This document shows, one piece after another, positions 1 through 64,000 of a stretch of DNA of 64,000 nucleotides. The notes below the pieces were generated by a model. It did not search any database. It was given only the letters and a program-made list of their open reading frames with translations, and was not told the DNA's origin. Each line of letters starts with the position of its first letter. The first letter of the stretch is position 1. The DNA is taken from NCBI RefSeq assembly GCF_056746865.1, contig NZ_CM163382.1, one strand, 5' to 3'. The position numbers and the translations under genes are program-made.

Positions 1-1465
1 GAAAAACATGCACGCCCGATTACTGGAACATGCCAGTTTACTCTGGCAGCCTGAAACAACCGATGCCATTCGTGCAGCACATGAGGGGGTGATTGGACAG
101 ATACTGACCATGAATTTGCTCCGTATCCAGGCTTTCTGGAGCCACTATCGTTTTCGCCAGCAAAACGCACGCCTTAATGCGCTGCTCCACCAGCAATTAC
201 GTATGACCAGTGTCATCTCCAGCCTGCGACGTATGTTGCTCAACTGGCCCTCACCGCCATGTGCCACACGAGAAATTCTCGAACAGCTGCTGACGGCGCT
301 CGCCAGTTCGCAAACAGATGTTTACACCGTCGCACGTATTATCGCCCCGCTACGCCCGACCAACGTCGCCGACTACCGGCACGTCGCCTTCTGGCAGCGA
401 CTACGTTATTTTTGCCGCCTTTATCTGCAAAGTAGTCAGGAATTACATCGTCTGCAAAGCGGTGTGGATGATCATACCAGACTCCCACGGACATCCGGCC
501 TGGCTCGTCATACCGATAACGCCGAAGCTATGTGGAGCGGACTGCGTACATTTTGTACGTTGATGATGATTGGCGCATGGAGTATTGCTTCGCAATGGGA
601 TGCCGGTGCCAATGCATTAACGCTGGCAGCAATTAGCTGCGTACTCTACTCCGCCGTCGCAGCACCGTTTAAGTCGTTGTCACTACTGATGCGCACTCTG
701 GTGTTACTTTCGCTATTCAGCTTTGTGGTCAAATTTGGCCTGATGGTCCAGATTAGCGATCTGTGGCAATTTTTACTGTTTCTCTTTCCACTGCTGGCGA
801 CAATGCAGCTTCTTAAATTGCAGATGCCCAAATTTGCCGCACTGTGGGGGCAACTGATTGTTTTTATGGGTTCGTTTATCGCTGTCACTAATCCCCCGGT
901 GTATGATTTTGCTGATTTTCTTAACGATAATCTGGCAAAAATCGTTGGCGTTGCGCTGGCGTGGTTAGCGTTCGCCATTTTGCGTCCAGGGTCGGGTGCT
1001 CGTAAAAGCCGTCGTCATATTCGCGCGCTGCGCCGGGATTTTGTCGATCAGCTAAGCCGCCATCCAACACTGAGTGAAAGCGAATTTGAATCGCTCACTT
1101 ATCATCACGTCAGTCAGTTGAGTAACAGCCAGGATGCGCTGGCTCGCCGTTGGTTATTACGCTGGGGTGTAGTGCTGCTGAACTGTTCTCATGTTGTCTG
1201 GCAATTACGCGACTGGGAATCGCGTTCCGATCCGTTATCACGAGTACGGGATAACTGTATTTCACTGTTGCGCGGAGTGATGAGTGAGCGTGGCGTTCAG
1301 CAAAAATCACTGGCGGCCACACTTGAAGAATTACAGCGGATTTGCGACAGCCTTGCCCGCCATCATCAACCTGCCGCCCGCGAGCTGGCGGCAATTGTCT
1401 GGCGGCTGTACTGCTCGCTTTCGCAACTTGAGCAAGCACCACCGCAAGGTACGCTGGCCTCTTAA
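1..1465 (+). CDS. ydhK: C-terminal part (about 485 aa) of an AaeB/FUSC-family inner membrane efflux protein; the 5' end lies upstream of the window
   Basis: ORF 8..1465 is open to the window edge; hydrophobic membrane segments; matches the K-12 gene order ydhK then sodC on the opposite strand. Confidence 0.8.
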
Positions 1466-1987
1466 TTACTTAATCACACCACAGGCATAGCGTTCACCGC
1501 CACCGCCCAGCGGTTTAGGTTGATCGGACATATTATCGCCGCCAACGTGGACCATCAGCGCTTTGTCTTTGATTTCATCCAGTGATTTCAGACGAGGCGC
1601 GATGACGGCATCGGTAGCTTTGCCGTCATTATTGACGACCAGTGCAGGCAGATCGCCTAAATGCCCGGCACCTTCTGGGCCTTCATGTTTACCGGTATTT
1701 TGTGGATCAAGATGCCCGCCTGCGGATTCCGCGGCGCTGGCTTTGCCATCTTTGGTGGCTGGCTGGCAGCTTCCTTTGGCATGAATATGGAAGCCATGTT
1801 CACCGGGGGGTAATGCTTTCAGGTCGGGCGAAAACTCCAGACCTTTATCGGTTTCAGTAATGGTGACGCTACCAATTGACTGCCCAACCCCTTGCGACGT
1901 GACGAGGTTCATCTCGACTTTTTCACTGGCAGCTTGTGCGCCGGTCGCAACAACCAGCGCCAGAATGGCCAGACTAAAACGTTTCAT
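1466..1987 (-). CDS. sodC: Periplasmic Cu/Zn superoxide dismutase
   Basis: ORF 1466..2038; start chosen at internal ATG 1985-1987 (MKRFSLAILALVVATGAQA signal peptide) with GGAGGT RBS; Cu/Zn SOD motifs (GFHIHAKGSC, GGGGERYACGVI); 173 aa. Confidence 0.93.
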   Translation of the reverse strand: MKRFSLAILALVVATGAQAASEKVEMNLVTSQGVGQSIGSVTITETDKGLEFSPDLKALPPGEHGFHIHAKGSCQPATKDGKASAAESAGGHLDPQNTGKHEGPEGAGHLGDLPALVVNNDGKATDAVIAPRLKSLDEIKDKALMVHVGGDNMSDQPKPLGGGGERYACGVIK

Positions 1988-2067
1988 AGGACCTCCGTTC
2001 ATTGTGCATTCCTGAATAAGTGTAAACCAGTGACACATTTTTGAACGGCGGCTATTCCTAAAAGTGC

Positions 2068-2964
2068 TTACGGTACGTCGTAACCCAGTGCCGCTTTACG
2101 GATACGAAACCATTGTTGACGGGTCATTTTCAGTGTTTCTGCTTCGACAGCTGCCCGTACGCGCTCAATTTTACCTGAGCCGATAATTGGCAGCGGCTGC
2201 GACGGTAAACGTAATACCCAGGCGTAAACCACCTGTTCAATCGAGCCCGCGTTTAACTCCTCTGCCACCACAGCCAGTTCATCACGCAGCGGCTGGAAAT
2301 AATCATCATTAAACAGACGACCACCACCAAGGCAGGACCACGCCATCGGACGAACACGCAGTTGTTGCAGTTGGTCGAGCGTACCATCCAGCAGTAACGG
2401 CTGATGTACCGGGGATATTTCCACCTGATTAGTGGCAAGGGTAAACGGCAGGCGTGATTGCAAAAGCGCAAATTGCGCAGGCGTAAAGTTCGATACGCCA
2501 AAATGGCGCACTTTGCCGCTCTGATGCAGATGTTTAAACGCGTCCGCCACTTCATCGGCATCCATTAACGGGTCTGGTCGGTGGATTAACAGCAGATCCA
2601 GATGATCGGTCGCGAGATTAATTAGCGACTGTTCGGCGCTCTTAATGATGTGATCGCGGTCAGTGATGTAATGACCAATGACGTTTTCTTCACGCGTGGT
2701 CGTCGCGATACCGCATTTACTGACGATTTCCATCCGTTCACGCAGATGAGGTGCAAGTTTCAGCGCCTCGCCAAACGCCGCTTCGCACTGATAGCCACCA
2801 TAAATATCAGCATGGTCCACGGTGGTCACGCCGAGATCCAGATGCTCTTCAATAAAACTGACCAGCTGGCGGGCGGACATATTCCAGTCCATCAATCGCC
2901 AGTAGCCCATCACAAAACGGGAAAACTCCGGGCCTTGCGGCGCAATAGTAATACGCTGAACCAT
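2068..2964 (-). CDS. ydhF: Aldo-keto reductase family oxidoreductase
   Basis: 298-aa ORF, recognised as K-12 YdhF. Confidence 0.9.
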   Translation of the reverse strand: MVQRITIAPQGPEFSRFVMGYWRLMDWNMSARQLVSFIEEHLDLGVTTVDHADIYGGYQCEAAFGEALKLAPHLRERMEIVSKCGIATTTREENVIGHYITDRDHIIKSAEQSLINLATDHLDLLLIHRPDPLMDADEVADAFKHLHQSGKVRHFGVSNFTPAQFALLQSRLPFTLATNQVEISPVHQPLLLDGTLDQLQQLRVRPMAWSCLGGGRLFNDDYFQPLRDELAVVAEELNAGSIEQVVYAWVLRLPSQPLPIIGSGKIERVRAAVEAETLKMTRQQWFRIRKAALGYDVP

Positions 2965-3012
2965 AATCGCTTCCTCTTATCAGATATGAGAGGAGTATAC
3001 GCAAGATTAGGC

Positions 3013-3252
3013 TCAAAAGAGTGATGGTTGCTCCGGTTCGTCTGATGACGCTGGCTTATTTGCGCGTAATTTGCGCATTAATCGCTGCCGACAAAGGCGC
3101 AGCACCTCTTGTTTTTCGCCATCGCTCATTTTATTCCAGTTAAAACGCTCATCCCGACTACGAAAACAGCCGCGACAAAACCCGCGTTCGTCAGACTGGC
3201 AAATTCCCCGGCACGGGCTCTGGACGGGAAAGAACTCTAATTGCTCCGCCAC
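3013..3252 (-). CDS. ydhL: DUF1289 small Cys-rich protein
   Basis: 79-aa ORF with CxxC motifs (CRGICQSD, CRGCFRSRDE), recognised as YdhL. Confidence 0.85.
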   Translation of the reverse strand: MAEQLEFFPVQSPCRGICQSDERGFCRGCFRSRDERFNWNKMSDGEKQEVLRLCRQRLMRKLRANKPASSDEPEQPSLF

Positions 3253-3355
3253 TTCGCCCTCCTCAAAATAAGATTATTACCATTATTGAAGCTGTTAATG
3301 CCCAAAGTAGCAACTTTGCTTGCACTAGACCGACTGGTCTACTACACTCCAACGC

Positions 3356-3955
3356 ATGAACAAACACACCGAACATGATACTCGCGAACATCTCCTGGCA
3401 ACGGGCGAGCAACTTTGCCTGCAACGTGGATTCACCGGGATGGGGCTAAGCGAATTACTAAAAACCGCTGAAGTGCCGAAAGGGTCCTTCTATCACTACT
3501 TTCGCTCTAAAGAAGCGTTTGGCGTTGCCATGCTTGAGCGCCATTACGCCGCATATCACCAGCGACTGACTGAGTTGCTGCAATCCGGCGAAGGTAACTA
3601 CCGCGACCGCATACTGGCTTATTACCAGCAAACACTGAACCAGTTTTGCCAACATGGAACCATCAGTGGTTGCCTGACAGTAAAACTCTCTGCCGAAGTG
3701 TGCGATCTGTCAGAAGATATGCGTAGCGCGATGGATAAAGGCGCTCGCGGCGTGATCGTTCTGCTCTCGCAGGCGCTGGAAAATGGCCGTGATAGCCATT
3801 GTTTAACCTTTTGTGGCGAACCGCTGCAACAGGCACAAGTGCTTTACGCACTATGGCTGGGTGCGAATCTGCAGGCCAAAATTTCGCGCAATTCCGAGCC
3901 ACTGGAAAACGCGCTGGCACATGTAAAAACCATTATTGCGACGCCTGCCGTTTAG
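3356..3955 (+). CDS. nemR: TetR-family electrophile-sensing repressor NemR
   Basis: 199-aa ORF with N-terminal TetR HTH; immediately upstream of nemA. Confidence 0.93.
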   Translation: MNKHTEHDTREHLLATGEQLCLQRGFTGMGLSELLKTAEVPKGSFYHYFRSKEAFGVAMLERHYAAYHQRLTELLQSGEGNYRDRILAYYQQTLNQFCQHGTISGCLTVKLSAEVCDLSEDMRSAMDKGARGVIVLLSQALENGRDSHCLTFCGEPLQQAQVLYALWLGANLQAKISRNSEPLENALAHVKTIIATPAV

Positions 3956-3991
3956 CAGGCATTTTTTATCACCAGACGACCGGGAGCCTTT

Positions 3992-5089
3992 ATGTCATCT
4001 GAAAAACTGTATTCCCCACTGAAAGTGGGCGCGATCACGGCGGCAAACCGTATTTTTATGGCACCGCTGACGCGTCTGCGCAGTATTGAACCGGGTGACA
4101 TCCCTACCCCGTTGATGGCGGAATACTATCGCCAACGTGCCAGTGCCGGTTTGATTATTAGCGAAGCCACGCAAATTTCTGCCCAGGCAAAAGGGTATGC
4201 TGGTGCACCTGGCATCCATAGTCCGGAACAAATTGCCGCATGGAAAAAAATTACCGCTGGCGTTCATGCTGAAAATGGTCATATGGCCGTACAGCTGTGG
4301 CACACCGGACGCATTTCTCACGCCAGCCTGCAACCTGGCGGTCAGGCACCGGTAGCGCCTTCCGCACTTAGCGCGGGAACACGTACTTCTCTGCGCGATG
4401 AAAATGGTCAGGCGATCCGTGTTGAAACATCCATGCCGCGTGCGCTTGAACTGGAAGAGATTCCGGGTATCGTCAATGATTTCCGTCAGGCCATTGCTAA
4501 CGCGCGTGAAGCCGGTTTTGATCTGGTAGAGCTCCACTCTGCTCATGGTTATTTGCTGCATCAGTTCCTTTCTCCTTCTTCAAACCATCGTACCGATCAG
4601 TACGGCGGCAGCGTGGAAAATCGCGCACGTCTGGTGCTGGAAGTGGTCGATGCAGGGATTGAAGAATGGGGTGCCGATCGCATTGGCATTCGCGTTTCGC
4701 CAATCGGTACTTTCCAGAACACAGATAACGGCCCGAATGAAGAAGCCGATGCACTGTATCTGATTGAACAACTGGGTAAACGCGGCATTGCTTATCTGCA
4801 TATGTCAGAACCAGATTGGGCGGGGGGTGAACCGTATACTGATGCGTTCCGCGAAAAAGTACGCGCCCGTTTCCACGGTCCGATTATCGGCGCAGGTGCA
4901 TACACGGTAGAAAAAGCCGAAACGCTGATCGGCAAAGGGTTAATTGATGCGGTGGCATTTGGTCGTGACTGGATTGCGAACCCGGATCTGGTCGCCCGCT
5001 TGCAACGCAAAGCTGAGCTTAACCCACAGCGTGCCGAAAGTTTCTATGGAGGCGGTGCGGAAGGCTACACGGATTACCCGACGCTGTAA
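3992..5089 (+). CDS. nemA: N-ethylmaleimide reductase (Old Yellow Enzyme family, FMN)
   Basis: 365-aa ORF, OYE-type TIM barrel sequence. Confidence 0.95.
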
Positions 5090-5169
5090 TCCAACATTGC
5101 GAGCGGCGTAAAGCCGCCGCTATACTAAAACAACATTTTGAATCTGTTAGCCATTTTGAGGATATAAAG

Positions 5170-5577
5170 ATGCGTCTTCTTCATACCATGCTGCGCGTTG
5201 GCGATTTGCAACGCTCCATCGATTTTTATACCAAAGTGCTGGGCATGAAACTGCTGCGTACCAGCGAAAACCCGGAATACAAATACTCACTGGCGTTTGT
5301 TGGCTACGGCCCGGAAACCGAAGAAGCGGTGATTGAACTGACCTACAACTGGGGCGTGGATAAATACGAACTCGGCACTGCTTATGGTCACATCGCGCTT
5401 AGCGTTGATAACGCCGCTGAAGCGTGCGAAAAAATCCGTCAAAACGGGGGTAACGTCACCCGTGAAGCGGGTCCGGTAAAAGGCGGTACTACGGTTATCG
5501 CGTTTGTGGAAGATCCGGACGGTTACAAAATTGAATTAATCGAAGAGAAAGACGCCGGTCGCGGTCTGGGCAACTAA
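5170..5577 (+). CDS. gloA: Glyoxalase I (lactoylglutathione lyase)
   Basis: 135-aa [23 protein letters not shown]..., recognised as GloA. Confidence 0.96.
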
Positions 5578-5679
5578 TCTCCTGCCGGGCGTGAACTCAT
5601 CGCGCCCGCATCTTTACTGCATCGACAAGTAATATTTGTCATAATGCGCGCTGCAATTTATCCGTATTAAGAGAATCAG

Positions 5680-6327
5680 ATGTCCGATAACGCTCAACTT
5701 ACCGGTCTGTGCGACCGTTTTCGTGGTTTTTATCCTGTTGTGATCGATGTTGAAACAGCCGGATTTAACGCCAAAACCGATGCGCTGCTTGAGATTGCCG
5801 CCATCACCCTGAAAATGGATGAACAAGGCTGGCTGATGCCGGACACCACATTACATTTCCACGTCGAACCATTTGTCGGCGCAAATTTGCAGCCAGAGGC
5901 CCTCGCCTTCAACGGCATTGACCCGAACGATCCCGATCGCGGCGCGGTCAGCGAATACGAGGCGCTGCACGAAATTTTTAAAGTTGTGCGTAAAGGTATT
6001 AAAGCGAGCGGTTGTAACCGCGCCATTATGGTGGCGCACAACGCCAATTTCGATCACAGCTTTATGATGGCCGCCGCAGAACGCGCCTCACTGAAACGTA
6101 ACCCGTTCCACCCTTTCGCCACTTTTGACACTGCTGCACTGGCCGGGCTGGCACTCGGACAAACCGTATTGTCAAAGGCTTGCCAGACCGCTGGCATGGA
6201 CTTCGACAGCACCCAGGCGCACTCCGCGCTGTACGACACCGAACGCACTGCTGTGCTGTTTTGTGAAATCGTCAACCGCTGGAAACGTCTGGGAGGTTGG
6301 CCGCTACCTGCCGCCGAAGAAGTGTAA
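5680..6327 (+). CDS. rnt: Ribonuclease T (DEDDh 3'-5' exoribonuclease)
   Basis: 215-aa ORF with exonuclease motif [10 protein letters not shown]. Confidence 0.95.
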
Positions 6328-6419
6328 TCGAGTCGATGCCTGATGACATGCAATGATTCAGGCATCTATAGTGAGGCTATTCCACGCATCATGCATGATA
6401 TTCACGGGGAATAGCGTTA

Positions 6420-9400
6420 ATGGCAGATAATCCAAACCTTTCATCGCCCCTGCCGGACGTGTTTTCACCGGCAACCCGCGACTGGTTTCTTCGCGCCTTT
6501 AAACAGCCGACCGCTGTCCAGTCGCAAACCTGGCATGTGGCGGCGCGAGGCGAACATGCGCTGGTGATTGCACCGACTGGCTCCGGGAAAACGCTGGCAG
6601 CATTTCTCTACGCCCTCGATCAGCTCTTCCGCGAAGGCGGCGAAGATACCCGCGAGGCGCATAAACGTAAAACCTCACGCATCCTCTATATTTCACCGAT
6701 AAAAGCCCTTGGCACCGACGTTCAGCGCAACTTGCAGATCCCGTTACAGGGTATTGCCGATGAACGGCGGCGGCGCGGCGAAACGGAAGTCAATCTTCGC
6801 GTGGGGATCCGTACTGGCGATACGCCTGCACAGGAACGCAGCAAACTCACCCGTAATCCGCCGGATATTCTGATCACCACACCCGAATCACTCTATCTGA
6901 TGCTGACCTCCCGCGCGCGCGAAACGCTACGCGGCGTCGAAACGGTAATTATTGATGAAGTCCACGCGGTAGCAGGCAGTAAACGTGGTGCGCATCTGGC
7001 GTTAAGTCTGGAGCGGCTCGATGCGCTGCTCCACACCTCAGCACAGCGAATTGGCCTTTCTGCCACTGTGCGTTCAGCCAGCGATGTGGCAGCATTTCTT
7101 GGCGGCGATCGCCCGGTTACGGTAGTCAACCCGCCCGCAATGCGCCATCCGCAGATACGGATTGTCGTACCGGTCGCCAATATGGATGATGTCTCATCGG
7201 TCGCCAGCGGCACTGGCGAAGACAGCCATGCTGGCCGGGAAGGCTCCATCTGGCCATATATTGAAACGGGTATCCTTGATGAAGTGTTGCGCCATCGCTC
7301 GACCATTGTCTTTACTAATTCGCGGGGACTGGCGGAAAAACTGACGGCACGATTAAATGAGCTTTACGCCGCACGCTTACAGCGTTCCCCGTCTATCGCC
7401 GTTGATGCGGCCCATTTCGAGTCGACCTCCGGCGCAACCTCTAACCGTGTACAAAGTAGCGACATTTTTATTGCCCGCTCACACCACGGCTCCGTCTCTA
7501 AAGAACAACGAGCAATCACCGAACAGGCGCTGAAATCGGGTGAATTACGCTGTGTGGTCGCAACCTCCAGTCTCGAACTGGGGATTGATATGGGCGCGGT
7601 GGATCTGGTGATTCAGGTGGCAACGCCGCTTTCTGTTGCCAGTGGGTTACAACGCATTGGACGTGCCGGACACCAGGTAGGAGGTATCTCCAAAGGGCTG
7701 TTTTTCCCCCGAACCCGGCGTGACTTAGTCGATTCCGCAGTCATTGTAGAGTGTATGTTCGCAGGCAGGCTGGAAAACCTGACACCACCGCATAATCCAC
7801 TCGACGTCCTTGCGCAGCAAACCGTTGCCGCCGCGGCGATGGATGCATTACAGGTAGACGAATGGTACTCCCGCGTACGCCGTGCCGCACCGTGGAAAGA
7901 TCTGCCAAGACGTGTTTTTGACGCCACGCTGGATATGCTTTCCGGGCGCTATCCCTCTGGCGATTTTTCTGCTTTTCGCCCCAAACTGGTCTGGAACCGG
8001 GAGACCGGGATATTGACCGCCCGACCTGGCGCTCAGCTGTTGGCGGTTACCAGCGGTGGCACCATTCCGGATCGTGGCATGTATAGCGTGTTATTACCCG
8101 AAGGTGAAGAACAGGCCGGTTCGCGGCGGGTGGGTGAACTGGATGAGGAGATGGTATATGAGTCGCGGGTGAACGACATTATCACTCTCGGCGCTACCTC
8201 ATGGCGGATCCAGCAAATCACCCGCGATCAGGTGATTGTGACTCCTGCTCCGGGTCGTTCTGCCCGGCTCCCCTTCTGGCGTGGTGAAGGTAACGGACGT
8301 CCGGCAGAATTAGGCGAGATGATCGGCGATTTTCTCCATTTACTGGCGGATGGCGCGTTCTTTTCCGGGACTATTCCCCCGTGGTTGGCAGAAGAAAATA
8401 CGATCGCCAATATTCAGGGGTTGATTGACGAGCAGCGCAACGCGACGGGCATCGTTCCGGGGAGTCGTCATCTGGTCCTCGAACGGTGCCGTGATGAAAT
8501 TGGTGACTGGCGTATTATTTTGCACTCTCCCTATGGAAGACGGGTGCATGAACCCTGGGCGCTGGCGATTGCCGGGCGAATACATGCACTATGGGGCGCT
8601 GACGCGTCTGTGGTTGCCAGTGATGACGGCATTGTTGCGCGCATTCCTGACACCGATGGTAAATTGCCCGATGCCGCGATTTTTTTGTTTGAACCAGAAA
8701 AGTTGCTGCAAATTGTCCGCGAGGCGGTAGGCAGCTCGGCACTTTTCGCCGCCCGTTTTCGCGAATGCGCCGCGCGGGCATTATTAATGCCGGGCCGCAC
8801 GCCGGGCCATCGCACCCCGCTCTGGCAACAACGGCTGCGCGCCAGTCAGTTGCTGGAAATCGCTCAGGGATATCCAGATTTTCCGGTCATTCTCGAAACC
8901 CTACGCGAATGTCTGCAAGATGTTTATGATCTTCCCGCGCTGGAACGTTTGATGCGTCGCCTGAACGGTGGCGAAATTCAAATATCCGATGTAACGACCA
9001 CTACGCCTTCGCCTTTCGCTGCCAGTTTATTGTTCGGCTATGTCGCGGAATTTATGTACCAGAGCGACGCCCCGCTGGCAGAGCGCCGGGCATCCGTACT
9101 GTCGCTGGACAGCGAGTTACTGCGCAATCTACTCGGACAGGTCGATCCGGGGGAATTACTCGACCCACAGGTCATTCGCCAGGTGGAAGAAGAGTTGCAA
9201 CGACTGGCTCCTGGCAGAAGAGCGAAAGGTGAAGAAGGATTGTTCGACCTGCTGCGCGAACTGGGGCCAATGACCGTTGAAGACCTGGCGCAACGGCATA
9301 CAGGCAGCAGTGGAGAGATTGCGTCGTATCTGGAAAATCTTCTTGCAGTAAAACGAATCTTCCCGACGATGATTAGCGGGCAGGAGCGTCTTGCCTGTAT

Positions 9401-11036
9401 GGATGATGCCGCCAGGCTGCGCGATGCCCTCGGCGTACGACTACCAGAGTCACTGCCAGAGATTTATTTGCACCGAGTCAGTTACCCGCTTCGCGACCTC
9501 TTTCTGCGCTATCTCCGGGCTCATGCTCTGGTCACGTCTGAACAACTGGCTCATGAGTTTAGTCTCGGTATTGCCATTGTCGAAGAGCAACTTCAGCAAC
9601 TGCGCGAACAGGGGCTGGTGATGAATCTGCAACAAGACATCTGGGTGAGCGATGAAGTATTTCGTCGTCTGCGTTTGCGCTCGCTGCAAGCCGCCAGAGA
9701 AGCGACACGTCCCGTTGCGGCCACGACCTATGCGCGATTGCTGCTGGAACGTCAGGGCGTATTACCCGCCACCGATGGTAGCCCGGCACTCTTTGCCTCA
9801 ACATCACCAGGCGTTTATGAGGGCGTGGATGGCGTCATGCGGGTGATCGAACAGCTTGCCGGAGTCGGTTTACCCGCCTCACTCTGGGAAAGCCAGATCC
9901 TGCCTGCCCGCGTACGCGACTATTCGCCAGAAATGCTCGATGAATTACTGGCAACCGGTGCGGTTATCTGGTCGGGGCAAAAAAAGCTGGGTGAAGATGA
10001 CGGTCTGGTGGCACTGCATCTACAGGAATATGCCGCAGAATCGTTCACTTCCGCCGAAGCGGATCAGGCGAATCGTTCGGCGCTGCAGCAAGCGATAATC
10101 GCTGTTCTGGCTGACGGAGGAGCCTGGTTTGCACAACAAATCAGCCAACGGATACGCGATAAAATCGGCGAATCGGTTGATCCCTCGGCACTGCAAGAGG
10201 CGTTATGGGCGCTGGTCTGGCAAGGCGTCATCACCAGCGATATTTGGGCACCGTTACGCGCTCTCACCCGCAGCAGTTCCAACGCACGCACCTCAACTCG
10301 CCGCAGTCACCGGGCTCGTCGTGGGCGTCCTGTCTATGCACAACCCGTCTCGCCGCGGGTATCTTACAACACACCAAATCTTGCTGGACGCTGGTCGTTA
10401 TTGCAGGTGGAGCCACTAAACGATACCGAAAGGATGCTGGCGCTGGCGGAAAATATGCTCGACCGCTACGGCATCATCAGTCGTCAGGCGGTGATAGCCG
10501 AAAATATCCCTGGCGGGTTTCCATCGATGCAAACGCTTTGTCGAAGTATGGAAGACTCCGGGCGAATTATGCGAGGTCGTTTTGTAGAAGGTCTGGGGGG
10601 TGCGCAATTCGCTGAACGTCTGACTATTGACCGATTGCGCGATCTGGCGACACAAGCCACGCAAACGCGCCACTATACACCAGTGGCGCTCTCCGCCAAC
10701 GATCCGGCTAATGTGTGGGGAAATCTTCTGCCCTGGCCTGCACATCCGGCAACGCTGGTTCCAACGCGTCGGGCGGGTGCGCTGGTGGTCGTTTCTGGCG
10801 GCAAATTGTTACTCTATCTGGCGCAAGGCGGCAAAAAAATGCTGGTCTGGCAGGAAAAAGATGAATTACTCGCCCCAGAGATTTTCCAGGCGCTGACCAC
10901 CGCACTGCGTCGCGAACCACGGCTGCGCTTTACGCTAACAGAAGTGAATGATCTACCGGTCCGGCAAACGCCGATGTTTACGCTGCTGCGTGAGGCGGGA
11001 TTTTCAAGTTCGCCACAAGGGCTGGATTGGGGATAG
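6420..11036 (+). CDS. lhr: ATP-dependent helicase Lhr (large helicase-related, superfamily 2)
   Basis: 1538-aa ORF; Walker A APTGSGKT, DEVH box, helicase C motifs. Confidence 0.95.
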   Translation: MADNPNLSSPLPDVFSPATRDWFLRAFKQPTAVQSQTWHVAARGEHALVIAPTGSGKTLAAFLYALDQLFREGGEDTREAHKRKTSRILYISPIKALGTDVQRNLQIPLQGIADERRRRGETEVNLRVGIRTGDTPAQERSKLTRNPPDILITTPESLYLMLTSRARETLRGVETVIIDEVHAVAGSKRGAHLALSLERLDALLHTSAQRIGLSATVRSASDVAAFLGGDRPVTVVNPPAMRHPQIRIVVPVANMDDVSSVASGTGEDSHAGREGSIWPYIETGILDEVLRHRSTIVFTNSRGLAEKLTARLNELYAARLQRSPSIAVDAAHFESTSGATSNRVQSSDIFIARSHHGSVSKEQRAITEQALKSGELRCVVATSSLELGIDMGAVDLVIQVATPLSVASGLQRIGRAGHQVGGISKGLFFPRTRRDLVDSAVIVECMFAGRLENLTPPHNPLDVLAQQTVAAAAMDALQVDEWYSRVRRAAPWKDLPRRVFDATLDMLSGRYPSGDFSAFRPKLVWNRETGILTARPGAQLLAVTSGGTIPDRGMYSVLLPEGEEQAGSRRVGELDEEMVYESRVNDIITLGATSWRIQQITRDQVIVTPAPGRSARLPFWRGEGNGRPAELGEMIGDFLHLLADGAFFSGTIPPWLAEENTIANIQGLIDEQRNATGIVPGSRHLVLERCRDEIGDWRIILHSPYGRRVHEPWALAIAGRIHALWGADASVVASDDGIVARIPDTDGKLPDAAIFLFEPEKLLQIVREAVGSSALFAARFRECAARALLMPGRTPGHRTPLWQQRLRASQLLEIAQGYPDFPVILETLRECLQDVYDLPALERLMRRLNGGEIQISDVTTTTPSPFAASLLFGYVAEFMYQSDAPLAERRASVLSLDSELLRNLLGQVDPGELLDPQVIRQVEEELQRLAPGRRAKGEEGLFDLLRELGPMTVEDLAQRHTGSSGEIASYLENLLAVKRIFPTMISGQERLACMDDAARLRDALGVRLPESLPEIYLHRVSYPLRDLFLRYLRAHALVTSEQLAHEFSLGIAIVEEQLQQLREQGLVMNLQQDIWVSDEVFRRLRLRSLQAAREATRPVAATTYARLLLERQGVLPATDGSPALFASTSPGVYEGVDGVMRVIEQLAGVGLPASLWESQILPARVRDYSPEMLDELLATGAVIWSGQKKLGEDDGLVALHLQEYAAESFTSAEADQANRSALQQAIIAVLADGGAWFAQQISQRIRDKIGESVDPSALQEALWALVWQGVITSDIWAPLRALTRSSSNARTSTRRSHRARRGRPVYAQPVSPRVSYNTPNLAGRWSLLQVEPLNDTERMLALAENMLDRYGIISRQAVIAENIPGGFPSMQTLCRSMEDSGRIMRGRFVEGLGGAQFAERLTIDRLRDLATQATQTRHYTPVALSANDPANVWGNLLPWPAHPATLVPTRRAGALVVVSGGKLLLYLAQGGKKMLVWQEKDELLAPEIFQALTTALRREPRLRFTLTEVNDLPVRQTPMFTLLREAGFSSSPQGLDWG

Positions 11037-11044
11037 ATAAAGAA

Positions 11045-11072
11045 CTGACGGATGCCCGTTCGCATCCGTCAG
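11045..11072. terminator. Inverted repeat between convergent lhr and grxD (possible bidirectional terminator)
   Basis: CTGACGGATGC / GCATCCGTCAG 11-bp stem with 6-nt loop; no strong U-run on either strand. Confidence 0.35.
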
Positions 11073-11086
11073 TACTGCAGGACGGA

Positions 11087-11434
11087 TTATTCCGCGTCCG
11101 GCTCTTCAGACTTGTATTTAGCGGCAGTTTCTTTGATCAGCTGCTGCAGTTCGCCACGCTGATACATTTCGATCACGATATCACAACCGCCGACCAGCTC
11201 GCCGTCAACCCACAGTTGCGGGAAGGTCGGCCAGTTAGCATATTTCGGCAGTTCCGCACGAATGTCCGGATTCTGCAGAATATCAACATAGGCAAAACGT
11301 TCGCCACATGCGGCAAGCGCCTGGACTGCCTGGGCAGAGAAACCGCAGCTCGGCAGTTTCGGTGAACCTTTCATGTACAGCAGGATCGGGTTTTCAGCAA
11401 TCTGGCGTTGGATTTTTTCGATAGTGGTGCTCAT
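11087..11434 (-). CDS. grxD: Monothiol glutaredoxin Grx4
   Basis: 115-aa ORF with CGFS active site (PSCGFSAQ). Confidence 0.95.
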   Translation of the reverse strand: MSTTIEKIQRQIAENPILLYMKGSPKLPSCGFSAQAVQALAACGERFAYVDILQNPDIRAELPKYANWPTFPQLWVDGELVGGCDIVIEMYQRGELQQLIKETAAKYKSEEPDAE

Positions 11435-11768
11435 TGTCTTGCTTCCTCAAACTTCTTTACGGCAGTAATCTGACATTGTAGCGGGTCAGTGCGGCATCGG
11501 AAAATAACATTTTCATCACGCTTTTGCTATTTTATCCCTTTGCTCTATTTGTTGCATTTCAAATATTCGTTTCTTCCCTGACGCAAGGCAAACTGGCGTA
11601 TTTATGACCATTTTTAGCTTTCACTGCTGCATTTTTTTGCGCTCGCCGACGAAACGTATTTTTTAACAATAAAAGCTATTAACTTTCTCTTCTTCTATGC
11701 ATTAGAATCATCAAGTTTTGTAAATCAGACGCAGGCATGATAGACCTGCCTTAACAGAGGGACGCTCA

Positions 11769-12596
11769 GTGGCGCGGATAAACCGTATTTCGATCACGCT
11801 CTGTGCTTTACTTTTTACCACCCTGCCTTTAACGCCTATGGCCCATGCTTCAAAGCAAGCCAGGGAGAGTTCTGCTACTACTCATATCACCAAAAAAGCA
11901 GATAAAAAGAAAAGCACGGCAACCACCAAAAAGACCCAGAAAGCCAGCCAGAAAACAGCGAAAAAAGCCGCCAGTAAAAGTACGATCAAAAGCAAAACCG
12001 CTTCTTCCGTTAAAAAATCTTCCATTACCGCTTCTAAAAACGCCAAAACTCGCAGCAAACACGCCGTCAATAAAACGGCCTCAGCCAGCTTTACCGAAAA
12101 GTGTACCAAACGTAAGGGCTATAAATCGCATTGTGTGAAAGTCAAAAATGCCGCGTCAGGAACTCTTGCCGACGCGCACAAAGCGAAGGTGCAAAAAGCC
12201 ACGAAAGTGGCAATGAATAAACTGATGCAGCAAATTGGTAAGCCATATCGTTGGGGTGGCAGCTCACCGCGTACCGGTTTTGATTGCAGCGGCCTGGTTT
12301 ATTACGCTTATAAAGATTTGGTGAAAATTCGTATTCCGCGTACGGCGAATGAAATGTATCACCTGCGCGATGCAGCGCCAATCGAACGTAGTGAACTGAA
12401 AAACGGCGACCTGGTCTTTTTCCGTACTCAGGGACGCGGTACAGCCGATCATGTCGGCGTGTATGTCGGCAACGGCAAATTTATTCAGTCACCGCGCACG
12501 GGTCAGGAAATTCAAATCACTTCTCTCAGTGAAGACTACTGGCAGCGCCACTATGTTGGCGCTCGTCGGGTAATGACCCCAAAAACACTTCGCTAA
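11769..12596 (+). CDS. mepH: NlpC/P60 peptidoglycan DD-endopeptidase MepH
   Basis: GTG-initiated ORF; signal peptide, Lys/Ser/Thr-rich linker, C-terminal NlpC/P60 domain (GFDCSGLVYYAY); exact start uncertain. Confidence 0.85.
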   Translation: MARINRISITLCALLFTTLPLTPMAHASKQARESSATTHITKKADKKKSTATTKKTQKASQKTAKKAASKSTIKSKTASSVKKSSITASKNAKTRSKHAVNKTASASFTEKCTKRKGYKSHCVKVKNAASGTLADAHKAKVQKATKVAMNKLMQQIGKPYRWGGSSPRTGFDCSGLVYYAYKDLVKIRIPRTANEMYHLRDAAPIERSELKNGDLVFFRTQGRGTADHVGVYVGNGKFIQSPRTGQEIQITSLSEDYWQRHYVGARRVMTPKTLR

Positions 12597-12723
12597 AACT
12601 TTACCCTGTTGTTACGGCAACAGGGTAAGTTCATCTTTTGTCTCACCTTTTAATTTGCTACCCTATCCATACGCACAATAAGGCTATTGTACGTATGCAA
12701 ATTAATAATAAAGGAGAGTAGCA

Positions 12724-13305
12724 ATGTCATTCGAATTACCTGCACTACCATATGCTAAAGATGCTCTGGCACCGCACATTTCTGCGGAAACCATCGAGTA
12801 TCACTACGGCAAGCATCATCAGACTTATGTCACTAACCTGAACAACCTGATCAAAGGTACCGCGTTTGAAGGTAAATCACTGGAAGAGATTATTCGCAGC
12901 TCTGAAGGTGGTGTATTCAACAACGCAGCTCAGGTCTGGAACCATACTTTCTACTGGAACTGCCTGGCACCGAACGCGGGTGGCGAACCGACTGGAAAAG
13001 TCGCTGAAGCTATCGCCGCATCTTTTGGCAGCTTTGCCGATTTCAAAGCTCAGTTTACTGATGCAGCGATCAAAAACTTTGGTTCTGGCTGGACCTGGCT
13101 GGTGAAAAACAGCGATGGCAAACTGGCTATCGTTTCAACCTCTAACGCGGGTACTCCACTGACCACCGATGCAACTCCGCTGCTGACCGTTGATGTCTGG
13201 GAACACGCTTATTACATCGACTATCGCAATGCACGTCCTGGCTATCTGGAGCACTTCTGGGCGCTGGTGAACTGGGAATTCGTAGCGAAAAATCTCGCTG
13301 CATAA
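12724..13305 (+). CDS. sodB: Iron superoxide dismutase
   Basis: 193-aa [23 protein letters not shown]..., Fe/Mn SOD signature DVWEHAYY. Confidence 0.97.
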
Positions 13306-13327
13306 TAACTGATGGCAAATGCAACAT

Positions 13328-13387
13328 TGCCTGATGCGCTTCGCTTACCATACCAACTCGGATGAAGCGTTAACACTGCATCCGGCA
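13328..13387. repeat. Degenerate REP/BIME-like palindromic element pair
   Basis: TGCCTGATGCGCTTCGCTTACC... and its partner ...GCATCCGGCA resemble the REP consensus (GCCTGATGCG / GCCGGATGCG) in inverted orientation. Confidence 0.4.
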
Positions 13388-13416
13388 AGATAAATCGCAC
13401 GTTGCCAGCAACTGTA

Positions 13417-13447
13417 ACGCAGAAGGTTATCCTTCTGCGTTTTTATT
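13417..13447 (+). terminator. Rho-independent terminator downstream of sodB
   Basis: AACGCAGAAGG-TTAT-CCTTCTGCGTT hairpin followed by TTTTATTT. Confidence 0.7.
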
Positions 13448-13450
13448 TAA

Positions 13451-14620
13451 TTAGCTGTTGGCAACGCAAACTGTTTCAGGTTGTTTTCTGGCTGACATAA
13501 ACACCAGCAATAATGCCAGTCCCGCGACAATCGCCCCCATCACCGGCACAAAACTGTATCCCAGCCCAGCGGAAATTACCGCACCACCAGCAGCTGCTCC
13601 CAGAGCATTTCCAAGATTAAAGGCACCAATATTGACTGATGAAGACAGACCTGGCGCTTCACTGGCGACACGCATCACGCGCATCTGTAACGGCGGTACG
13701 ACCGCAAAGGTTGCAGCTCCCCACACCACCATGCTAATAGCTGCGCCGAACTCATTGCGGGCCAGGAACGGGATTGCCAGCATAATCACCATCAGCAGCA
13801 ACAAAAAGCCTTTCAACGTGCCGTTAACTGAACGATCTGCCAGTTTGCCGCCGAGATAGTTACCGATAGAGAATCCGACACCAATCAGCACCAGCATTGC
13901 CGTGACGAACACCGGCGTTGCGTGGGTAATGCTTTGCAGTACCGGAGAGATATAGGTGTAGAGGGTAAACATTGCACCAGCTCCCAGTACCGTCGTCAGC
14001 AATGCAGACAGCACCTGCGGACGCATTAATACCGCCAGCTCTTTTTTCACTTCAGGTCGCGCCCCTGCGCCACCTTTAGGTAATGAGAAGAACAGACTTA
14101 CCATTGAAATCACGCCCAGCCCCGCCGTTGCCAGAAATGACATCCGCCAGCCGATGGTTTCGCCCAACCAGGTCGCTGCCGGAACGCCACCGATATTTGC
14201 CAGGGTTAACCCCATAAACATAGTGGCAACTGCGCTGGCCTGTTTATGTTTTGGCACCACGCTTGCGGCCACAACTGAACCCAAACCAAAAAATGCTCCG
14301 TGATTCAGGCTGGTCAAAATGCGTGAAAGCATGAGAGTCATATAATCCGGCGCGATGGCGGAAAGTACGTTGCCGAGCGTGAAAATCGCCATCAGGAAAA
14401 TCAACGCACTGCGGCGGGCACGATGAGAAAGTAGAAGCGTCATCAGCGGCGCGCCCACCATTACGCCAACTGCATAGGCACTGATTAACATTCCGGCAGC
14501 GGGAATCGAGACATCCACACCGCGCGCAATGACGGGCAATAAGCCCATTGGCGAGAACTCCGTTGTCCCGATACCAAACGCGCCAATCGCCAGCGCCAGC
14601 AACGGATAGTTAATTTTCAT
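13451..14620 (-). CDS. ydhP: MFS transporter
   Basis: 389-aa ORF with 12 predicted TM segments. Confidence 0.9.
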   Translation of the reverse strand: MKINYPLLALAIGAFGIGTTEFSPMGLLPVIARGVDVSIPAAGMLISAYAVGVMVGAPLMTLLLSHRARRSALIFLMAIFTLGNVLSAIAPDYMTLMLSRILTSLNHGAFFGLGSVVAASVVPKHKQASAVATMFMGLTLANIGGVPAATWLGETIGWRMSFLATAGLGVISMVSLFFSLPKGGAGARPEVKKELAVLMRPQVLSALLTTVLGAGAMFTLYTYISPVLQSITHATPVFVTAMLVLIGVGFSIGNYLGGKLADRSVNGTLKGFLLLLMVIMLAIPFLARNEFGAAISMVVWGAATFAVVPPLQMRVMRVASEAPGLSSSVNIGAFNLGNALGAAAGGAVISAGLGYSFVPVMGAIVAGLALLLVFMSARKQPETVCVANS

Positions 14621-14785
14621 GCCTTATCTCCACCTCTTCGCGTCATTACGCGATATTCATTAAAGTGGCGAAAGCATGACAGCAATCACAAAAAAATGAA
14701 AATAACAAAAAGAGAAAACACTTTTGCCATTTTGCTAACAAACAGGAAGGAGATGCGAGGGAGAACGCGCTCCCTCGAGAGGAAA

Positions 14786-14875
14786 TCAGTGCAGCGCGGC
14801 AGTCAAACCCACGGCCACGATCAAACCGAGGACGATAATCGTTGTTACCAGTGAAAATTTAAGGTCGGTGCTCAT
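14786..14875 (-). CDS. ynhF: Small membrane protein (29 aa)
   Basis: Hand translation of the minus strand gives MSTDLKFSLVTTIIVLGLIVAVGLTAALH with a stop; not in the ORF track because it is short; sits where K-12 ynhF lies between ydhP and purR. Confidence 0.7.
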   Translation of the reverse strand: MSTDLKFSLVTTIIVLGLIVAVGLTAALH

Positions 14876-15113
14876 CAAGTTTTCTCCTTTTTTATTACCA
14901 CACAAAAAGTGATATTACGCATTTTTACACACTGTGATGAAAAAATCTCCCGTCATTTATAATGATAAGTGTTTTTACCACTTCCCCTTTTCGTCAAGAT
15001 CGGCCAAAATTCCACGCTTACACTATTTGCGTACTGGCCATTGACCCCTTCCTGACGCTCCGTGTCGTTTTTCCGGCGTACCGCAACACTTTTGTTGTGC
15101 GTAAGGTGTGTAA

Positions 15114-15129
15114 AGGCAAACGTTTACCT
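15114..15129. promoter_or_regulatory. PUR box (PurR operator) in the purR leader, consistent with autoregulation
   Basis: AGGCAAACGTTTACCT, a 16-bp near-palindrome matching the PurR consensus ACGCAAACGTTTTCNT, 45 bp upstream of the purR ATG. Confidence 0.55.
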
Positions 15130-15173
15130 TGCGATTTTGCAGGAGCTGAAGTTAGGGTCTGGAGTGAAATGGA

Positions 15174-16199
15174 ATGGCAACAATAAAAGATGTAGCGAAA
15201 CGAGCAAACGTTTCCACTACAACTGTGTCACACGTGATCAACAAAACACGTTTCGTCGCTGAAGAAACGCGCAACGCCGTGTGGGCAGCGATCAAAGAAT
15301 TACACTACTCCCCTAGCGCGGTGGCGCGTAGTCTGAAGGTTAACCACACCAAGTCTATCGGTTTGCTGGCGACCAGCAGCGAAGCGGCCTATTTTGCCGA
15401 GATCATTGAAGCGGTTGAAAAAAATTGCTTCCAGAAAGGTTACACCCTGATTCTGGGCAATGCGTGGAACAATCTTGAGAAACAGCGGGCTTATCTGTCG
15501 ATGATGGCGCAAAAACGCGTCGATGGTCTGCTGGTGATGTGTTCTGAGTACCCAGAGCCGTTGCTGGCGATGCTGGAAGAGTATCGCCATATCCCAATGG
15601 TGGTGATGGACTGGGGTGAAGCAAAAGCTGACTTCACCGATGCGGTCATTGATAACGCGTTCGAAGGCGGCTACATGGCCGGGCGTTATCTGATTGAACG
15701 CGGTCACCGCGAAATCGGCGTTATCCCTGGCCCGCTGGAACGTAACACCGGCGCAGGCCGCCTTGCCGGTTTTATGAAGGCGATGGAAGAAGCGATGATC
15801 AAGGTGCCGGAAAGCTGGATTGTGCAGGGTGACTTTGAACCCGAATCTGGTTATCGCGCCATGCAGCAAATCCTGTCGCAGCCGCATCGCCCTACTGCCG
15901 TCTTCTGTGGTGGCGATATCATGGCAATGGGCGCACTTTGTGCTGCTGATGAAATGGGTCTGCGTGTCCCGCAGGATGTTTCGCTGATCGGGTATGATAA
16001 CGTGCGCAACGCCCGCTATTTTACGCCGGCGCTGACCACGATCCATCAGCCAAAAGATTCGCTGGGCGAAACGGCGTTCAACATGCTGTTGGATCGTATC
16101 GTCAATAAACGCGAAGAACCGCAATCCATTGAAGTGCATCCGCGGTTGATTGAACGCCGCTCCGTGGCTGACGGCCCGTTCCGCGACTATCGTCGTTAA
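15174..16199 (+). CDS. purR: Purine repressor PurR (LacI family)
   Basis: 341-aa [27 protein letters not shown]... with LacI-type HTH. Confidence 0.97.
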
Positions 16200-17128
16200 T
16201 CACCCGTTGCGGGAGTCTCTTCCGGCTCCCGCAGCCACTCCTTATTCAGCGTCTCACTATCGCCGAGATACTCAAGCAACCAGGTTAACGCAGGCGACAT
16301 ATCATTTTGCTGCCATGTCAGACAACATGCCGAATCCGGGAAGGGGTTTTCCAGTTCTAGTGCTACCCACTTACCCTCATTAAGCCACGGTTTGGCGAAA
16401 TGTGTTGGCACCATCCCTATGCATAATCCTGCCGAGATACAGGTTGCCGATGATTCCCAGTCAGGCACGACAAGTCTTTTTTGGTTATCCAGCAACCAGG
16501 TAATACGTTTAGGTAGCGTTCGCGAGGTGTCTTCGCGCACCAACGACGGCCAGTTGCGCAACGTATCATCGCTGAACGGGCCATCCATCAACGCCAGCGG
16601 GTGGTGACTGGCAACAACGCAACTCCAGCTTAGCATCCCCATATCCCGGAAGGCATAACGACCGCCTACCGGAATCGCGCGTGTTGCGCCAATCGCCAGT
16701 TCCACGCGCCCGTCGGAAAGCGCATCCCAGACACCGTTGAACACTTCCTGAAAGACAAGAAGTTCGACATCATCAAAATGGCGATAAAAATCAACGATCA
16801 TCTGCCGTGTACGTTCTGGCCTGACAATATTATCCACTGCGATAGCTAACTGACCGCGCCAGCCGTTCGCTATCTGCTGACATTGCTGCCGGGTGATCTG
16901 CATTTTTTTGACAACAGAGCGCCCTTCTTTGAGAAACCACGCCCCGGCAGCGGTCAGTTCCACATCACGGTGACGTCGTTCAAACAGCGGCACCGCCAGC
17001 CACTCTTCCAGCTGACGCACGGTATAGCTGACCGCAGAAGGAACGCGATGCAACTCCTGTGCCGCAGCGCTAAAACTACCATTACGCGCTACCGCATCAA
17101 CAACTTCGAGTGAATATTCTGACCACAT
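16196..17128 (-). CDS. punR: LysR-family transcriptional regulator (PunR/YdhB)
   Basis: 310-aa ORF with N-terminal LysR HTH; divergent from punC. Confidence 0.9.
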
Positions 17129-17240
17129 AGTCTGCCTGCAAAATTTTTGAAACCAGTCATCAAATATTACCGTTTCACAACACTAATTTCACTCCCTACA
17201 CTTTGCGGCGGTGTTTAATTGAGAGATTTAGAGAATATAC

Positions 17241-18452
17241 ATGCAACCTGGGAAAAGATTTTTAGTCTGGCTGGCGGGTTTGAGCGTACTCGGTTTTCTG
17301 GCAACCGATATGTATCTGCCTGCTTTCGCCGCCATACAGGCCGACCTGCAAACGCCTGCGTCTGCTGTCAGTGCCAGCCTTAGTCTGTTCCTTGCCGGTT
17401 TTGCCGCAGCCCAGCTTCTGTGGGGGCCGCTCTCCGACCGTTATGGTCGTAAACCGGTATTATTAATCGGCCTGACAATTTTTGCGTTAGGTAGTCTGGG
17501 GATGCTGTGGGTAGAAAACGCCGCTACGCTGCTGGTATTGCGTTTTGTACAGGCTGTGGGTGTCTGCGCCGCGGCGGTTATCTGGCAAGCGTTAGTGACG
17601 GATTATTATCCTTCACAGAAAGTTAACCGTATTTTTGCGACCATCATGCCGCTGGTGGGTCTATCTCCGGCACTGGCTCCTCTGTTAGGAAGCTGGCTGC
17701 TGGTCCATTTTTCCTGGCAGGCGATTTTCGCCACCCTGTTTGCCATTACCGTGGTGCTGATTCTGCCTATTTTCTGGCTCAAACCCACGACGAAGGCCCG
17801 TAACAATAGTCAGGATGGTCTGACCTTTACCGACCTGCTACGTTCTAAAACCTATCGCGGCAACGTGCTGATATATGCGGCCTGTTCAGCCAGTTTTTTT
17901 GCATGGCTGACCGGCTCACCGTTCATCCTTAGTGAAATGGGCTACAGCCCGGCAGTTATTGGTTTAAGTTATGTCCCGCAAACTATCGCGTTTCTGATTG
18001 GTGGTTATGGCTGTCGCGCCGCACTGCAGAAATGGCAAGGCAAGCAGTTATTACCGTGGTTGCTGGTACTGTTTGCTGTCAGCGTCATTGCGACCTGGGC
18101 TGCGGGCTTCATTAGCCATGTGTCGCTAGTCGAAATCCTGATCCCATTCTGTGTGATGGCGATTGCCAATGGCGCGATCTACCCGATTGTTGTCGCCCAG
18201 GCGCTGCGTCCCTTCCCACATGCAACTGGTCGCGCCGCAGCGTTGCAGAACACTCTACAACTGGGTCTGTGCTTCCTCGCAAGTCTGGTAGTTTCCTGGC
18301 TTATCAGTATCAGCACGCCATTGCTCACCACCACCAGCGTGATGTTATCAACAGTAGTGCTGGTTGCTCTGGGTTACATGATGCAACGTTGTGAAGAAGT
18401 AGACTGCCAGAATCATGGCAATGCCGAAGTCGCTCATAGCGAATCACACTGA
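17241..18452 (+). CDS. punC: MFS transporter (purine nucleoside exporter PunC/YdhC)
   Basis: 403-aa ORF, Bcr/CflA-like MFS. Confidence 0.9.
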
Positions 18453-18742
18453 TCTATATCGATATGCTTATACTTAGGCTGCTAACAAAATTTTGTTGTA
18501 TGATTGAAATTAGCGGCCTATACTAATTTCGAGTTGTTAAAGCTACGATAAATATTATGTTTTTACGGGGACAGGATCGTTCCCGACTCGCTATGGATGG
18601 TCATTTCGGCAAGGGTTCCTCCTTTCCCTCTGTTCTACGTCGGATTATAGACTCGCGGTTTTTTCTGCGAGATTTCTCACAAAGCCCAAAAAGCGTCTAC
18701 GCTGTTTTAAGGTTCTGATCACCGACCAGTGATGGAGAAACT

Positions 18743-19891
18743 ATGAGTTCATCGTGTATAGAAGAAGTCAGTGTACCGGATGACAACTGGTACCGTATCG
18801 CCAACGAATTACTTAGCCGTGCCGGTATAGCCATTAACGGTTCTGCCCCGGCGGATATTCATGTGAAAAACCCCGATTTTTTTAAACGCGTTCTGCAGGA
18901 AGGATCGTTGGGGTTAGGCGAAAGTTATATGGATGGCTGGTGGGAATGTGACCGACTGGATATGTTTTTTAGCAAAGTCTTACGCGCAGGTCTCGAGAAC
19001 CAACTCCCCCATCATTTCAAAGACACGCTGCGTATTGCCGGCGCTCGTCTCTTCAATCTGCAGAGTAAAAAACGTGCCTGGATAGTCGGCAAAGAGCATT
19101 ACGATTTGGGTAATGACTTGTTCAGCCGCATGCTTGATCCCTTCATGCAATATTCCTGCGCTTACTGGAAAGATGCCGATAATCTGGAATCTGCCCAGCA
19201 GGCGAAGCTCAAAATGATTTGTGAAAAATTGCAGTTAAAACCAGGGATGCGCGTACTGGATATTGGCTGCGGCTGGGGCGGACTGGCGCACTACATGGCA
19301 TCTAATTATGACGTAAGCGTGGTTGGCGTCACCATTTCTGCCGAACAGCAAAAAATGGCTCAGGAACGCTGCGAAGGCCTGGATGTCACCATTTTGCTGC
19401 AAGATTATCGTGACCTGAACGACCAGTTTGATCGTATTGTTTCTGTGGGGATGTTCGAGCACGTCGGACCGAAAAATTACGATACCTATTTTGCGGTGGT
19501 GGATCGTAATTTGAAACCGGAAGGCATATTCCTGCTCCATACTATCGGTTCGAAAAAAACCGATCTGAATGTTGATCCCTGGATTAATAAATATATTTTT
19601 CCGAACGGTTGCCTGCCCTCTGTACGCCAGATTGCTCAGTCCAGCGAACCCCACTTTGTGATGGAAGACTGGCATAACTTCGGTGCTGATTACGATACTA
19701 CGTTGATGGCGTGGTATGAACGATTCCTCGCCGCATGGCCAGAAATTGCGGATAACTACAGTGAACGCTTTAAACGGATGTTTACCTATTATCTGAATGC
19801 CTGTGCGGGTGCTTTCCGCGCCCGTGATATTCAGCTCTGGCAGGTCGTGTTCTCACGCGGTGTTGAAAACGGCCTTCGAGTGGCTCGCTAA
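18743..19891 (+). CDS. cfa: Cyclopropane-fatty-acyl-phospholipid synthase
   Basis: 382-aa ORF with SAM-binding motif VLDIGCGWG. Confidence 0.96.
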   Translation: MSSSCIEEVSVPDDNWYRIANELLSRAGIAINGSAPADIHVKNPDFFKRVLQEGSLGLGESYMDGWWECDRLDMFFSKVLRAGLENQLPHHFKDTLRIAGARLFNLQSKKRAWIVGKEHYDLGNDLFSRMLDPFMQYSCAYWKDADNLESAQQAKLKMICEKLQLKPGMRVLDIGCGWGGLAHYMASNYDVSVVGVTISAEQQKMAQERCEGLDVTILLQDYRDLNDQFDRIVSVGMFEHVGPKNYDTYFAVVDRNLKPEGIFLLHTIGSKKTDLNVDPWINKYIFPNGCLPSVRQIAQSSEPHFVMEDWHNFGADYDTTLMAWYERFLAAWPEIADNYSERFKRMFTYYLNACAGAFRARDIQLWQVVFSRGVENGLRVAR

Positions 19892-19900
19892 AGGCTATTC

Positions 19901-19923
19901 TATCGCCCCCTCTCCGGGGGCGA
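19901..19923. terminator. Hairpin between convergent cfa and ribC (candidate bidirectional terminator)
   Basis: ATCGCCCCC-TCTCC-GGGGGCGAT perfect 9-bp GC-rich stem. Confidence 0.5.
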
Positions 19924-19930
19924 TTTCAGA

Positions 19931-20572
19931 TCAGGCTTCTGTACCTGGTTGATTCATGGCATTTTCTCGTGCCGCCAGCACTCGTTCTACCGTATCTACC
20001 ACTGCCTGAGTTTGTGGATCGATTTCAATGTTGACGCGTGCGCCAAGTTTTTTCTTCCCAAGAGTCGTGCGTTCCAGTGTTTCCGGAATTAAATGGACGC
20101 AAAAACGCGTTGGCGTGACTTCACCGACGGTCAGGCTAATACCGTCGATGCCAATAAATCCTTTGTACAGAATATATTTCATCAACTGACTATCCTGGAC
20201 TTTAAACCAGATCTGGCGATTATTTTCCGAGGTTAATATTTTCGCCACTTCAGCGGTGGTCATAATATGACCTGACATTAAGTGTCCGCCAATTTCATCA
20301 CTGAATTTCGCCGCACGCTCAACGTTTACCCAATCCCCCACTTTTAAATCGCCAAGATTGGTAATGCGTAACGTTTCTTTCATCAGGTCAAAACTGACAT
20401 GGTTGCCGTTAATTTCCGTCACGGTCAGGCAGCAACCGTTATGCGCCACGGAAGCACCGGTTTCCAGACCGTCCAGCATGTGGTCGGGTAACTCCACCAC
20501 ATGTGTGCGAAAATTTGGTTTCTCGTCAATCGACACCAGTTTTGCGGTGCCCTGTACAATCCCCGTAAACAT
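19931..20572 (-). CDS. ribC: Riboflavin synthase
   Basis: 213-aa [23 protein letters not shown]... with the lumazine-binding repeat. Confidence 0.95.
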
Positions 20573-20765
20573 ACTTACAACTCCTGAAATCAGTTAAGAC
20601 ATTCTGTTCAGCACAATAGCAGGTGGAAAACGCCCTTACCAGTGAAGGGGTAAGAATGACTATTTTTTCACTGGAGAATTAATAAATCCTCGCTACAATA
20701 GACTGAATTTCCCCTGCTTCTTCTTTTTGCTGCCCATTCAGGCGGCTTTTTAGTCTCTCATATAA

Positions 20766-22160
<1,395 letters not shown>

Positions 22161-22169
22161 TAAAGACAA

Positions 22170-22203
22170 GGCGCAAACTTCACGGGTTGCGCCTGTGTTT
22201 TTA
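22170..22203 (+). terminator. Rho-independent terminator downstream of mdtK
   Basis: GGCGCAA...TTGCGCC stem followed by TGTGTTTTTA. Confidence 0.55.
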
Positions 22204-23457
22204 CGCAGGCTGGAGCGTTGCGCCAATCCCGTCTTCGTCTGGCTGTAGTTTCAGTGCGTTACACAGAGTTTGCCGACTGGCATCTGTTATCTCAACGTGT
22301 ATATCACCAGTAACTTCCCCTTTCACATTGATGAAGTCAGGTGAAATTTCTTTCGCACTGGTTTGCAGGCAAATGGCTCCCTCTCCACGCAGGCGTTTCA
22401 CTTTCAGTTGCACATGCGTTGCCGCACCAGTGATTAGCCACAGTTTTCCGCCATTTAGATTGATGTTACCAACATTGAAAGTGACACTGTCACCTTTTAC
22501 CATACTGCCGTCGAGAATCAATACACCGCCCTGCTGTACAGTAATCGTTGATTGTTGCAGATCTGCGCCATAGCCAATAATCATTGAAGCGCCGTCCAGT
22601 AATGCAACACTACCGGTCAGTTCAACCGGTGCGCGATCTTCCTCTACGACAAAATTTTCGTCCGCGCTGGTGGGTGACAACAGGATGACTGTCCCACCTT
22701 GTATTACCGCATTTTCCAGCGTACCGGCATGCACTTCAGCCCGACCACCCACATTAACGGACAGGTTTTGCGTCTTACCGGAACTGTAGAGCTGAAGACC
22801 ATCCGTCCCCAGACGATAAGTGGATCCATTCTCAACAATAGTGTCAGAGTCTTCACCACCGAGATTATTCATGGTGCCACCAGCAAGCAATGTATCACTG
22901 GCTTTCCCCGCCAGCATAAAAACGCCGCCCTGATTAATCTCACAATTGCTGGCTTCCCCACCTGGATACACCAACAATTCACCACCTTCATCTACCACGA
23001 CCGCTGAGGTTGTCCCATTGACCAACAGGCCACCCTCTTGATCGAGAATAATTTTTTCCGCGCGATGGCCTTCCAGTACACGCAGGTTACCGCCATTTTC
23101 CAGCAACAAACCGCAGGCATAACCTTTATCAACGCTGAATTCACCTTCGGGATGGCGGCCATTAACCGTAGCGAGCGTAGAGAGACTAATTGCGCCTCCC
23201 TCGGACTGAACAATATCTGTGGCAATGGCACCGTCGCTGACCGATAGCGTGCCATTGTTGCCGTACTGTGTGCATTTGGCGATCCCACCGGTTGCCACTT
23301 TCAACCAGCCAGCCCCCGTGACCACGGTATTTTCGGCTCTTCCGCCAGCTTCAACAATTAACTCACCTTCAGTAAGTTGCGTCGCGCCAATGACCTCGCC
23401 GGTCTTAACAATTTGCACGTTCCCGTCGCTCATCAAGTTTTTCGCATCAGATCCCAT
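22201..23457 (-). CDS. ydhQ: Autotransporter passenger-like protein with no beta-barrel domain
   Basis: 418-aa ORF rich in Gly/Thr/Asn beta-helix-like repeats; no signal peptide or C-terminal barrel. Confidence 0.85.
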   Translation of the reverse strand: MGSDAKNLMSDGNVQIVKTGEVIGATQLTEGELIVEAGGRAENTVVTGAGWLKVATGGIAKCTQYGNNGTLSVSDGAIATDIVQSEGGAISLSTLATVNGRHPEGEFSVDKGYACGLLLENGGNLRVLEGHRAEKIILDQEGGLLVNGTTSAVVVDEGGELLVYPGGEASNCEINQGGVFMLAGKASDTLLAGGTMNNLGGEDSDTIVENGSTYRLGTDGLQLYSSGKTQNLSVNVGGRAEVHAGTLENAVIQGGTVILLSPTSADENFVVEEDRAPVELTGSVALLDGASMIIGYGADLQQSTITVQQGGVLILDGSMVKGDSVTFNVGNINLNGGKLWLITGAATHVQLKVKRLRGEGAICLQTSAKEISPDFINVKGEVTGDIHVEITDASRQTLCNALKLQPDEDGIGATLQPA

Positions 23458-23710
23458 GATTTATTCCTTTGCTGCATCTGTGTGCCTTTATTGCTACCTA
23501 AGTGTAAAGGCTACGGAGGATTTATCCACGACAGATTTTGAGATGGTGGCAAACAACTCTGTTTAAACTCTGATACACGGATTATTGGGTTGTATCTGAT
23601 GTAAATGCGATCCTGAATAAAAATCGCCCTTGCAAATCAACAAAATATAGCCAATTTGCTTAAAAGCTCTGCAAACGGTCGAAATAGCGCAGAAAATTAC
23701 GTTTTGCCTC

Positions 23711-23739
23711 TTGCCACCTTCCCACTCTGCCGCTAATAT
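23711..23739 (+). promoter_or_regulatory. Candidate sigma70 promoter of the valV-valW tRNA operon
   Basis: TTGCCA (-35), 17-bp spacer, TAATAT (-10), then GC-rich discriminator CGTCCCCG typical of stringently controlled stable-RNA promoters; about 27 bp upstream of valV. Confidence 0.5.
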
Positions 23740-23765
23740 TCGTCCCCGTTGTCACCTACAACGTT

Positions 23766-23842
23766 GCGTTCATAGCTCAGTTGGTTAGAGCACCACCTTG
23801 ACATGGTGGGGGTCGTTGGTTCGAGTCCAATTGAACGCACCA
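23766..23842 (+). tRNA. valV: tRNA-Val (anticodon GAC)
   Basis: 77-nt cloverleaf GCGTTCATAGCTCAGTTGGTTAGAGCACCACCTTGACATGG...TGAACGCACCA; anticodon GAC; encoded CCA. Confidence 0.97.
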
Positions 23843-23846
23843 TCCT

Positions 23847-23923
23847 GCGCCCGTAGCTCAGTTGGTTAGAGCACCACCTTGACATGGTGGGGGTCGGTGG
23901 TTCGAGTCCACTCGGACGCACCA
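23847..23923 (+). tRNA. valW: tRNA-Val (anticodon GAC), with C4 opposite A69 in the acceptor stem
   Basis: 77-nt cloverleaf GCGCCCGTAGCTCAG...CTCGGACGCACCA, 4 bp after valV; 5' strand GCGCCCG against 3' strand CGGACGC. Confidence 0.93.
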
Positions 23924-24030
23924 GATTTTCTTAATCTGGTCTTCTCCTTTTTCCCTCTGTTTCTTCTCTGTATCCAATACGTTAAAAGATTTACACTGTC
24001 TTCGTATGCGTTATCAGAAGGAGAATCGCT

Positions 24031-24336
24031 ATGGCAACTTTGTTACAACTTCATTTTGCTTTTAATGGCCCATTTGGCGACGCAATGGTTGAGCAGCTTG
24101 AACCGCTTGCTGAGTCGATTAATCAGGAACCTGGTTTTCTGTGGAAGGTATGGACAGAAAGTGAAAAGAACCACGAAGCCGGTGGGATCTACCTTTTTAC
24201 TGATGAAAAAAGCGCCCTTGCCTATCTGGAAAAACATACTGCCCGACTGAAAAATCTCGGCGTTGAGGAAGTTGTCGCCAAAGTTTTCGATGTCAATGAG
24301 CCACTTAGTCAAATCAATCAGGCAAAACTCGCCTGA
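24031..24336 (+). CDS. ydhR: Putative monooxygenase (Dabb/ActVA-Orf6-like)
   Basis: 101-aa ORF, recognised as YdhR. Confidence 0.88.
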
Positions 24337-24348
24337 CAGAATTTAATC

Positions 24349-24370
24349 AAGGGCGGTTAGCGCCCTTTTC
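24349..24370 (+). terminator. Rho-independent terminator downstream of ydhR
   Basis: GGGCG-GTTAG-CGCCC followed by TTTTCATCC. Confidence 0.5.
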
Positions 24371-24461
24371 ATCCCTGTCTGAAATTTCTCAAATTCTAAA
24401 AATCTCAACCAAACTTATCTGATAACACTAAATTCGAAAGAATGCGTACAGGTAAGTAACA

Positions 24462-26066
24462 ATGAAAAAAATTGCTATTGTGGGTGCCGGGCCTACGGGG
24501 ATCTACACCTTATTCTCGCTTCTACAGCAACAAACTCCACTTTCTATTTCTATCTTCGAGCAGGCTGATGAAGCCGGTGTCGGGATGCCATACAGTGATG
24601 AGGAAAACTCAAAAATGATGCTGGCAAATATTGCCAGTATTGAAATACCGCCGATTTATTGTACGTATCTCGAATGGCTACAAAAGCAAGAAGCCAGCCA
24701 TCTCCAGCGTTATGGCGTTAAAAAAGAAACCTTGCACGATCGTCAGTTTTTACCGCGAATTCTGCTGGGCGAATATTTCCGCGATCAATTTTTACGATTA
24801 GTAGACCAGGCACGACAGCAAAAATTTGCAGTGGCTGTTTATGAATCATGCCAGGTTACCGATCTGCAAATTATAAATGCTGGCGTCATGCTCGCTACAA
24901 ATCAGGATTTACCCAGCGAGACGTTTGATTTAGCAGTGATCGCGACGGGTCACGTCTGGCCTGATGAAGAAGAAGCAACCAGAACGTATTTTCCCAGCCC
25001 GTGGTCAGGCCTGATGGAAGCAAAGGTCGATGCGTGTAACGTGGGTATTATGGGAACATCCTTGAGCGGACTAGATGCGGCAATGGCAGTGGCTATTCAG
25101 CATGGTTCGTTCATTGAAGATGATAAACAACACGTCATTTTTCACCGCGATAACGCAAGTGAAAAGCTAAATATTACGTTAATGTCGCGCACGGGTATTT
25201 TACCCGAAGCCGATTTCTATTGCCCTATTCCCTACGAGCCCTTACACATCGTCACTGATCAGGCATTAAATGCTGAGATTCAAAAAGGCGAAGAGGGCCT
25301 TTTGGATCGGGTATTTAGATTGATAGTAGAGGAAATCAAGTTTGCTGATCCAGACTGGAGCCAACGCATAGCCTTAGAGAGCCTGAATGTTGATTCCTTT
25401 GCTCAAGCCTGGTTTGCCGAGCGCAAACAACGCGACCCATTTGACTGGGCAGAAAAAAATCTCCAGGAAGTCGAACGCAATAAACGAGAAAAACATACTG
25501 TTCCCTGGCGTTATGTCATTCTGCGCCTGCATGAAGCCGTACAGGAAATTGTTCCTCATCTGAATGAACACGACCATAAACGGTTCAGTAAAGGCCTTGC
25601 CAGGGTTTTCATCGATAATTATGCGGCAATCCCTTCAGAGTCTATTCGTCGCCTACTTGCCTTACGTGAAGCGGGAATCATTCATATTCTCGCCCTCGGT
25701 GAAGACTACAAAATGGAAATTAATGAGTCGCGCACCGTCCTGAAAACGGAAGACAACAGCTACTCGTTTGACGTTTTTATTGATGCCCGCGGACAGCGTC
25801 CGCTTAAAGTGAAAGATATTCCTTTCCCTGGACTACGCGAACAATTACAGAAAACAGGGGATGAAATCCCTGATGTTGGCGAAGATTATACGTTACAGCA
25901 ACCCGAAGATATTCGTGGACGCGTAGCGTTCGGCGCGTTGCCCTGGTTGATGCACGACCAGCCTTTCGTTCAGGGACTTACGGCATGTGCAGAAATTGGT
26001 GAGGCGATGGCTCGGGCGGTCGTAAAGCCTGCATCCCGTGCTCGTCGGCGTCTTTCGTTTGATTAA
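24462..26066 (+). CDS. ydhS: FAD/NAD(P)-binding protein
   Basis: 534-aa ORF with N-terminal Rossmann motif IAIVGAGPTG. Confidence 0.88.
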   Translation: MKKIAIVGAGPTGIYTLFSLLQQQTPLSISIFEQADEAGVGMPYSDEENSKMMLANIASIEIPPIYCTYLEWLQKQEASHLQRYGVKKETLHDRQFLPRILLGEYFRDQFLRLVDQARQQKFAVAVYESCQVTDLQIINAGVMLATNQDLPSETFDLAVIATGHVWPDEEEATRTYFPSPWSGLMEAKVDACNVGIMGTSLSGLDAAMAVAIQHGSFIEDDKQHVIFHRDNASEKLNITLMSRTGILPEADFYCPIPYEPLHIVTDQALNAEIQKGEEGLLDRVFRLIVEEIKFADPDWSQRIALESLNVDSFAQAWFAERKQRDPFDWAEKNLQEVERNKREKHTVPWRYVILRLHEAVQEIVPHLNEHDHKRFSKGLARVFIDNYAAIPSESIRRLLALREAGIIHILALGEDYKMEINESRTVLKTEDNSYSFDVFIDARGQRPLKVKDIPFPGLREQLQKTGDEIPDVGEDYTLQQPEDIRGRVAFGALPWLMHDQPFVQGLTACAEIGEAMARAVVKPASRARRRLSFD

Positions 26067-26077
26067 AGGTAAAGCTA

Positions 26078-26890
26078 TCAGCACTCAACAAACTGATGCT
26101 GTTCATTAAGACGATAGCGGACTCCGGTTCGAATATTGTTTTCACCTTCAATGGCGACGGCGAAGCGAACTCTTTCGCCGTCATGATATGCCAGTGCGGC
26201 GCTTCCCCCTGGCCCGAGAATAATTGAGTCGACCACGCCCGTGCTCACTACCGTTGAATTTTCACCGCTGGCAATGATGTGTACATTGTCGCCGCTGTTG
26301 GCAATTCTGGCGTTTGCGCCAAAGCTGGCGATTTGCACCAGGTCACCATTACTGGCGACATGACATCGTTCACCCAATGTACAAACGCGTACTCGCATTC
26401 CAGTATTCGCAATCCGACTACTATCTCCAGCGCTGCTTATCCGCGAAGAATTACCGGTTACAGCAACCCGTGCGCGTTCACCGGAGCTGCCAATGTGACT
26501 GTTAAAGCCGACACTTCCAATCCGCACGCTATAACCCATACTGGCAATTTGCGCGGCATACCCAGCGGTTGCGATTCTGGCATTATCCTCACAACAGCCG
26601 ATGCGAGCGTGATCGTCGCTGCGGGCAAACTGACTGCAAAATGCTCTCTCTCCGGGATCTGTGGCCAGTTTTTGCATAGAAGAAACTTCCTGATGCGCGA
26701 AGTTTTCATCCGCCAGCCATTTTTTCCACGCATACTCAACCAGACTCTCCGCCCAGTCCGTATATCCTTCCTCAATCAGTGCATGATGAATATCGGCATA
26801 ACTACCGCCGCGTGGGAAATGGCGCAGGAACCAGCGATACATCACCGCTCCGATACGCCATTCTCGCAGGCCTGCTCGTGTAATGATCAT
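26078..26890 (-). CDS. ydhT: Uncharacterised protein, last gene of the ydhYVWXUT operon
   Basis: 270-aa ORF, recognised as YdhT. Confidence 0.85.
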   Translation of the reverse strand: MIITRAGLREWRIGAVMYRWFLRHFPRGGSYADIHHALIEEGYTDWAESLVEYAWKKWLADENFAHQEVSSMQKLATDPGERAFCSQFARSDDHARIGCCEDNARIATAGYAAQIASMGYSVRIGSVGFNSHIGSSGERARVAVTGNSSRISSAGDSSRIANTGMRVRVCTLGERCHVASNGDLVQIASFGANARIANSGDNVHIIASGENSTVVSTGVVDSIILGPGGSAALAYHDGERVRFAVAIEGENNIRTGVRYRLNEQHQFVEC

Positions 26891-26893
26891 TCG

Positions 26894-27679
26894 TTAGTGC
26901 CGGTGATAGCCATCGACCATGCTTTTAAAGGTTTCGTGTGGCGTACGCCCCGTGGTGCAAAGATAAAGATGACCGAAGATAAAAAAGAGGCTTATAAATG
27001 CCAGAGCAAAATGCGCCTGCAATAACCAGTATCTTACGCCAGGAAACACATCTCCCACGGCTTGCGGATAGAGACACAGCAGCCCCGTCAATAGTAACAA
27101 CGGCAGCAATCCAAACATGACACCAATATAGGCAACCTGCTGTAAGGGATTAAATTTAGACTGGGTTGTTGCCGGGAAAGGATGTTCTTCCCCCTGCATA
27201 ATGCCAAACAAATAAAATCGCGTTTGTTTTGCCGCTCGCTCCAGCCAACCCTGACGACGAATGCGATAGTGGTGACCATTACCCCCAACGGCATTGATCA
27301 GAACAAAGCCGAGCCAGCATGCCAGTAACAAAAATCCGCAAACTTCATGCAACGCAACCAGACTTTTAACCGCAGTTGCGCCCACCAGCGCAAAGTGATT
27401 TATCAGCCCACTTGCCAGCAACAATACAAAGAGTAACGCATTCGACCAGTGCCATAATCTGACCGCTTTGCTGTAAAGATAAATCTTCTCACCATGATCG
27501 GTGGCTGATTTCTTCACGCCACGAGCACGAAGCAAGGCATGCAGCCCCAGCACCAACCACATCCCAACCAGCAATAGTCCGGCAATGATCAACCACACCG
27601 GCCAAAATTCGGGAGTGAATTGTGGCACATAGTTCGCCAACTGGCTCTGAAACTGTTCAGCATGTTGCGACGGGTTCAT
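26894..27679 (-). CDS. ydhU: Integral membrane cytochrome b-like subunit (PhsC/NrfD-like)
   Basis: 261-aa hydrophobic ORF; 4-nt overlap with ydhX. Confidence 0.85.
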   Translation of the reverse strand: MNPSQHAEQFQSQLANYVPQFTPEFWPVWLIIAGLLLVGMWLVLGLHALLRARGVKKSATDHGEKIYLYSKAVRLWHWSNALLFVLLLASGLINHFALVGATAVKSLVALHEVCGFLLLACWLGFVLINAVGGNGHHYRIRRQGWLERAAKQTRFYLFGIMQGEEHPFPATTQSKFNPLQQVAYIGVMFGLLPLLLLTGLLCLYPQAVGDVFPGVRYWLLQAHFALAFISLFFIFGHLYLCTTGRTPHETFKSMVDGYHRH

Positions 27680-28344
27680 ACATTTTCCTTTTTAATCAAA
27701 TGTTGACCGAATCGGCGATACAGATGCGGTTTCCCGGCACCAGGTAGCTGATATTGATAGTATTTATTTTCCTGCAACCACGCCTGAATTTCTGGGCTAT
27801 CTTCGCGACCAAAGATCAATGCATGTTCCGGACAGGCGCTGACGCAAATGGGCGGAAAGCCTTTTGCCAGTCGGGACTCAGCGCAGAAATCACATTTATC
27901 TGCCACTTTAGTGACAGGGTTAAGGTAGCGAACCTGGTAAGGACAAGCGCCAATGCAATAACTGCAGCCGATGCACTGCGATTTTTCTACCCGCACGATC
28001 CCCTGCTCATCACGCCACGACGCCCCTGTCGGGCATACGTCGATGCAAGGAGCATCTTCACAGTGCTGGCATGACTGGCGAAAATAGTGATACTGCGTTT
28101 CGTTGTCGTTATCGGTGACTGGAATGTGTGCTATCGATAAACGGCTTCCCTGAGCGGGGACGTGGTTAGTTTTACGGCATGCGCGGGCGCAAATATTACA
28201 GCCATTGCACCGTGACTCGTCATGAATCATGGCATACCGAACTTTCTTTTCTTGCCTCGTGTTCGCTAACAGAGAAGACGCAGAACCAGTAAAAAAGATT
28301 ACTGTTCCCATCCCCAGAACAAATTTGCGTCGAGTGAAGGACAT
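27676..28344 (-). CDS. ydhX: Tat-exported 4Fe-4S ferredoxin-like protein
   Basis: Start chosen at internal ATG (MSFTRRKFVLGMG twin-arginine signal); multiple CxxCxxCxxxCP clusters; 222 aa. Confidence 0.85.
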   Translation of the reverse strand: MSFTRRKFVLGMGTVIFFTGSASSLLANTRQEKKVRYAMIHDESRCNGCNICARACRKTNHVPAQGSRLSIAHIPVTDNDNETQYHYFRQSCQHCEDAPCIDVCPTGASWRDEQGIVRVEKSQCIGCSYCIGACPYQVRYLNPVTKVADKCDFCAESRLAKGFPPICVSACPEHALIFGREDSPEIQAWLQENKYYQYQLPGAGKPHLYRRFGQHLIKKENV

Positions 28345-28407
28345 CTGATTATCCCCTAATGCAGTGGCTGCAACTGTCCACCCTATCCATGACATCTCCC
28401 TGAAATT

Positions 28408-29055
28408 TCAGGGGTTCTGAAACTGCTCTACCTCAAACCATTCGCATAAGCCATACGCCTTGCCATAGGTCATAAATCGCTCGCTAAACAAGTACAACAC
28501 CGCCGTCGATGACTCCACCTGCCGTATATCAGCATATTCAGGTGCAATATCCATCGCGGCGATCGCGGCTTCGATCTGCGCTTCCTGGAAGTAATATGGC
28601 GCTTGCATCAGCATGGCGACTTTGTAAGGACGAGGATACGTCTGGCACTCAAAACGAACGGCGTGTGCAATGGCGCGACAAATGTCCTGCTCCACAACTT
28701 GCAAAGACATCGCCGCGTAGTTTTCACTCATGGCCTGCGTTGAGTAATAGTAATCATCCTGGCTTCCCGTCAAACAAGCGATATCCGCGTGGTCTCCGTT
28801 CTGCTTAATGCTTTCCAGCAAAACTGACAGTTCCTCTTCTGCAACCGAATAGGGTGGCGAGAGAAACACGGCGCGCGCCACCAGCTGCCCAGCAGCAGAA
28901 TGCTGACGAATGAACTCTGCCAGGATTTCAGCAGGTTCTGGTTCGGTTACCGTATCAACGGGGTGACGCATCCCCTGCAACCATTGCCGCTTCGCCTCGT
29001 CAATTTCGCTGACTTCCGCTAACGGCAATTCATCCTGATGGTTCATCTCACCCAT
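28408..29055 (-). CDS. ydhW: Uncharacterised protein of the ydhYVWXUT operon
   Basis: 215-aa ORF, recognised as YdhW. Confidence 0.85.
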   Translation of the reverse strand: MGEMNHQDELPLAEVSEIDEAKRQWLQGMRHPVDTVTEPEPAEILAEFIRQHSAAGQLVARAVFLSPPYSVAEEELSVLLESIKQNGDHADIACLTGSQDDYYYSTQAMSENYAAMSLQVVEQDICRAIAHAVRFECQTYPRPYKVAMLMQAPYYFQEAQIEAAIAAMDIAPEYADIRQVESSTAVLYLFSERFMTYGKAYGLCEWFEVEQFQNP

Positions 29056-29058
29056 TCC

Positions 29059-31808
<2,750 letters not shown>

Positions 31809-32009
31809 TTATTTCGCATCCTCTTCGCAAACACAGTGCTGACAATTCAGCAGACTGATATTAAGCATTCAACTAATACGCTGCTGACTCTGTCCCCAAC
31901 ACCAGATATTTTCCCTAACCCGATAGTGTATGAGAAAAGATTTAACGCTGATAAACTAATCCTTTATGGTTAGGAGAAAAAATAATGTGATTATTCTGGG
32001 CCCTTAACA

Positions 32010-32023
32010 TTGATCGTTATCAA
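32010..32023. promoter_or_regulatory. FNR-binding site upstream of ydhY
   Basis: TTGATCGTTATCAA matches the FNR consensus TTGAT-N4-ATCAA exactly, in the AT-rich ydhY-fumD intergenic region. Confidence 0.6.
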
Positions 32024-32263
32024 TTAAAATCACAAAGCAAGAAATTATAAGTGAACTGATATTTATTATCATTTGAAATAAATTTAACTTAAGCGACAAT
32101 TATTTGTGACGTTCATTGCAGAAAATAAAAATAACATTATCGTTATAAATTAAAATACATACCGAAATTCGTATAATTTCAGCAGTTGTTATTTAGAATG
32201 ATTAACTTGACCGCAACTGAAGCAAGAATATCAGGATGAAGCTTACCGCCTCATCCTGAATGG

Positions 32264-32473
32264 TCATTTTACCAGTGCGTTAATGACGGTTTCCATCGCC
32301 TGCTTTTCCAGCTCACTGCGCTGAATGCGTTTATTGGCTAATGCTGTACGTAATACGCCTGCGATAACAATATGCTTTGGTTCCTGCCCCAGATCGCGCA
32401 TTTCCAGCACAACTTTACCGACAACTCTGCACATTTCTCGGTACAGTTCATCCTCTTTTGTCCGATTTCCCAT
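32264..32473 (-). CDS. fumD: Fumarase D (small, 69 aa)
   Basis: 69-aa ORF MGNRTKEDELYREMCRVVGK..., recognised as YdhZ/FumD. Confidence 0.85.
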   Translation of the reverse strand: MGNRTKEDELYREMCRVVGKVVLEMRDLGQEPKHIVIAGVLRTALANKRIQRSELEKQAMETVINALVK

Positions 32474-33029
32474 TCTTTATACCTATTTATCATGCCAACT
32501 ATCAGCATATATCAATCTAACCAATTAGACAAAAATCAAACAAAATCAGACAAATAACGCGATAAATTATTTTAACTGTAGCAATTGAGCGATGATGTAT
32601 TTATACACCGGATGAACTTTCACTTATCTTCACAGTGACAACCCCGGCACCAGACGTTGCGCAAACAGCGAAGTTTTTGCGTAACCTTTTCCCTGGAACG
32701 TTAAATCTTTGATAACAATTTATTGTCTTACAAGTTGTATATTTTTTGAAACGCTGTTTTTGTTTTCCTTTTGGATTAATTTCAGCGTATAATGCGCGCC
32801 AATTGACTCTTGAATGGTTTCAGCACTTTGGACTGTAGAACTCAACGACTCAAAAACAGGCACTCACGTTGGGCTGAGACACAAGCACACATTCCTCTGC
32901 ACGCTTTTTCGATGTCACCTATCCTTAGAGCGAGGCACCACCACTTTCGTAATACCGGATTCGCTTTCCGGCAGTGCGCCCAGAAAGCAAGTTTCTCCCA
33001 TCCTTCTCAACTTAAAGACTAAGACTGTC

Positions 33030-34442
33030 ATGAAAAAGACCAAAATTGTTTGCACCATCGGACCGAAAACCGAATCTGAAGAGATGTTAGCTAAAATGCT
33101 GGACGCTGGCATGAACGTTATGCGTCTGAACTTCTCTCATGGTGACTATGCAGAACACGGTCAGCGCATTCAGAATCTGCGCAACGTGATGAGCAAAACT
33201 GGTAAAACCGCCGCTATCCTGCTTGATACCAAAGGTCCGGAAATCCGCACCATGAAACTGGAAGGCGGTAACGACGTTTCTCTGAAAGCGGGTCAGACCT
33301 TTACTTTCACCACTGATAAATCTGTTATCGGCAACAGCGAAATGGTTGCGGTAACGTATGAAGGTTTCACAACTGACCTGTCTGTTGGCAACACCGTACT
33401 GGTTGACGATGGTCTGATCGGTATGGAAGTTACTGCCATTGAAGGTAACAAAGTTATCTGTAAAGTGCTGAACAACGGCGACCTGGGTGAAAACAAAGGT
33501 GTGAACCTGCCTGGCGTTTCCATTGCCCTGCCAGCACTGGCTGAAAAAGACAAACAGGACCTGATCTTTGGTTGCGAACAAGGCGTAGACTTTGTCGCTG
33601 CTTCCTTTATTCGTAAGCGTTCTGACGTTATCGAAATCCGTGAGCACCTGAAAGCGCACGGCGGCGAAAACATCCACATCATCTCCAAAATCGAAAACCA
33701 GGAAGGCCTCAACAACTTCGACGAAATCCTCGAAGCCTCTGACGGCATCATGGTTGCGCGTGGCGACCTGGGTGTAGAAATCCCGGTAGAAGAAGTTATC
33801 TTCGCCCAGAAGATGATGATCGAAAAATGTATCCGTGCACGTAAAGTCGTTATCACTGCGACCCAGATGCTGGATTCCATGATCAAAAACCCACGCCCGA
33901 CTCGCGCAGAAGCCGGTGACGTTGCAAACGCCATCCTCGACGGTACTGACGCAGTGATGCTGTCTGGTGAATCCGCAAAAGGTAAATACCCGCTGGAAGC
34001 GGTTTCTATCATGGCGACCATCTGCGAACGTACCGACCGCGTGATGAACAGCCGTCTCGAGTTCAACAATGACAACCGTAAACTGCGCATTACCGAAGCG
34101 GTATGCCGTGGTGCCGTTGAAACTGCTGAAAAACTGGATGCCCCGCTGATCGTGGTTGCTACCCAGGGCGGTAAATCTGCTCGCGCAGTACGTAAATACT
34201 TCCCGGATGCCACCATCCTGGCACTGACCACCAACGAAAAAACGGCTCATCAGTTGGTACTGAGCAAAGGCGTTGTGCCGCAGCTGGTTAAAGAGATCAC
34301 TTCTACTGATGATTTCTACCGTCTGGGTAAAGAACTGGCTCTGCAGAGCGGTCTGGCACACAAAGGTGACGTCGTAGTTATGGTTTCTGGTGCACTGGTA
34401 CCGAGCGGCACTACTAACACCGCATCTGTTCACGTCCTGTAA
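33030..34442 (+). CDS. pykF: Pyruvate kinase I (fructose-1,6-bisphosphate activated)
   Basis: ORF 32814..34442 trimmed to ATG at 33030 ([38 protein letters not shown]), giving 470 aa. Confidence 0.96.
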
Positions 34443-34472
34443 TATTGCTTTTGTGAATTAATTTGTATATCG

Positions 34473-34498
34473 AAGCGCCCTGATGGGCGCTTTTTTTA
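34473..34498 (+). terminator. Rho-independent terminator of pykF
   Basis: AGCGCCC-TGAT-GGGCGCT followed by TTTTTTTATT. Confidence 0.75.
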
Positions 34499-34678
34499 TT
34501 TAATCGATAACCAGAAGCAATAAAAAATCAAATCGGATTTCACTATATAATCTCACTTTATCTAAGATGAATCCGATGGAAGCATCCTGTTTTCTCTCAA
34601 TTTTTTTATCTAAAACCCAGCGTTCGATGCTTCTTTGAGCGAACGATCAAAAATAAGTGCCTTCCCATCAAAAAAATA

Positions 34679-34707
34679 TTCTCAACATAAAAAACTTTGT
34701 GTAATAC
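34679..34707 (+). promoter_or_regulatory. Candidate lpp sigma70 promoter
   Basis: TTCTCA (-35), 17-bp spacer, TAATAC (-10), about 45 bp upstream of the lpp ATG; AT-rich UP-like region upstream. Confidence 0.5.
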
Positions 34708-34740
34708 TTGTAACGCTACATGGAGATTAACTCAATCTAG

Positions 34741-34989
<249 letters not shown>

Positions 34990-35004
34990 TAGTACCTGTG
35001 AAGT

Positions 35005-35037
35005 GAAAAATGGCGCACATTGTGCGCCATTTTTTTT
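35005..35037 (+). terminator. lpp rho-independent terminator
   Basis: AAAAATGGCGCACA-TTG-TGCGCCATTTTTTTT: hairpin flanked by an A-run and a T-run. Confidence 0.85.
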
Positions 35038-35052
35038 GCCTGCCATTTACCG

Positions 35053-36057
35053 CTACTGCGTCGCGCGTAACATATTCCCTTGCTCTGGTTCACCATTCTG
35101 CGCTGACTCTACTGAAGGCGCATTGCTGGCTGCGGGAGTTGCTCCACTGCTCACCGAAACCGGATACCCTGCCCGACGATACAACGCTTTATCGACTAAT
35201 TTCTGATCTACACCCTTATTGTCTTTAAATTGCGTAAAGCCTGCTGGCAGTGTGTATGGCATTGTCTGAACGTTCTGCTGTTCTTCTGCCGATAGTGGTC
35301 GATGTACTTCAACATAACGCATCCCGTTCGGTTCCACGGAATATTTCACCGGTTCGTTGATCACTTTCACCGGCGTTCCCGTCCGCACGCTGGAGAACAA
35401 GGCTTTAATATCCGGTGCATTCATGCGAATACACCCTGAACTGACGCGCAAACCGACGCTGTCCGGCGCACTGGTGCCATGAATGAGGTATTCGCCATTA
35501 CCATGCGCGAGGCGCAGTGCGTAACGTCCTAGCGGGTTATTTGGCCCGGCAGGAACGACTGGCGGTAATTTAATGCCACGCTCCAAAGAACGCTGACGAA
35601 TGCCCGCCGTAGGCGTCCAGGTTGGGTTAGGGATTTTCTGCCCCACACGCGTTTCCATCACTGGCGTTTCCAGCCCCTGCAAACCAATACCTATCGGATA
35701 GACCTGCACGATATTTTCTCCCGGCGGATAATAATAAAGGCGCAGCTCTGCAAGGTTAACGATAATCCCCTGACGCGGCGCATCAGGTAATAACAGTTGC
35801 GAAGGAATAGTTATCGTCGTACCAGGTTTTGGCACCGGGGCGATAGTGTTATTGGCTTCAAGGATCAACATTGCCGCAGTATCAAAACGTCGGGCGATGG
35901 CCTGAAGGTTTTTATCCCCTTCCTGCACCGTATACGTTTGATTTTGCCCAACCAGTCGGCTTCCGGTTGGAGGTAGCGGATAATCAACCGCCCAGGCAGC
36001 CTGGATGGCGCTAAAAGCGCCGATAAGCGTGAGTGTAAGCAAAGACGCGCGTTTCAT
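35053..36057 (-). CDS. ldtE: L,D-transpeptidase (LysM plus YkuD domains)
   Basis: 334-aa ORF with signal peptide and catalytic Cys motif (SSGCIRM). Confidence 0.92.
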
Positions 36058-36205
36058 TGTAAACCTCCTGTATTTGCCGGAGACTCACGCTGAAACGTCG
36101 GATGGCGCTTATGTTCACCTGAAACCAAAACACTCCTGTGCAGGTCAGTGTAAACATTGACCATCCGGCAATGTGAGCCAACCGGATGAAAGCTGTTCCT
36201 TTAGT

Positions 36206-36622
36206 TTAGCTAAGTGCAGCGGCTTTGGCGCGAATTGCGCGAATCATCGCTTCCAGACCTTGTGAACGAGATGGGGTGAGATGTTGAGTGAGCGCCATTT
36301 TTTCAAACCACGGACGCACATCGAAATTGACAATATCCTGCGGCGTCATCTGATCGTAGAGAATAAAGACGACCGCAATAAGCCCTTTCACAATCGCCGC
36401 ATCGCTGTCGCCCTGCAATTTAATAATTCCCTGCGCATTCTGGCGCATGACAATCCACACCTGACTCTGGCAGCCCTGAATGCTATTTTGTGAGCTTCTG
36501 TCTTCGTCGCGTAATTCTGGCAGACGCTGGCCCAGCTCAATAATGTAGAGATATTTCTCTTCCCAGTTGGCGCAGCGTAAAAAATTACGCAGCAATTTTT
36601 CTTTATCCGGCAATAAAGCCAT
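36206..36622 (-). CDS. sufE: Cysteine desulfuration protein SufE
   Basis: 138-aa ORF; suf operon order. Confidence 0.95.
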
Positions 36623-36634
36623 AGTGCCTCCCTG

Positions 36635-37855
36635 TTATCCCAGCAGACGGTGAATACGTTGCAGGCCGGTCACCAGACGATCCACTTCTTCATGGGTGTT
36701 ATACATGGCCAGCGACGCCCGACACATGGCAGGAACGTTGTAATAGGCCATTAATGGCATAGCGCAGTGATGTCCGGTACGCACAGCAATGCCGTAATTA
36801 TCGAGAAAACTGCCAACATCATAGGCGTGGTGTTTACCAAGATTAAAAGCAATAACGCCAAGTCTGTTCTGGGGACCATAGAGAGTGAGATCCGGTACAG
36901 ATTCCAGCTGTGATAGCGCGTAGTGCATCAGATTCTGTTCATACTCGGCTATATTATTAAGCCCCAGCGCCGACACATACTCCAGCGCCGCGCCAAGACC
37001 AATGATGCCCCCGGTATTGGGTGTACCGGCTTCAAACCGCCAAGGTGCTTTGGTCCAGGTAGTGCCTTCACTCAGGCTGACGGTGGCGATCATAGAACCG
37101 CCCCCTTCCCACGGCGGCATCTCCTGCAACAAGGCTTCTTTGACATAAAGAATGCCAATCCCAGTGGGGCCATACAGTTTATGCCCGGAGAACACGTAAA
37201 AATCGCAATCCAGCGCCTGAACGTCCACCGGATGATGCATCACCGCCTGAGCGCCATCCACCAGTACTTTTGTGCCATGCTGATGCGCAAGCGTGATCAT
37301 TTCCGCCAGCGGATTTTCCGTTCCCAGCACGTTGGAGACATGAGTAATTGCCAGCAGGCGAGTTTTCTCATCAAACAGCGTAGGTAGCGTCTCCAGTTGC
37401 GACGTACCGTCGGGATTGAGCGGGATCACACGCAGCTCTGCGCCAACGCGTGCGCAAAGCATCTGCCAGGGAACAATGTTAGCGTGGTGCTCCATCTGAC
37501 TGATGATGATGTTATCGCCCGCCCGCACATTGCTGTTACCCCAGCTATTGGCGACCAGATTGATCCCTTCCGTCGTGCCGCGGACGAACACCAGCTCTTC
37601 CGCCGAACGGGCATTAATAAACAGCGATGCCCGCTTGCGCACGTTCTCCATTTTCTCGGTCGCCTGGGCGCTTAAGGTATGAATACCGCGATGCACCGCC
37701 GCGTAGCCATGACGATAAAACTCGGCCTCGGCGTCAATCACCTGGCTCGGTTTCTGTGCACTGGCGGCGCTGTCGAGATAAGCCAGCGGCAAACCGTTTA
37801 CCTCACGCGAAAGCACCGGAAAGTCGGCCCGCACTTTGTCGACGGAAAAAGTCAT
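36635..37855 (-). CDS. sufS: Cysteine desulfurase SufS (PLP-dependent)
   Basis: 406-aa ORF, class V aminotransferase fold; 4-nt overlap with sufD. Confidence 0.96.
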
Positions 37856-39123
37856 CTTGCACCTCCTGGCAGTCGTTGACCGATTCGGGCCAGCACCTGC
37901 TGTTTAAGCCCCTCATCACGCAGTGCTTCCGTCAGTTCAGCAGCAAAGGCGTAGATGATCATCTGCTGGGCATCTTGCTGATTGATCCCGCGCGAGCGCA
38001 GATAAAACATCTGTTCGTCATCAATACGCCCCACCGTCGCGCCGTGGCTGCATTTCACATCATCTGCATAGATTTCCAGCTGTGGTTTCGTATCCACTTC
38101 CGCCAGTTTGCCCATCAGCAGATTATTGTTGGTCATCTGACCATCCGTTTTGATGGCGTGCTGCGCGACGTTGATCAAACCGTTAAATACCGCGCGGCCT
38201 TTGTCGCTGACGATAGTTTTGTGCAACTGTCGGCTGTTACAAAAACCTTTATTGTGTTCCAGCCAGGTACGGGTATCACACACCTCGTTTTTCACCGGCA
38301 TCGCCAGGCTATTGATCCGCAGCGTGCTGTTTTCGCCATTGAGTTGCGAACTGGTGTTGTGTCGTAACACTGCGCCACCCAGCAGGTAACTGTGGCTAAA
38401 TGCGGTGGCATCGTCTGCCAGCAACAAATCGTTATGGGCAAAGTGGTGACTGAGCGGGTTTTCAAACGCCAGCTTGATATGCTGCAAGTGGGCGTTCGCT
38501 GCGACATTGATAGTGAACCGTGCCCCAGTAAAATGACGAGCATCATTAAGGCTGACAAAATGTTCGATCACCGTTGCTTCGGCACCTTCCGCCAGATCCA
38601 GATGATGTCGGTAATGGGCAGTGTTCACCTCTTCACCTGCCACGCCCTGGGTTATATGCATTAACAGCAATGGCTTTACCGGCCGTTGACCGCGCTTCAC
38701 GGCGATATGCGTCACGCTATGCGCCAGGCTTTCCGTCAAATGCAGAAACACTTCCGCCTGAATAGCGTCGGGTAACCCCTGGCGGTCATCGTTAATGCTC
38801 ACTTCATATCCGCTGCCTTCAGTTGCATCGCTCAGTGCTGACACGTAACGTCCATCGACAAATACCAGCCGCACAGCGTCTAACGTTAACGCTAAGGCAT
38901 CTCGCTGCTGTGGGGATATCTCTCCCGCAATGCAGACAAACTGGCTATTGGTCAGCCCTTCCAGCGGCGTATATTTCCAGTTTTCATGTTTCCGTGTCGG
39001 CAGTCCGGTACGCAGCAATTGTTGTAAATGCTGCTGTGCTTGCGGGGAGCGTTTTGCACCCTCGGCTTCAAACAAGTGATGCCACTGTTGCAGCGCGTTA
39101 CTGCTGTTCGGTAAGCCAGCCAT
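37852..39123 (-). CDS. sufD: Fe-S cluster assembly protein SufD
   Basis: 423-aa ORF; overlaps sufC by 26 nt. Confidence 0.95.
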
Positions 39124-39844
39124 AACCCTGCTCCTCCAGTTGTTTGACCAACGTGAAATCGCCGGATTTCACAATTCGTCCCTGATACAGCACATGGACG
39201 TAATCAGGCTTGATGTAGTCGAGAATGCGTTGGTAGTGCGTAACAATGATGAATGAACGCTTGCCGTCACGCAGCGAGTTCACGCCATCGGCAACCACTT
39301 TTAATGCGTCAATATCCAGCCCGGAGTCCGACTCATCAAGAATACATAACTCCGGTTCCAGCACCGCCATTTGCAAAATATCGTTGCGCTTTTTCTCGCC
39401 GCCGGAAAAACCAACGTTTACCGAACGGGTTAATAAATCTTCCGGCATCTTCAGGAGAGCGATTTTCTCTTCCATCAAATCCTGAAAATCAAAGCGGTCG
39501 AGCGTTTCCTGGCCGCGATAGCTGCGCACCGCATTAAGTGCCGTTTGCAGGAAAAACTGGTTACTGACGCCGGGAATTTCCACCGGATACTGGAAGGCCA
39601 TAAAGATGCCTTCACCTGCACGATCTTCCGGCGACAGCGCAAGCAAATCTTTGCCTTTGAACTCAACCGCGCCGCCCGTCACTTCATAATCTTCTCGCCC
39701 GGCAAGCGTTGCCGATAAGGTACTTTTGCCCGAACCGTTTGGCCCCATAATGGCGTGAACTTCGCCGGGACGAACGTCGAGGCTTAATCCACGCAGGATA
39801 GCTTTATCTTCCACGCTGACGTGTAAATCTTTAATACTTAACAT
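39098..39844 (-). CDS. sufC: Fe-S cluster assembly ATPase SufC (ABC-type)
   Basis: 248-aa ORF with Walker A GPNGSGKST and ABC signature. Confidence 0.96.
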   Translation of the reverse strand: MLSIKDLHVSVEDKAILRGLSLDVRPGEVHAIMGPNGSGKSTLSATLAGREDYEVTGGAVEFKGKDLLALSPEDRAGEGIFMAFQYPVEIPGVSNQFFLQTALNAVRSYRGQETLDRFDFQDLMEEKIALLKMPEDLLTRSVNVGFSGGEKKRNDILQMAVLEPELCILDESDSGLDIDALKVVADGVNSLRDGKRSFIIVTHYQRILDYIKPDYVHVLYQGRIVKSGDFTLVKQLEEQGYGWLTEQQ

Positions 39845-39853
39845 GTTTATTCC

Positions 39854-41341
39854 TTATCCGACGCTGTGTTCAAGACTGATGGCGAGGAGTTTTTGTGCTT
39901 CAACGGCAAATTCCAGCGGCAGTTCTGAGAACACGTCTTTGCAGAAACCGTTAACAATCATCGAGATGGCATCTTCTTCGCTGATCCCGCGTTGCAGGCA
40001 GTAAAACAGTTGATCTTCACCAATACGTGATGTTGTTGCCTCGTGCTCCAGTTGTGCGCTGTTATTGCGACATTCGACATACGGGAAGGTATGCGCCCCA
40101 CAATTAGCGCCAATCAGCATTGAGTCGCACTGAGTGAAATTGCGCGCATTGGTTGCCGTCGGCATGATTTTCACTAAGCCGCGATAACTGTTCTGACTAT
40201 GTCCGGCAGAGATCCCTTTCGAGATAATGGTCGATTTAGTGTTTTTACCGATGTGGATCATCTTGGTGCCGGTATCCGCTTGCTGATGACCGCTGGTCAG
40301 CGCCACTGAGTAAAACTCACCAATGGAGTTATCGCCGCGCAAAATACAGCTGGGATATTTCCACGTAATCGCTGACCCGGTTTCTGATTGCGTCCATGAC
40401 ATTTTGCTGTTTTCGCCTTCGCACAAAGCACGCTTGGTGACGAAGTTGAGAATACCGCCGGTGTTGTTATCGCCAGGGAACCAGTTTTGTACCGTGGAAT
40501 ATTTCACCTCGGCGTTTTTATGGATGATGACTTCCACCACCGCCGCGTGTAACTGATAGCTGTCACGCACCGGAGCGGAACAGCCTTCAATGTAGCTGAC
40601 GTAGCTGTCTTCGTCGGCCACCAGAATGGTGCGCTCAAACTGCCCGGTTTTTTCCGCGTTAATGCGAAAATAGGTGGAAAGTTCCATCGGGCAGCGCACG
40701 CCTTTAGGCACATAAATAAACGTACCGTCAGAGGCTACCGCCGCATTAAGTGCGGCAAAGAAGTTGTCATTCCCCGGCACCACGGTGCCGAGATATTTAC
40801 GCACCAGTTCCGGGTGATCGTGGATCGCCTCGCCAAAGGAACAGAAAATAATTCCCTGCTCCGCCAGTTTTTCGCGATAAGTGGTGGCAACCGAAACAGA
40901 GTCGAAAATGGCGTCCACCGCCACCTCTTTGCCTTCCCGCACGGGAACGCCCAACTGCTCAAACGCCGCCTCCACCTCTTTACTTAAAAAGGCGTTCGCG
41001 CCAGTTTGCTGCACCGCGCCGGGTTCAGACGCGCAGTTGTCGTCACAATTACCGCACGATGGTGCTGAGTAGTAGCTGTAATCCTGATAATTCAGCTTGT
41101 CGTAGTGCGCTTTCAACCAGTGCGGTTCTTCCATCTCCAGCCATGCGCGATAGGCGTTGAGACGAAACTCCAGCATCCACTCCGGCTCATTACGCTTCGC
41201 CGAAATTGCGCGCACCACCTCTTCGTTTATCCCCTTTGCCAGCTCATCGGTGGCTAACTGGGTGAAGAATCCTTCTTTATAATTCAGCGGGCCGCCGGTC
41301 CAGGTTTTGACATCGTCAGTTGCTTCAGTATTACGAGACAT
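39854..41341 (-). CDS. sufB: Fe-S cluster scaffold complex protein SufB
   Basis: ORF trimmed to internal ATG ([14 protein letters not shown]...), giving 495 aa. Confidence 0.95.
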
Positions 41342-41349
41342 AGTACCGC

Positions 41350-41718
41350 CTATACCCCAAAGCTTTCGCCACAGCCACATTCATTCTGGGCTTTAGGGTT
41401 GTGAAATTTGAATATCTGATTAAGTCCTTCACGAACGAAATCGACTTCCGTGCCATCAATAAACGGCATCGCTTGCAGCGGGACAAACAGCTTCGCACCG
41501 TCGTGTTCAAACAGCAGATCGTCTTTGTCCGGCTCGCTAACACTGTCGAGCACATAGCCAAAGCCCGCGCAGCCCGTTTGCTTCACGCCTAAGCGCACGC
41601 CGACCATACCCGGCTGCTTTGCCACCAGCTCGCGTATGTGGACAGCGGCTGCGGGTGTCAGCGTTAAGCCCTGCCAGGCGAAATCCTGTGGATTAAAGGT
41701 TCCTGAATGCATGTCCAT
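41350..41718 (-). CDS. sufA: Fe-S cluster A-type carrier SufA
   Basis: 122-aa ORF with C-terminal CGCGESF motif. Confidence 0.95.
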
Positions 41719-41763
41719 CGATTTACCTCACTTCATCGCTTTCAGCGTATAACAGCATGTTAG

Positions 41764-41778
41764 TGATAATGATTATCA
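41764..41778. promoter_or_regulatory. Fur box in the sufA promoter region
   Basis: TGATAATGATTATCA matches the Fur consensus GATAATGATAATCATTATC, about 46 bp upstream of the sufA ATG. Confidence 0.6.
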
Positions 41779-42004
41779 GTTCAACCCAGCAAACGCAGGG
41801 GCTTTACCGTAAAACATGCTTTTTTCTTGCTTTTAATAAGCATAGACCCTGATGTGTGGGTTAACAGGCACGCTAAGAATTAGGTATCTCATTGTTAGAT
41901 AATGATTATTATCTAAGGAGCATTAAGGCTGTGATGAAAAAGAAAAAGTTGTATTGAAAATGACTATTTAAGAGATAGGTAAAAAAGTGCAGCGTTCAGA
42001 AATA

Positions 42005-42113
42005 AGAAAACCCTTAAGTCTGTGCGACACAGGCTTAAGGGTTTCTACCCCATCCGGCGCTTATCTCCGGCACTCTCAGTGGCTTAGCTCTTGAAGGGGC
42101 GATAAGAATAATC
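42005..42113 (-). ncRNA. rydB: Small RNA RydB region (approximate) with its terminator hairpin
   Basis: K-12 rydB lies between sufA and ydiH on the minus strand; a 17-bp near-perfect hairpin (42007-42044) is followed on the minus strand by TTTTCTTATTT; exact 5' end not determinable from sequence. Confidence 0.4.
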
Positions 42114-42266
42114 TCATAAAGCTAAGCCGTCGTTTTAACACAAACTGCGATTAGTATTATTTTTGAACAATATCAGGCGGTTAGATAAGCAGTATTAAGA
42201 AGGTTATCGAACCTGGACGGAGGTTAATCCAGGTCGATTTGGCGAAATTGCAGCATTAAGTCAGGA

Positions 42267-42455
42267 TCAATGCACGCCCAGACGCCAGGCAAAGTAGATT
42301 TCTTCTTTTAATTCAGCAGAAGAGAGAGTAAGCAGGTCAGCAAATTCAAGTTCTAGTTGTTTCAGACGTTTGAGATATTGGGCAGGTGAAAGATTGCTCT
42401 GGTCACGGCGTAAAAATTCAATGGCCAGCTGGGTGGGATCAAGTTGAGTAGACAT
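42267..42455 (-). CDS. ydiH: Small uncharacterised protein (62 aa)
   Basis: ORF trimmed to internal ATG (MSTQLDPTQLAIEFLRRDQS...). Confidence 0.8.
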   Translation of the reverse strand: MSTQLDPTQLAIEFLRRDQSNLSPAQYLKRLKQLELEFADLLTLSSAELKEEIYFAWRLGVH

Positions 42456-42554
42456 AGCATCCTCGCTTTTAGACAAGACCTGCACAGTATACCACCGTTT
42501 ACTGTGCAGATAATAACCAAAAGCAATATGCGTCACACTTTTCTGGTGACAACG

Positions 42555-42965
42555 TCACAAAATGGCGGTCGTTAATCGTGACGAACAGCACAAACGCCCT
42601 TTCTCATCGAAGATTTCAATCTGCCAGACCTGGTGACGCGAACCGAGATGCAACGGTTTGCATACGCCGCGCACCCGCCCTTCTCGTGCCGAGCGGACGT
42701 GGTTAGCATTGATTTCCAGACCAACCACCTTTTGCTCACCTTCGGTACATAAATAACCGGCAACGGAACCGATACTTTCGGCCAGTACCACGGATGCCCC
42801 TCCATGCAGCAACCCGAAAGGCTGCTTTGTCCGCGAGTCTACTGGCATTGTCGCTTCAAGGGTGTCATCACCAATATGTTCAAAGCGAATATCCAGCAAC
42901 CCCACCATGTTTCCTTCACCCATGGCATTCAGTGCTTCCAGGGTGATTTTTCGTTTCCATATCAT
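42555..42965 (-). CDS. menI: 1,4-dihydroxy-2-naphthoyl-CoA hydrolase (hotdog-fold thioesterase)
   Basis: 136-aa ORF, PaaI-like hotdog thioesterase; 4-nt overlap with ydiJ. Confidence 0.9.
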   Translation of the reverse strand: MIWKRKITLEALNAMGEGNMVGLLDIRFEHIGDDTLEATMPVDSRTKQPFGLLHGGASVVLAESIGSVAGYLCTEGEQKVVGLEINANHVRSAREGRVRGVCKPLHLGSRHQVWQIEIFDEKGRLCCSSRLTTAIL

Positions 42966-45900
42966 TTAATAATCTCCAGTAAAGCCTGCACAGGATGGCG
43001 TACCCCCGTGCCTTCGACCCGTTTTACCTGGCTACGGCAGGAATATCCGGTCGCCAGACAGCGATTACGCGGCAGTCGCTGCATCGCCTGATGCCAGGAT
43101 AACTCATAGATCCCGAGCGAATTTTTATGGTTTTTCGCTTCATGTCCGTAAGTCCCTGCCATGCCGCAGCAACCCACGCTGACATTTTCCAGTTTCGCGC
43201 CAAAACGGGCAAATATCGCGGCCCATTGTGCTGGCGCGCCCGGCAAAGCGGTAACTTCGGTACAGTGACCAAAGAAATACCATGATTCACCGCTGACTGT
43301 AGCCACTGGCTGTGAGTCAAGTGCGCTTGCCAGCCATTCATTCGCCAGTAAGACGTTAAACTCGCCACGTTCCTCGCCCAGCGCCAGTTTATATTCATCG
43401 CGATAACAAAGTACCAGCGCCGGATCGACGCCCACCATTGGCATCCCCAGCTTCGCCATACGGTTGAGGAAATCCGCCGTCTTTTTCGCCGTCTTCGCAA
43501 AACGATTAAGAAAGCCTTTGATATGCTGGGCTTTGCCATTTGGCGAAAATGGCAGTAACACAGGCTGGAAACCTAATTTTTCGACCAGACGGACAAAATC
43601 CGCCACCACTTGCGCATCGTAATAGCTGGTAAAGGGGTCCTGCACCACCAACACCGTGCGCGCTTTCTGCTCTGCATTGAGAGCTTCAAGCTGTTCCAGC
43701 GTCATATTCGCCGAGCGATGCCCCACCATTTGTTGTTGCAGCGAGGGGACCGACAGCAGCGGCAAATCAACCATGCCAATATGTTTTTCCGAGAGTTTGC
43801 GCACCAGCGGCTGGTTAATGAAGAAGTTAAAGGTTTTCGGCGCGCGTGCCATCAGCGGTGCGTAGCTCTCGACCGTAGCGACAAGGTGGTCGCGCAGAGG
43901 GCGTAAATAACGGGTGTGATAGAGCTGCAGAAAACGAGAGCGAAACTCCGGCACATCAATTTTGATGGGGCACTGGGTCGAACAAGCTTTACAGGCCAGA
44001 CAGCCCGACATCGCCTCTTTGACTTCGTGGGAGAAGTCATATTCGCCTTTATTCGCATGCCAGCTATTGCGCGTGCGGGCAATTAACGTCCGCAAACTGA
44101 CGCCGGATTCAGGCAGTTCTTGTTCCAGTTTGAGTGGGTCAACGCCGCGATCCGCCAACAAGCGCAGCCATTCACGCACCAGCGTTGCGCGCCCTTTCGG
44201 TGAATGAATCCGGTTCTGGGTGATCTTCATCGACGGACACATCGGACTACGGACATCAAAGTTGAAGCATAAACCGTTGCCGTTACACTCCATCGCACCG
44301 CGCCACTGCTGGCGTACCGCAATGGGGATCTGCCGATCGAATGTACCGCGCTTCACCGCGTCCACTTTCATCATCGGCGCATCGAGACCTTCTGGCGGGC
44401 AAATCTTCCCAGGGTTGAGTCGGTTATGCGGGTCAAATGCCGCTTTCACTTTGCGCAGTTCTGCAAAAAGTTCCTCACCGAAAAACGCCGGGCTGTATTC
44501 AGCGCGAAAACCTTTGCCGTGCTCGCCCCACAACAAGCCACCGTATTTCGCAGTCAGCGCCACCACGTCATCAGAGATTTGCTTCATCAAAATCTCTTGT
44601 TGTGGATCGCACATATCCAGTGCCGGACGGACGTGCAAGACACCTGCGTCGACGTGACCGAACATACCGTAGCTTAAGCCGTGGCTGTCGAGCAGCGCGC
44701 GAAATTCAGCAATATAATCTGCCAGATGTTCCGGCGGTACGCAGGTATCCTCAGCAAACGGAATTGGCTTGGCTGCTCCTTTGGCATTACCGAGCAGGCC
44801 GACAGCTTTTTTGCGCATCGCATAAATACGCTCAACACCTGCCAGCTCACTGCATACCTGCCAGCCGATCACACCTGCTTGCTGACTGGCGATAAGTTCA
44901 TCCAGCCGCGCACAGAGTGCATTTACTCGCTCATCAATCAGCGTCTCATCATCACCAGCAAATTCCACAATGTTCAGCCCGAGCATTTCTTTGTCAGGCA
45001 CATCGGTAATCAACTCGCTGACGGAATGCCAGACAATATCTTCCCGCGCCAGATTCAGCACTTTTGAGTCCACCGTCTCTACCGAAAGCGCCCGCGCCTC
45101 AACCATAAACGGCGCGTTACGCAGCGCGGAGTCAAAAGAGTCATATTTGACGTTCACCAGACGGCGCACTTTAGGCAAGGGCGTAATATCCAGCCGCGCT
45201 TCGGTAATAAAGGCCAGCGTCCCTTCTGAACCCGTCAGAATGCGCGTCAGGTCGAACTCGGTCATCTCATCGTTAAAGACATGACGCAGATCGTAACCGG
45301 TAAGAAAGCGGTTAAGTTTGGGGAAGTTGTCGATGATTAACTGGCGTTGCTGACGGCAACGTTGATAAACCGTGTTATAAATTCGCCCGATTGCGGTATT
45401 GGTTTTACCCAGCGTTTCTGCCAGTTCGACGGGTAAAGATTGCGTATCGAGAATATCGCCCCCCAACAACACCGCGCGTACGCCAAGTACGTGATCTGAC
45501 GTTTTGCCATAGACCAGCGATCCCTGACCGGATGCATCGGTATTGATCATCCCGCCGAGCGTTGCCCGGTTGCTGGTCGAAAGCTCCGGCGCAAAAAAGT
45601 AGCCGAACGGTTTCAGGTACTGATTGAGTTGGTCTTTTATCACCCCGGCCTCAACGCGCACCCAGCCCTCTTCAGGGTTAATTTCGATGATGCGGTTCAT
45701 ATGGCGGGACATATCAACAATAATCCCCTGGTTGAGCGCCTGACCGTTAGTGCCGGTGCCGCCGCCGCGGGGGGTAAAGATCAGCGATGAATAGCGTTCC
45801 TGCGCGGCAAGACGGGCGATCAGCGCCACATCTGCGGTTGAACGCGGAAATACCACCGCATCGGGGAGAAGTTGGTAAATACTGTTGTCGGTCGACATTG

Positions 45901-46018
45901 TCAGACGATCGGCATAACTTGTCGCCGTATCGCCGGTAAACCCCTGTTGCTCCAGCTCTTGCAAAAAATTAAGCACCAGTTGAACGACGCCGGGTGCCTG
46001 GGAAATCTGTGGAATCAT
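42962..46018 (-). CDS. ydiJ: FAD-linked oxidoreductase with C-terminal Fe-S domain (D-2-hydroxyglutarate dehydrogenase-like)
   Basis: 1018-aa ORF: FAD-binding PCMH domain plus CxxCxxCxxxCP clusters. Confidence 0.9.
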   Translation of the reverse strand: MIPQISQAPGVVQLVLNFLQELEQQGFTGDTATSYADRLTMSTDNSIYQLLPDAVVFPRSTADVALIARLAAQERYSSLIFTPRGGGTGTNGQALNQGIIVDMSRHMNRIIEINPEEGWVRVEAGVIKDQLNQYLKPFGYFFAPELSTSNRATLGGMINTDASGQGSLVYGKTSDHVLGVRAVLLGGDILDTQSLPVELAETLGKTNTAIGRIYNTVYQRCRQQRQLIIDNFPKLNRFLTGYDLRHVFNDEMTEFDLTRILTGSEGTLAFITEARLDITPLPKVRRLVNVKYDSFDSALRNAPFMVEARALSVETVDSKVLNLAREDIVWHSVSELITDVPDKEMLGLNIVEFAGDDETLIDERVNALCARLDELIASQQAGVIGWQVCSELAGVERIYAMRKKAVGLLGNAKGAAKPIPFAEDTCVPPEHLADYIAEFRALLDSHGLSYGMFGHVDAGVLHVRPALDMCDPQQEILMKQISDDVVALTAKYGGLLWGEHGKGFRAEYSPAFFGEELFAELRKVKAAFDPHNRLNPGKICPPEGLDAPMMKVDAVKRGTFDRQIPIAVRQQWRGAMECNGNGLCFNFDVRSPMCPSMKITQNRIHSPKGRATLVREWLRLLADRGVDPLKLEQELPESGVSLRTLIARTRNSWHANKGEYDFSHEVKEAMSGCLACKACSTQCPIKIDVPEFRSRFLQLYHTRYLRPLRDHLVATVESYAPLMARAPKTFNFFINQPLVRKLSEKHIGMVDLPLLSVPSLQQQMVGHRSANMTLEQLEALNAEQKARTVLVVQDPFTSYYDAQVVADFVRLVEKLGFQPVLLPFSPNGKAQHIKGFLNRFAKTAKKTADFLNRMAKLGMPMVGVDPALVLCYRDEYKLALGEERGEFNVLLANEWLASALDSQPVATVSGESWYFFGHCTEVTALPGAPAQWAAIFARFGAKLENVSVGCCGMAGTYGHEAKNHKNSLGIYELSWHQAMQRLPRNRCLATGYSCRSQVKRVEGTGVRHPVQALLEIIK

Positions 46019-46406
46019 TATATTGACCCTTTCCTGCGGTCTGTGATGTAGGTCGATACACTATTCTTTCAGGCGGCTGCAATAGCGCACTGAAAGGTGA
46101 TGTTTATTTACTCTATGGATTTCGAGTTGCAGGAAGGCGGCAAGCGAGTGAACTCCAGGAGCTTACAATAGTAAGTGACTGGGGTGAACGAACGTAGCCG
46201 CAGCACATGCAACTTGAAATACGACGAGTAAATCGTTTGCGTGTTGCCTGAGTTGTTGTACCACATTTTTTTCTAACACGCCCATCAGAATTAAGGGCAG
46301 AATCGGCCTGTTAAAAACCGCTGAAATTGCTCATCATTATGCAGGTGAGTTTCGCGTGTTCACGTCGCGTCGACGATTTGACGCACAAAAAAGGTGAAAA
46401 GTAGTT

Positions 46407-47519
46407 ATGGTAAATGTTCGTCAGCCCAGGGATGTCGCACAAATTCTGCTTTCGGTGCTCTTTTTAGCCATCATGATTGTGGCATGTCTGTGGATTGTAC
46501 AACCCTTTATTCTCGGCTTTGCATGGGCTGGTACGGTGGTTATCGCCACCTGGCCGGTATTGTTACGTTTGCAAAAGATCATGTTTGGTCGCCGGTCTCT
46601 CGCCGTTCTGGTGATGACGCTGTTATTAGTGATGGTGTTTATCATCCCTATTGCCTTGCTGGTTAACAGTATCGTCGACGGCAGCGGCCCGCTAATTAAA
46701 GCCATTTCCAGCGGTGACATGACGTTACCCGATCTGGCGTGGCTTAATACCATTCCGGTGATTGGCGCGAAGCTGTATGCAGGCTGGCACAACTTGCTGG
46801 ATATGGGGGGGACGGCGATCATGGCAAAAGTCCGTCCTTATATTGGCACCACCACCACCTGGTTCGTTGGGCAGGCGGCGCATATCGGGCGCTTTATGGT
46901 GCATTGTGCGCTGATGCTTCTCTTCAGCGCCCTGCTGTACTGGCGCGGTGAACAAGTGGCGCAAGGCATTCGCCATTTTGCAACCCGTCTGGCAGGCGTT
47001 CGTGGAGATGCCGCCGTGCTGCTGGCGGCACAAGCTATCCGCGCGGTGGCGCTGGGTGTTGTGGTGACAGCGTTAGTACAGGCAGTGCTTGGCGGTATCG
47101 GCCTCGCCGTATCCGGCGTACCTTATGCAACTTTGCTCACGGTGTTAATGATCCTCTCCTGCCTTGTCCAGCTTGGACCGTTGCCGGTACTGATTCCGGC
47201 GATTATCTGGCTCTACTGGACTGGCGATACCACCTGGGGAACGGTATTGTTAGTGTGGAGCGGTGTGGTTGGCACGCTGGATAACGTCATCCGCCCAATG
47301 TTAATTCGCATGGGTGCCGATTTACCGCTGATCCTGATTCTCTCTGGCGTTATTGGTGGTTTGATTGCTTTCGGGATGATCGGCCTGTTTATTGGTCCGG
47401 TTCTGTTAGCCGTTTCCTGGCGTCTTTTTGCCGCGTGGGTGGAAGAAGTCCCACCGCCGACTGACCAACCGGAAGAAGTTCTCGAAGAACTTGGCGAAAT
47501 CGAGAAACCGAATAAGTAA
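46407..47519 (+). CDS. ydiK: AI-2E family transporter (PerM-like)
   Basis: 370-aa GTG-initiated hydrophobic ORF. Confidence 0.9.
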   Translation: MVNVRQPRDVAQILLSVLFLAIMIVACLWIVQPFILGFAWAGTVVIATWPVLLRLQKIMFGRRSLAVLVMTLLLVMVFIIPIALLVNSIVDGSGPLIKAISSGDMTLPDLAWLNTIPVIGAKLYAGWHNLLDMGGTAIMAKVRPYIGTTTTWFVGQAAHIGRFMVHCALMLLFSALLYWRGEQVAQGIRHFATRLAGVRGDAAVLLAAQAIRAVALGVVVTALVQAVLGGIGLAVSGVPYATLLTVLMILSCLVQLGPLPVLIPAIIWLYWTGDTTWGTVLLVWSGVVGTLDNVIRPMLIRMGADLPLILILSGVIGGLIAFGMIGLFIGPVLLAVSWRLFAAWVEEVPPPTDQPEEVLEELGEIEKPNK

Positions 47520-47704
47520 TTTCTCATCAGGCGGCTCTGCCGCCTGATTGTTAACCCCTGCTAATTGATATTTGCTTGCTCTTCCCCATATTTTCCTGCT
47601 TACCGCCATTCAGCTGGTAGTACCTGTCGCAAATTCTTTACAGTTTTTAAACTAATGAGACGAATCTGATCGACGCAAAAAGTCCGTATGCCTACTATTA
47701 GCTC

Positions 47705-47809
47705 ACGGTTATAAATCAACATATTGATTTATAAGCATGGAAATCCCCTGAGTGAAACAACGAATTGCTGTGTGTAGTCTTTGCCCATCTCCCACGATGG
47801 GCTTTTTTT
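47705..47809 (+). ncRNA. rprA: Small regulatory RNA RprA (rpoS translational activator)
   Basis: ACGGTTATAAATCAACATATTGATTTATAAGCATGGAAATCCCCTGAGTGAAACAACGAATTGCTGTGTGTAGTCTTTGCCCATCTCCCACGATGGGCTTTTTTT matches the known 105-nt RprA, including the terminator hairpin and U-run. Confidence 0.93.
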
Positions 47810-47947
47810 TAACATTTTTCCGCTTCGCTACCTCGCCCCTCACGCTTTCCAATAATGTTGCACAAGATACTGTGACTCTCTTCAAGCCGTCAGCAGGCTG
47901 ATAATGTTATTTATATTTTATTGTTTATTTCATGCAGCCATTACACG

Positions 47948-48304
47948 ATGAACGCTTATGAACTCCAGGCACTCCGCCATATTTTTGCCATGACTATTGA
48001 TGAATGCGCGACCTGGATTGCCCAGACCGGTGACAGTGAAAGCTGGCGTCAATGGGAAAATGGCAAATACGCCATTCCTGATCGTGTAGTCGAGCAACTG
48101 TTGGCTATGCGTCAGCAAAGAAAAAAACATCTTCATGCCATCATAGAGAAAATAAATAACCGCATCGGCAACAACACCATGCGTTTTTTCCCCGACTTAA
48201 CCGCGTTTCAACAAGTCTACCCTGATGGCAATTTTATTGACTGGAAGATCTATCAATCGGTAGCCGCTGAATTATATGCACACGATCTGGAGCGCCTTTG
48301 TTAA
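47948..48304 (+). CDS. ydiL: Uncharacterised protein YdiL (DUF1870)
   Basis: ORF trimmed to internal ATG (MNAYELQALRHIFAMTIDE...), giving 118 aa. Confidence 0.85.
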   Translation: MNAYELQALRHIFAMTIDECATWIAQTGDSESWRQWENGKYAIPDRVVEQLLAMRQQRKKHLHAIIEKINNRIGNNTMRFFPDLTAFQQVYPDGNFIDWKIYQSVAAELYAHDLERLC

Positions 48305-48402
48305 TTTTCCAAAGAAAGGAATTGTCGTTGTTACAACAATAATGAACGGATGCTGACACAACATCGCTTCACTTTTTAAAGCACCTTTGCTAAGTAGAAC
48401 CT

Positions 48403-49153
48403 ATGAAAAATCCCTATTTCCCTACCGCACTGGGGTTGTATTTTAATTACCTGGTGCATGGTATGGGCGTCATTTTGATGAGCCTGAATATGGCCTCGCT
48501 GGAGACGCTTTGGCAGACTAATGCCGCAGGCGTCTCAATAGTTATCTCATCGCTGGGTATTGGTCGATTAAGTGTCTTGCTTTTTGCAGGATTATTATCC
48601 GATCGCTTTGGTCGCCGCCCTTTTATCATGCTCGGGATGTGCTGCTATATGGCCTTCTTTTTTGGCATCCTGCACACCAATAACATTATTATCGCTTATG
48701 TTTTGGGCTTTCTGGCGGGAATGGCAAACAGTTTTCTCGATGCAGGCACATATCCCAGTTTGATGGAAGCTTTTCCACGCTCACCGGGGACAGCCAATAT
48801 TTTAATTAAAGCATTTGTTTCCAGCGGACAATTTTTGTTACCGCTAATCATTAGCCTGTTAGTGTGGGCTGAACTGTGGTTCGGTTGGTCCTTTATGATT
48901 GCTGCAGGCATTATGTTTATTAACGCTCTGTTTTTATACCGTTGTACGTTCCCACCCCATCCGGGTCGTCGCTTACCTGTCATAAAGAAAACCACCAGAT
49001 CTACGGAACATCGCTGTTCAATTATCGATTTAGCCAGTTATACCTTATATGGTTATATCTCAATGGCAACGTTTTATCTGGTTAGCCAGTGGCTGGCACA
49101 GTACGGACAATTTGTTGCAGGCATGTCATACACTATGTCGATCAAACTACTTA
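48403..49153 (+). pseudogene. ydiM: 5' fragment of MFS transporter gene ydiM, interrupted by IS5
   Basis: MFS N-terminal half; the reading frame runs into the IS5 left end at 49154 and terminates 23 nt inside it. Confidence 0.88.
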
Positions 49154-50348
<1,195 letters not shown>

Positions 50349-50352
50349 CTTA

Positions 50353-50816
50353 GTATCTACACCGTGGGTTCGCTGCTTTGTGTATTTATTACCGCTCCAC
50401 TCATTCGTAATACCGTTCGCCCAACAACATTACTGATGCTGTACACCTTTATCTCATTTATTGCTCTGTTTACCGTCTGCCTGCATCCCACATTTTATGT
50501 GGTGATAATATTTGCTTTTGTCATTGGTTTTACCTCTGCTGGAGGTGTTGTGCAAATTGGCCTGACGTTAATGGCTGAACGTTTCCCCTATGCTAAAGGT
50601 AAAGCTACAGGGATCTATTACAGTGCGGGCAGTATTGCAACATTTACCATTCCGTTGATTACGGCTCATCTGTCCCAAAGAAGTATTGCCGATATTATGT
50701 GGTTCGATACCGCCATCGCTGCCATCGGCTTTTTACTGGCACTGTTTATCGGCTTACGCAGCCGCAAAGAAACGCGGCATCACTCGCTAAAGGAAAATGT
50801 CGCTCCGGGTGGGTAA
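50353..50816 (+). pseudogene. ydiM: 3' fragment of ydiM downstream of IS5
   Basis: Joining 48403..49153 to 50353..50816 gives a 1215-nt ORF (404 codons plus stop) encoding one 12-TM MFS transporter. Confidence 0.88.
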
Positions 50817-51042
50817 TGCAATATTCTTTTCAGGTCATGCAAGATCTTACGGATAAATAACTATTTCTGCGCTAACTAAGGAAAATCGCGATCAAAAACA
50901 AACTATGACATGCAATATTCCTGGAAACATAAACTTTATGCCATGTACCCAGGGAAAATCATCTTCAGTATAGTAATTATGTAAACCGTCGGAGAACAAT
51001 ACGTACGGTAACGAAATTATCTTTCAGCAAGGAGCTGTGAAA

Positions 51043-52308
51043 ATGTCTCAAAATAAGGCTTTCAGCACGCCATTTATCCTGGCTGTTCTTTGTATTTACT
51101 TCAGCTATTTCCTGCACGGCATTAGTGTTATTACGCTTGCCCAAAATATGTCATCTCTGGCAGAAAAGTTTTCCACTGACAACGCGGGCATTGCCTATTT
51201 AATTTCCGGTATCGGTTTGGGGCGATTGATCAGTATTTTATTCTTCGGTGTGATCTCCGATAAGTTTGGTCGTCGGGCGGTGATATTAATGGCAGTAATA
51301 ATGTATCTGCTATTCTTCTTTGGTATTCCCGCTTGCCCGAATTTAACTCTCGCCTACGGTCTGGCAGTGTGCGTAGGTATCGCTAATTCAGCGCTGGATA
51401 CGGGTGGCTACCCCGCGCTCATGGAATGCTTTCCGAAAGCCTCTGGTTCGGCGGTCATACTGGTTAAAGCGATGGTGTCATTCGGGCAAATGTTCTACCC
51501 AATGCTGGTGAGCTATATGTTGCTCAATAACATCTGGTACGGCTATGGGCTGATTATTCCGGGTATTCTGTTTGTACTGATCACACTGATGCTGTTGAAA
51601 AGCAAATTCCCCAGCCAGTTGGTGGACGCCAGCGTAGCTAATGAATTACCGCAAATGAACAGCAAACCGTTAGTCTGGCTGGAAGGTGTTTCATCAGTAC
51701 TGTTCGGTGTAGCCGCATTCTCGACCTTTTATGTGATTGTGGTGTGGATGCCCAAATATGCGATGGCTTTTGCTGGTATGTCAGAAGCTGAGGCATTAAA
51801 AACCATCTCTTATTACAGTATGGGCTCGTTGGTCTGTGTCTTTATTTTTGCCGCACTGCTGAAAAAAATGGTCCGGCCCATCTGGGCTAATGTATTTAAC
51901 TCTGCACTGGCAACAATAACAGCTGCCATTATCTACCTGTACCCTTCTCCATTGGTGTGTAATGCCGGAGCCTTTGTTATCGGTTTCTCAGCAGCTGGCG
52001 GCATTTTACAGCTCGGCGTTTCGGTCATGTCAGAGTTTTTCCCAAAAAGCAAAGCCAAAGTCACCAGTATATATATGATGATGGGTGGACTGGCTAATTT
52101 TGTTATTCCGCTGATTACCGGTTATCTGTCGAACATCGGCCTGCAATATATCATTGCTCTCGATTTTACTTTCGCGCTGCTGGCCCTGATTACCGCAATT
52201 ATTGTCTTTATCCGCTATTACCGCGTTTTCATTATTCCTGAAAATGATGTGCGGTTTGGCGAGCGTAAATTTAGCACCCGGTTAAACACAATTAAGCATA
52301 GAGGTTAA
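51043..52308 (+). CDS. ydiN: MFS transporter
   Basis: About 421-aa ORF (track start 51037), paralogous to ydiM; upstream of ydiB-aroD. Confidence 0.9.
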
Positions 52309-52319
52309 AGGAGTTAATT

Positions 52320-53186
52320 ATGGATGTTACCGCAAAATACGAATTGATTGGGCTGATGGCCTATCCCATCCGCCACAGTTTATCGCCTGAAATGCAGAAT
52401 AAAGCCTTAGAAAAAGCGGGATTGTCATTTACCTATATGGCCTTTGAAGTGGATAACGATAGTTTTCCCGGAGCAATTGAAGGATTAAAAGCCCTCAAAA
52501 TGCGCGGAACTGGTGTATCAATGCCGAACAAACAACTGGCGTGTGAATATGTTGATGAATTAACGCCAGCGGCCAAACTGGTGGGTGCCATCAACACCAT
52601 CGTTAATGATGATGGCTATCTGCGTGGCTATAACACCGACGGCACGGGCCATATTCGCGCCATTAAAGAGAGCGGTTTTGATATCAAAGGCAAAACGATG
52701 GTGCTGTTAGGGGCCGGAGGTGCCTCAACGGCGATTGGCGCGCAGGGGGCAATTGAAGGTTTAAAAGAAATTAAACTCTTTAACCGTCGGGATGAGTTCT
52801 TCGATAAAGCCCTCGCCTTCGCGCAGCGGGTTAACGAAAACACCGATTGTGTCGTCACGGTTACCGATCTCGCCGATCAGCAAGCCTTTGCTGAAGCCCT
52901 GGCTTCCGCCGACATTTTAACCAATGGCACAAAAGTGGGTATGAAACCCCTTGAGAATGAATCATTGGTTAATGATATCAGTCTGTTACATCCGGGACTT
53001 CTGGTCACTGAATGCGTGTATAACCCGCATATGACGAAGTTATTGCAGCAGGCGCAACAAGCTGGTTGCAAAACGATTGATGGATACGGCATGTTGTTGT
53101 GGCAAGGGGCTGAACAGTTCACGTTATGGACTGGCAAAGATTTCCCTCTGGAATATGTTAAACAGGTCATGGGGTTCGGTGCCTGA
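52320..53186 (+). CDS. ydiB: Quinate/shikimate 5-dehydrogenase (NAD(P))
   Basis: 288-aa AroE-paralog ORF with Rossmann motif LGAGGAS. Confidence 0.93.
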
Positions 53187-53216
53187 CAGGCTGACCGCGT
53201 GCAGAAAGGGTAAAAA

Positions 53217-53975
53217 ATGAAAACCGTAACTGTAAAAGATCTCGTCATTGGTACGGGCGCACCTAAAATCATCGTCTCGCTGATGGCGAAAGATATCGCC
53301 AGCGTGAAATCTGAAGCTCTCGCCTATCGTGAAGCGGACTTTGATATTCTGGAATGGCGTGTTGACCACTATGCCGACCTCTCCAATGTGGATTCTGTCA
53401 TGGCGGCGGCAAAAATTCTCCGTAAAACCATGCCAGAAAAACCGCTGCTGTTTACCTTCCGCAGTGCCAAAGAAGGCGGCGAGCAGGCGATTTCCACCGA
53501 GGCTTATATTGCACTCAATCGTGCAGCCATCGACAGCGGCCTGGTTGATATGATCGATCTGGAGTTATTTACCGGCGATGATCAGGTTAAAGAAACCGTC
53601 GCCTACGCCCACGCGCATGATGTGAAAGTTGTCATGTCCAACCATGACTTCCATAAAACGCCGGAAGCCGAAGAAATCATTGCCCGTCTGCGCAAAATGC
53701 AGTCCTTCGACGCCGATATTCCTAAGATTGCGCTGATGCCGCAAAGTACCAGCGATGTGCTGACGTTGCTTGCCGCGACCCTGGAGATGCAGGAGCAGTA
53801 TGCCGATCGTCCAATCATCACGATGTCAATGGCAAAAACTGGCGTAATTTCTCGTCTGGCTGGTGAAGTATTTGGCTCGGCGGCAACTTTTGGTGCGGTA
53901 AAAAAGGCCTCTGCACCAGGGCAAATCTCGGTAAATGATTTGCGCACGGTATTAACTATTTTACACCAGGCATAA
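53217..53975 (+). CDS. aroD: 3-dehydroquinate dehydratase, type I
   Basis: 252-aa ORF, recognised as AroD. Confidence 0.95.
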
Positions 53976-54119
53976 GCAATAATATTTCGGCGGGAACATC
54001 CTCCCCCGCCGAACTAAAAAAATATATTTAACCGTATTTAATAAAAATATTTCGTGAGTCTCTGTGCGCTAATTCTCCATCTGGCGTAGGGAAAATCACA
54101 CCTGAATCAGGAATTAACA

Positions 54120-55715
54120 ATGAAACCTGTAAAACCACCTCGTATTAATGGACGAGTGCCGGTCCTGTCGGCACAGGAAGCGGTGAATTATATTCCCGAC
54201 GAAGCAACACTTTGTGTGTTAGGCGCTGGCGGCGGTATTCTGGAAGCCACCACGTTAATTACAGCTCTTGCTGATAAATATAAACAGACTCAAACGCCAC
54301 GTAATTTATCGATTATTAGTCCGACAGGGCTTGGCGATCGCGCCGACCGTGGTATTAGTCCGCTGGCGCAAGAAGGTCTGGTGAAATGGGCATTATGCGG
54401 TCACTGGGGACAATCGCCGCGTATTTCTGATCTCGCAGAACAAAATAAAATTATTGCTTATAACTATCCACAAGGTGTACTTACACAAACCTTACGCGCC
54501 GCCGCAGCCCACCAGCCTGGTATTATTAGTGATATTGGCATCGGAACATTTGTCGATCCACGCCAGCAAGGCGGCAAACTGAATGAAGTCACTAAAGAAG
54601 ACCTGATTAAACTGGTCGAGTTTGAAAACAAAGAATATCTCTATTACAAAGCGATAGCGCCAGATATTGCCTTCATTCGCGCTACCACCTGCGACAGCGA
54701 AGGCTACGCCACTTTTGAAGATGAGGTGATGTATCTCGACGCATTGGTTATTGCCCAGGCGGTGCACAATAACGGCGGTATTGTGATGATGCAGGTGCAG
54801 AAAATGGTTAAGAAAGCCACGCTGCATCCTAAATCTGTCCGTATTCCGGGTTATCTGGTGGATATTGTGGTGGTCGATCCGGATCAAACCCAACTGTATG
54901 GCGGTGCGCCGGTTAACCGCTTTATTTCTGGTGACTTCACCCTTGATGACAGCACCAAACTTAGCCTGCCCCTAAACCAACGTAAATTAGTTGCACGGCG
55001 CGCATTATTCGAAATGCGTAAAGGCGCGGTGGGGAATGTCGGCGTCGGTATTGCTGACGGCATTGGCCTGGTCGCCCGGGAAGAAGGTTGTGCTGATGAC
55101 TTTATTCTGACGGTAGAAACAGGTCCGATTGGCGGAATTACTTCACAGGGTATCGCCTTTGGCGCGAACGTGAATACCCGCGCCATTCTGGATATGACGT
55201 CCCAGTTTGATTTTTATCACGGTGGTGGTCTGGATGTTTGTTATTTGAGTTTTGCTGAAGTCGACCAGCACGGTAACGTCGGCGTGCATAAATTCAATGG
55301 CAAAATCATGGGCACCGGTGGATTTATTGATATCAGTGCCACTTCGAAGAAAATCGTTTTCTGCGGCACATTAACTGCGGGCAGTTTAAAAACAGAAATT
55401 ACCGACGGCAAATTAAATATCGTCCAGGAAGGACGGGTGAAGAAATTTATTCGGGAACTACCGGAAATTACTTTCAGCGGAAAAATCGCTCTCGAGCGAG
55501 GGCTGGATGTTCGTTATATCACTGAGCGCGCAGTATTCACACTGAAAGAAGACGGCCTGCATTTAATCGAAATCGCCCCTGGCGTCGATTTACAAAAAGA
55601 TATTCTCGACAAAATGGATTTCACCCCAGTGATTTCGCCAGAACTCAAACTGATGGACGAAAGATTATTTATCGATGCGGCGATGGGTTTTGTCCTGCCT
55701 GAAGCGGCTCATTAA
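54120..55715 (+). CDS. ydiF: Fused alpha/beta acyl-CoA:acetate CoA-transferase
   Basis: 531-aa ORF, family I CoA-transferase. Confidence 0.9.
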   Translation: MKPVKPPRINGRVPVLSAQEAVNYIPDEATLCVLGAGGGILEATTLITALADKYKQTQTPRNLSIISPTGLGDRADRGISPLAQEGLVKWALCGHWGQSPRISDLAEQNKIIAYNYPQGVLTQTLRAAAAHQPGIISDIGIGTFVDPRQQGGKLNEVTKEDLIKLVEFENKEYLYYKAIAPDIAFIRATTCDSEGYATFEDEVMYLDALVIAQAVHNNGGIVMMQVQKMVKKATLHPKSVRIPGYLVDIVVVDPDQTQLYGGAPVNRFISGDFTLDDSTKLSLPLNQRKLVARRALFEMRKGAVGNVGVGIADGIGLVAREEGCADDFILTVETGPIGGITSQGIAFGANVNTRAILDMTSQFDFYHGGGLDVCYLSFAEVDQHGNVGVHKFNGKIMGTGGFIDISATSKKIVFCGTLTAGSLKTEITDGKLNIVQEGRVKKFIRELPEITFSGKIALERGLDVRYITERAVFTLKEDGLHLIEIAPGVDLQKDILDKMDFTPVISPELKLMDERLFIDAAMGFVLPEAAH

Positions 55716-55728
55716 CAGGAGTATCACG

Positions 55729-56880
55729 ATGGATTTTTCTTTAACTGAAGAACAAGAACTGCTGCTGGCCAGTATTCGCGAACTGATTACGACTAACTTT
55801 CCGGAAGAGTATTTCCGCACCTGCGATCAAAACGGGACATACCCGCGTGAATTTATGCGGGCACTGGCGGATAACGGTATTTCCATGCTTGGCGTGCCGG
55901 AAGAATTTGGTGGTATCCCTGCGGATTACGTCACCCAAATGCTGGCGCTGATGGAAGTGTCAAAATGCGGTGCCCCGGCATTTTTGATCACCAACGGTCA
56001 ATGTATTCACAGTATGCGCCGTTTCGGTTCTGCAGAGCAGCTACGTAAAACGGCGGAAAGCACCCTGGAAACGGGTGATCCCGCCTATGCCCTGGCATTG
56101 ACGGAACCAGGCGCAGGCTCAGATAACAACAGCGCCACCACCACTTACACGCGTAAAAACGGCAAGGTTTACATCAACGGCCAGAAAACCTTTATTACCG
56201 GTGCGAAAGAGTACCCGTATATGCTGGTGCTGGCGCGCGATCCGCAACCGAAAGATCCCAAAAAAGCCTTCACCCTGTGGTGGGTCGACTCCAGTAAGCC
56301 CGGCATTAAGATTAACCCGCTGCATAAAATCGGCTGGCATATGCTCAGCACCTGCGAAGTCTATCTCGACAACGTGGAAGTTGAAGAGAGCGACATGGTG
56401 GGCGAAGAAGGAATGGGTTTCCTCAATGTGATGTATAACTTTGAGATGGAGCGCCTGATCAACGCCGCGCGCAGCACCGGCTTTGCCGAGTGTGCCTTTG
56501 AAGATGCCGCCCGCTATGCCAACCAGCGTATCGCTTTTGGTAAACCCATTGGTCATAACCAGATGATCCAGGAAAAACTGGCGCTGATGGCGATTAAGAT
56601 CGACAACATGCGCAACATGGTGTTGAAAGTGGCATGGCAAGCCGATCAGCATCAGTCACTGCGCACCAGCGCGGCGCTGGCAAAACTGTACTGCGCACGT
56701 ACCGCAATGGAAGTTATTGATGATGCGATTCAAATCATGGGCGGTCTGGGCTATACCGATGAGGCGCGCGTCTCTCGCTTCTGGCGTGATGTCCGTTGTG
56801 AACGTATCGGCGGCGGTACAGACGAAATTATGATTTACGTAGCGGGTCGGCAGATCCTGAAAGATTATCAGAACAAATAA
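55729..56880 (+). CDS. ydiO: Acyl-CoA dehydrogenase-family protein (FAD)
   Basis: ORF trimmed to ATG at 55729 (MDFSLTEEQELL...), giving 383 aa. Confidence 0.9.
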   Translation: MDFSLTEEQELLLASIRELITTNFPEEYFRTCDQNGTYPREFMRALADNGISMLGVPEEFGGIPADYVTQMLALMEVSKCGAPAFLITNGQCIHSMRRFGSAEQLRKTAESTLETGDPAYALALTEPGAGSDNNSATTTYTRKNGKVYINGQKTFITGAKEYPYMLVLARDPQPKDPKKAFTLWWVDSSKPGIKINPLHKIGWHMLSTCEVYLDNVEVEESDMVGEEGMGFLNVMYNFEMERLINAARSTGFAECAFEDAARYANQRIAFGKPIGHNQMIQEKLALMAIKIDNMRNMVLKVAWQADQHQSLRTSAALAKLYCARTAMEVIDDAIQIMGGLGYTDEARVSRFWRDVRCERIGGGTDEIMIYVAGRQILKDYQNK

Positions 56881-56922
56881 TCTGCAGGCGGCGCAGCTTC
56901 TTAACAAACTGCGCCGCCAGAT

Positions 56923-57834
56923 TTATCCAACAAGACTTACCGGTTGAGGAAATTCAGATAAGATTTCTTGTTCCGCAAAACAGTTTTTAAATTGCCTGCG
57001 GTAATCGCTGGGCGAACAGCCGACATGGCGCAAAAACAGTTTGGCAAAGTGATCGACATTTTCATAACCCACACGCCAGGAGATCTCTGCCTGTGATAAT
57101 TCAGTATTAGTGAGTGACCATTTCGCTTCCGTCATACGCCGTTGAATAACATAGTTAATAGGGGAAATGCGATACTCTTTGGTAAATTCATGGCAAATAT
57201 AACTGACGCTGGCACGAAACTTTTTCGATAACTGCTCTAAAGTGATTTTTTCGCGATAGTTATTATTCAGATAGAAAAGAATATCTTTTATCAGAACATC
57301 TTTTTTAATATATCCCTGCTCCGAACGATAAGCATTTTTAAAGTTTTCGTAGTAAAGAATTGCTAACGTATAGGCAAAGGCGTCCCATAACGAAGATGTT
57401 TGGCTATTTTTACTTTGCGGCAAAATCACACTTAGCTCATTAAATAAGGTTTTAATGACTTCTTTTCCCTGCCCTGCGGCAATTACCGGGCAAGAATGCG
57501 GTTGCAGTAGCTGATTTTCCTCAGCCCCCTGAAACTGAAAGCCGTACAGCGCACAAGTACACGTCGTTGCCGGATCGTTAACGTCAGAGGCCACCGCATG
57601 CAGCCTGCCACGTTCTATCACCACAATGTCATCGGCGTGCGCGACATATAACGAAGAATCGATGGTAAACCTTGCTACCCCTTTCTTGACGTAAATCAAC
57701 TCAGTTTCATTGTCATGAACGTGATGTCCGGACTCCCATTTTGGATCATCGCTAAATGCAAAACGTGAAAGCCGTGGCGTTTTACCGGCGACAAACAGCG
57801 TTTCGCTGGCGTTATCAAAACAGCGTTGATACAT
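56923..57834 (-). CDS. ydiP: AraC-family transcriptional regulator
   Basis: 303-aa ORF with N-terminal cupin-like domain and C-terminal AraC HTH; divergent from ydiQRST. Confidence 0.88.
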   Translation of the reverse strand: MYQRCFDNASETLFVAGKTPRLSRFAFSDDPKWESGHHVHDNETELIYVKKGVARFTIDSSLYVAHADDIVVIERGRLHAVASDVNDPATTCTCALYGFQFQGAEENQLLQPHSCPVIAAGQGKEVIKTLFNELSVILPQSKNSQTSSLWDAFAYTLAILYYENFKNAYRSEQGYIKKDVLIKDILFYLNNNYREKITLEQLSKKFRASVSYICHEFTKEYRISPINYVIQRRMTEAKWSLTNTELSQAEISWRVGYENVDHFAKLFLRHVGCSPSDYRRQFKNCFAEQEILSEFPQPVSLVG

Positions 57835-58149
57835 GACAACCTCCCTATTCCATGAGCAAGCAAAAACAATATATGCCGGATAAAATACGGCGTGTATTGC
57901 GGTTATACAACCGCGTTTAGCGAGAGCTAAACAAGATTATTTACACTGAATGCAAGATTGTACGGTCATGGAATAACTATATTGCCGCAAATTGCACTTT
58001 TGTTTTAGCGATCGCATTTTTTTTGCAAGATTGTTGGCAAGGAAAACAGCTTGCTCCGTCGAAAACCCCGCACCGCTATCGCACACTATTTTCAGACCAT
58101 TTTTACCTTCCATCGGAGATGGTTCCGTATGCGACTCACAGGAGAAATC

Positions 58150-58914
58150 ATGAAAATAATAACCTGCTTTAAGCTGGTGCCTGAAGAACAGGACATTGTT
58201 GTCACTCCAGAATATACCCTGAATTTCGACAATGCCGACGCCAAAATCAGCCAGTTCGATCTCAATGCCATTGAAGCTGCAAGCCAGATTGCAACAGATG
58301 ACGATGAGATAGCCGCGCTGACCATTGGCGGCTCATTGTTGCAGAACTCGAAAGTGCGTAAAGACGTGCTATCCCGCGGGCCGCATAGCCTGTATTTGGT
58401 GCAGGATGCGCAACTTGAACATGCACTGCCTCTCGATACCGCAAAGGCGCTGGCGGCAGCAGTTGAAAAGATCGGCTTCGATTTACTGATCTTTGGTGAA
58501 GGTTCCGGCGACCTTTATGCCCAGCAGGTTGGCTTGCTGGTCGGAGAAATTCTGCAACTTCCGGTGATTAATGCAGTGAGTGCTATTCAGCGTCAGGGCA
58601 ATACACTGGTGATTGAACGCACGCTTGAAGATGATGTTGAAGTTATTGAGCTCTCTGTTCCAGCCGTGCTCTGCGTCACCTCCGATATTAATATGCCACG
58701 CATTCCTTCGATGAAAGCCATTCTCGGCGCGGGTAAAAAACCGATAAATCAGTGGCAGGCAAGTGACATTGGCTGGAGCCAGAGCGCGCCACTTGCTGAG
58801 CTGACCGGCATTCGCGTACCGCCGCAAACAGAACGTAAGCACATCATTCTCGATAACGATTCGCCGGAGGCCATTGCCGAGCTGGCGGAATATCTGAAGA
58901 AAGCCCTGAACTGA
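58150..58914 (+). CDS. ydiQ: Electron transfer flavoprotein beta-subunit homolog
   Basis: ORF trimmed to ATG at 58150 (MKIITCFKLVPEEQD...) with AGGAGA RBS; 254 aa. Confidence 0.9.
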   Translation: MKIITCFKLVPEEQDIVVTPEYTLNFDNADAKISQFDLNAIEAASQIATDDDEIAALTIGGSLLQNSKVRKDVLSRGPHSLYLVQDAQLEHALPLDTAKALAAAVEKIGFDLLIFGEGSGDLYAQQVGLLVGEILQLPVINAVSAIQRQGNTLVIERTLEDDVEVIELSVPAVLCVTSDINMPRIPSMKAILGAGKKPINQWQASDIGWSQSAPLAELTGIRVPPQTERKHIILDNDSPEAIAELAEYLKKALN

Positions 58915-58933
58915 AGCCTACGGAGAAGAAACG

Positions 58934-59872
58934 ATGAGTCAATTAAACAGCGTCTGGGTCTTTAGCGATAATCCTGAACGTTATGCTGAACTGTTTGGCG
59001 GCGCGCAGCAATGGGGCCAACAGGTGTATGCCATTGTACAAAATACCGACCAGGCGCAGGCAGTTATGCCTTATGGTCCAAAATGTATTTATGTTCTTGA
59101 GCAAAATGATGCGCTGCAACGTACTGAAAATTACGCCGAAAGCATTGCTGCCCTGCTGAAAGATAAACATCCTTCTATGTTGCTGCTGGCCGCGACGAAA
59201 CGCGGTAAAGCTCTGGCAGCACGGTTAAGTGTGCAACTGAATGCGGCGCTGGTGAACGATGCCACTGCGGTGGATATTGTCGATGGTCACATTTGCGCCG
59301 AACACCGGATGTATGGCGGGTTAGCGTTCGCACAGGAAAAGATCAACAGCCCGCTGGCGATCATTACCCTTGCACCCGGTGTTCAGGAACCGTGCACCAG
59401 TGATACCGCTCATCAGTGCCCGACAGAAACGGTACCTTATGTTGCCCCGCGTCATGAAATTCTCTGTCGCGAACGCCGTGCGAAAGCGGCAAGCAGCGTG
59501 GACCTGAGCAAAGCAAAACGTGTGGTTGGCGTCGGTCGTGGTCTGGCAGCGCAGGATGACCTGAAAATGGTCCACGAACTGGCGGCGGTGCTGAATGCTG
59601 AAGTCGGCTGTTCACGTCCAATTGCCGAAGGCGAGAACTGGATGGAGCGTGAACGTTATATCGGTGTCTCCGGCGTGTTGCTGAAATCCGATCTCTACCT
59701 GACGCTGGGGATCTCCGGGCAGATCCAGCATATGGTTGGCGGCAACGGCGCAAAAGTGATTGTCGCCATCAATAAAGATAAAAATGCGCCAATCTTCAAC
59801 TATGCCGACTACGGTCTGGTGGGCGATATCTACAAAGTCGTCCCTGCCCTGATTAGCCAGTTGAGCCGCTAA
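58934..59872 (+). CDS. ydiR: Electron transfer flavoprotein alpha-subunit homolog
   Basis: 312-aa ORF, EtfA-like FAD-binding C-terminus. Confidence 0.9.
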   Translation: MSQLNSVWVFSDNPERYAELFGGAQQWGQQVYAIVQNTDQAQAVMPYGPKCIYVLEQNDALQRTENYAESIAALLKDKHPSMLLLAATKRGKALAARLSVQLNAALVNDATAVDIVDGHICAEHRMYGGLAFAQEKINSPLAIITLAPGVQEPCTSDTAHQCPTETVPYVAPRHEILCRERRAKAASSVDLSKAKRVVGVGRGLAAQDDLKMVHELAAVLNAEVGCSRPIAEGENWMERERYIGVSGVLLKSDLYLTLGISGQIQHMVGGNGAKVIVAINKDKNAPIFNYADYGLVGDIYKVVPALISQLSR

Positions 59873-59927
59873 TTCCCCTTTCAACCACATCTCCCGCTGT
59901 AAACGCAGCGGGAAGGGAGCATAACGC

Positions 59928-61217
59928 ATGTCGGATGACAAATTTGATGCCATTGTGGTCGGTGCGGGCGTTGCCGGTAGCGTTGCCGCACTGGTCATGG
60001 CGCGAGCCGGGCTGGATGTCCTGGTGATAGAACGCGGCGACAGTGCCGGATGTAAAAACATGACCGGCGGGCGTCTTTATGCCCACACACTTGAAGCGAT
60101 TATTCCAGGCTTTGCAGCATCAGCGCCGGTAGAACGCAAGGTCACACGCGAGAAAATCTCCTTCTTAACCGAAGAAAGCGCCGTTACCCTCGACTTTCAC
60201 CGCGAGCAACCAGATGTTCCGCAACACGCGTCTTATACCGTATTGCGTAATCGTCTGGACCCGTGGTTGATGGAACAAGCCGAGCAGGCGGGCGCGCAGT
60301 TTATCCCGGGCGTACGCGTCGATGCGCTGGTTCGTGAAGGAAACAAGGTCACTGGCGTGCAGGCCGGGGATGATGTTCTTGAAGCGAATGTGGTGATTCT
60401 GGCTGATGGCGTTAACTCGATGCTTGGCCGCTCGCTGGGAATGGTTTCCGCTTCCGATCCGCATCATTACGCTGTTGGTGTTAAAGAGGTTATTGGCTTC
60501 ACACCAGAACAGATCAACGATCGCTTTAATATTACGGGCGAGGAAGGTGCCGCCTGGCTGTTTGCCGGTTCCCCTTCTGACGGCCTGATGGGTGGCGGAT
60601 TCCTCTATACCAATAAGGATTCCATATCGTTGGGGCTGGTTTGTGGATTGGGTGATATCGCCCATGCGCAAAAAAGCGTGCCGCAAATGCTGGAAGATTT
60701 TAAACAACACCCCGCCATTCGCCCGCTGATTAGCGGCGGCAAACTGCTTGAATATTCCGCGCATATGGTGCCGGAAGGCGGTCTGGCAATGGTGCCGCAG
60801 CTGGTTAACGATGGCGTGATGATCGTTGGTGACGCCGCAGGCTTCTGCCTGAATTTGGGTTTTACAGTTCGCGGCATGGATTTAGCCATTGCATCAGCTC
60901 AGGCTACCGCCACAACAGTGATTGCCGCCAAAGAACGCGCGGATTTCTCCGCCAGCAGTCTGGCGCAATACAAACGTGAGCTGGAACAAAGTTGTGTTAT
61001 GCGCGATATGCAGCATTTCCGCAAGATCCCGGCGCTGATGGAAAATCCGCGCCTGTTTAGTCAGTATCCGCGCATGGTCGCCGACATCATGAACGATATG
61101 TTCACCATTGACGGCAAACCAAACCAGCCGGTACGCAAAATGATCATGGGACACGCGAAAAAAATTGGGCTGATCAACTTGCTGAAAGATGGCATTAAGG
61201 GAGCAACCGCGCTATGA
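59928..61217 (+). CDS. ydiS: FAD-dependent oxidoreductase (FixC-like ETF-quinone oxidoreductase family)
   Basis: 429-aa ORF with N-terminal dinucleotide-binding motif AIVVGAGVAGS. Confidence 0.9.
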   Translation: MSDDKFDAIVVGAGVAGSVAALVMARAGLDVLVIERGDSAGCKNMTGGRLYAHTLEAIIPGFAASAPVERKVTREKISFLTEESAVTLDFHREQPDVPQHASYTVLRNRLDPWLMEQAEQAGAQFIPGVRVDALVREGNKVTGVQAGDDVLEANVVILADGVNSMLGRSLGMVSASDPHHYAVGVKEVIGFTPEQINDRFNITGEEGAAWLFAGSPSDGLMGGGFLYTNKDSISLGLVCGLGDIAHAQKSVPQMLEDFKQHPAIRPLISGGKLLEYSAHMVPEGGLAMVPQLVNDGVMIVGDAAGFCLNLGFTVRGMDLAIASAQATATTVIAAKERADFSASSLAQYKRELEQSCVMRDMQHFRKIPALMENPRLFSQYPRMVADIMNDMFTIDGKPNQPVRKMIMGHAKKIGLINLLKDGIKGATAL

Positions 61218-61507
61218 GCCAGAACGCTACGGTTAACGTCGACATCAAATTAGGCGTCAATAAATTCCATGTTGATGAGGGCCACCCGCATATCATTTTG
61301 GCGGCAAATCCCGATATCAATGAATTCCGTAAATTAATGAAAGCCTGCCCTGCCGGACTTTATAAGCAGGATGACGCCGGCAACATTCATTTTGATTCTG
61401 CCGGTTGTCTGGAGTGCGGCACCTGTCGGGTGCTGTGCGGCAACACTATTCTCGAACAGTGGCAATATCCCGCAGGCACCTTCGGTATTGATTTTCGCTA
61501 CGGCTAA
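61214..61507 (+). CDS. ydiT: Ferredoxin-like protein (FixX-like)
   Basis: 97-aa ORF with Cys cluster; 4-nt overlap with ydiS. Confidence 0.88.
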   Translation: MSQNATVNVDIKLGVNKFHVDEGHPHIILAANPDINEFRKLMKACPAGLYKQDDAGNIHFDSAGCLECGTCRVLCGNTILEQWQYPAGTFGIDFRYG

Positions 61508-61509
61508 TC

Positions 61510-63210
61510 ATGCATCCCACAGGCCCGCATCTCGGGCCTGATGTTCTGTCTCGAGAGTCCAAAATGAAAGTGACATTAACGTTTAACGAACAACGTCGTG
61601 CGGCGTATCGTCAGCAAGGGCTATGGGGCGATGCTTCGCTGGCCGATTACTGGCAGCAGACCGCTCGTGCGATGCCAGACAAAATTGCCGTGGTCGATAA
61701 TCATGGAGCATCGTACACCTATAGCGCGCTCGATCACGCCGCGAGCTGTCTGGCAAACTGGATGTTAGCGAAGGGTATTGAATCAGGCGATCGCATCGCA
61801 TTTCAACTGCCTGGCTGGTGTGAATTTACCGTTATCTATCTTGCCTGCCTGAAAATCGGTGCGGTTTCCGTACCGCTGTTGCCTTCCTGGCGGGAAGCAG
61901 AACTAGTATGGGTGCTCAATAAGTGTCAGGCAAAAATGTTCTTTGCTCCGACGTTGTTTAAACAAACGCGTCCGGTAGATTTAATCCTGCCGCTGCAAAA
62001 TCAGCTTCCACAACTACAACAACTTGTCGGCGTGGACAAACTGGCTCCCGCCACCTCTGCTCTCTCATTAAGTCAGATTATCGCCGACAATACTCCTCTA
62101 ACCACGGCGATAACGGTCCACGGCGATGAATTAGCCGCGGTGCTGTTTACCTCCGGAACCGAGGGTCTGCCAAAGGGCGTGATGCTAACGCATAACAATA
62201 TTCTCGCCAGTGAGCGGGCTTATTGCGCGCGGTTGAATCTGACCTGGCAGGATGTCTTTATGATGCCTGCGCCACTTGGTCATGCAACGGGCTTTCTGCA
62301 TGGCGTAACGGCACCATTCTTAATTGGCGCTCGCAGCGTGTTGTTAGATATTTTCACTCCTGATGCGTGTCTCGCGCTGCTTGAGCAGCAGCGTTGCACC
62401 TGTATGCTCGGCGCAACGCCGTTTGTCTATGATCTTTTGAATTTACTGGAGAAACAACCCGCTGACCTTTCAGCGCTGCGCTTCTTTCTTTGCGGCGGGA
62501 CCACAATCCCCAAAAAAGTGGCGCGTGAATGCCAGCAGCGCGGCATTAAATTATTAAGTGTTTATGGTTCCACAGAAAGTTCGCCGCACGCAGTGGTGAA
62601 TCTCGACGATCCTTTGTCGCGCTTTATGCACACCGATGGTTACGCTGCCGCAGGTGTTGAGATTAAAGTGGTCGATGACGCACGCAAGACCTTACCGCCA
62701 GGTTGCGAAGGTGAAGAAGCCTCGCGTGGCCCCAATGTGTTTATGGGGTATTTTGATGAACCTGAATTAACCGCCCGTGCCCTGGATGAAGAAGGCTGGT
62801 ATTACAGCGGCGATCTCTGCTGCATGGATGAGGCCGGCTATATAAAAATAACCGGGCGCAAGAAAGATATTATTGTCCGCGGCGGCGAAAATATTAGCAG
62901 CCGTGAAGTAGAAGATATTTTATTGCAGCATCCTAAAATTCACGATGCCTGTGTGGTTGCGATGCCCGATGAACGTTTAGGTGAACGCTCATGCGCTTAT
63001 GTCGTGCTGAAAGCACCGCATCATTCATTATCGCTGGAAGAGGTGGTGGCTTTTTTTAGCCGTAAACGGGTCGCGAAATATAAATATCCTGAACATATCG
63101 TGGTAATCGAAAAACTACCGCGCACTGCCTCAGGTAAAATACAAAAGTTTTTGTTAAGGAAAGATATTATGCGGAGATTAACTCAGGATGTCTGTGAAGA
63201 GATTGAATAA
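61510..63210 (+). CDS. fadK: Short-chain acyl-CoA synthetase (anaerobic), AMP-binding family
   Basis: ORF 61510..63210 (566 aa) with AMP-binding signature; an alternative start at 61564 (MKVTLTF...) would give 548 aa. Confidence 0.88.
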   Translation: MHPTGPHLGPDVLSRESKMKVTLTFNEQRRAAYRQQGLWGDASLADYWQQTARAMPDKIAVVDNHGASYTYSALDHAASCLANWMLAKGIESGDRIAFQLPGWCEFTVIYLACLKIGAVSVPLLPSWREAELVWVLNKCQAKMFFAPTLFKQTRPVDLILPLQNQLPQLQQLVGVDKLAPATSALSLSQIIADNTPLTTAITVHGDELAAVLFTSGTEGLPKGVMLTHNNILASERAYCARLNLTWQDVFMMPAPLGHATGFLHGVTAPFLIGARSVLLDIFTPDACLALLEQQRCTCMLGATPFVYDLLNLLEKQPADLSALRFFLCGGTTIPKKVARECQQRGIKLLSVYGSTESSPHAVVNLDDPLSRFMHTDGYAAAGVEIKVVDDARKTLPPGCEGEEASRGPNVFMGYFDEPELTARALDEEGWYYSGDLCCMDEAGYIKITGRKKDIIVRGGENISSREVEDILLQHPKIHDACVVAMPDERLGERSCAYVVLKAPHHSLSLEEVVAFFSRKRVAKYKYPEHIVVIEKLPRTASGKIQKFLLRKDIMRRLTQDVCEEIE

Positions 63211-63266
63211 GTTTCATCTTCGGGGATCACATAAACCCGGCGACTGAACGCCGCCGGGGATTTATT

Positions 63267-64000
63267 TTATTTCTTCAGTTCAGCCAGGCTTAACCAGGTT
63301 TGCACCACGGTATCCGGGTTCAGAGACAGGCTATCGATCCCTTCTTCCATCAACCATGCGGCAAAGTCTTCGTGGTCGGACGGGCCCTGACCGCAAATCC
63401 CGACATATTTGCCCTGTTTCTTCGCGGCACGAATCGCCATCGACAGCAGTGCTTTCACCGCATCGTTGCGCTCATCGAACAGTTCAGACACCACTCCGGA
63501 GTCACGGTCCAGACCGAGCGCCAGCTGTGTCATGTCGTTTGAGCCAATTGAGAAGCCGTCGAAATATTCGAGGAACTGCTCTGCCAGCAAGGCGTTGGAC
63601 GGAATTTCACACATCATGATGATTTTCAGCCCGTTCTCACCACGTTTCAGCCCCTGACGCGCCAATTCGTCAACCACCGCTTTCGCCTGATCTACGGTAC
63701 GCACGAACGGGATCATGATCTCAACGTTGGTCAGTCCCATGTCGTTGCGCACACGTTTCACTGCTTCACACTCCAGCGCAAAGCAGTCGCGGAAGCTGTC
63801 GGAAACATAGCGGCCCGCGCCACGGAAGCCGAGCATCGGGTTCTCTTCATCTGGCTCGTAACGCTCACCACCGACCAGGTTGGCATATTCGTTCGATTTA
63901 AAATCAGAGAGACGGACAATGACGCGCTTCGGATAAAACGCGGCACCCAGCGTCGCGATCCCTTCAGTCAGACGCCCAACGTAAAATTCACGCGGAGAAT
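63267..64000 (-). CDS. ppsA: Phosphoenolpyruvate synthase, C-terminal part; the 5' end lies beyond the window
   Basis: Minus-strand frame is open from 63267 to the window edge; C-terminal sequence ...[18 protein letters not shown]; PEP-utilising enzyme TIM-barrel domain. Confidence 0.9.

Follow-up and report, generated by a model that had tools for sequence, protein, structure and literature searches.

We found that the Escherichia coli genes ydiN, ydiB and aroD are kept together with ydiF, ydiO, ydiQRST and fadK in at least six gene orders, seen in Enterobacterales, in Sutterella and in four lineages from metagenomes. This conserved arrangement suggests that the trio belongs functionally with the next eight genes, ydiF-ydiO-ydiP-ydiQRST-fadK, in the window (the whole stretch of 64,000 nucleotides that was analysed). 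The trio itself is already known; its context with ydiF-ydiO-ydiQRST-fadK across lineages is the new point, and our search of the literature turned up no report connecting ydiO or ydiF with shikimate, ydiB or ydiN. We tentatively propose, as a reading that falls slightly short of being evenly balanced, that the trio acts as an uptake and interconversion unit for hydroaromatic acids and that the downstream genes constitute a quinate/shikimate hydrogenation pathway, with the upstream IS5 element probably of little effect.

The enzyme activities of YdiB and AroD are established for these proteins and would provide the early steps of this pathway: YdiN would import quinate or shikimate, YdiB would oxidize quinate to 3-dehydroquinate, AroD would dehydrate this compound to 3-dehydroshikimate, and YdiB would reduce the latter to shikimate, a net redox-neutral conversion of quinate into an enoate. 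Shikimate or dehydroshikimate may then be activated with CoA, and the ring C=C bond could be reduced by YdiO with electrons from YdiQRST. Overall, the pathway would serve as an electron sink under anaerobic conditions and would share its design with the carnitine (cai/fix) and caffeate (car) systems; as an alternative second fate, shikimate could be salvaged into chorismate. In its most specific form, which we regard as possible but doubtful, the proposal comprises one cytoplasmic 11-gene system (ydiN-ydiB-aroD-ydiF-ydiO-ydiP-ydiQRST-fadK) in E. coli and Sutterella, which would lead from dietary quinate via shikimate and a CoA thioester to ring reduction under control of YdiP via the octamer TGCAAGAT. 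If true, this would provide the orphan ydiF, ydiO, ydiQRST and fadK with a physiological substrate and name the shikimate reductase of Sutterella wadsworthensis.

The trio has so far been of interest mostly in metabolic engineering, where ydiB and ydiN are deleted to improve shikimate production. Its comparative context yields a concrete and cheaply testable hypothesis for the long-unassigned ydiF, ydiO, ydiP, ydiQRST and fadK, and bears on the fate of quinate and shikimate, two abundant constituents of coffee, fruit and vegetables, in common gut bacteria, as well as on the shikimate-reduction genes of Sutterella.

Features of the ydiM-fadK region, in window positions
Feature	Position	Strand	Description
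ydiM 5' fragment	48403-49153	+	MFS transporter, ydiN paralogue; truncated by IS5
IS5	49154-50348	+	1,195 bp; transposase 49222-50202
ydiM 3' fragment	50353-50816	+
ydiM-ydiN native spacer	50817-51042	+	226 bp, intact, one SNP relative to K-12
Candidate operator ATGCAAGATCTTACGG	50837-50852		in ydiM-ydiN spacer
ydiN	51043-52308	+	MFS transporter, 421 aa; substrate putative (ORF list, RefSeq annotation)
ydiB	52320-53186	+	NAD(P)-dependent quinate/shikimate dehydrogenase, 288 aa
aroD	53217-53975	+	type I 3-dehydroquinate dehydratase, 252 aa
GC-rich hairpin	53986-54013		10 nt past aroD stop
ydiF	54120-55715	+	family I CoA transferase (NCBIfam NF052271, CoA-transferase subunit models)
ydiO	55729-56880	+	acyl-CoA dehydrogenase/enoyl-CoA reductase, CaiA paralogue
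ydiP	56923-57834	-	AraC-family regulator
Two further TGCAAGAT copies	57950-57965, 58024-58031	+	ydiP-ydiQ spacer
ydiQ, ydiR, ydiS, ydiT	58150-61507	+	FixABCX-like electron-transfer flavoprotein, ETF-quinone oxidoreductase-like, ferredoxin-like
fadK	61564-63210	+	acyl-CoA ligase

Conserved context of the trio across bacteria

A scan of genome contigs for homologues yielded at least eight true homologue loci. With the ydi genes abbreviated to their last letter, aroD to D and fadK to K, the order is N-B-D-F-O/P/Q-R-S-T-K in E. coli, Citrobacter and Brenneria, and K-T-S-R-Q<>N-B-D-F-O in Sutterella. The metagenomic lineages present N-F-O-Q-R-B-D-S-T (loci L030 and L031), MFS-MFS-F-O-Q-R-B-D (L036), MFS-F-O-Q-R-D-S-T-K (L037) and B-D-ACAD-MFS-ACAD-Q-R-S-T-K-Dfx-F-O (L038). 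The GC content of these clusters, 38-58%, shows that they are not recent copies. In some of these orders (L030, L036, L037), ydiB-aroD is embedded within the CoA-transferase/ACAD/ETF set, and Pfam CoA_trans is recorded for the ydiF orthologues of other loci. YdiO homologues of 60-74% identity (L032, L034, L035) show no linkage to ydiB or aroD, so that the association is limited to close orthologues of YdiO and to L038.

The wider ydi cluster shares its parts list with caiTABCDE and fixABCX of E. coli: a transporter, a CoA transferase, a CoA ligase, an ACAD-type enoyl-CoA reductase and FixABCX-type proteins. YdiQ passes the FixA model (322 against a cut-off of 219) and YdiS the FixC model (642 against 610), whereas YdiO under CaiA (452 against 540), YdiT under FixX (144 against 166) and FadK under CaiC (243 against 651) remain below cut-off. 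The cai system employs a family III CoA transferase, unlike the family I enzyme YdiF, and includes the hydratase CaiD, in place of which the ydi set has YdiB and AroD. By analogy, the wider cluster may thus resemble cai/fix in its working and would not be a member of that system. The carABCDE genes of Acetobacterium woodii combine a CoA transferase, a ligase, an ACAD-type enoyl-CoA reductase and an electron-transfer flavoprotein that act on a plant-derived unsaturated carboxylate; we liken them to the ydi set by the description of their parts, and substrate and energy coupling may differ. Counting against hydroaromatic substrates, FadK has been characterised on short- and medium-chain fatty acids and YdiF on short acyl-CoAs, and ydiO and ydiQRST have been assigned to anaerobic fatty-acid metabolism. 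The second-best family of FadK is cyclohexanecarboxylate-CoA ligase; that of YdiO is crotonobetainyl-CoA dehydrogenase, followed more weakly by cyclohexane-1-carbonyl-CoA dehydrogenases.

Reduction of the shikimate double bond may also have a parallel in Firmicutes: in Secundilactobacillus (two loci), Carnobacterium and a Streptococcus MAG, flavoenzymes of the enoate-reductase type lie directly beside ydiB-MFS-aroD. Lactobacilli reportedly hydrogenate quinate and shikimate to dihydroshikimate, a finding said to go back to Whiting and Coggins in the 1970s. The flavoenzymes adjoining the Firmicutes genes resemble the flavin enoate reductases for urocanate, fumarate, cinnamate and shikimate (Little et al.), while the E. 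coli trio has no adjacent flavin reductase and is accompanied by the CoA-dependent ACAD/ETF set in its place. Both E. lenta and S. wadsworthensis have been shown to respire with the enoate of shikimate as acceptor. S. wadsworthensis, which carries the whole cluster, reduces this enoate and grows better with shikimate; the reductase that shikimate induces in E. lenta belongs to the flavin reductases. Because E. lenta uses a flavin reductase and Sutterella has many such enzymes, the correlation between cluster and shikimate reduction in Sutterella is circumstantial.

A possible regulatory link between the two parts of the cluster is the octamer TGCAAGAT, which is common to the upstream regions of ydiN and ydiQ in E. 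coli and other lineages. Sutterella, L030 and L038 have seven copies of it in the 3,361 bp of their corresponding spacers, with 0.11 occurrences expected, an enrichment that was reached in none of 20,000 shuffles; the other 48 kb hold a single match. An 11-mer direct repeat in the ydiM-ydiN spacer, ATGCAATATTC, was no more frequent in the window than expected by chance and was dropped in favour of the octamer. Against a role of YdiP in the proposed pathway, YdiP has been assigned to cold-shock control, and the supplements of the YdiP ChIP-seq work make no mention of ydiQ, ydiN, ydiF, ydiO or ydiB.

Salvage, export and catabolism as alternatives

The initial annotation had likened the trio to a module for utilisation or salvage of quinate and shikimate rather than for purely biosynthetic purposes. 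The salvage part of this reading is reasonable and has already been published. The three genes are co-induced under carbon limitation, and deletion of ydiN raises the shikimate titre 1.3-fold, which was read as an effect on shikimate re-uptake. A similar effect on the titre was described for deletion of shiA, which encodes the established shikimate transporter of E. coli, likewise of the MFS but a separate gene elsewhere on the chromosome. Furthermore, about 75% of YdiM/YdiN homologues adjoin shikimate-pathway genes according to phylogenomics (PMC10588857), and ydiN and ydiB deletions have been reported to be aromatic auxotrophs.

Salvage alone, with YdiN taking up the substrate, YdiB and AroD delivering 3-dehydroshikimate or shikimate for chorismate, and the adjacency to ydiF-ydiO-ydiQRST-fadK carrying no meaning, would fit these observations, and we nevertheless consider it unlikely. 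Genes that favour salvage or biosynthesis do lie near the cluster in some lineages: Brenneria and L038 have a shikimate kinase gene there, and Secundilactobacillus has those for DAHP synthase and DHQ synthase. Yet salvage alone explains neither why ydiB-aroD sits inside the CoA-transferase/ACAD/ETF set of L030, L036 and L037 nor why the gene set has survived six rearrangements, and it likewise leaves the flanking enoate reductases of Firmicutes and the motif common to both operon leaders without explanation. The reported auxotrophy, moreover, could in our interpretation stem from polarity of the deletion cassettes on aroD.

An overflow valve, in which YdiN would export hydroaromatic by-products while YdiB makes quinate from excess dehydroquinate, would buffer the pathway without any import. 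Johansson and Liden are reported to have proposed YdiN as an exporter of aromatic by-products, and quinate arises as a by-product of production strains due to ydiB. These observations stem from engineered overproducers, however, and the raised external shikimate titre after ydiN deletion fits import better. A YdiN homologue of Telmatospirillum also resides in a catabolic, importing cluster. We regard an export function as quite improbable.

The same Telmatospirillum locus illustrates what utilisation as a carbon source would require. Like the qui clusters of Acinetobacter and Pseudomonas and the qsu cluster of Corynebacterium, it combines a transporter with a quinate/shikimate dehydrogenase and a dehydroquinase, and its transporter, a distant, 52%-identical homologue of YdiN, belongs to a true catabolic cluster, next to a type II dehydroquinase, a QuiC-like dehydratase and a shikimate dehydrogenase. 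These clusters employ type II dehydroquinases and lead, via dehydroshikimate dehydratase, to ring cleavage, whereas the E. coli locus encodes a type I dehydroquinase and lacks the dehydratase. Catabolism via protocatechuate, as in qui, qsu and qa clusters, whose first steps the trio does resemble, can practically be dismissed, because no dehydratase is present: the annotated stretch that runs from ydiH to fadK includes none, and the annotation of 20 kb around the trio contains no dehydroshikimate dehydratase or protocatechuate genes. This part of the initial reading, carbon-source use, was therefore abandoned. E. coli is not known to grow on either acid.

Integrity and transcription of ydiN-ydiB-aroD

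The proposed uptake and interconversion unit consists of standard E. coli core genes in an operon-like run. All three genes are intact and share one strand, separated by 11 bp (ydiN-ydiB) and 30 bp (ydiB-aroD); family models and the RefSeq annotation agree with these assignments and bear out the close linkage of an MFS transporter, YdiB and AroD that had been noted from the sequence. The same genes with identical boundaries are annotated in RefSeq for a 99.9%-identical genome; for ydiN, the mechanically called frame begins with a GTG at 51037 and the RefSeq gene with the ATG at 51043. A match to the trio was obtained in 5,425 of 5,426 complete E. coli genomes, 5,326 of which hold at least 80% of it in one place, and at least 80% of ydiF-fadK is held by 5,346 of the genomes examined.

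YdiB matches the quinate/shikimate dehydrogenase equivalog model NF009390 over residues 1-288 of 288 with 667.5 bits (cut-off 349), and the structures 1NPD and 1O9B align with it end to end (E = 5e-193). It contains both K71 and D107, which we take to be the catalytic Lys/Asp dyad (YdiB numbering, from the structure papers). The K-12 enzyme, which is known to use both quinate and shikimate as substrates as well as two cofactors, differs from it in a single residue (P36S). AroD scores 291.5 bits against the type I dehydroquinase model TIGR01093 (cut-off 139.3), can be aligned over its full length with 1QFE, 1GQN and related PDB entries, and retains the catalytic residues E86, H143 and the Schiff-base lysine K170. 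To our knowledge, AroD is the sole biosynthetic dehydroquinase of the cell, and aroD expression is needed for biosynthesis regardless of the role of the cluster. For YdiN, several MFS models gave weak full-length matches, and MFS_1 (PF07690) is recorded for a 99%-identical cluster representative; under the aromatic acid:H+ symporter model TIGR00895 it reached 40.9 bits, far below the cut-off of 418.55. TCDB places YdiN in 2.A.1.15 (PMC10588857).

Genes, order, gaps and lengths are the same as in K-12 (b1691-b1693), with three, one and two amino-acid differences in YdiN, YdiB and AroD, respectively, one differing nucleotide in the control region and, in the window strain, an IS5 within the upstream ydiM. 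At 98.2% identity over the 10-kb neighbourhood, the window is not K-12 itself.

Short gaps, Shine-Dalgarno sequences and the lack of a convincing internal terminator on the + strand make the trio appear operon-like. Internal + strand terminator-like matches were confined to 51869-51889 inside ydiN and have weak T tails. The hairpin behind aroD was rejected as a canonical terminator, as it is followed on the + strand by an A-run and not by a T-run. Upstream of ydiN, a consensus promoter scan yielded no + strand match to sigma-70; its single + strand match lies inside aroD. A separate aroD promoter was reportedly mapped in the 1980s. The Rfam scan of positions 46000-56000 gave RprA as its single match and nothing within the trio or close to it.

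The IS5 insertion in ydiM

IS5 inactivates ydiM and leaves the control region of ydiN intact. The element has the length (about 1.2 kb), the 16-bp terminal inverted repeats, the transposase and the 4-bp duplication of IS5 (repeats GGAAGGTGCGAAC/TAAG); its terminal repeats read GGAAGGTGCGAACAAG and GGAAGGTGCGAATAAG, the target duplication CTTA is present at 49150-49153 and 50349-50352, and the transposase matches NF033581 with 365.7 bits (cut-off 140). The 5' reading frame of ydiM enters the left end of IS5 and stops at 49176, and in silico excision of IS5 together with one copy of the duplication restores a 404-aa YdiM that is colinear with that of K-12. Junctions, duplication and excision confirm the disruption of ydiM noted in the initial annotation, which had placed the trio immediately downstream; this wording does not hold, since 694 bp separate the end of IS5 from the ydiN start codon. 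The exact IS5-ydiM junctions of the window were absent from the 5,426 complete E. coli genomes.

The insertion probably has little effect on the trio. Read-through from IS5 is possible because there is no + strand terminator-like site between IS5 and ydiN, and IS5 has the same orientation as the trio. Independent insertions of IS5 into ydiM, again in this orientation, are present in two closely related strains and would fit an influence on the operon. Enhancer-like effects of IS5 are known at other loci, and its activation at bgl, glpFK and flhDC operates over a shorter range. The distance from the end of IS5 to ydiN is 694 bp in the window, however, and roughly 925 and 1,200 bp in the related strains, and the native spacer with its candidate operator is intact. 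Moreover, about 2.5% of genomes lack an intact ydiM owing to various events including IS1, which fits the simple loss of a dispensable gene. A measurable change in ydiN-ydiB-aroD expression, by read-through from IS5/ydiM or by an enhancer-like effect of IS5, therefore appears improbable to us. Loss of ydiM itself may lower bo3 oxidase activity in the window strain, if a published K-12 result carries over.

The ydiN-ydiB-aroD trio and its interrupted neighbour

The initial annotation had placed a tightly linked transporter, dehydrogenase and dehydroquinase module next to an IS5-disrupted ydiM, and both parts of this description hold. The open reading frames agree with the annotation of the E. 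coli GMM076 chromosome, the best match (99.9%) to an 8-kb query around the trio, in which the three genes have identical boundaries. YdiB and AroD score 667.5 and 291.5 bits against curated family models (cut-offs 349 and 139.3), align over their whole length with PDB 1NPD/1O9B and the 1QFE/1GQN group, respectively, and contain the catalytic residues (K71/D107 in YdiB, E86/H143/K170 in AroD). YdiN gave generic MFS matches only among the curated models, and none among solved structures. YdiB is an NAD(P)-dependent quinate/shikimate dehydrogenase; AroD is, to our knowledge, the sole dehydroquinase of E. coli for biosynthesis.

Coordinates of features in the window and of IS5 in two related strains
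Feature	Position	Strand	Remarks
RprA small RNA gene	47705-47812		118.5 bits, full length; between ydiK and ydiL as in K-12
ydiM fragments	48403-49153, 50353-50816		split by IS5
IS5	49154-50348	+ (transposase)	1,195 bp; 4-bp duplication CTTA
ATGCAATATTC repeat	50816-50826, 50910-50920		ydiM-ydiN spacer
ATGCAATATTC, further copy	19145-19155		
ATGCAAGATNNTACGG	50837-50852		205 bp upstream of ydiN
ydiN	51043-52308	same as ydiB, aroD	MFS transporter; ORF listing start 51037/51043
ydiB	52320-53186	same as ydiN, aroD	quinate/shikimate dehydrogenase
aroD	53217-53975	same as ydiN, ydiB	type I 3-dehydroquinate dehydratase
GC-rich hairpin	53986-54013		ten bases past aroD stop
ATGCAAGATNNTACGG	57950-57965		199 bp upstream of ydiQ
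TGCAAGAT, extra core copy	58024-58031		126 bp upstream of ydiQ
IS5, GMM076	L001 6925-8119		duplication TTAA
IS5, EECO1006	L039 about 1400-2570		near ydiM 5' end

With IS5 taken out in silico, the window is 98.2% identical to K-12 MG1655 over 10 kb around the trio, with three, one and two residue differences in YdiN, YdiB and AroD and a single base difference in the 226-bp ydiM-ydiN spacer; the strain is thus an E. coli other than K-12. The trio is core in this species: it is matched in 5,425 of 5,426 complete genomes, to at least 80% in one place in 5,326, and the next nine kilobases, from ydiF to fadK, are equally conserved (5,346 genomes). About 100 complete genomes fall below 80% in one place. 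The match in E. coli strain MB50 (H77) is limited to aroD and part of ydiB, so ydiN can be lost with aroD retained. One assembly encodes a 668-aa YdiN-YdiB fusion (P0007; 99% identical) with both an MFS and a shikimate dehydrogenase domain; it probably stems from an indel, or from an assembly error, across the 11-bp gap.

The IS5 copy (transposase 365.7 bits, cut-off 140) has the expected terminal repeats, and its excision gives back a 404-aa YdiM; its duplication can alternatively be read as TTAG with boundaries moved one base. Both junctions are absent from all 5,426 complete genomes. IS5 occupies three sites in ydiM in three close relatives, always in one orientation, with independent insertions in GMM076 (230 bp further upstream) and EECO1006; YdiK, YdiL, YdiN and YdiB are identical among the three strains. 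Of the complete genomes, 5,290 carry at least 80% of ydiM in one place, 68 lack the gene and about 68 more have it split or in part; insertions of IS1 are seen as well. The gene is therefore dispensable and occasionally lost. Because IS5 ends 694 bp before the ydiN start codon, a large effect on trio expression is unlikely. The native spacer is intact downstream of IS5, no terminator-like site was found on the + strand between IS5 and ydiN, and read-through from the IS5 side is possible. In K-12, activity of the bo3 quinol oxidase depends on ydiM, which also affects copper homeostasis (Khalfaoui-Hassani et al., PMC10588857); with ydiM inactivated, the present strain may show that phenotype.

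Being the K-12 locus with IS5 in a neighbouring gene, the trio is already known. Its proposed role in quinate/shikimate utilisation or salvage is reasonable and already in print. By the account in PMC4585142, Johansson and Liden (2006) saw ydiN, ydiB and aroD co-induced in a carbon-limited shikimate producer and put YdiN forward as a transporter of shikimate or by-products. Deletion of ydiN raised the shikimate titre about 1.3-fold, taken as blocked re-uptake (PMC8788726), and removing ydiB is a routine means of preventing quinate formation. Hu et al. put YdiN, YdiL and YdiM in one group with Aro genes and found ydiN and ydiB deletions to be aromatic auxotrophs (PMC2672614); cassette polarity on aroD would yield the same auxotrophy and, if it is the cause, would argue for co-transcription. 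About 75% of YdiM/YdiN homologues adjoin shikimate-pathway genes (Khalfaoui-Hassani et al., PMC10588857). Catabolism of the qui/qsu type is the part of the utilisation reading that does not stand: the trio acts like the first steps of those clusters, but they include a dehydroshikimate dehydratase, which the E. coli locus lacks, and the trio is therefore not a member.

Company of the trio in other lineages

Comparison loci were found via YdiN and YdiO homologues, and their neighbourhoods were read and scored by tblastn with the window's proteins. The trio is kept with ydiF (CoA transferase), ydiO (acyl-CoA dehydrogenase), ydiQRST (electron-transfer flavoproteins) and fadK (acyl-CoA ligase) in at least six gene orders, and persistence of the set through such shuffling is classical evidence for a common function. 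The ten-gene set of the betaproteobacterial gut species Sutterella, assigned by way of its 90% protein cluster, shares 51-83% protein identity with E. coli but has a GC content of its own (58%), which points to an ancient horizontal exchange of the entire set among gut lineages.

Gene orders around trio homologues (N, ydiN; B, ydiB; D, aroD; F, ydiF; O, ydiO; P, ydiP; Q-R-S-T, ydiQRST; K, fadK; ACAD, acyl-CoA dehydrogenase; L030/L031, L036, L037 and L038, metagenomic lineages)
Lineage	Order	Remarks
E. coli, Citrobacter, Brenneria (Enterobacterales)	N-B-D-F-O, then P, then Q-R-S-T-K	P on opposite strand
Sutterella (L004)	K-T-S-R-Q divergent from N-B-D-F-O	
L030/L031	AraC gene divergent from N-F-O-Q-R-B-D-S-T	B and D inside set; GC 42%; dehydrogenase 545 bits, above YdiB equivalog cut-off
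L036	MFS-MFS-F-O-Q-R-B-D	then ApbA-like and MaoC-like genes
L037	MFS-F-O-Q-R-D-S-T-K	
L038	B-D-ACAD-MFS-ACAD-Q-R-S-T-K-Dfx-F-O	shikimate kinase gene nearby
Secundilactobacillus (two loci)	B-MFS-D	flanking 765-aa FMN_bind + FAD_binding_2 + FMN_red protein
Streptococcus MAG	B-MFS-D	flanking 969-aa Oxidored_FMN + FMN_bind + FAD_binding_2 protein
Carnobacterium	B-MFS-D	flanking 692-aa BaiCD/FadH-like Fe-S flavoenzyme

YdiO homologues of 60-74% identity (Desulfovibrio, E. albertii and one further lineage) lie in ACAD/ETF/FixCX/ligase/MFS cassettes that have a family III CoA transferase and neither ydiB nor aroD. This cassette is modular in make-up, and ydiB-aroD look like a substrate-specific front end of its ydi version. 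The Firmicutes order, seen in Secundilactobacillus, the Streptococcus MAG and Carnobacterium, is directly adjoined by ene-reductase-type flavoenzymes; among solved structures, these come closest to soluble fumarate reductases, urocanate reductase and old-yellow-enzyme reductases. In Telmatospirillum, a 52%-identical YdiN homologue has as neighbours a TetR regulator, a shikimate dehydrogenase, a type II dehydroquinase and, with a full-length match of 811 bits, a QuiC-like dehydroshikimate dehydratase. That cluster is genuinely catabolic and speaks for uptake of quinate or shikimate as the role of the YdiN family.

Some loci show further peculiarities. In Secundilactobacillus odoratitofui, an extra ydiB paralogue, a DAHP synthase and a dehydroquinate synthase (L013 852-3884) directly precede two more MFS/ydiB pairs and the ydiB-MFS-aroD-flavin reductase run, an unusually dense hydroaromatic locus. 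In both Brenneria loci (L003, L012) a shikimate kinase gene separates ydiL from ydiM; in L003, moreover, a divergent LysR regulator separates ydiM from ydiN, a control-region variant not in E. coli.

A possible route from quinate to a hydrogenated ring

We tentatively favour a joint pathway in which the trio and ydiF-ydiO-ydiQRST-fadK would convert quinate to shikimate and then hydrogenate it. YdiN would import quinate or shikimate; oxidation by YdiB, dehydration by AroD and a second, reductive step by YdiB would turn quinate into shikimate, a ring enoate, with zero net redox. FadK would prime the CoA thioester, YdiF would recycle it, and YdiO, a CaiA paralogue, would reduce the ring C=C bond, YdiQR and YdiST supplying the electrons. 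Family scans agree loosely with such enoate chemistry: the second-best model is crotonobetainyl-CoA dehydrogenase for YdiO, with weaker matches to cyclohexane-1-carbonyl-CoA dehydrogenases, and cyclohexanecarboxylate-CoA ligase for FadK. The wider ydi cluster would work like the cai/fix carnitine system, to which it is paralogous, not orthologous, and the Acetobacterium caffeate system parallels the proposed C=C reduction.

Gut shikimate reduction makes the joint pathway plausible. Faeces contain shikimate, and Eggerthella lenta and Sutterella wadsworthensis reduce its enoate, which stimulates growth; the transcriptomics of that study covered E. lenta and Holdemania only, and the complete ydi-like cluster is present in Sutterella. 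Lactobacilli reportedly form dihydroshikimate by hydrogenating quinate and shikimate (Whiting and Coggins, 1970s). Against the pathway, the E. lenta shikimate reductase is a flavin reductase, of which Sutterella has many, and aroD expression is required for biosynthesis whatever the cluster does. For YdiF, YdiO and FadK of E. coli, the substrates characterised or assigned are short- and medium-chain fatty acyl compounds. With these caveats, the joint pathway is somewhat less likely than not. Salvage only, which is favoured where clusters have a shikimate kinase gene or early shikimate-pathway genes close by, is a little less probable again; an export valve is improbable, and catabolism as a carbon source can practically be dismissed.

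Our literature search found no paper tying ydiF or ydiO to ydiB, ydiN or shikimate, and the 2023 phylogenomic study does not mention ydiF or ydiO, so the cluster-level hypothesis may be new. The trio itself is an ordinary known module; the hypothesis attached to its context is testable and moderately surprising.

Transcription and a shared upstream element

Judged by their layout, ydiN, ydiB and aroD are likely co-transcribed: the gaps measure 11 and 30 bp, a Shine-Dalgarno sequence precedes each gene, and no convincing terminator was found inside the trio. An aroD promoter of its own was reportedly mapped in the 1980s. In the hairpin behind aroD, an A-run follows the stem on the + strand and the T-run lies on the wrong side, so it is not a canonical + strand terminator, and transcripts may extend into ydiF, which begins 144 bp after aroD. 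Between these two genes the hairpin may serve to stabilise the RNA or as a terminator that is weak or works in both directions.

The 16-mer ATGCAAGATNNTACGG has exactly two copies in the 64-kb window, upstream of ydiN and of ydiQ. Since its core octamer TGCAAGAT was picked after the fact in the window, other lineages are a fair test. In both Citrobacter and Brenneria the ydiP-ydiQ spacer holds two copies of the octamer, and in E. albertii there is one upstream of ydiN, always facing the downstream gene. Seven copies fall within the 3,361 bp of non-alignable spacer sequence from Sutterella, L030 and L038, against 0.11 expected (0 of 20,000 shuffles), and a single one within the other 48 kb of these loci; L036 and L037 have none. 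We infer that the AraC-type YdiP, or its L030/L038 homologues, is a candidate binder of this candidate operator. Published work places YdiP in cold-shock control; an FNR ChIP peak falls within the ydiP/ydiQ spacer. The ydiM-ydiN spacer also contains ATGCAATATTC as an exact 11-bp direct repeat, which may be due to chance, as the pattern is not enriched over the whole window.

Follow-up and report, generated by a model that had tools for sequence, protein, structure and literature searches.

The ydiF-fadK cluster of the E. coli chromosome (ydiF, ydiO, ydiP on the minus strand, ydiQ, ydiR, ydiS, ydiT and fadK; positions 54120-63210 of the 64,000-nucleotide stretch analysed, here called the window) most plausibly makes up the right-hand two thirds of a more extensive regulon, ydiN-ydiB-aroD-ydiF-ydiO/ydiP/ydiQRST-fadK, which occupies 50817-63210. 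Judged from comparison of sequences, synteny and a common promoter architecture tie the cluster to ydiN-ydiB-aroD and point to a hydroaromatic acid, a ring acid of plant origin, rather than to fatty acids as the cognate substrate. This link is new evidence on a cluster that is itself well known but poorly understood in E. coli; the original prediction had called it incompletely characterised, in agreement with a 2022 review (PMC9329746), and had drawn its left boundary too tightly, leaving out ydiN-ydiB-aroD. In design the regulon is best understood as a paralog of the Cai/Fix system for carnitine, with a hydroaromatic acid as its target, and we give about even chances to a function in which shikimate or an enoate derived from quinate is reduced as a CoA ester in the manner of Cai/Fix.

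Gene coordinates were taken from the RefSeq annotation of an identical genome (window position = locus + 47999); several E. coli chromosomes match 54120-63210 at 100% identity (megablast), and the cluster belongs to the core genome, about 98.7% of 5,426 complete genomes covering at least 80% of it. RefSeq annotation, Pfam and NCBIfam bear out the gene identities and the order from ydiF to fadK given earlier, with the domain call upheld for every gene of the cluster. The mechanically derived open reading frames are longer than the genes, and the NCBIfam models fit the shorter forms end to end, with lengths of 383 aa for YdiO, 254 aa for YdiQ and 548 aa for FadK (start at 61564, not 61510).

Upstream of the cluster, on the plus strand as are all genes except ydiP, RefSeq places ydiN (51043-52308), encoding an MFS transporter for which substrate uptake or product exchange is proposed, ydiB (52320-53186), encoding a quinate/shikimate dehydrogenase, and aroD (53217-53975), encoding a type I 3-dehydroquinate dehydratase. 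They are followed by ydiF (54120-55715), a family I CoA-transferase with fused alpha and beta subunits (Pfam CoA_trans), which matches PDB 2AHU, 2AHV and 2AHW over its full length (1187.5 bits), and by ydiO (55729-56880), whose product carries three acyl-CoA dehydrogenase domains (Pfam, NCBIfam), is a CaiA paralog (48% identity over the full length) and is proposed to act as an enoyl-CoA reductase. At the far end of the cluster lies fadK (61564-63210), an AMP-binding acyl-CoA synthetase (NCBIfam NF004758, 1088 bits, aligned over 1-547 of 548), for which the role of priming ligase, as a CaiC counterpart, is proposed; its runner-up model, a cyclohexanecarboxylate-CoA ligase, scores 420 bits, under the cut-off. 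The start at 61564 is favoured because a GC-rich plus-strand hairpin in the ydiT-fadK spacer (61520-61540) falls within the alternative upstream reading frame from 61510.

By sequence, gene order and matching spacers, ydiQRST corresponds gene for gene to its paralog fixABCX. It comprises the ETF small (beta) subunit gene ydiQ (58150-58914; Pfam ETF, NCBIfam; 54% identical to FixA), the large (alpha) subunit gene ydiR (58934-59872; Pfam ETF and ETF_alpha, NCBIfam; 44% to FixB), the FixC-type flavoprotein gene ydiS (59928-61217; Pfam FAD oxidoreductase, NCBIfam; 62% to FixC) and the gene for the ferredoxin-like YdiT (61214-61507; NCBIfam; 63% to FixX). YdiS fits the NCBIfam FixC subfamily model with 642 bits against a cut-off of 610, and a link to quinone is suggested for it because an ETF-QO quinone-binding domain is present (PF21162, 36.7 bits against 27.7). 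The ydiS stop and the ydiT start have ATGA in common (61214-61217), so the 4-nt overlap pointed out earlier is present, but it is not special to this pair: fixC-fixX shows the same -4 overlap, which is common to pairs of this type.

In every complete ydi-type locus recovered with YdiR (some loci end early at contig ends), among them those of Escherichia, Citrobacter, Kosakonia, Brenneria, Serratia and Yersinia, the order is ydiN-ydiB-aroD-ydiF-ydiO-ydiP-ydiQRST-fadK, and ydiN is inherited together with ydiF and ydiO across all of these loci; in two loci of Symbiopectobacterium (L024, L034) ydiP was not detected. The betaproteobacterium Sutterella wadsworthensis carries the same genes, aroD included and ydiP excepted, reordered into two divergent operons. 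Three metagenomic loci (L085, L086 and L089, the last from a Burkholderiales organism near Saezia) hold a single operon of the form MFS-YdiF (70%)-YdiO (83%)-ETF beta-ETF alpha-YdiB (77%)-AroD (70%), continued by FixC-FixX after AroD in L085 and L086. The L085 operon is headed by a 70% ydiN ortholog; in L085 and L089 the ydiB orthologs (76-77% identity) are flanked by the genes for ETF alpha and dehydroquinase, the aroD orthologs being 68-70% identical, and identity of YdiO in the metagenomic operons amounts to 83-89%. Of the six contexts examined for YdiF homologs of 63-76% identity, five have a neighbouring gene for shikimate dehydrogenase or for dehydroquinase I/II, those outside the loci just described being next to shikimate dehydrogenase or a type II dehydroquinase.

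The regulator gene ydiP (56923-57834, minus strand) encodes an AraC-family protein with a cupin/AraC ligand-binding domain (Pfam AraC_binding and HTH_18). It had been described as divergently transcribed, which holds with respect to ydiQ only; with ydiO it is convergent, and the 42-bp gap between the two genes contains an inverted repeat (56887-56918; 16-nt arms 56887-56902 and 56903-56918, 88% complementary) that is likely a bidirectional terminator. Two putative plus-strand operators of three boxes each were found. The one upstream of ydiN (50817-50918) consists of TGCAATAT (50817-24), TGCAAGAT (50838-45) and TGCAATAT (50911-18), spaced by 21 and 73 bp, with the last box 132 bp 5' of the ydiN ATG; the one in the ydiP-ydiQ intergenic region (57930-58031) consists of AACAAGAT (57930-37), TGCAAGAT (57951-58) and TGCAAGAT (58024-31) at the same spacing, its last box 126 bp 5' of the ydiQ ATG. 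The composite pattern RCAAKAT-N14-GCAAGAT-N66-GCAAKAT occurs at exactly two sites in the 64 kb, upstream of ydiN and ydiQ, has no match in shuffled sequence, and is kept at both sites in four genera. The ydiP-ydiQ boxes form a phylogenetic footprint over 13 Enterobacterales, those of ydiN are kept at -226/-205/-132 in Escherichia, Citrobacter and Intestinirhabdus, and 33 of the 49 exact 8-mer matches in 18 loci fall within the ydiP-ydiQ intergenic region. A 45% ydiP ortholog adjoins the L085 operon; between the AraC and MFS genes there lie AGCAAGAT (one mismatch) and TGCAAGAT, spaced by 21 bp, and box pairs with the 21-bp spacing are also found in Sutterella intergenic regions. We infer that YdiP is the factor binding the three boxes; against this, neither ydiQ nor ydiN is named in the supplements of the YdiP ChIP paper.

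For the substrate, the direction of electron flow and the role of the quinol pool, we infer the following scheme. Quinate or shikimate would be imported by YdiN, and YdiB together with AroD would convert quinate to shikimate, a ring carboxylate with an alpha,beta double bond, by way of 3-dehydroquinate and 3-dehydroshikimate. YdiF would move CoA onto shikimate from the product thioester, in a cycle primed by FadK with ATP; YdiO would reduce the double bond of the resulting 2-enoyl-CoA with electrons passing from the quinol pool through YdiS/YdiT to the ETF YdiQ/YdiR, without bifurcation, and the saturated trihydroxycyclohexane-carboxylate would be freed by YdiF. Both promoters would be activated by YdiP via the common three-box operator. 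In favour of this scheme, shikimate is reported to stimulate growth of S. wadsworthensis as an electron acceptor and to be reduced there at its enoate group (10.1101/2022.12.26.521950); the product was assigned as 3,4,5-trihydroxycyclohexanecarboxylate from MS/MS data at confidence level 3, no authentic standard being used. In an E. coli strain that accumulates shikimate, ydiQ, ydiR, ydiS and ydiT were significantly upregulated (tabulated values 20-32, in a study without a wild-type control), the changes of ydiF and ydiB not being significant (PMC4015609). There is a reported precedent for enoyl-CoA reduction by an acyl-CoA dehydrogenase that receives menaquinol electrons via ETF (PMC8805022).

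Some observations speak against the proposal. Since aroD encodes the biosynthetic dehydroquinase, its adjacency to ydiB in Enterobacterales could be simple vertical synteny. In Sutterella, a flavin reductase of the FAD_binding_2 type, equipped with a two-component system of its own, is encoded next to the cluster and could be the actual shikimate reductase of that organism. The enzymology of FadK and YdiF favours short acyl groups. In vitro, YdiF accepts acetoacetate and acetate. Among fatty acids, FadK prefers those of C6-C8 (review PMC9329746), and YdiF has reportedly been linked to lactyl-CoA formation (PMC9636275). The reports on ydiO and on Salmonella given below with the standard reading count against the proposal as well.

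The standard reading is that the cluster serves to oxidise butyrate and other fatty acids of short and medium chain length anaerobically by beta-oxidation. YdiO would provide the dehydrogenase step, YdiQR and YdiST the outlet to quinone, and FadK and YdiF the activation; FadIJ, whose genes lie outside the cluster, and nitrate or another respiratory acceptor would complete the pathway. We regard this reading as possible but rather improbable. It was proposed from genetics: a mutant lacking both fadD and fadK fails on every fatty acid (PMC9329746), and ydiO reportedly matters for the use of fatty acids by a fadE mutant. The Salmonella literature places ydiFO, ydiQRST and fadHIJK in anaerobic beta-oxidation and describes ydiQRSTD as serving that of butyrate, and among NCBIfam models other than its own, YdiF fits that of Staphylococcus FadX best (388 bits, under the cut-off). 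However, the complete module envisaged in the original prediction is not there, as hydratase, 3-hydroxyacyl-CoA dehydrogenase and thiolase are all absent from the ydiF-fadK cluster. According to the 2022 review, experimental evidence for YdiQR in anaerobic growth on fatty acids is lacking, anaerobic fadK induction is disputed and absent from transcriptomes, and there is no FadR or CRP control (PMC9329746). Beta-oxidation also leaves unexplained the ydiB and aroD orthologs embedded in operons of other lineages and the operator architecture common to ydiN and ydiQ.

It is unlikely that the same enzymes handle the same hydroaromatic class in the oxidative direction, with YdiO dehydrogenating the CoA esters formed from saturated cyclohexane-carboxylates of other gut microbes (e.g., hydroshikimate), electrons passing via ETF and YdiST to quinone, and shikimate or dehydroshikimate salvaged into aromatic biosynthesis or used as electron donor. 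Synteny and regulon evidence are neutral on direction, ETF with ETF-QO normally runs toward quinone, YdiS has the quinone-binding domain, and the fatty-acid and butyrate reports are oxidative. The closest characterised paralog, CaiA/FixABCX, is on the other hand reductive: caiA is annotated as crotonobetainyl-CoA reductase, and anaerobic carnitine reduction needs fixA/fixB (Walt and Kahn 2002, as cited in PMC9329746). Furthermore, the sole cluster-bearing organism with a relevant published phenotype reduces shikimate (10.1101/2022.12.26.521950), and YdiB and AroD are needed to convert quinate to shikimate only if the enoate is being made. An enoyl-CoA reductase that is electron-bifurcating, as suggested earlier, or ferredoxin-dependent, in which YdiQR would split NADH electrons between YdiO-bound enoyl-CoA and low-potential ferredoxin or quinone via YdiST like Bcd-EtfAB or the FixABCX of nitrogen fixers, is very improbable: despite the FixABCX homology and best PDB matches of YdiQ/YdiR to the bifurcating ETFs CarD/CarE, LctB/LctC and C. 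difficile EtfAB, YdiQ has L, P and T where D93, T94 and T97 (R. palustris numbering, PMC6764259) hold the bifurcating FAD. At this second-FAD site bifurcating ETFs read G-A-D-T/V-x-A-T and YdiQ the canonical-ETF-like A-L-P-L-D-T-A, its L, P and T falling in the motif P-L-x-x-A-x-x-L-A common to canonical Paracoccus and human ETF. The nucleotide loop of YdiQ, GEGSGDLYAQQVG, is unlike both bifurcating and canonical types, and E. coli FixA agrees with YdiQ in the first two positions of the ALP motif and has the same divergent loop.

Among known systems, the carnitine system (caiTABCDE and fixABCX, with caiF) resembles the ydi regulon in its acyl-CoA-dehydrogenase-family reductase, a colinear four-gene electron module (44-63% identity, identical in spacing and overlap), a CoA ligase of the AMP-forming type (29% identity between FadK and CaiC), a CoA-transferase, a transporter and an activator of its own, and a divergent operon layout. 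It differs in that the ydi CoA-transferase is of family I rather than family III (CaiB), the transporter MFS rather than BCCT, and the regulator AraC-type rather than CaiF; the ydi set is without a crotonase (CaiD) and CaiE, its double bond would arise on the free acid via AroD and not on the CoA ester, and its substrate is clearly no betaine. The anaerobic beta-oxidation set of Campbell, Morgan-Kiss and Cronan (fadK, fadIJ, ydiO) involves the same genes and is the published assignment for fadK and ydiO; its hydratase, dehydrogenase and thiolase genes, however, lie elsewhere and are controlled by FadR/ArcA, and the comparative evidence links the ydi cluster to quinate/shikimate genes. Bifurcating EtfAB/FixABCX (group 2 ETFs) have fold, subunit order and FixC/FixX partners in common with the ydi module, whereas their bifurcating-FAD-binding residues are replaced in YdiQ. 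In Syntrophus enoyl-CoA respiration (menaquinone, membrane oxidoreductase, ETF, acyl-CoA dehydrogenase), ETF and the acyl-CoA dehydrogenase run in reverse, as proposed for the ydi set, and reduce a cyclic enoyl-CoA, cyclohex-1-ene-1-carboxyl-CoA, with quinol-derived electrons, although the membrane oxidoreductase is another one than FixCX, the organisms are unrelated and the substrate is non-hydroxylated (PMC8805022). Finally, gut shikimate respiration in Eggerthella lenta and S. wadsworthensis follows the same proposed reaction, from shikimate to 3,4,5-trihydroxycyclohexanecarboxylate (10.1101/2022.12.26.521950), and S. wadsworthensis possesses the ydi gene set except ydiP; E. lenta, by contrast, induces a single flavocytochrome-type flavin reductase without CoA esters.

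The window belongs to the E. coli chromosome, and its segment 54000-64000 matched several complete genomes at 100% identity in megablast. Gene coordinates were taken from the RefSeq annotation of one identical genome and mapped onto the window. ydiN (51043-52308, an MFS gene), ydiB (52320-53186) and aroD (53217-53975) lie immediately upstream of ydiF (54120-55715, +), which is followed by ydiO (55729-56880, +), ydiP (56923-57834, minus strand), ydiQ (58150-58914, +), ydiR (58934-59872, +), ydiS (59928-61217, +), ydiT (61214-61507, +) and fadK (61564-63210, +); the next gene, ppsA, is convergent. The domain assignments of the original prediction were all borne out by Pfam and NCBIfam, and its 4-nt overlap of ydiS and ydiT was found as ATGA, common to the ydiS stop and the ydiT start. 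The divergent orientation assigned to ydiP holds with respect to ydiQ; towards ydiO the gene is convergent, across a gap of 42 bp that contains an inverted repeat with 16-nt arms, 88% complementary. As first described, the locus is already known and a matter of ordinary annotation. The annotated, shorter starts of ydiO, ydiQ and fadK match the curated models end to end, which the longer mechanical ORFs do not. Within 61510-61563, an in-frame upstream ATG would give a 566-aa FadK starting 2 nt past the ydiT stop; the extension, however, contains a GC-rich hairpin (61520-61540), and the curated model for FadK fits the 548-aa protein.

The 12.6 kb from ydiN to fadK are covered to at least 80% in 5356 of 5426 complete E. 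coli genomes and are therefore regarded as core sequence; the second megablast location per genome is merely a fixB fragment (79% identity). Promoter-like sites were no commoner than in shuffled sequence (8 versus 11.6 expected), so that no sigma-70 promoter is claimed, the terminator scan gave no excess of sites over shuffled sequence, and a generic repeat search returned short chance-level repeats apart from the ydiO/ydiP hairpin. In the Rfam search of the window no RNA family was detected besides RprA (118.5 bits, gathering score 70), the already known sRNA whose gene lies outside the cluster, between ydiK and ydiL (47705-47812, +).

A scan with YdiR, using one genome per species, yielded 80 loci, which were mapped against the ydi, cai/fix and upstream proteins. 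Among the Enterobacterales (Escherichia, Citrobacter, Kosakonia, Intestinirhabdus, Brenneria, Serratia, Yersinia, Prodigiosinella and MAGs), the order ydiN-ydiB-aroD-ydiF-ydiO-ydiP-ydiQRST-fadK holds in every ydi-type locus that is covered in full; some ydi-type loci end at contig ends, and ydiP was undetected in two Symbiopectobacterium loci (L024 and L034). Salmonella lies outside the 80 loci, yet has a YdiF at 92% identity. Taken alone, the constant gene order in the Enterobacterales could reflect vertical synteny. The betaproteobacterium Sutterella wadsworthensis carries the ydi gene set at 51-83% identity, ydiP being absent from its cluster, in a rearranged form with ydiO-ydiF-aroD-ydiB-ydiN on one strand, divergent from ydiQRST-fadK. 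YdiF homologs were also traced into metagenomic contigs and their gene contexts read. Two of these (L085 and L086) hold a single operon in which an MFS gene, CoA-transferase, acyl-CoA dehydrogenase, ETF beta and ETF alpha are followed by shikimate dehydrogenase, type I dehydroquinase, FixC and FixX, with an AraC gene upstream; a third, from Burkholderiales near Saezia (L089), shares this core, after which come genes for ApbA, MaoC and glyoxalase-fold proteins. Judged by sequence, the proteins of these operons are true orthologs of YdiO (83%), YdiF (70%), YdiB (76-77%), AroD (68-70%), YdiN (70%) and YdiP (45%); their ETF and FixCX parts are as distant from ydiQRST as from fixABCX. In two further loci (L083 and L084) shikimate dehydrogenase stands immediately before YdiF (76%) and YdiO (89%). 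It is difficult to see why shikimate-pathway-type genes should stand between those for ETF and FixC if they did not all serve one pathway. As a negative control, ydiB and aroD never occurred in the cai-type clusters of the same scan, nor in a third type of cluster with a YdiO-like gene.

This third FixABCX-type module (L036, L038-L041, L043, L067 and L055) was found in Budvicia, E. albertii, Phytobacter, Citrobacter youngae, Edaphovirga and a Telmatospirillum MAG. Its ydiQRST-fadK-like genes are immediately preceded by a YdiO-like gene (65-70% identity). Close by, and mostly encoded on the other strand, are a CaiB-type (family III) CoA-transferase, another, distant acyl-CoA dehydrogenase and, in the majority of the loci, an AraC regulator; ydiB and aroD are absent, and the module is presumably a further substrate-specific enoate system. 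Two low-GC lineages share another recurrent module (L087/L088, 10001-14082, assembly GCA_022702905.2; L090, 10001-14011, Sedimentibacter) of a YdiF-like protein (63-65%), a MaoC dehydratase, an ApbA-like reductase, a small ORF and a type II dehydroquinase, which may represent a different CoA-dependent route for dehydroquinate or dehydroshikimate. The context of the Cloacibacillus YdiF homolog showed no clear shikimate gene; NMO, MaoC and TRAP transporters were present. Protein P0055, from an ENA contig of 4144 bp, joins a PF08501 shikimate-dehydrogenase N-terminal domain to CoA_trans in 651 aa and shows 83% identity to YdiF; the fusion is either genuine or an artefact of gene calling. Within the window, ydiM (49602-50816) encodes another MFS paralog, with about 36% identity to YdiN, and ends one base before the first of the conserved boxes upstream of ydiN. 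Two MFS genes occur likewise in L085, on either side of the AraC gene, and in L089, ahead of the operon, so that ydiM may be part of the same system as ydiN.

A footprint across 13 Enterobacterales revealed three conserved boxes in the ydiP-ydiQ intergenic region, AACAAGAT at 57930, TGCAAGAT at 57951 and TGCAAGAT at 58024, with spacings of 21 and 73 bp. The last box and its flanks are almost invariant from Escherichia to Yersinia, and 33 of 49 exact TGCAAGAT matches in 18 loci fall into this intergenic region. Upstream of ydiN, the boxes TGCAATAT at 50817, TGCAAGAT at 50838 and TGCAATAT at 50911 repeat the spacing of 21 and 73 bp at nearly the same distance to the start codon as at ydiQ, and they are kept at -226/-205/-132 in Escherichia, two Citrobacter species and Intestinirhabdus. 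The composite three-box pattern occurs exactly twice in the 64-kb window, upstream of ydiN and of ydiQ; in the related loci, its relaxed form matched these two positions and no others, and it was not found once in shuffles of 1.75 Mb. Single 8-10-mer counts across the whole window are at chance level; the operator signal is one of position, conservation and composite geometry, not of single-box counts. Pairs spaced by 21 bp are also present in Sutterella, where they face the ydiN operon within the divergent intergenic region, and in L085, between the AraC and MFS genes. AraC-family operators typically have direct repeats 21 bp apart, and YdiP has the Pfam domains AraC_binding, Cupin_2 (N-terminal ligand domain) and HTH_18; we infer that it binds the three boxes. 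The supplements of a YdiP ChIP study contain no entry for ydiQ, ydiN, ydiO, ydiF or ydiB. Because a hairpin in the aroD-ydiF spacer is followed on the plus strand by an A-run and not a T-run, read-through looks likely, and transcription of ydiN-ydiB-aroD probably continues into ydiF-ydiO. The shared operator argues for a single regulon that comprises ydiN-ydiB-aroD and ydiQRST-fadK.

Shikimate is an alpha,beta-unsaturated ring carboxylate, so that its CoA ester is a 2-enoyl-CoA, and 2-enoyl-CoA is the substrate type of CaiA-like reductases. The best-supported reading of the locus, given about even chances, is that together with ydiN-ydiB-aroD it would constitute a new CoA-dependent enoate reduction system of the kind of the E. 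coli carnitine system (caiTABCDE and fixABCX, Cai/Fix), aimed at quinate or shikimate. YdiN would serve uptake, and YdiB, AroD and again YdiB would convert quinate to shikimate with zero net redox change, a route that would explain why ydiB and aroD travel with the cluster. YdiF would load CoA, with FadK as the priming enzyme; YdiO would reduce the enoyl-CoA with electrons passed from quinol through YdiS/YdiT to YdiQ/YdiR, and YdiF would release trihydroxycyclohexane-carboxylate. The broader proposal, of an unrecognised anaerobic respiration of dietary quinate or shikimate in E. coli, many other Enterobacterales and Sutterella, is advanced more tentatively, at somewhat less than even chances. 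It comprises a CoA-transferase-cycled enoyl-CoA reductase (YdiN, YdiB, AroD, YdiF, YdiO, YdiQRST and FadK) leading to trihydroxycyclohexane-carboxylate, which YdiP would switch on through the three-box operator at two promoters.

A precedent has been published for quinol electrons reaching a cyclic enoyl-CoA by way of an ETF and an acyl-CoA dehydrogenase (PMC8805022). Shikimate was described as a growth-stimulating electron acceptor for S. wadsworthensis, the product being assigned as hydroshikimate (3,4,5-trihydroxycyclohexane-carboxylate) from MS/MS without a standard (10.1101/2022.12.26.521950). In a shikimate-accumulating aroK aroL strain of E. coli, a transcriptome study without wild-type control lists ydiQ, ydiR, ydiS and ydiT as significantly upregulated, with tabulated values of 20-32, and ydiF and ydiB as shifted in the same way, not significantly (PMC4015609). 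The Sutterella phenotype and this transcriptome are two independent experimental hints that fit the proposed path, and the phenotype lends indirect support to reduction of an enoyl-CoA as electron sink being the physiological direction. No report linking ydiF, ydiO or ydiQRST to quinate or shikimate was found in the literature searched, which left most subscription journals outside.

The standard proposal for the ydi cluster, an anaerobic beta-oxidation or bifurcating module, is repeated in Salmonella papers and is only partly supported. Published enzymology and genetics point to short acyl groups as substrates: FadK is active on C6-C8 (PMC9329746), ydiO was reported as important in a fadE mutant, YdiF was linked to lactyl-CoA (PMC9636275), and Salmonella results were attributed to butyrate oxidation. 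The cluster is not a complete beta-oxidation module, because enoyl-CoA hydratase, 3-hydroxyacyl-CoA dehydrogenase and thiolase are missing from the cluster; none was detected among the annotated genes or Pfam matches of 50.8-63.3 kb. According to a 2022 review, YdiQR lacks experimental support, transcriptomes show no anaerobic induction of fadK, and no FadR or CRP control of fadK is known (PMC9329746). The enzymes may accept more than one kind of substrate, so that a fatty-acid role and a hydroaromatic one could be compatible. Electron bifurcation by YdiQR, the other half of the proposal, is not supported by the sequence of the FAD site. The diagnostic residues for the bifurcating FAD, the second FAD of group 2 ETFs, were taken from PMC6764259, where small-subunit D93, T94 and T97 (R. 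palustris numbering) hold it in bifurcating ETFs. CarD, LctB and C. difficile EtfB have the stretch G-A-D-T/V-x-A-T; YdiQ shows L93, P94 and T97 in the stretch A-L-P-L-D-T-A and would lack this residue set. A P-L-x-x-A-x-x-L-A motif is common to YdiQ and the canonical Paracoccus and human ETFs, the YdiQ nucleotide loop GEGSGDLYAQQVG is unlike both the bifurcating and the canonical class, and E. coli FixA shares with YdiQ the ALP motif (ALPQQTA in FixA) and the same divergent loop.

The flow of electrons could also be oxidative, with the same enzymes salvaging saturated ring acids. In Sutterella, an adjacent flavin reductase rather than the ydi-like cluster could be the shikimate reductase: in S. 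wadsworthensis (L072, 14556-18435) the gene for an FAD_binding_2 flavin reductase converges with fadK; its neighbours encode a LuxR-type response regulator and a sensor kinase that has a periplasmic binding domain, and the reductase could be related to shikimate reduction or present by chance.

The quinate/shikimate reading changes what should be tested at the ydi cluster, and it opens some ten core genes, so far poorly characterised, to direct tests of their function. If true, it would provide a physiological role for a core E. coli/Salmonella locus that has resisted assignment for twenty years, a function for about ten y-ome genes at once, a role for YdiB, the long-unexplained 'second' shikimate dehydrogenase beside AroE, and the likely effector class of YdiP. 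A common dietary compound, quinate, which is supplied by coffee, fruit and chlorogenic acid, would join the electron acceptors of gut Enterobacteriaceae, and the Salmonella results credited to butyrate oxidation would deserve re-examination.

When the cluster was compared with the K-12 cai/fix locus, YdiQ, YdiR, YdiS and YdiT proved fully colinear with FixA, FixB, FixC and FixX (54, 44, 62 and 63% identity), and the spacers of ydiQRST (19/55/-4) nearly match those of fixABCX (14/50/-4), the 4-nt overlap recurring in fixC-fixX and in one distant ortholog operon. YdiS combines an FAD-binding fold with the ETF-QO quinone-binding domain (PF21162, 36.7 bits, cut-off 27.7) and passes the NCBIfam FixC subfamily model (642 bits, cut-off 610); YdiT, 63% identical to FixX, scores 144 bits in the FixX model, under the cut-off of 166. 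In complete cai-fix loci of Shewanella and Ferrimonas (L045-L054, L058, L060-L064, L071, L078 and L082), FixC and FixX score closer to YdiS and YdiT than to the E. coli proteins of the same name; evolution seems to have shuffled electron module and reductase genes. YdiO is 48% identical to CaiA over its full length and, since it scores 452 bits against an equivalog cut-off of 540, is a paralog rather than CaiA proper; between FadK and CaiC the identity is 29%. YdiF, by its domains a family I CoA-transferase (fused alpha/beta polypeptide with CoA_trans domains, Pfam E-value 8e-49), matches the crystallised YdiF (PDB 2AHU/2AHV/2AHW) over its full length with 1187.5 bits and gave no BLAST match to CaiB. 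Its role would be analogous to that of CaiB, whereas the proteins are not homologous (family I versus family III), and the carnitine system has the crotonase CaiD, in contrast to the ydi cluster, where no crotonase gene is present. In the carnitine system, CoA is passed between product and substrate by a CoA-transferase, in a cycle that a ligase primes, a CaiA-type enzyme reduces the enoyl-CoA and FixABCX supplies the electrons; from the correspondence of YdiQRST to FixABCX, YdiO to CaiA and FadK to CaiC, the design of the ydi system would therefore be the same.
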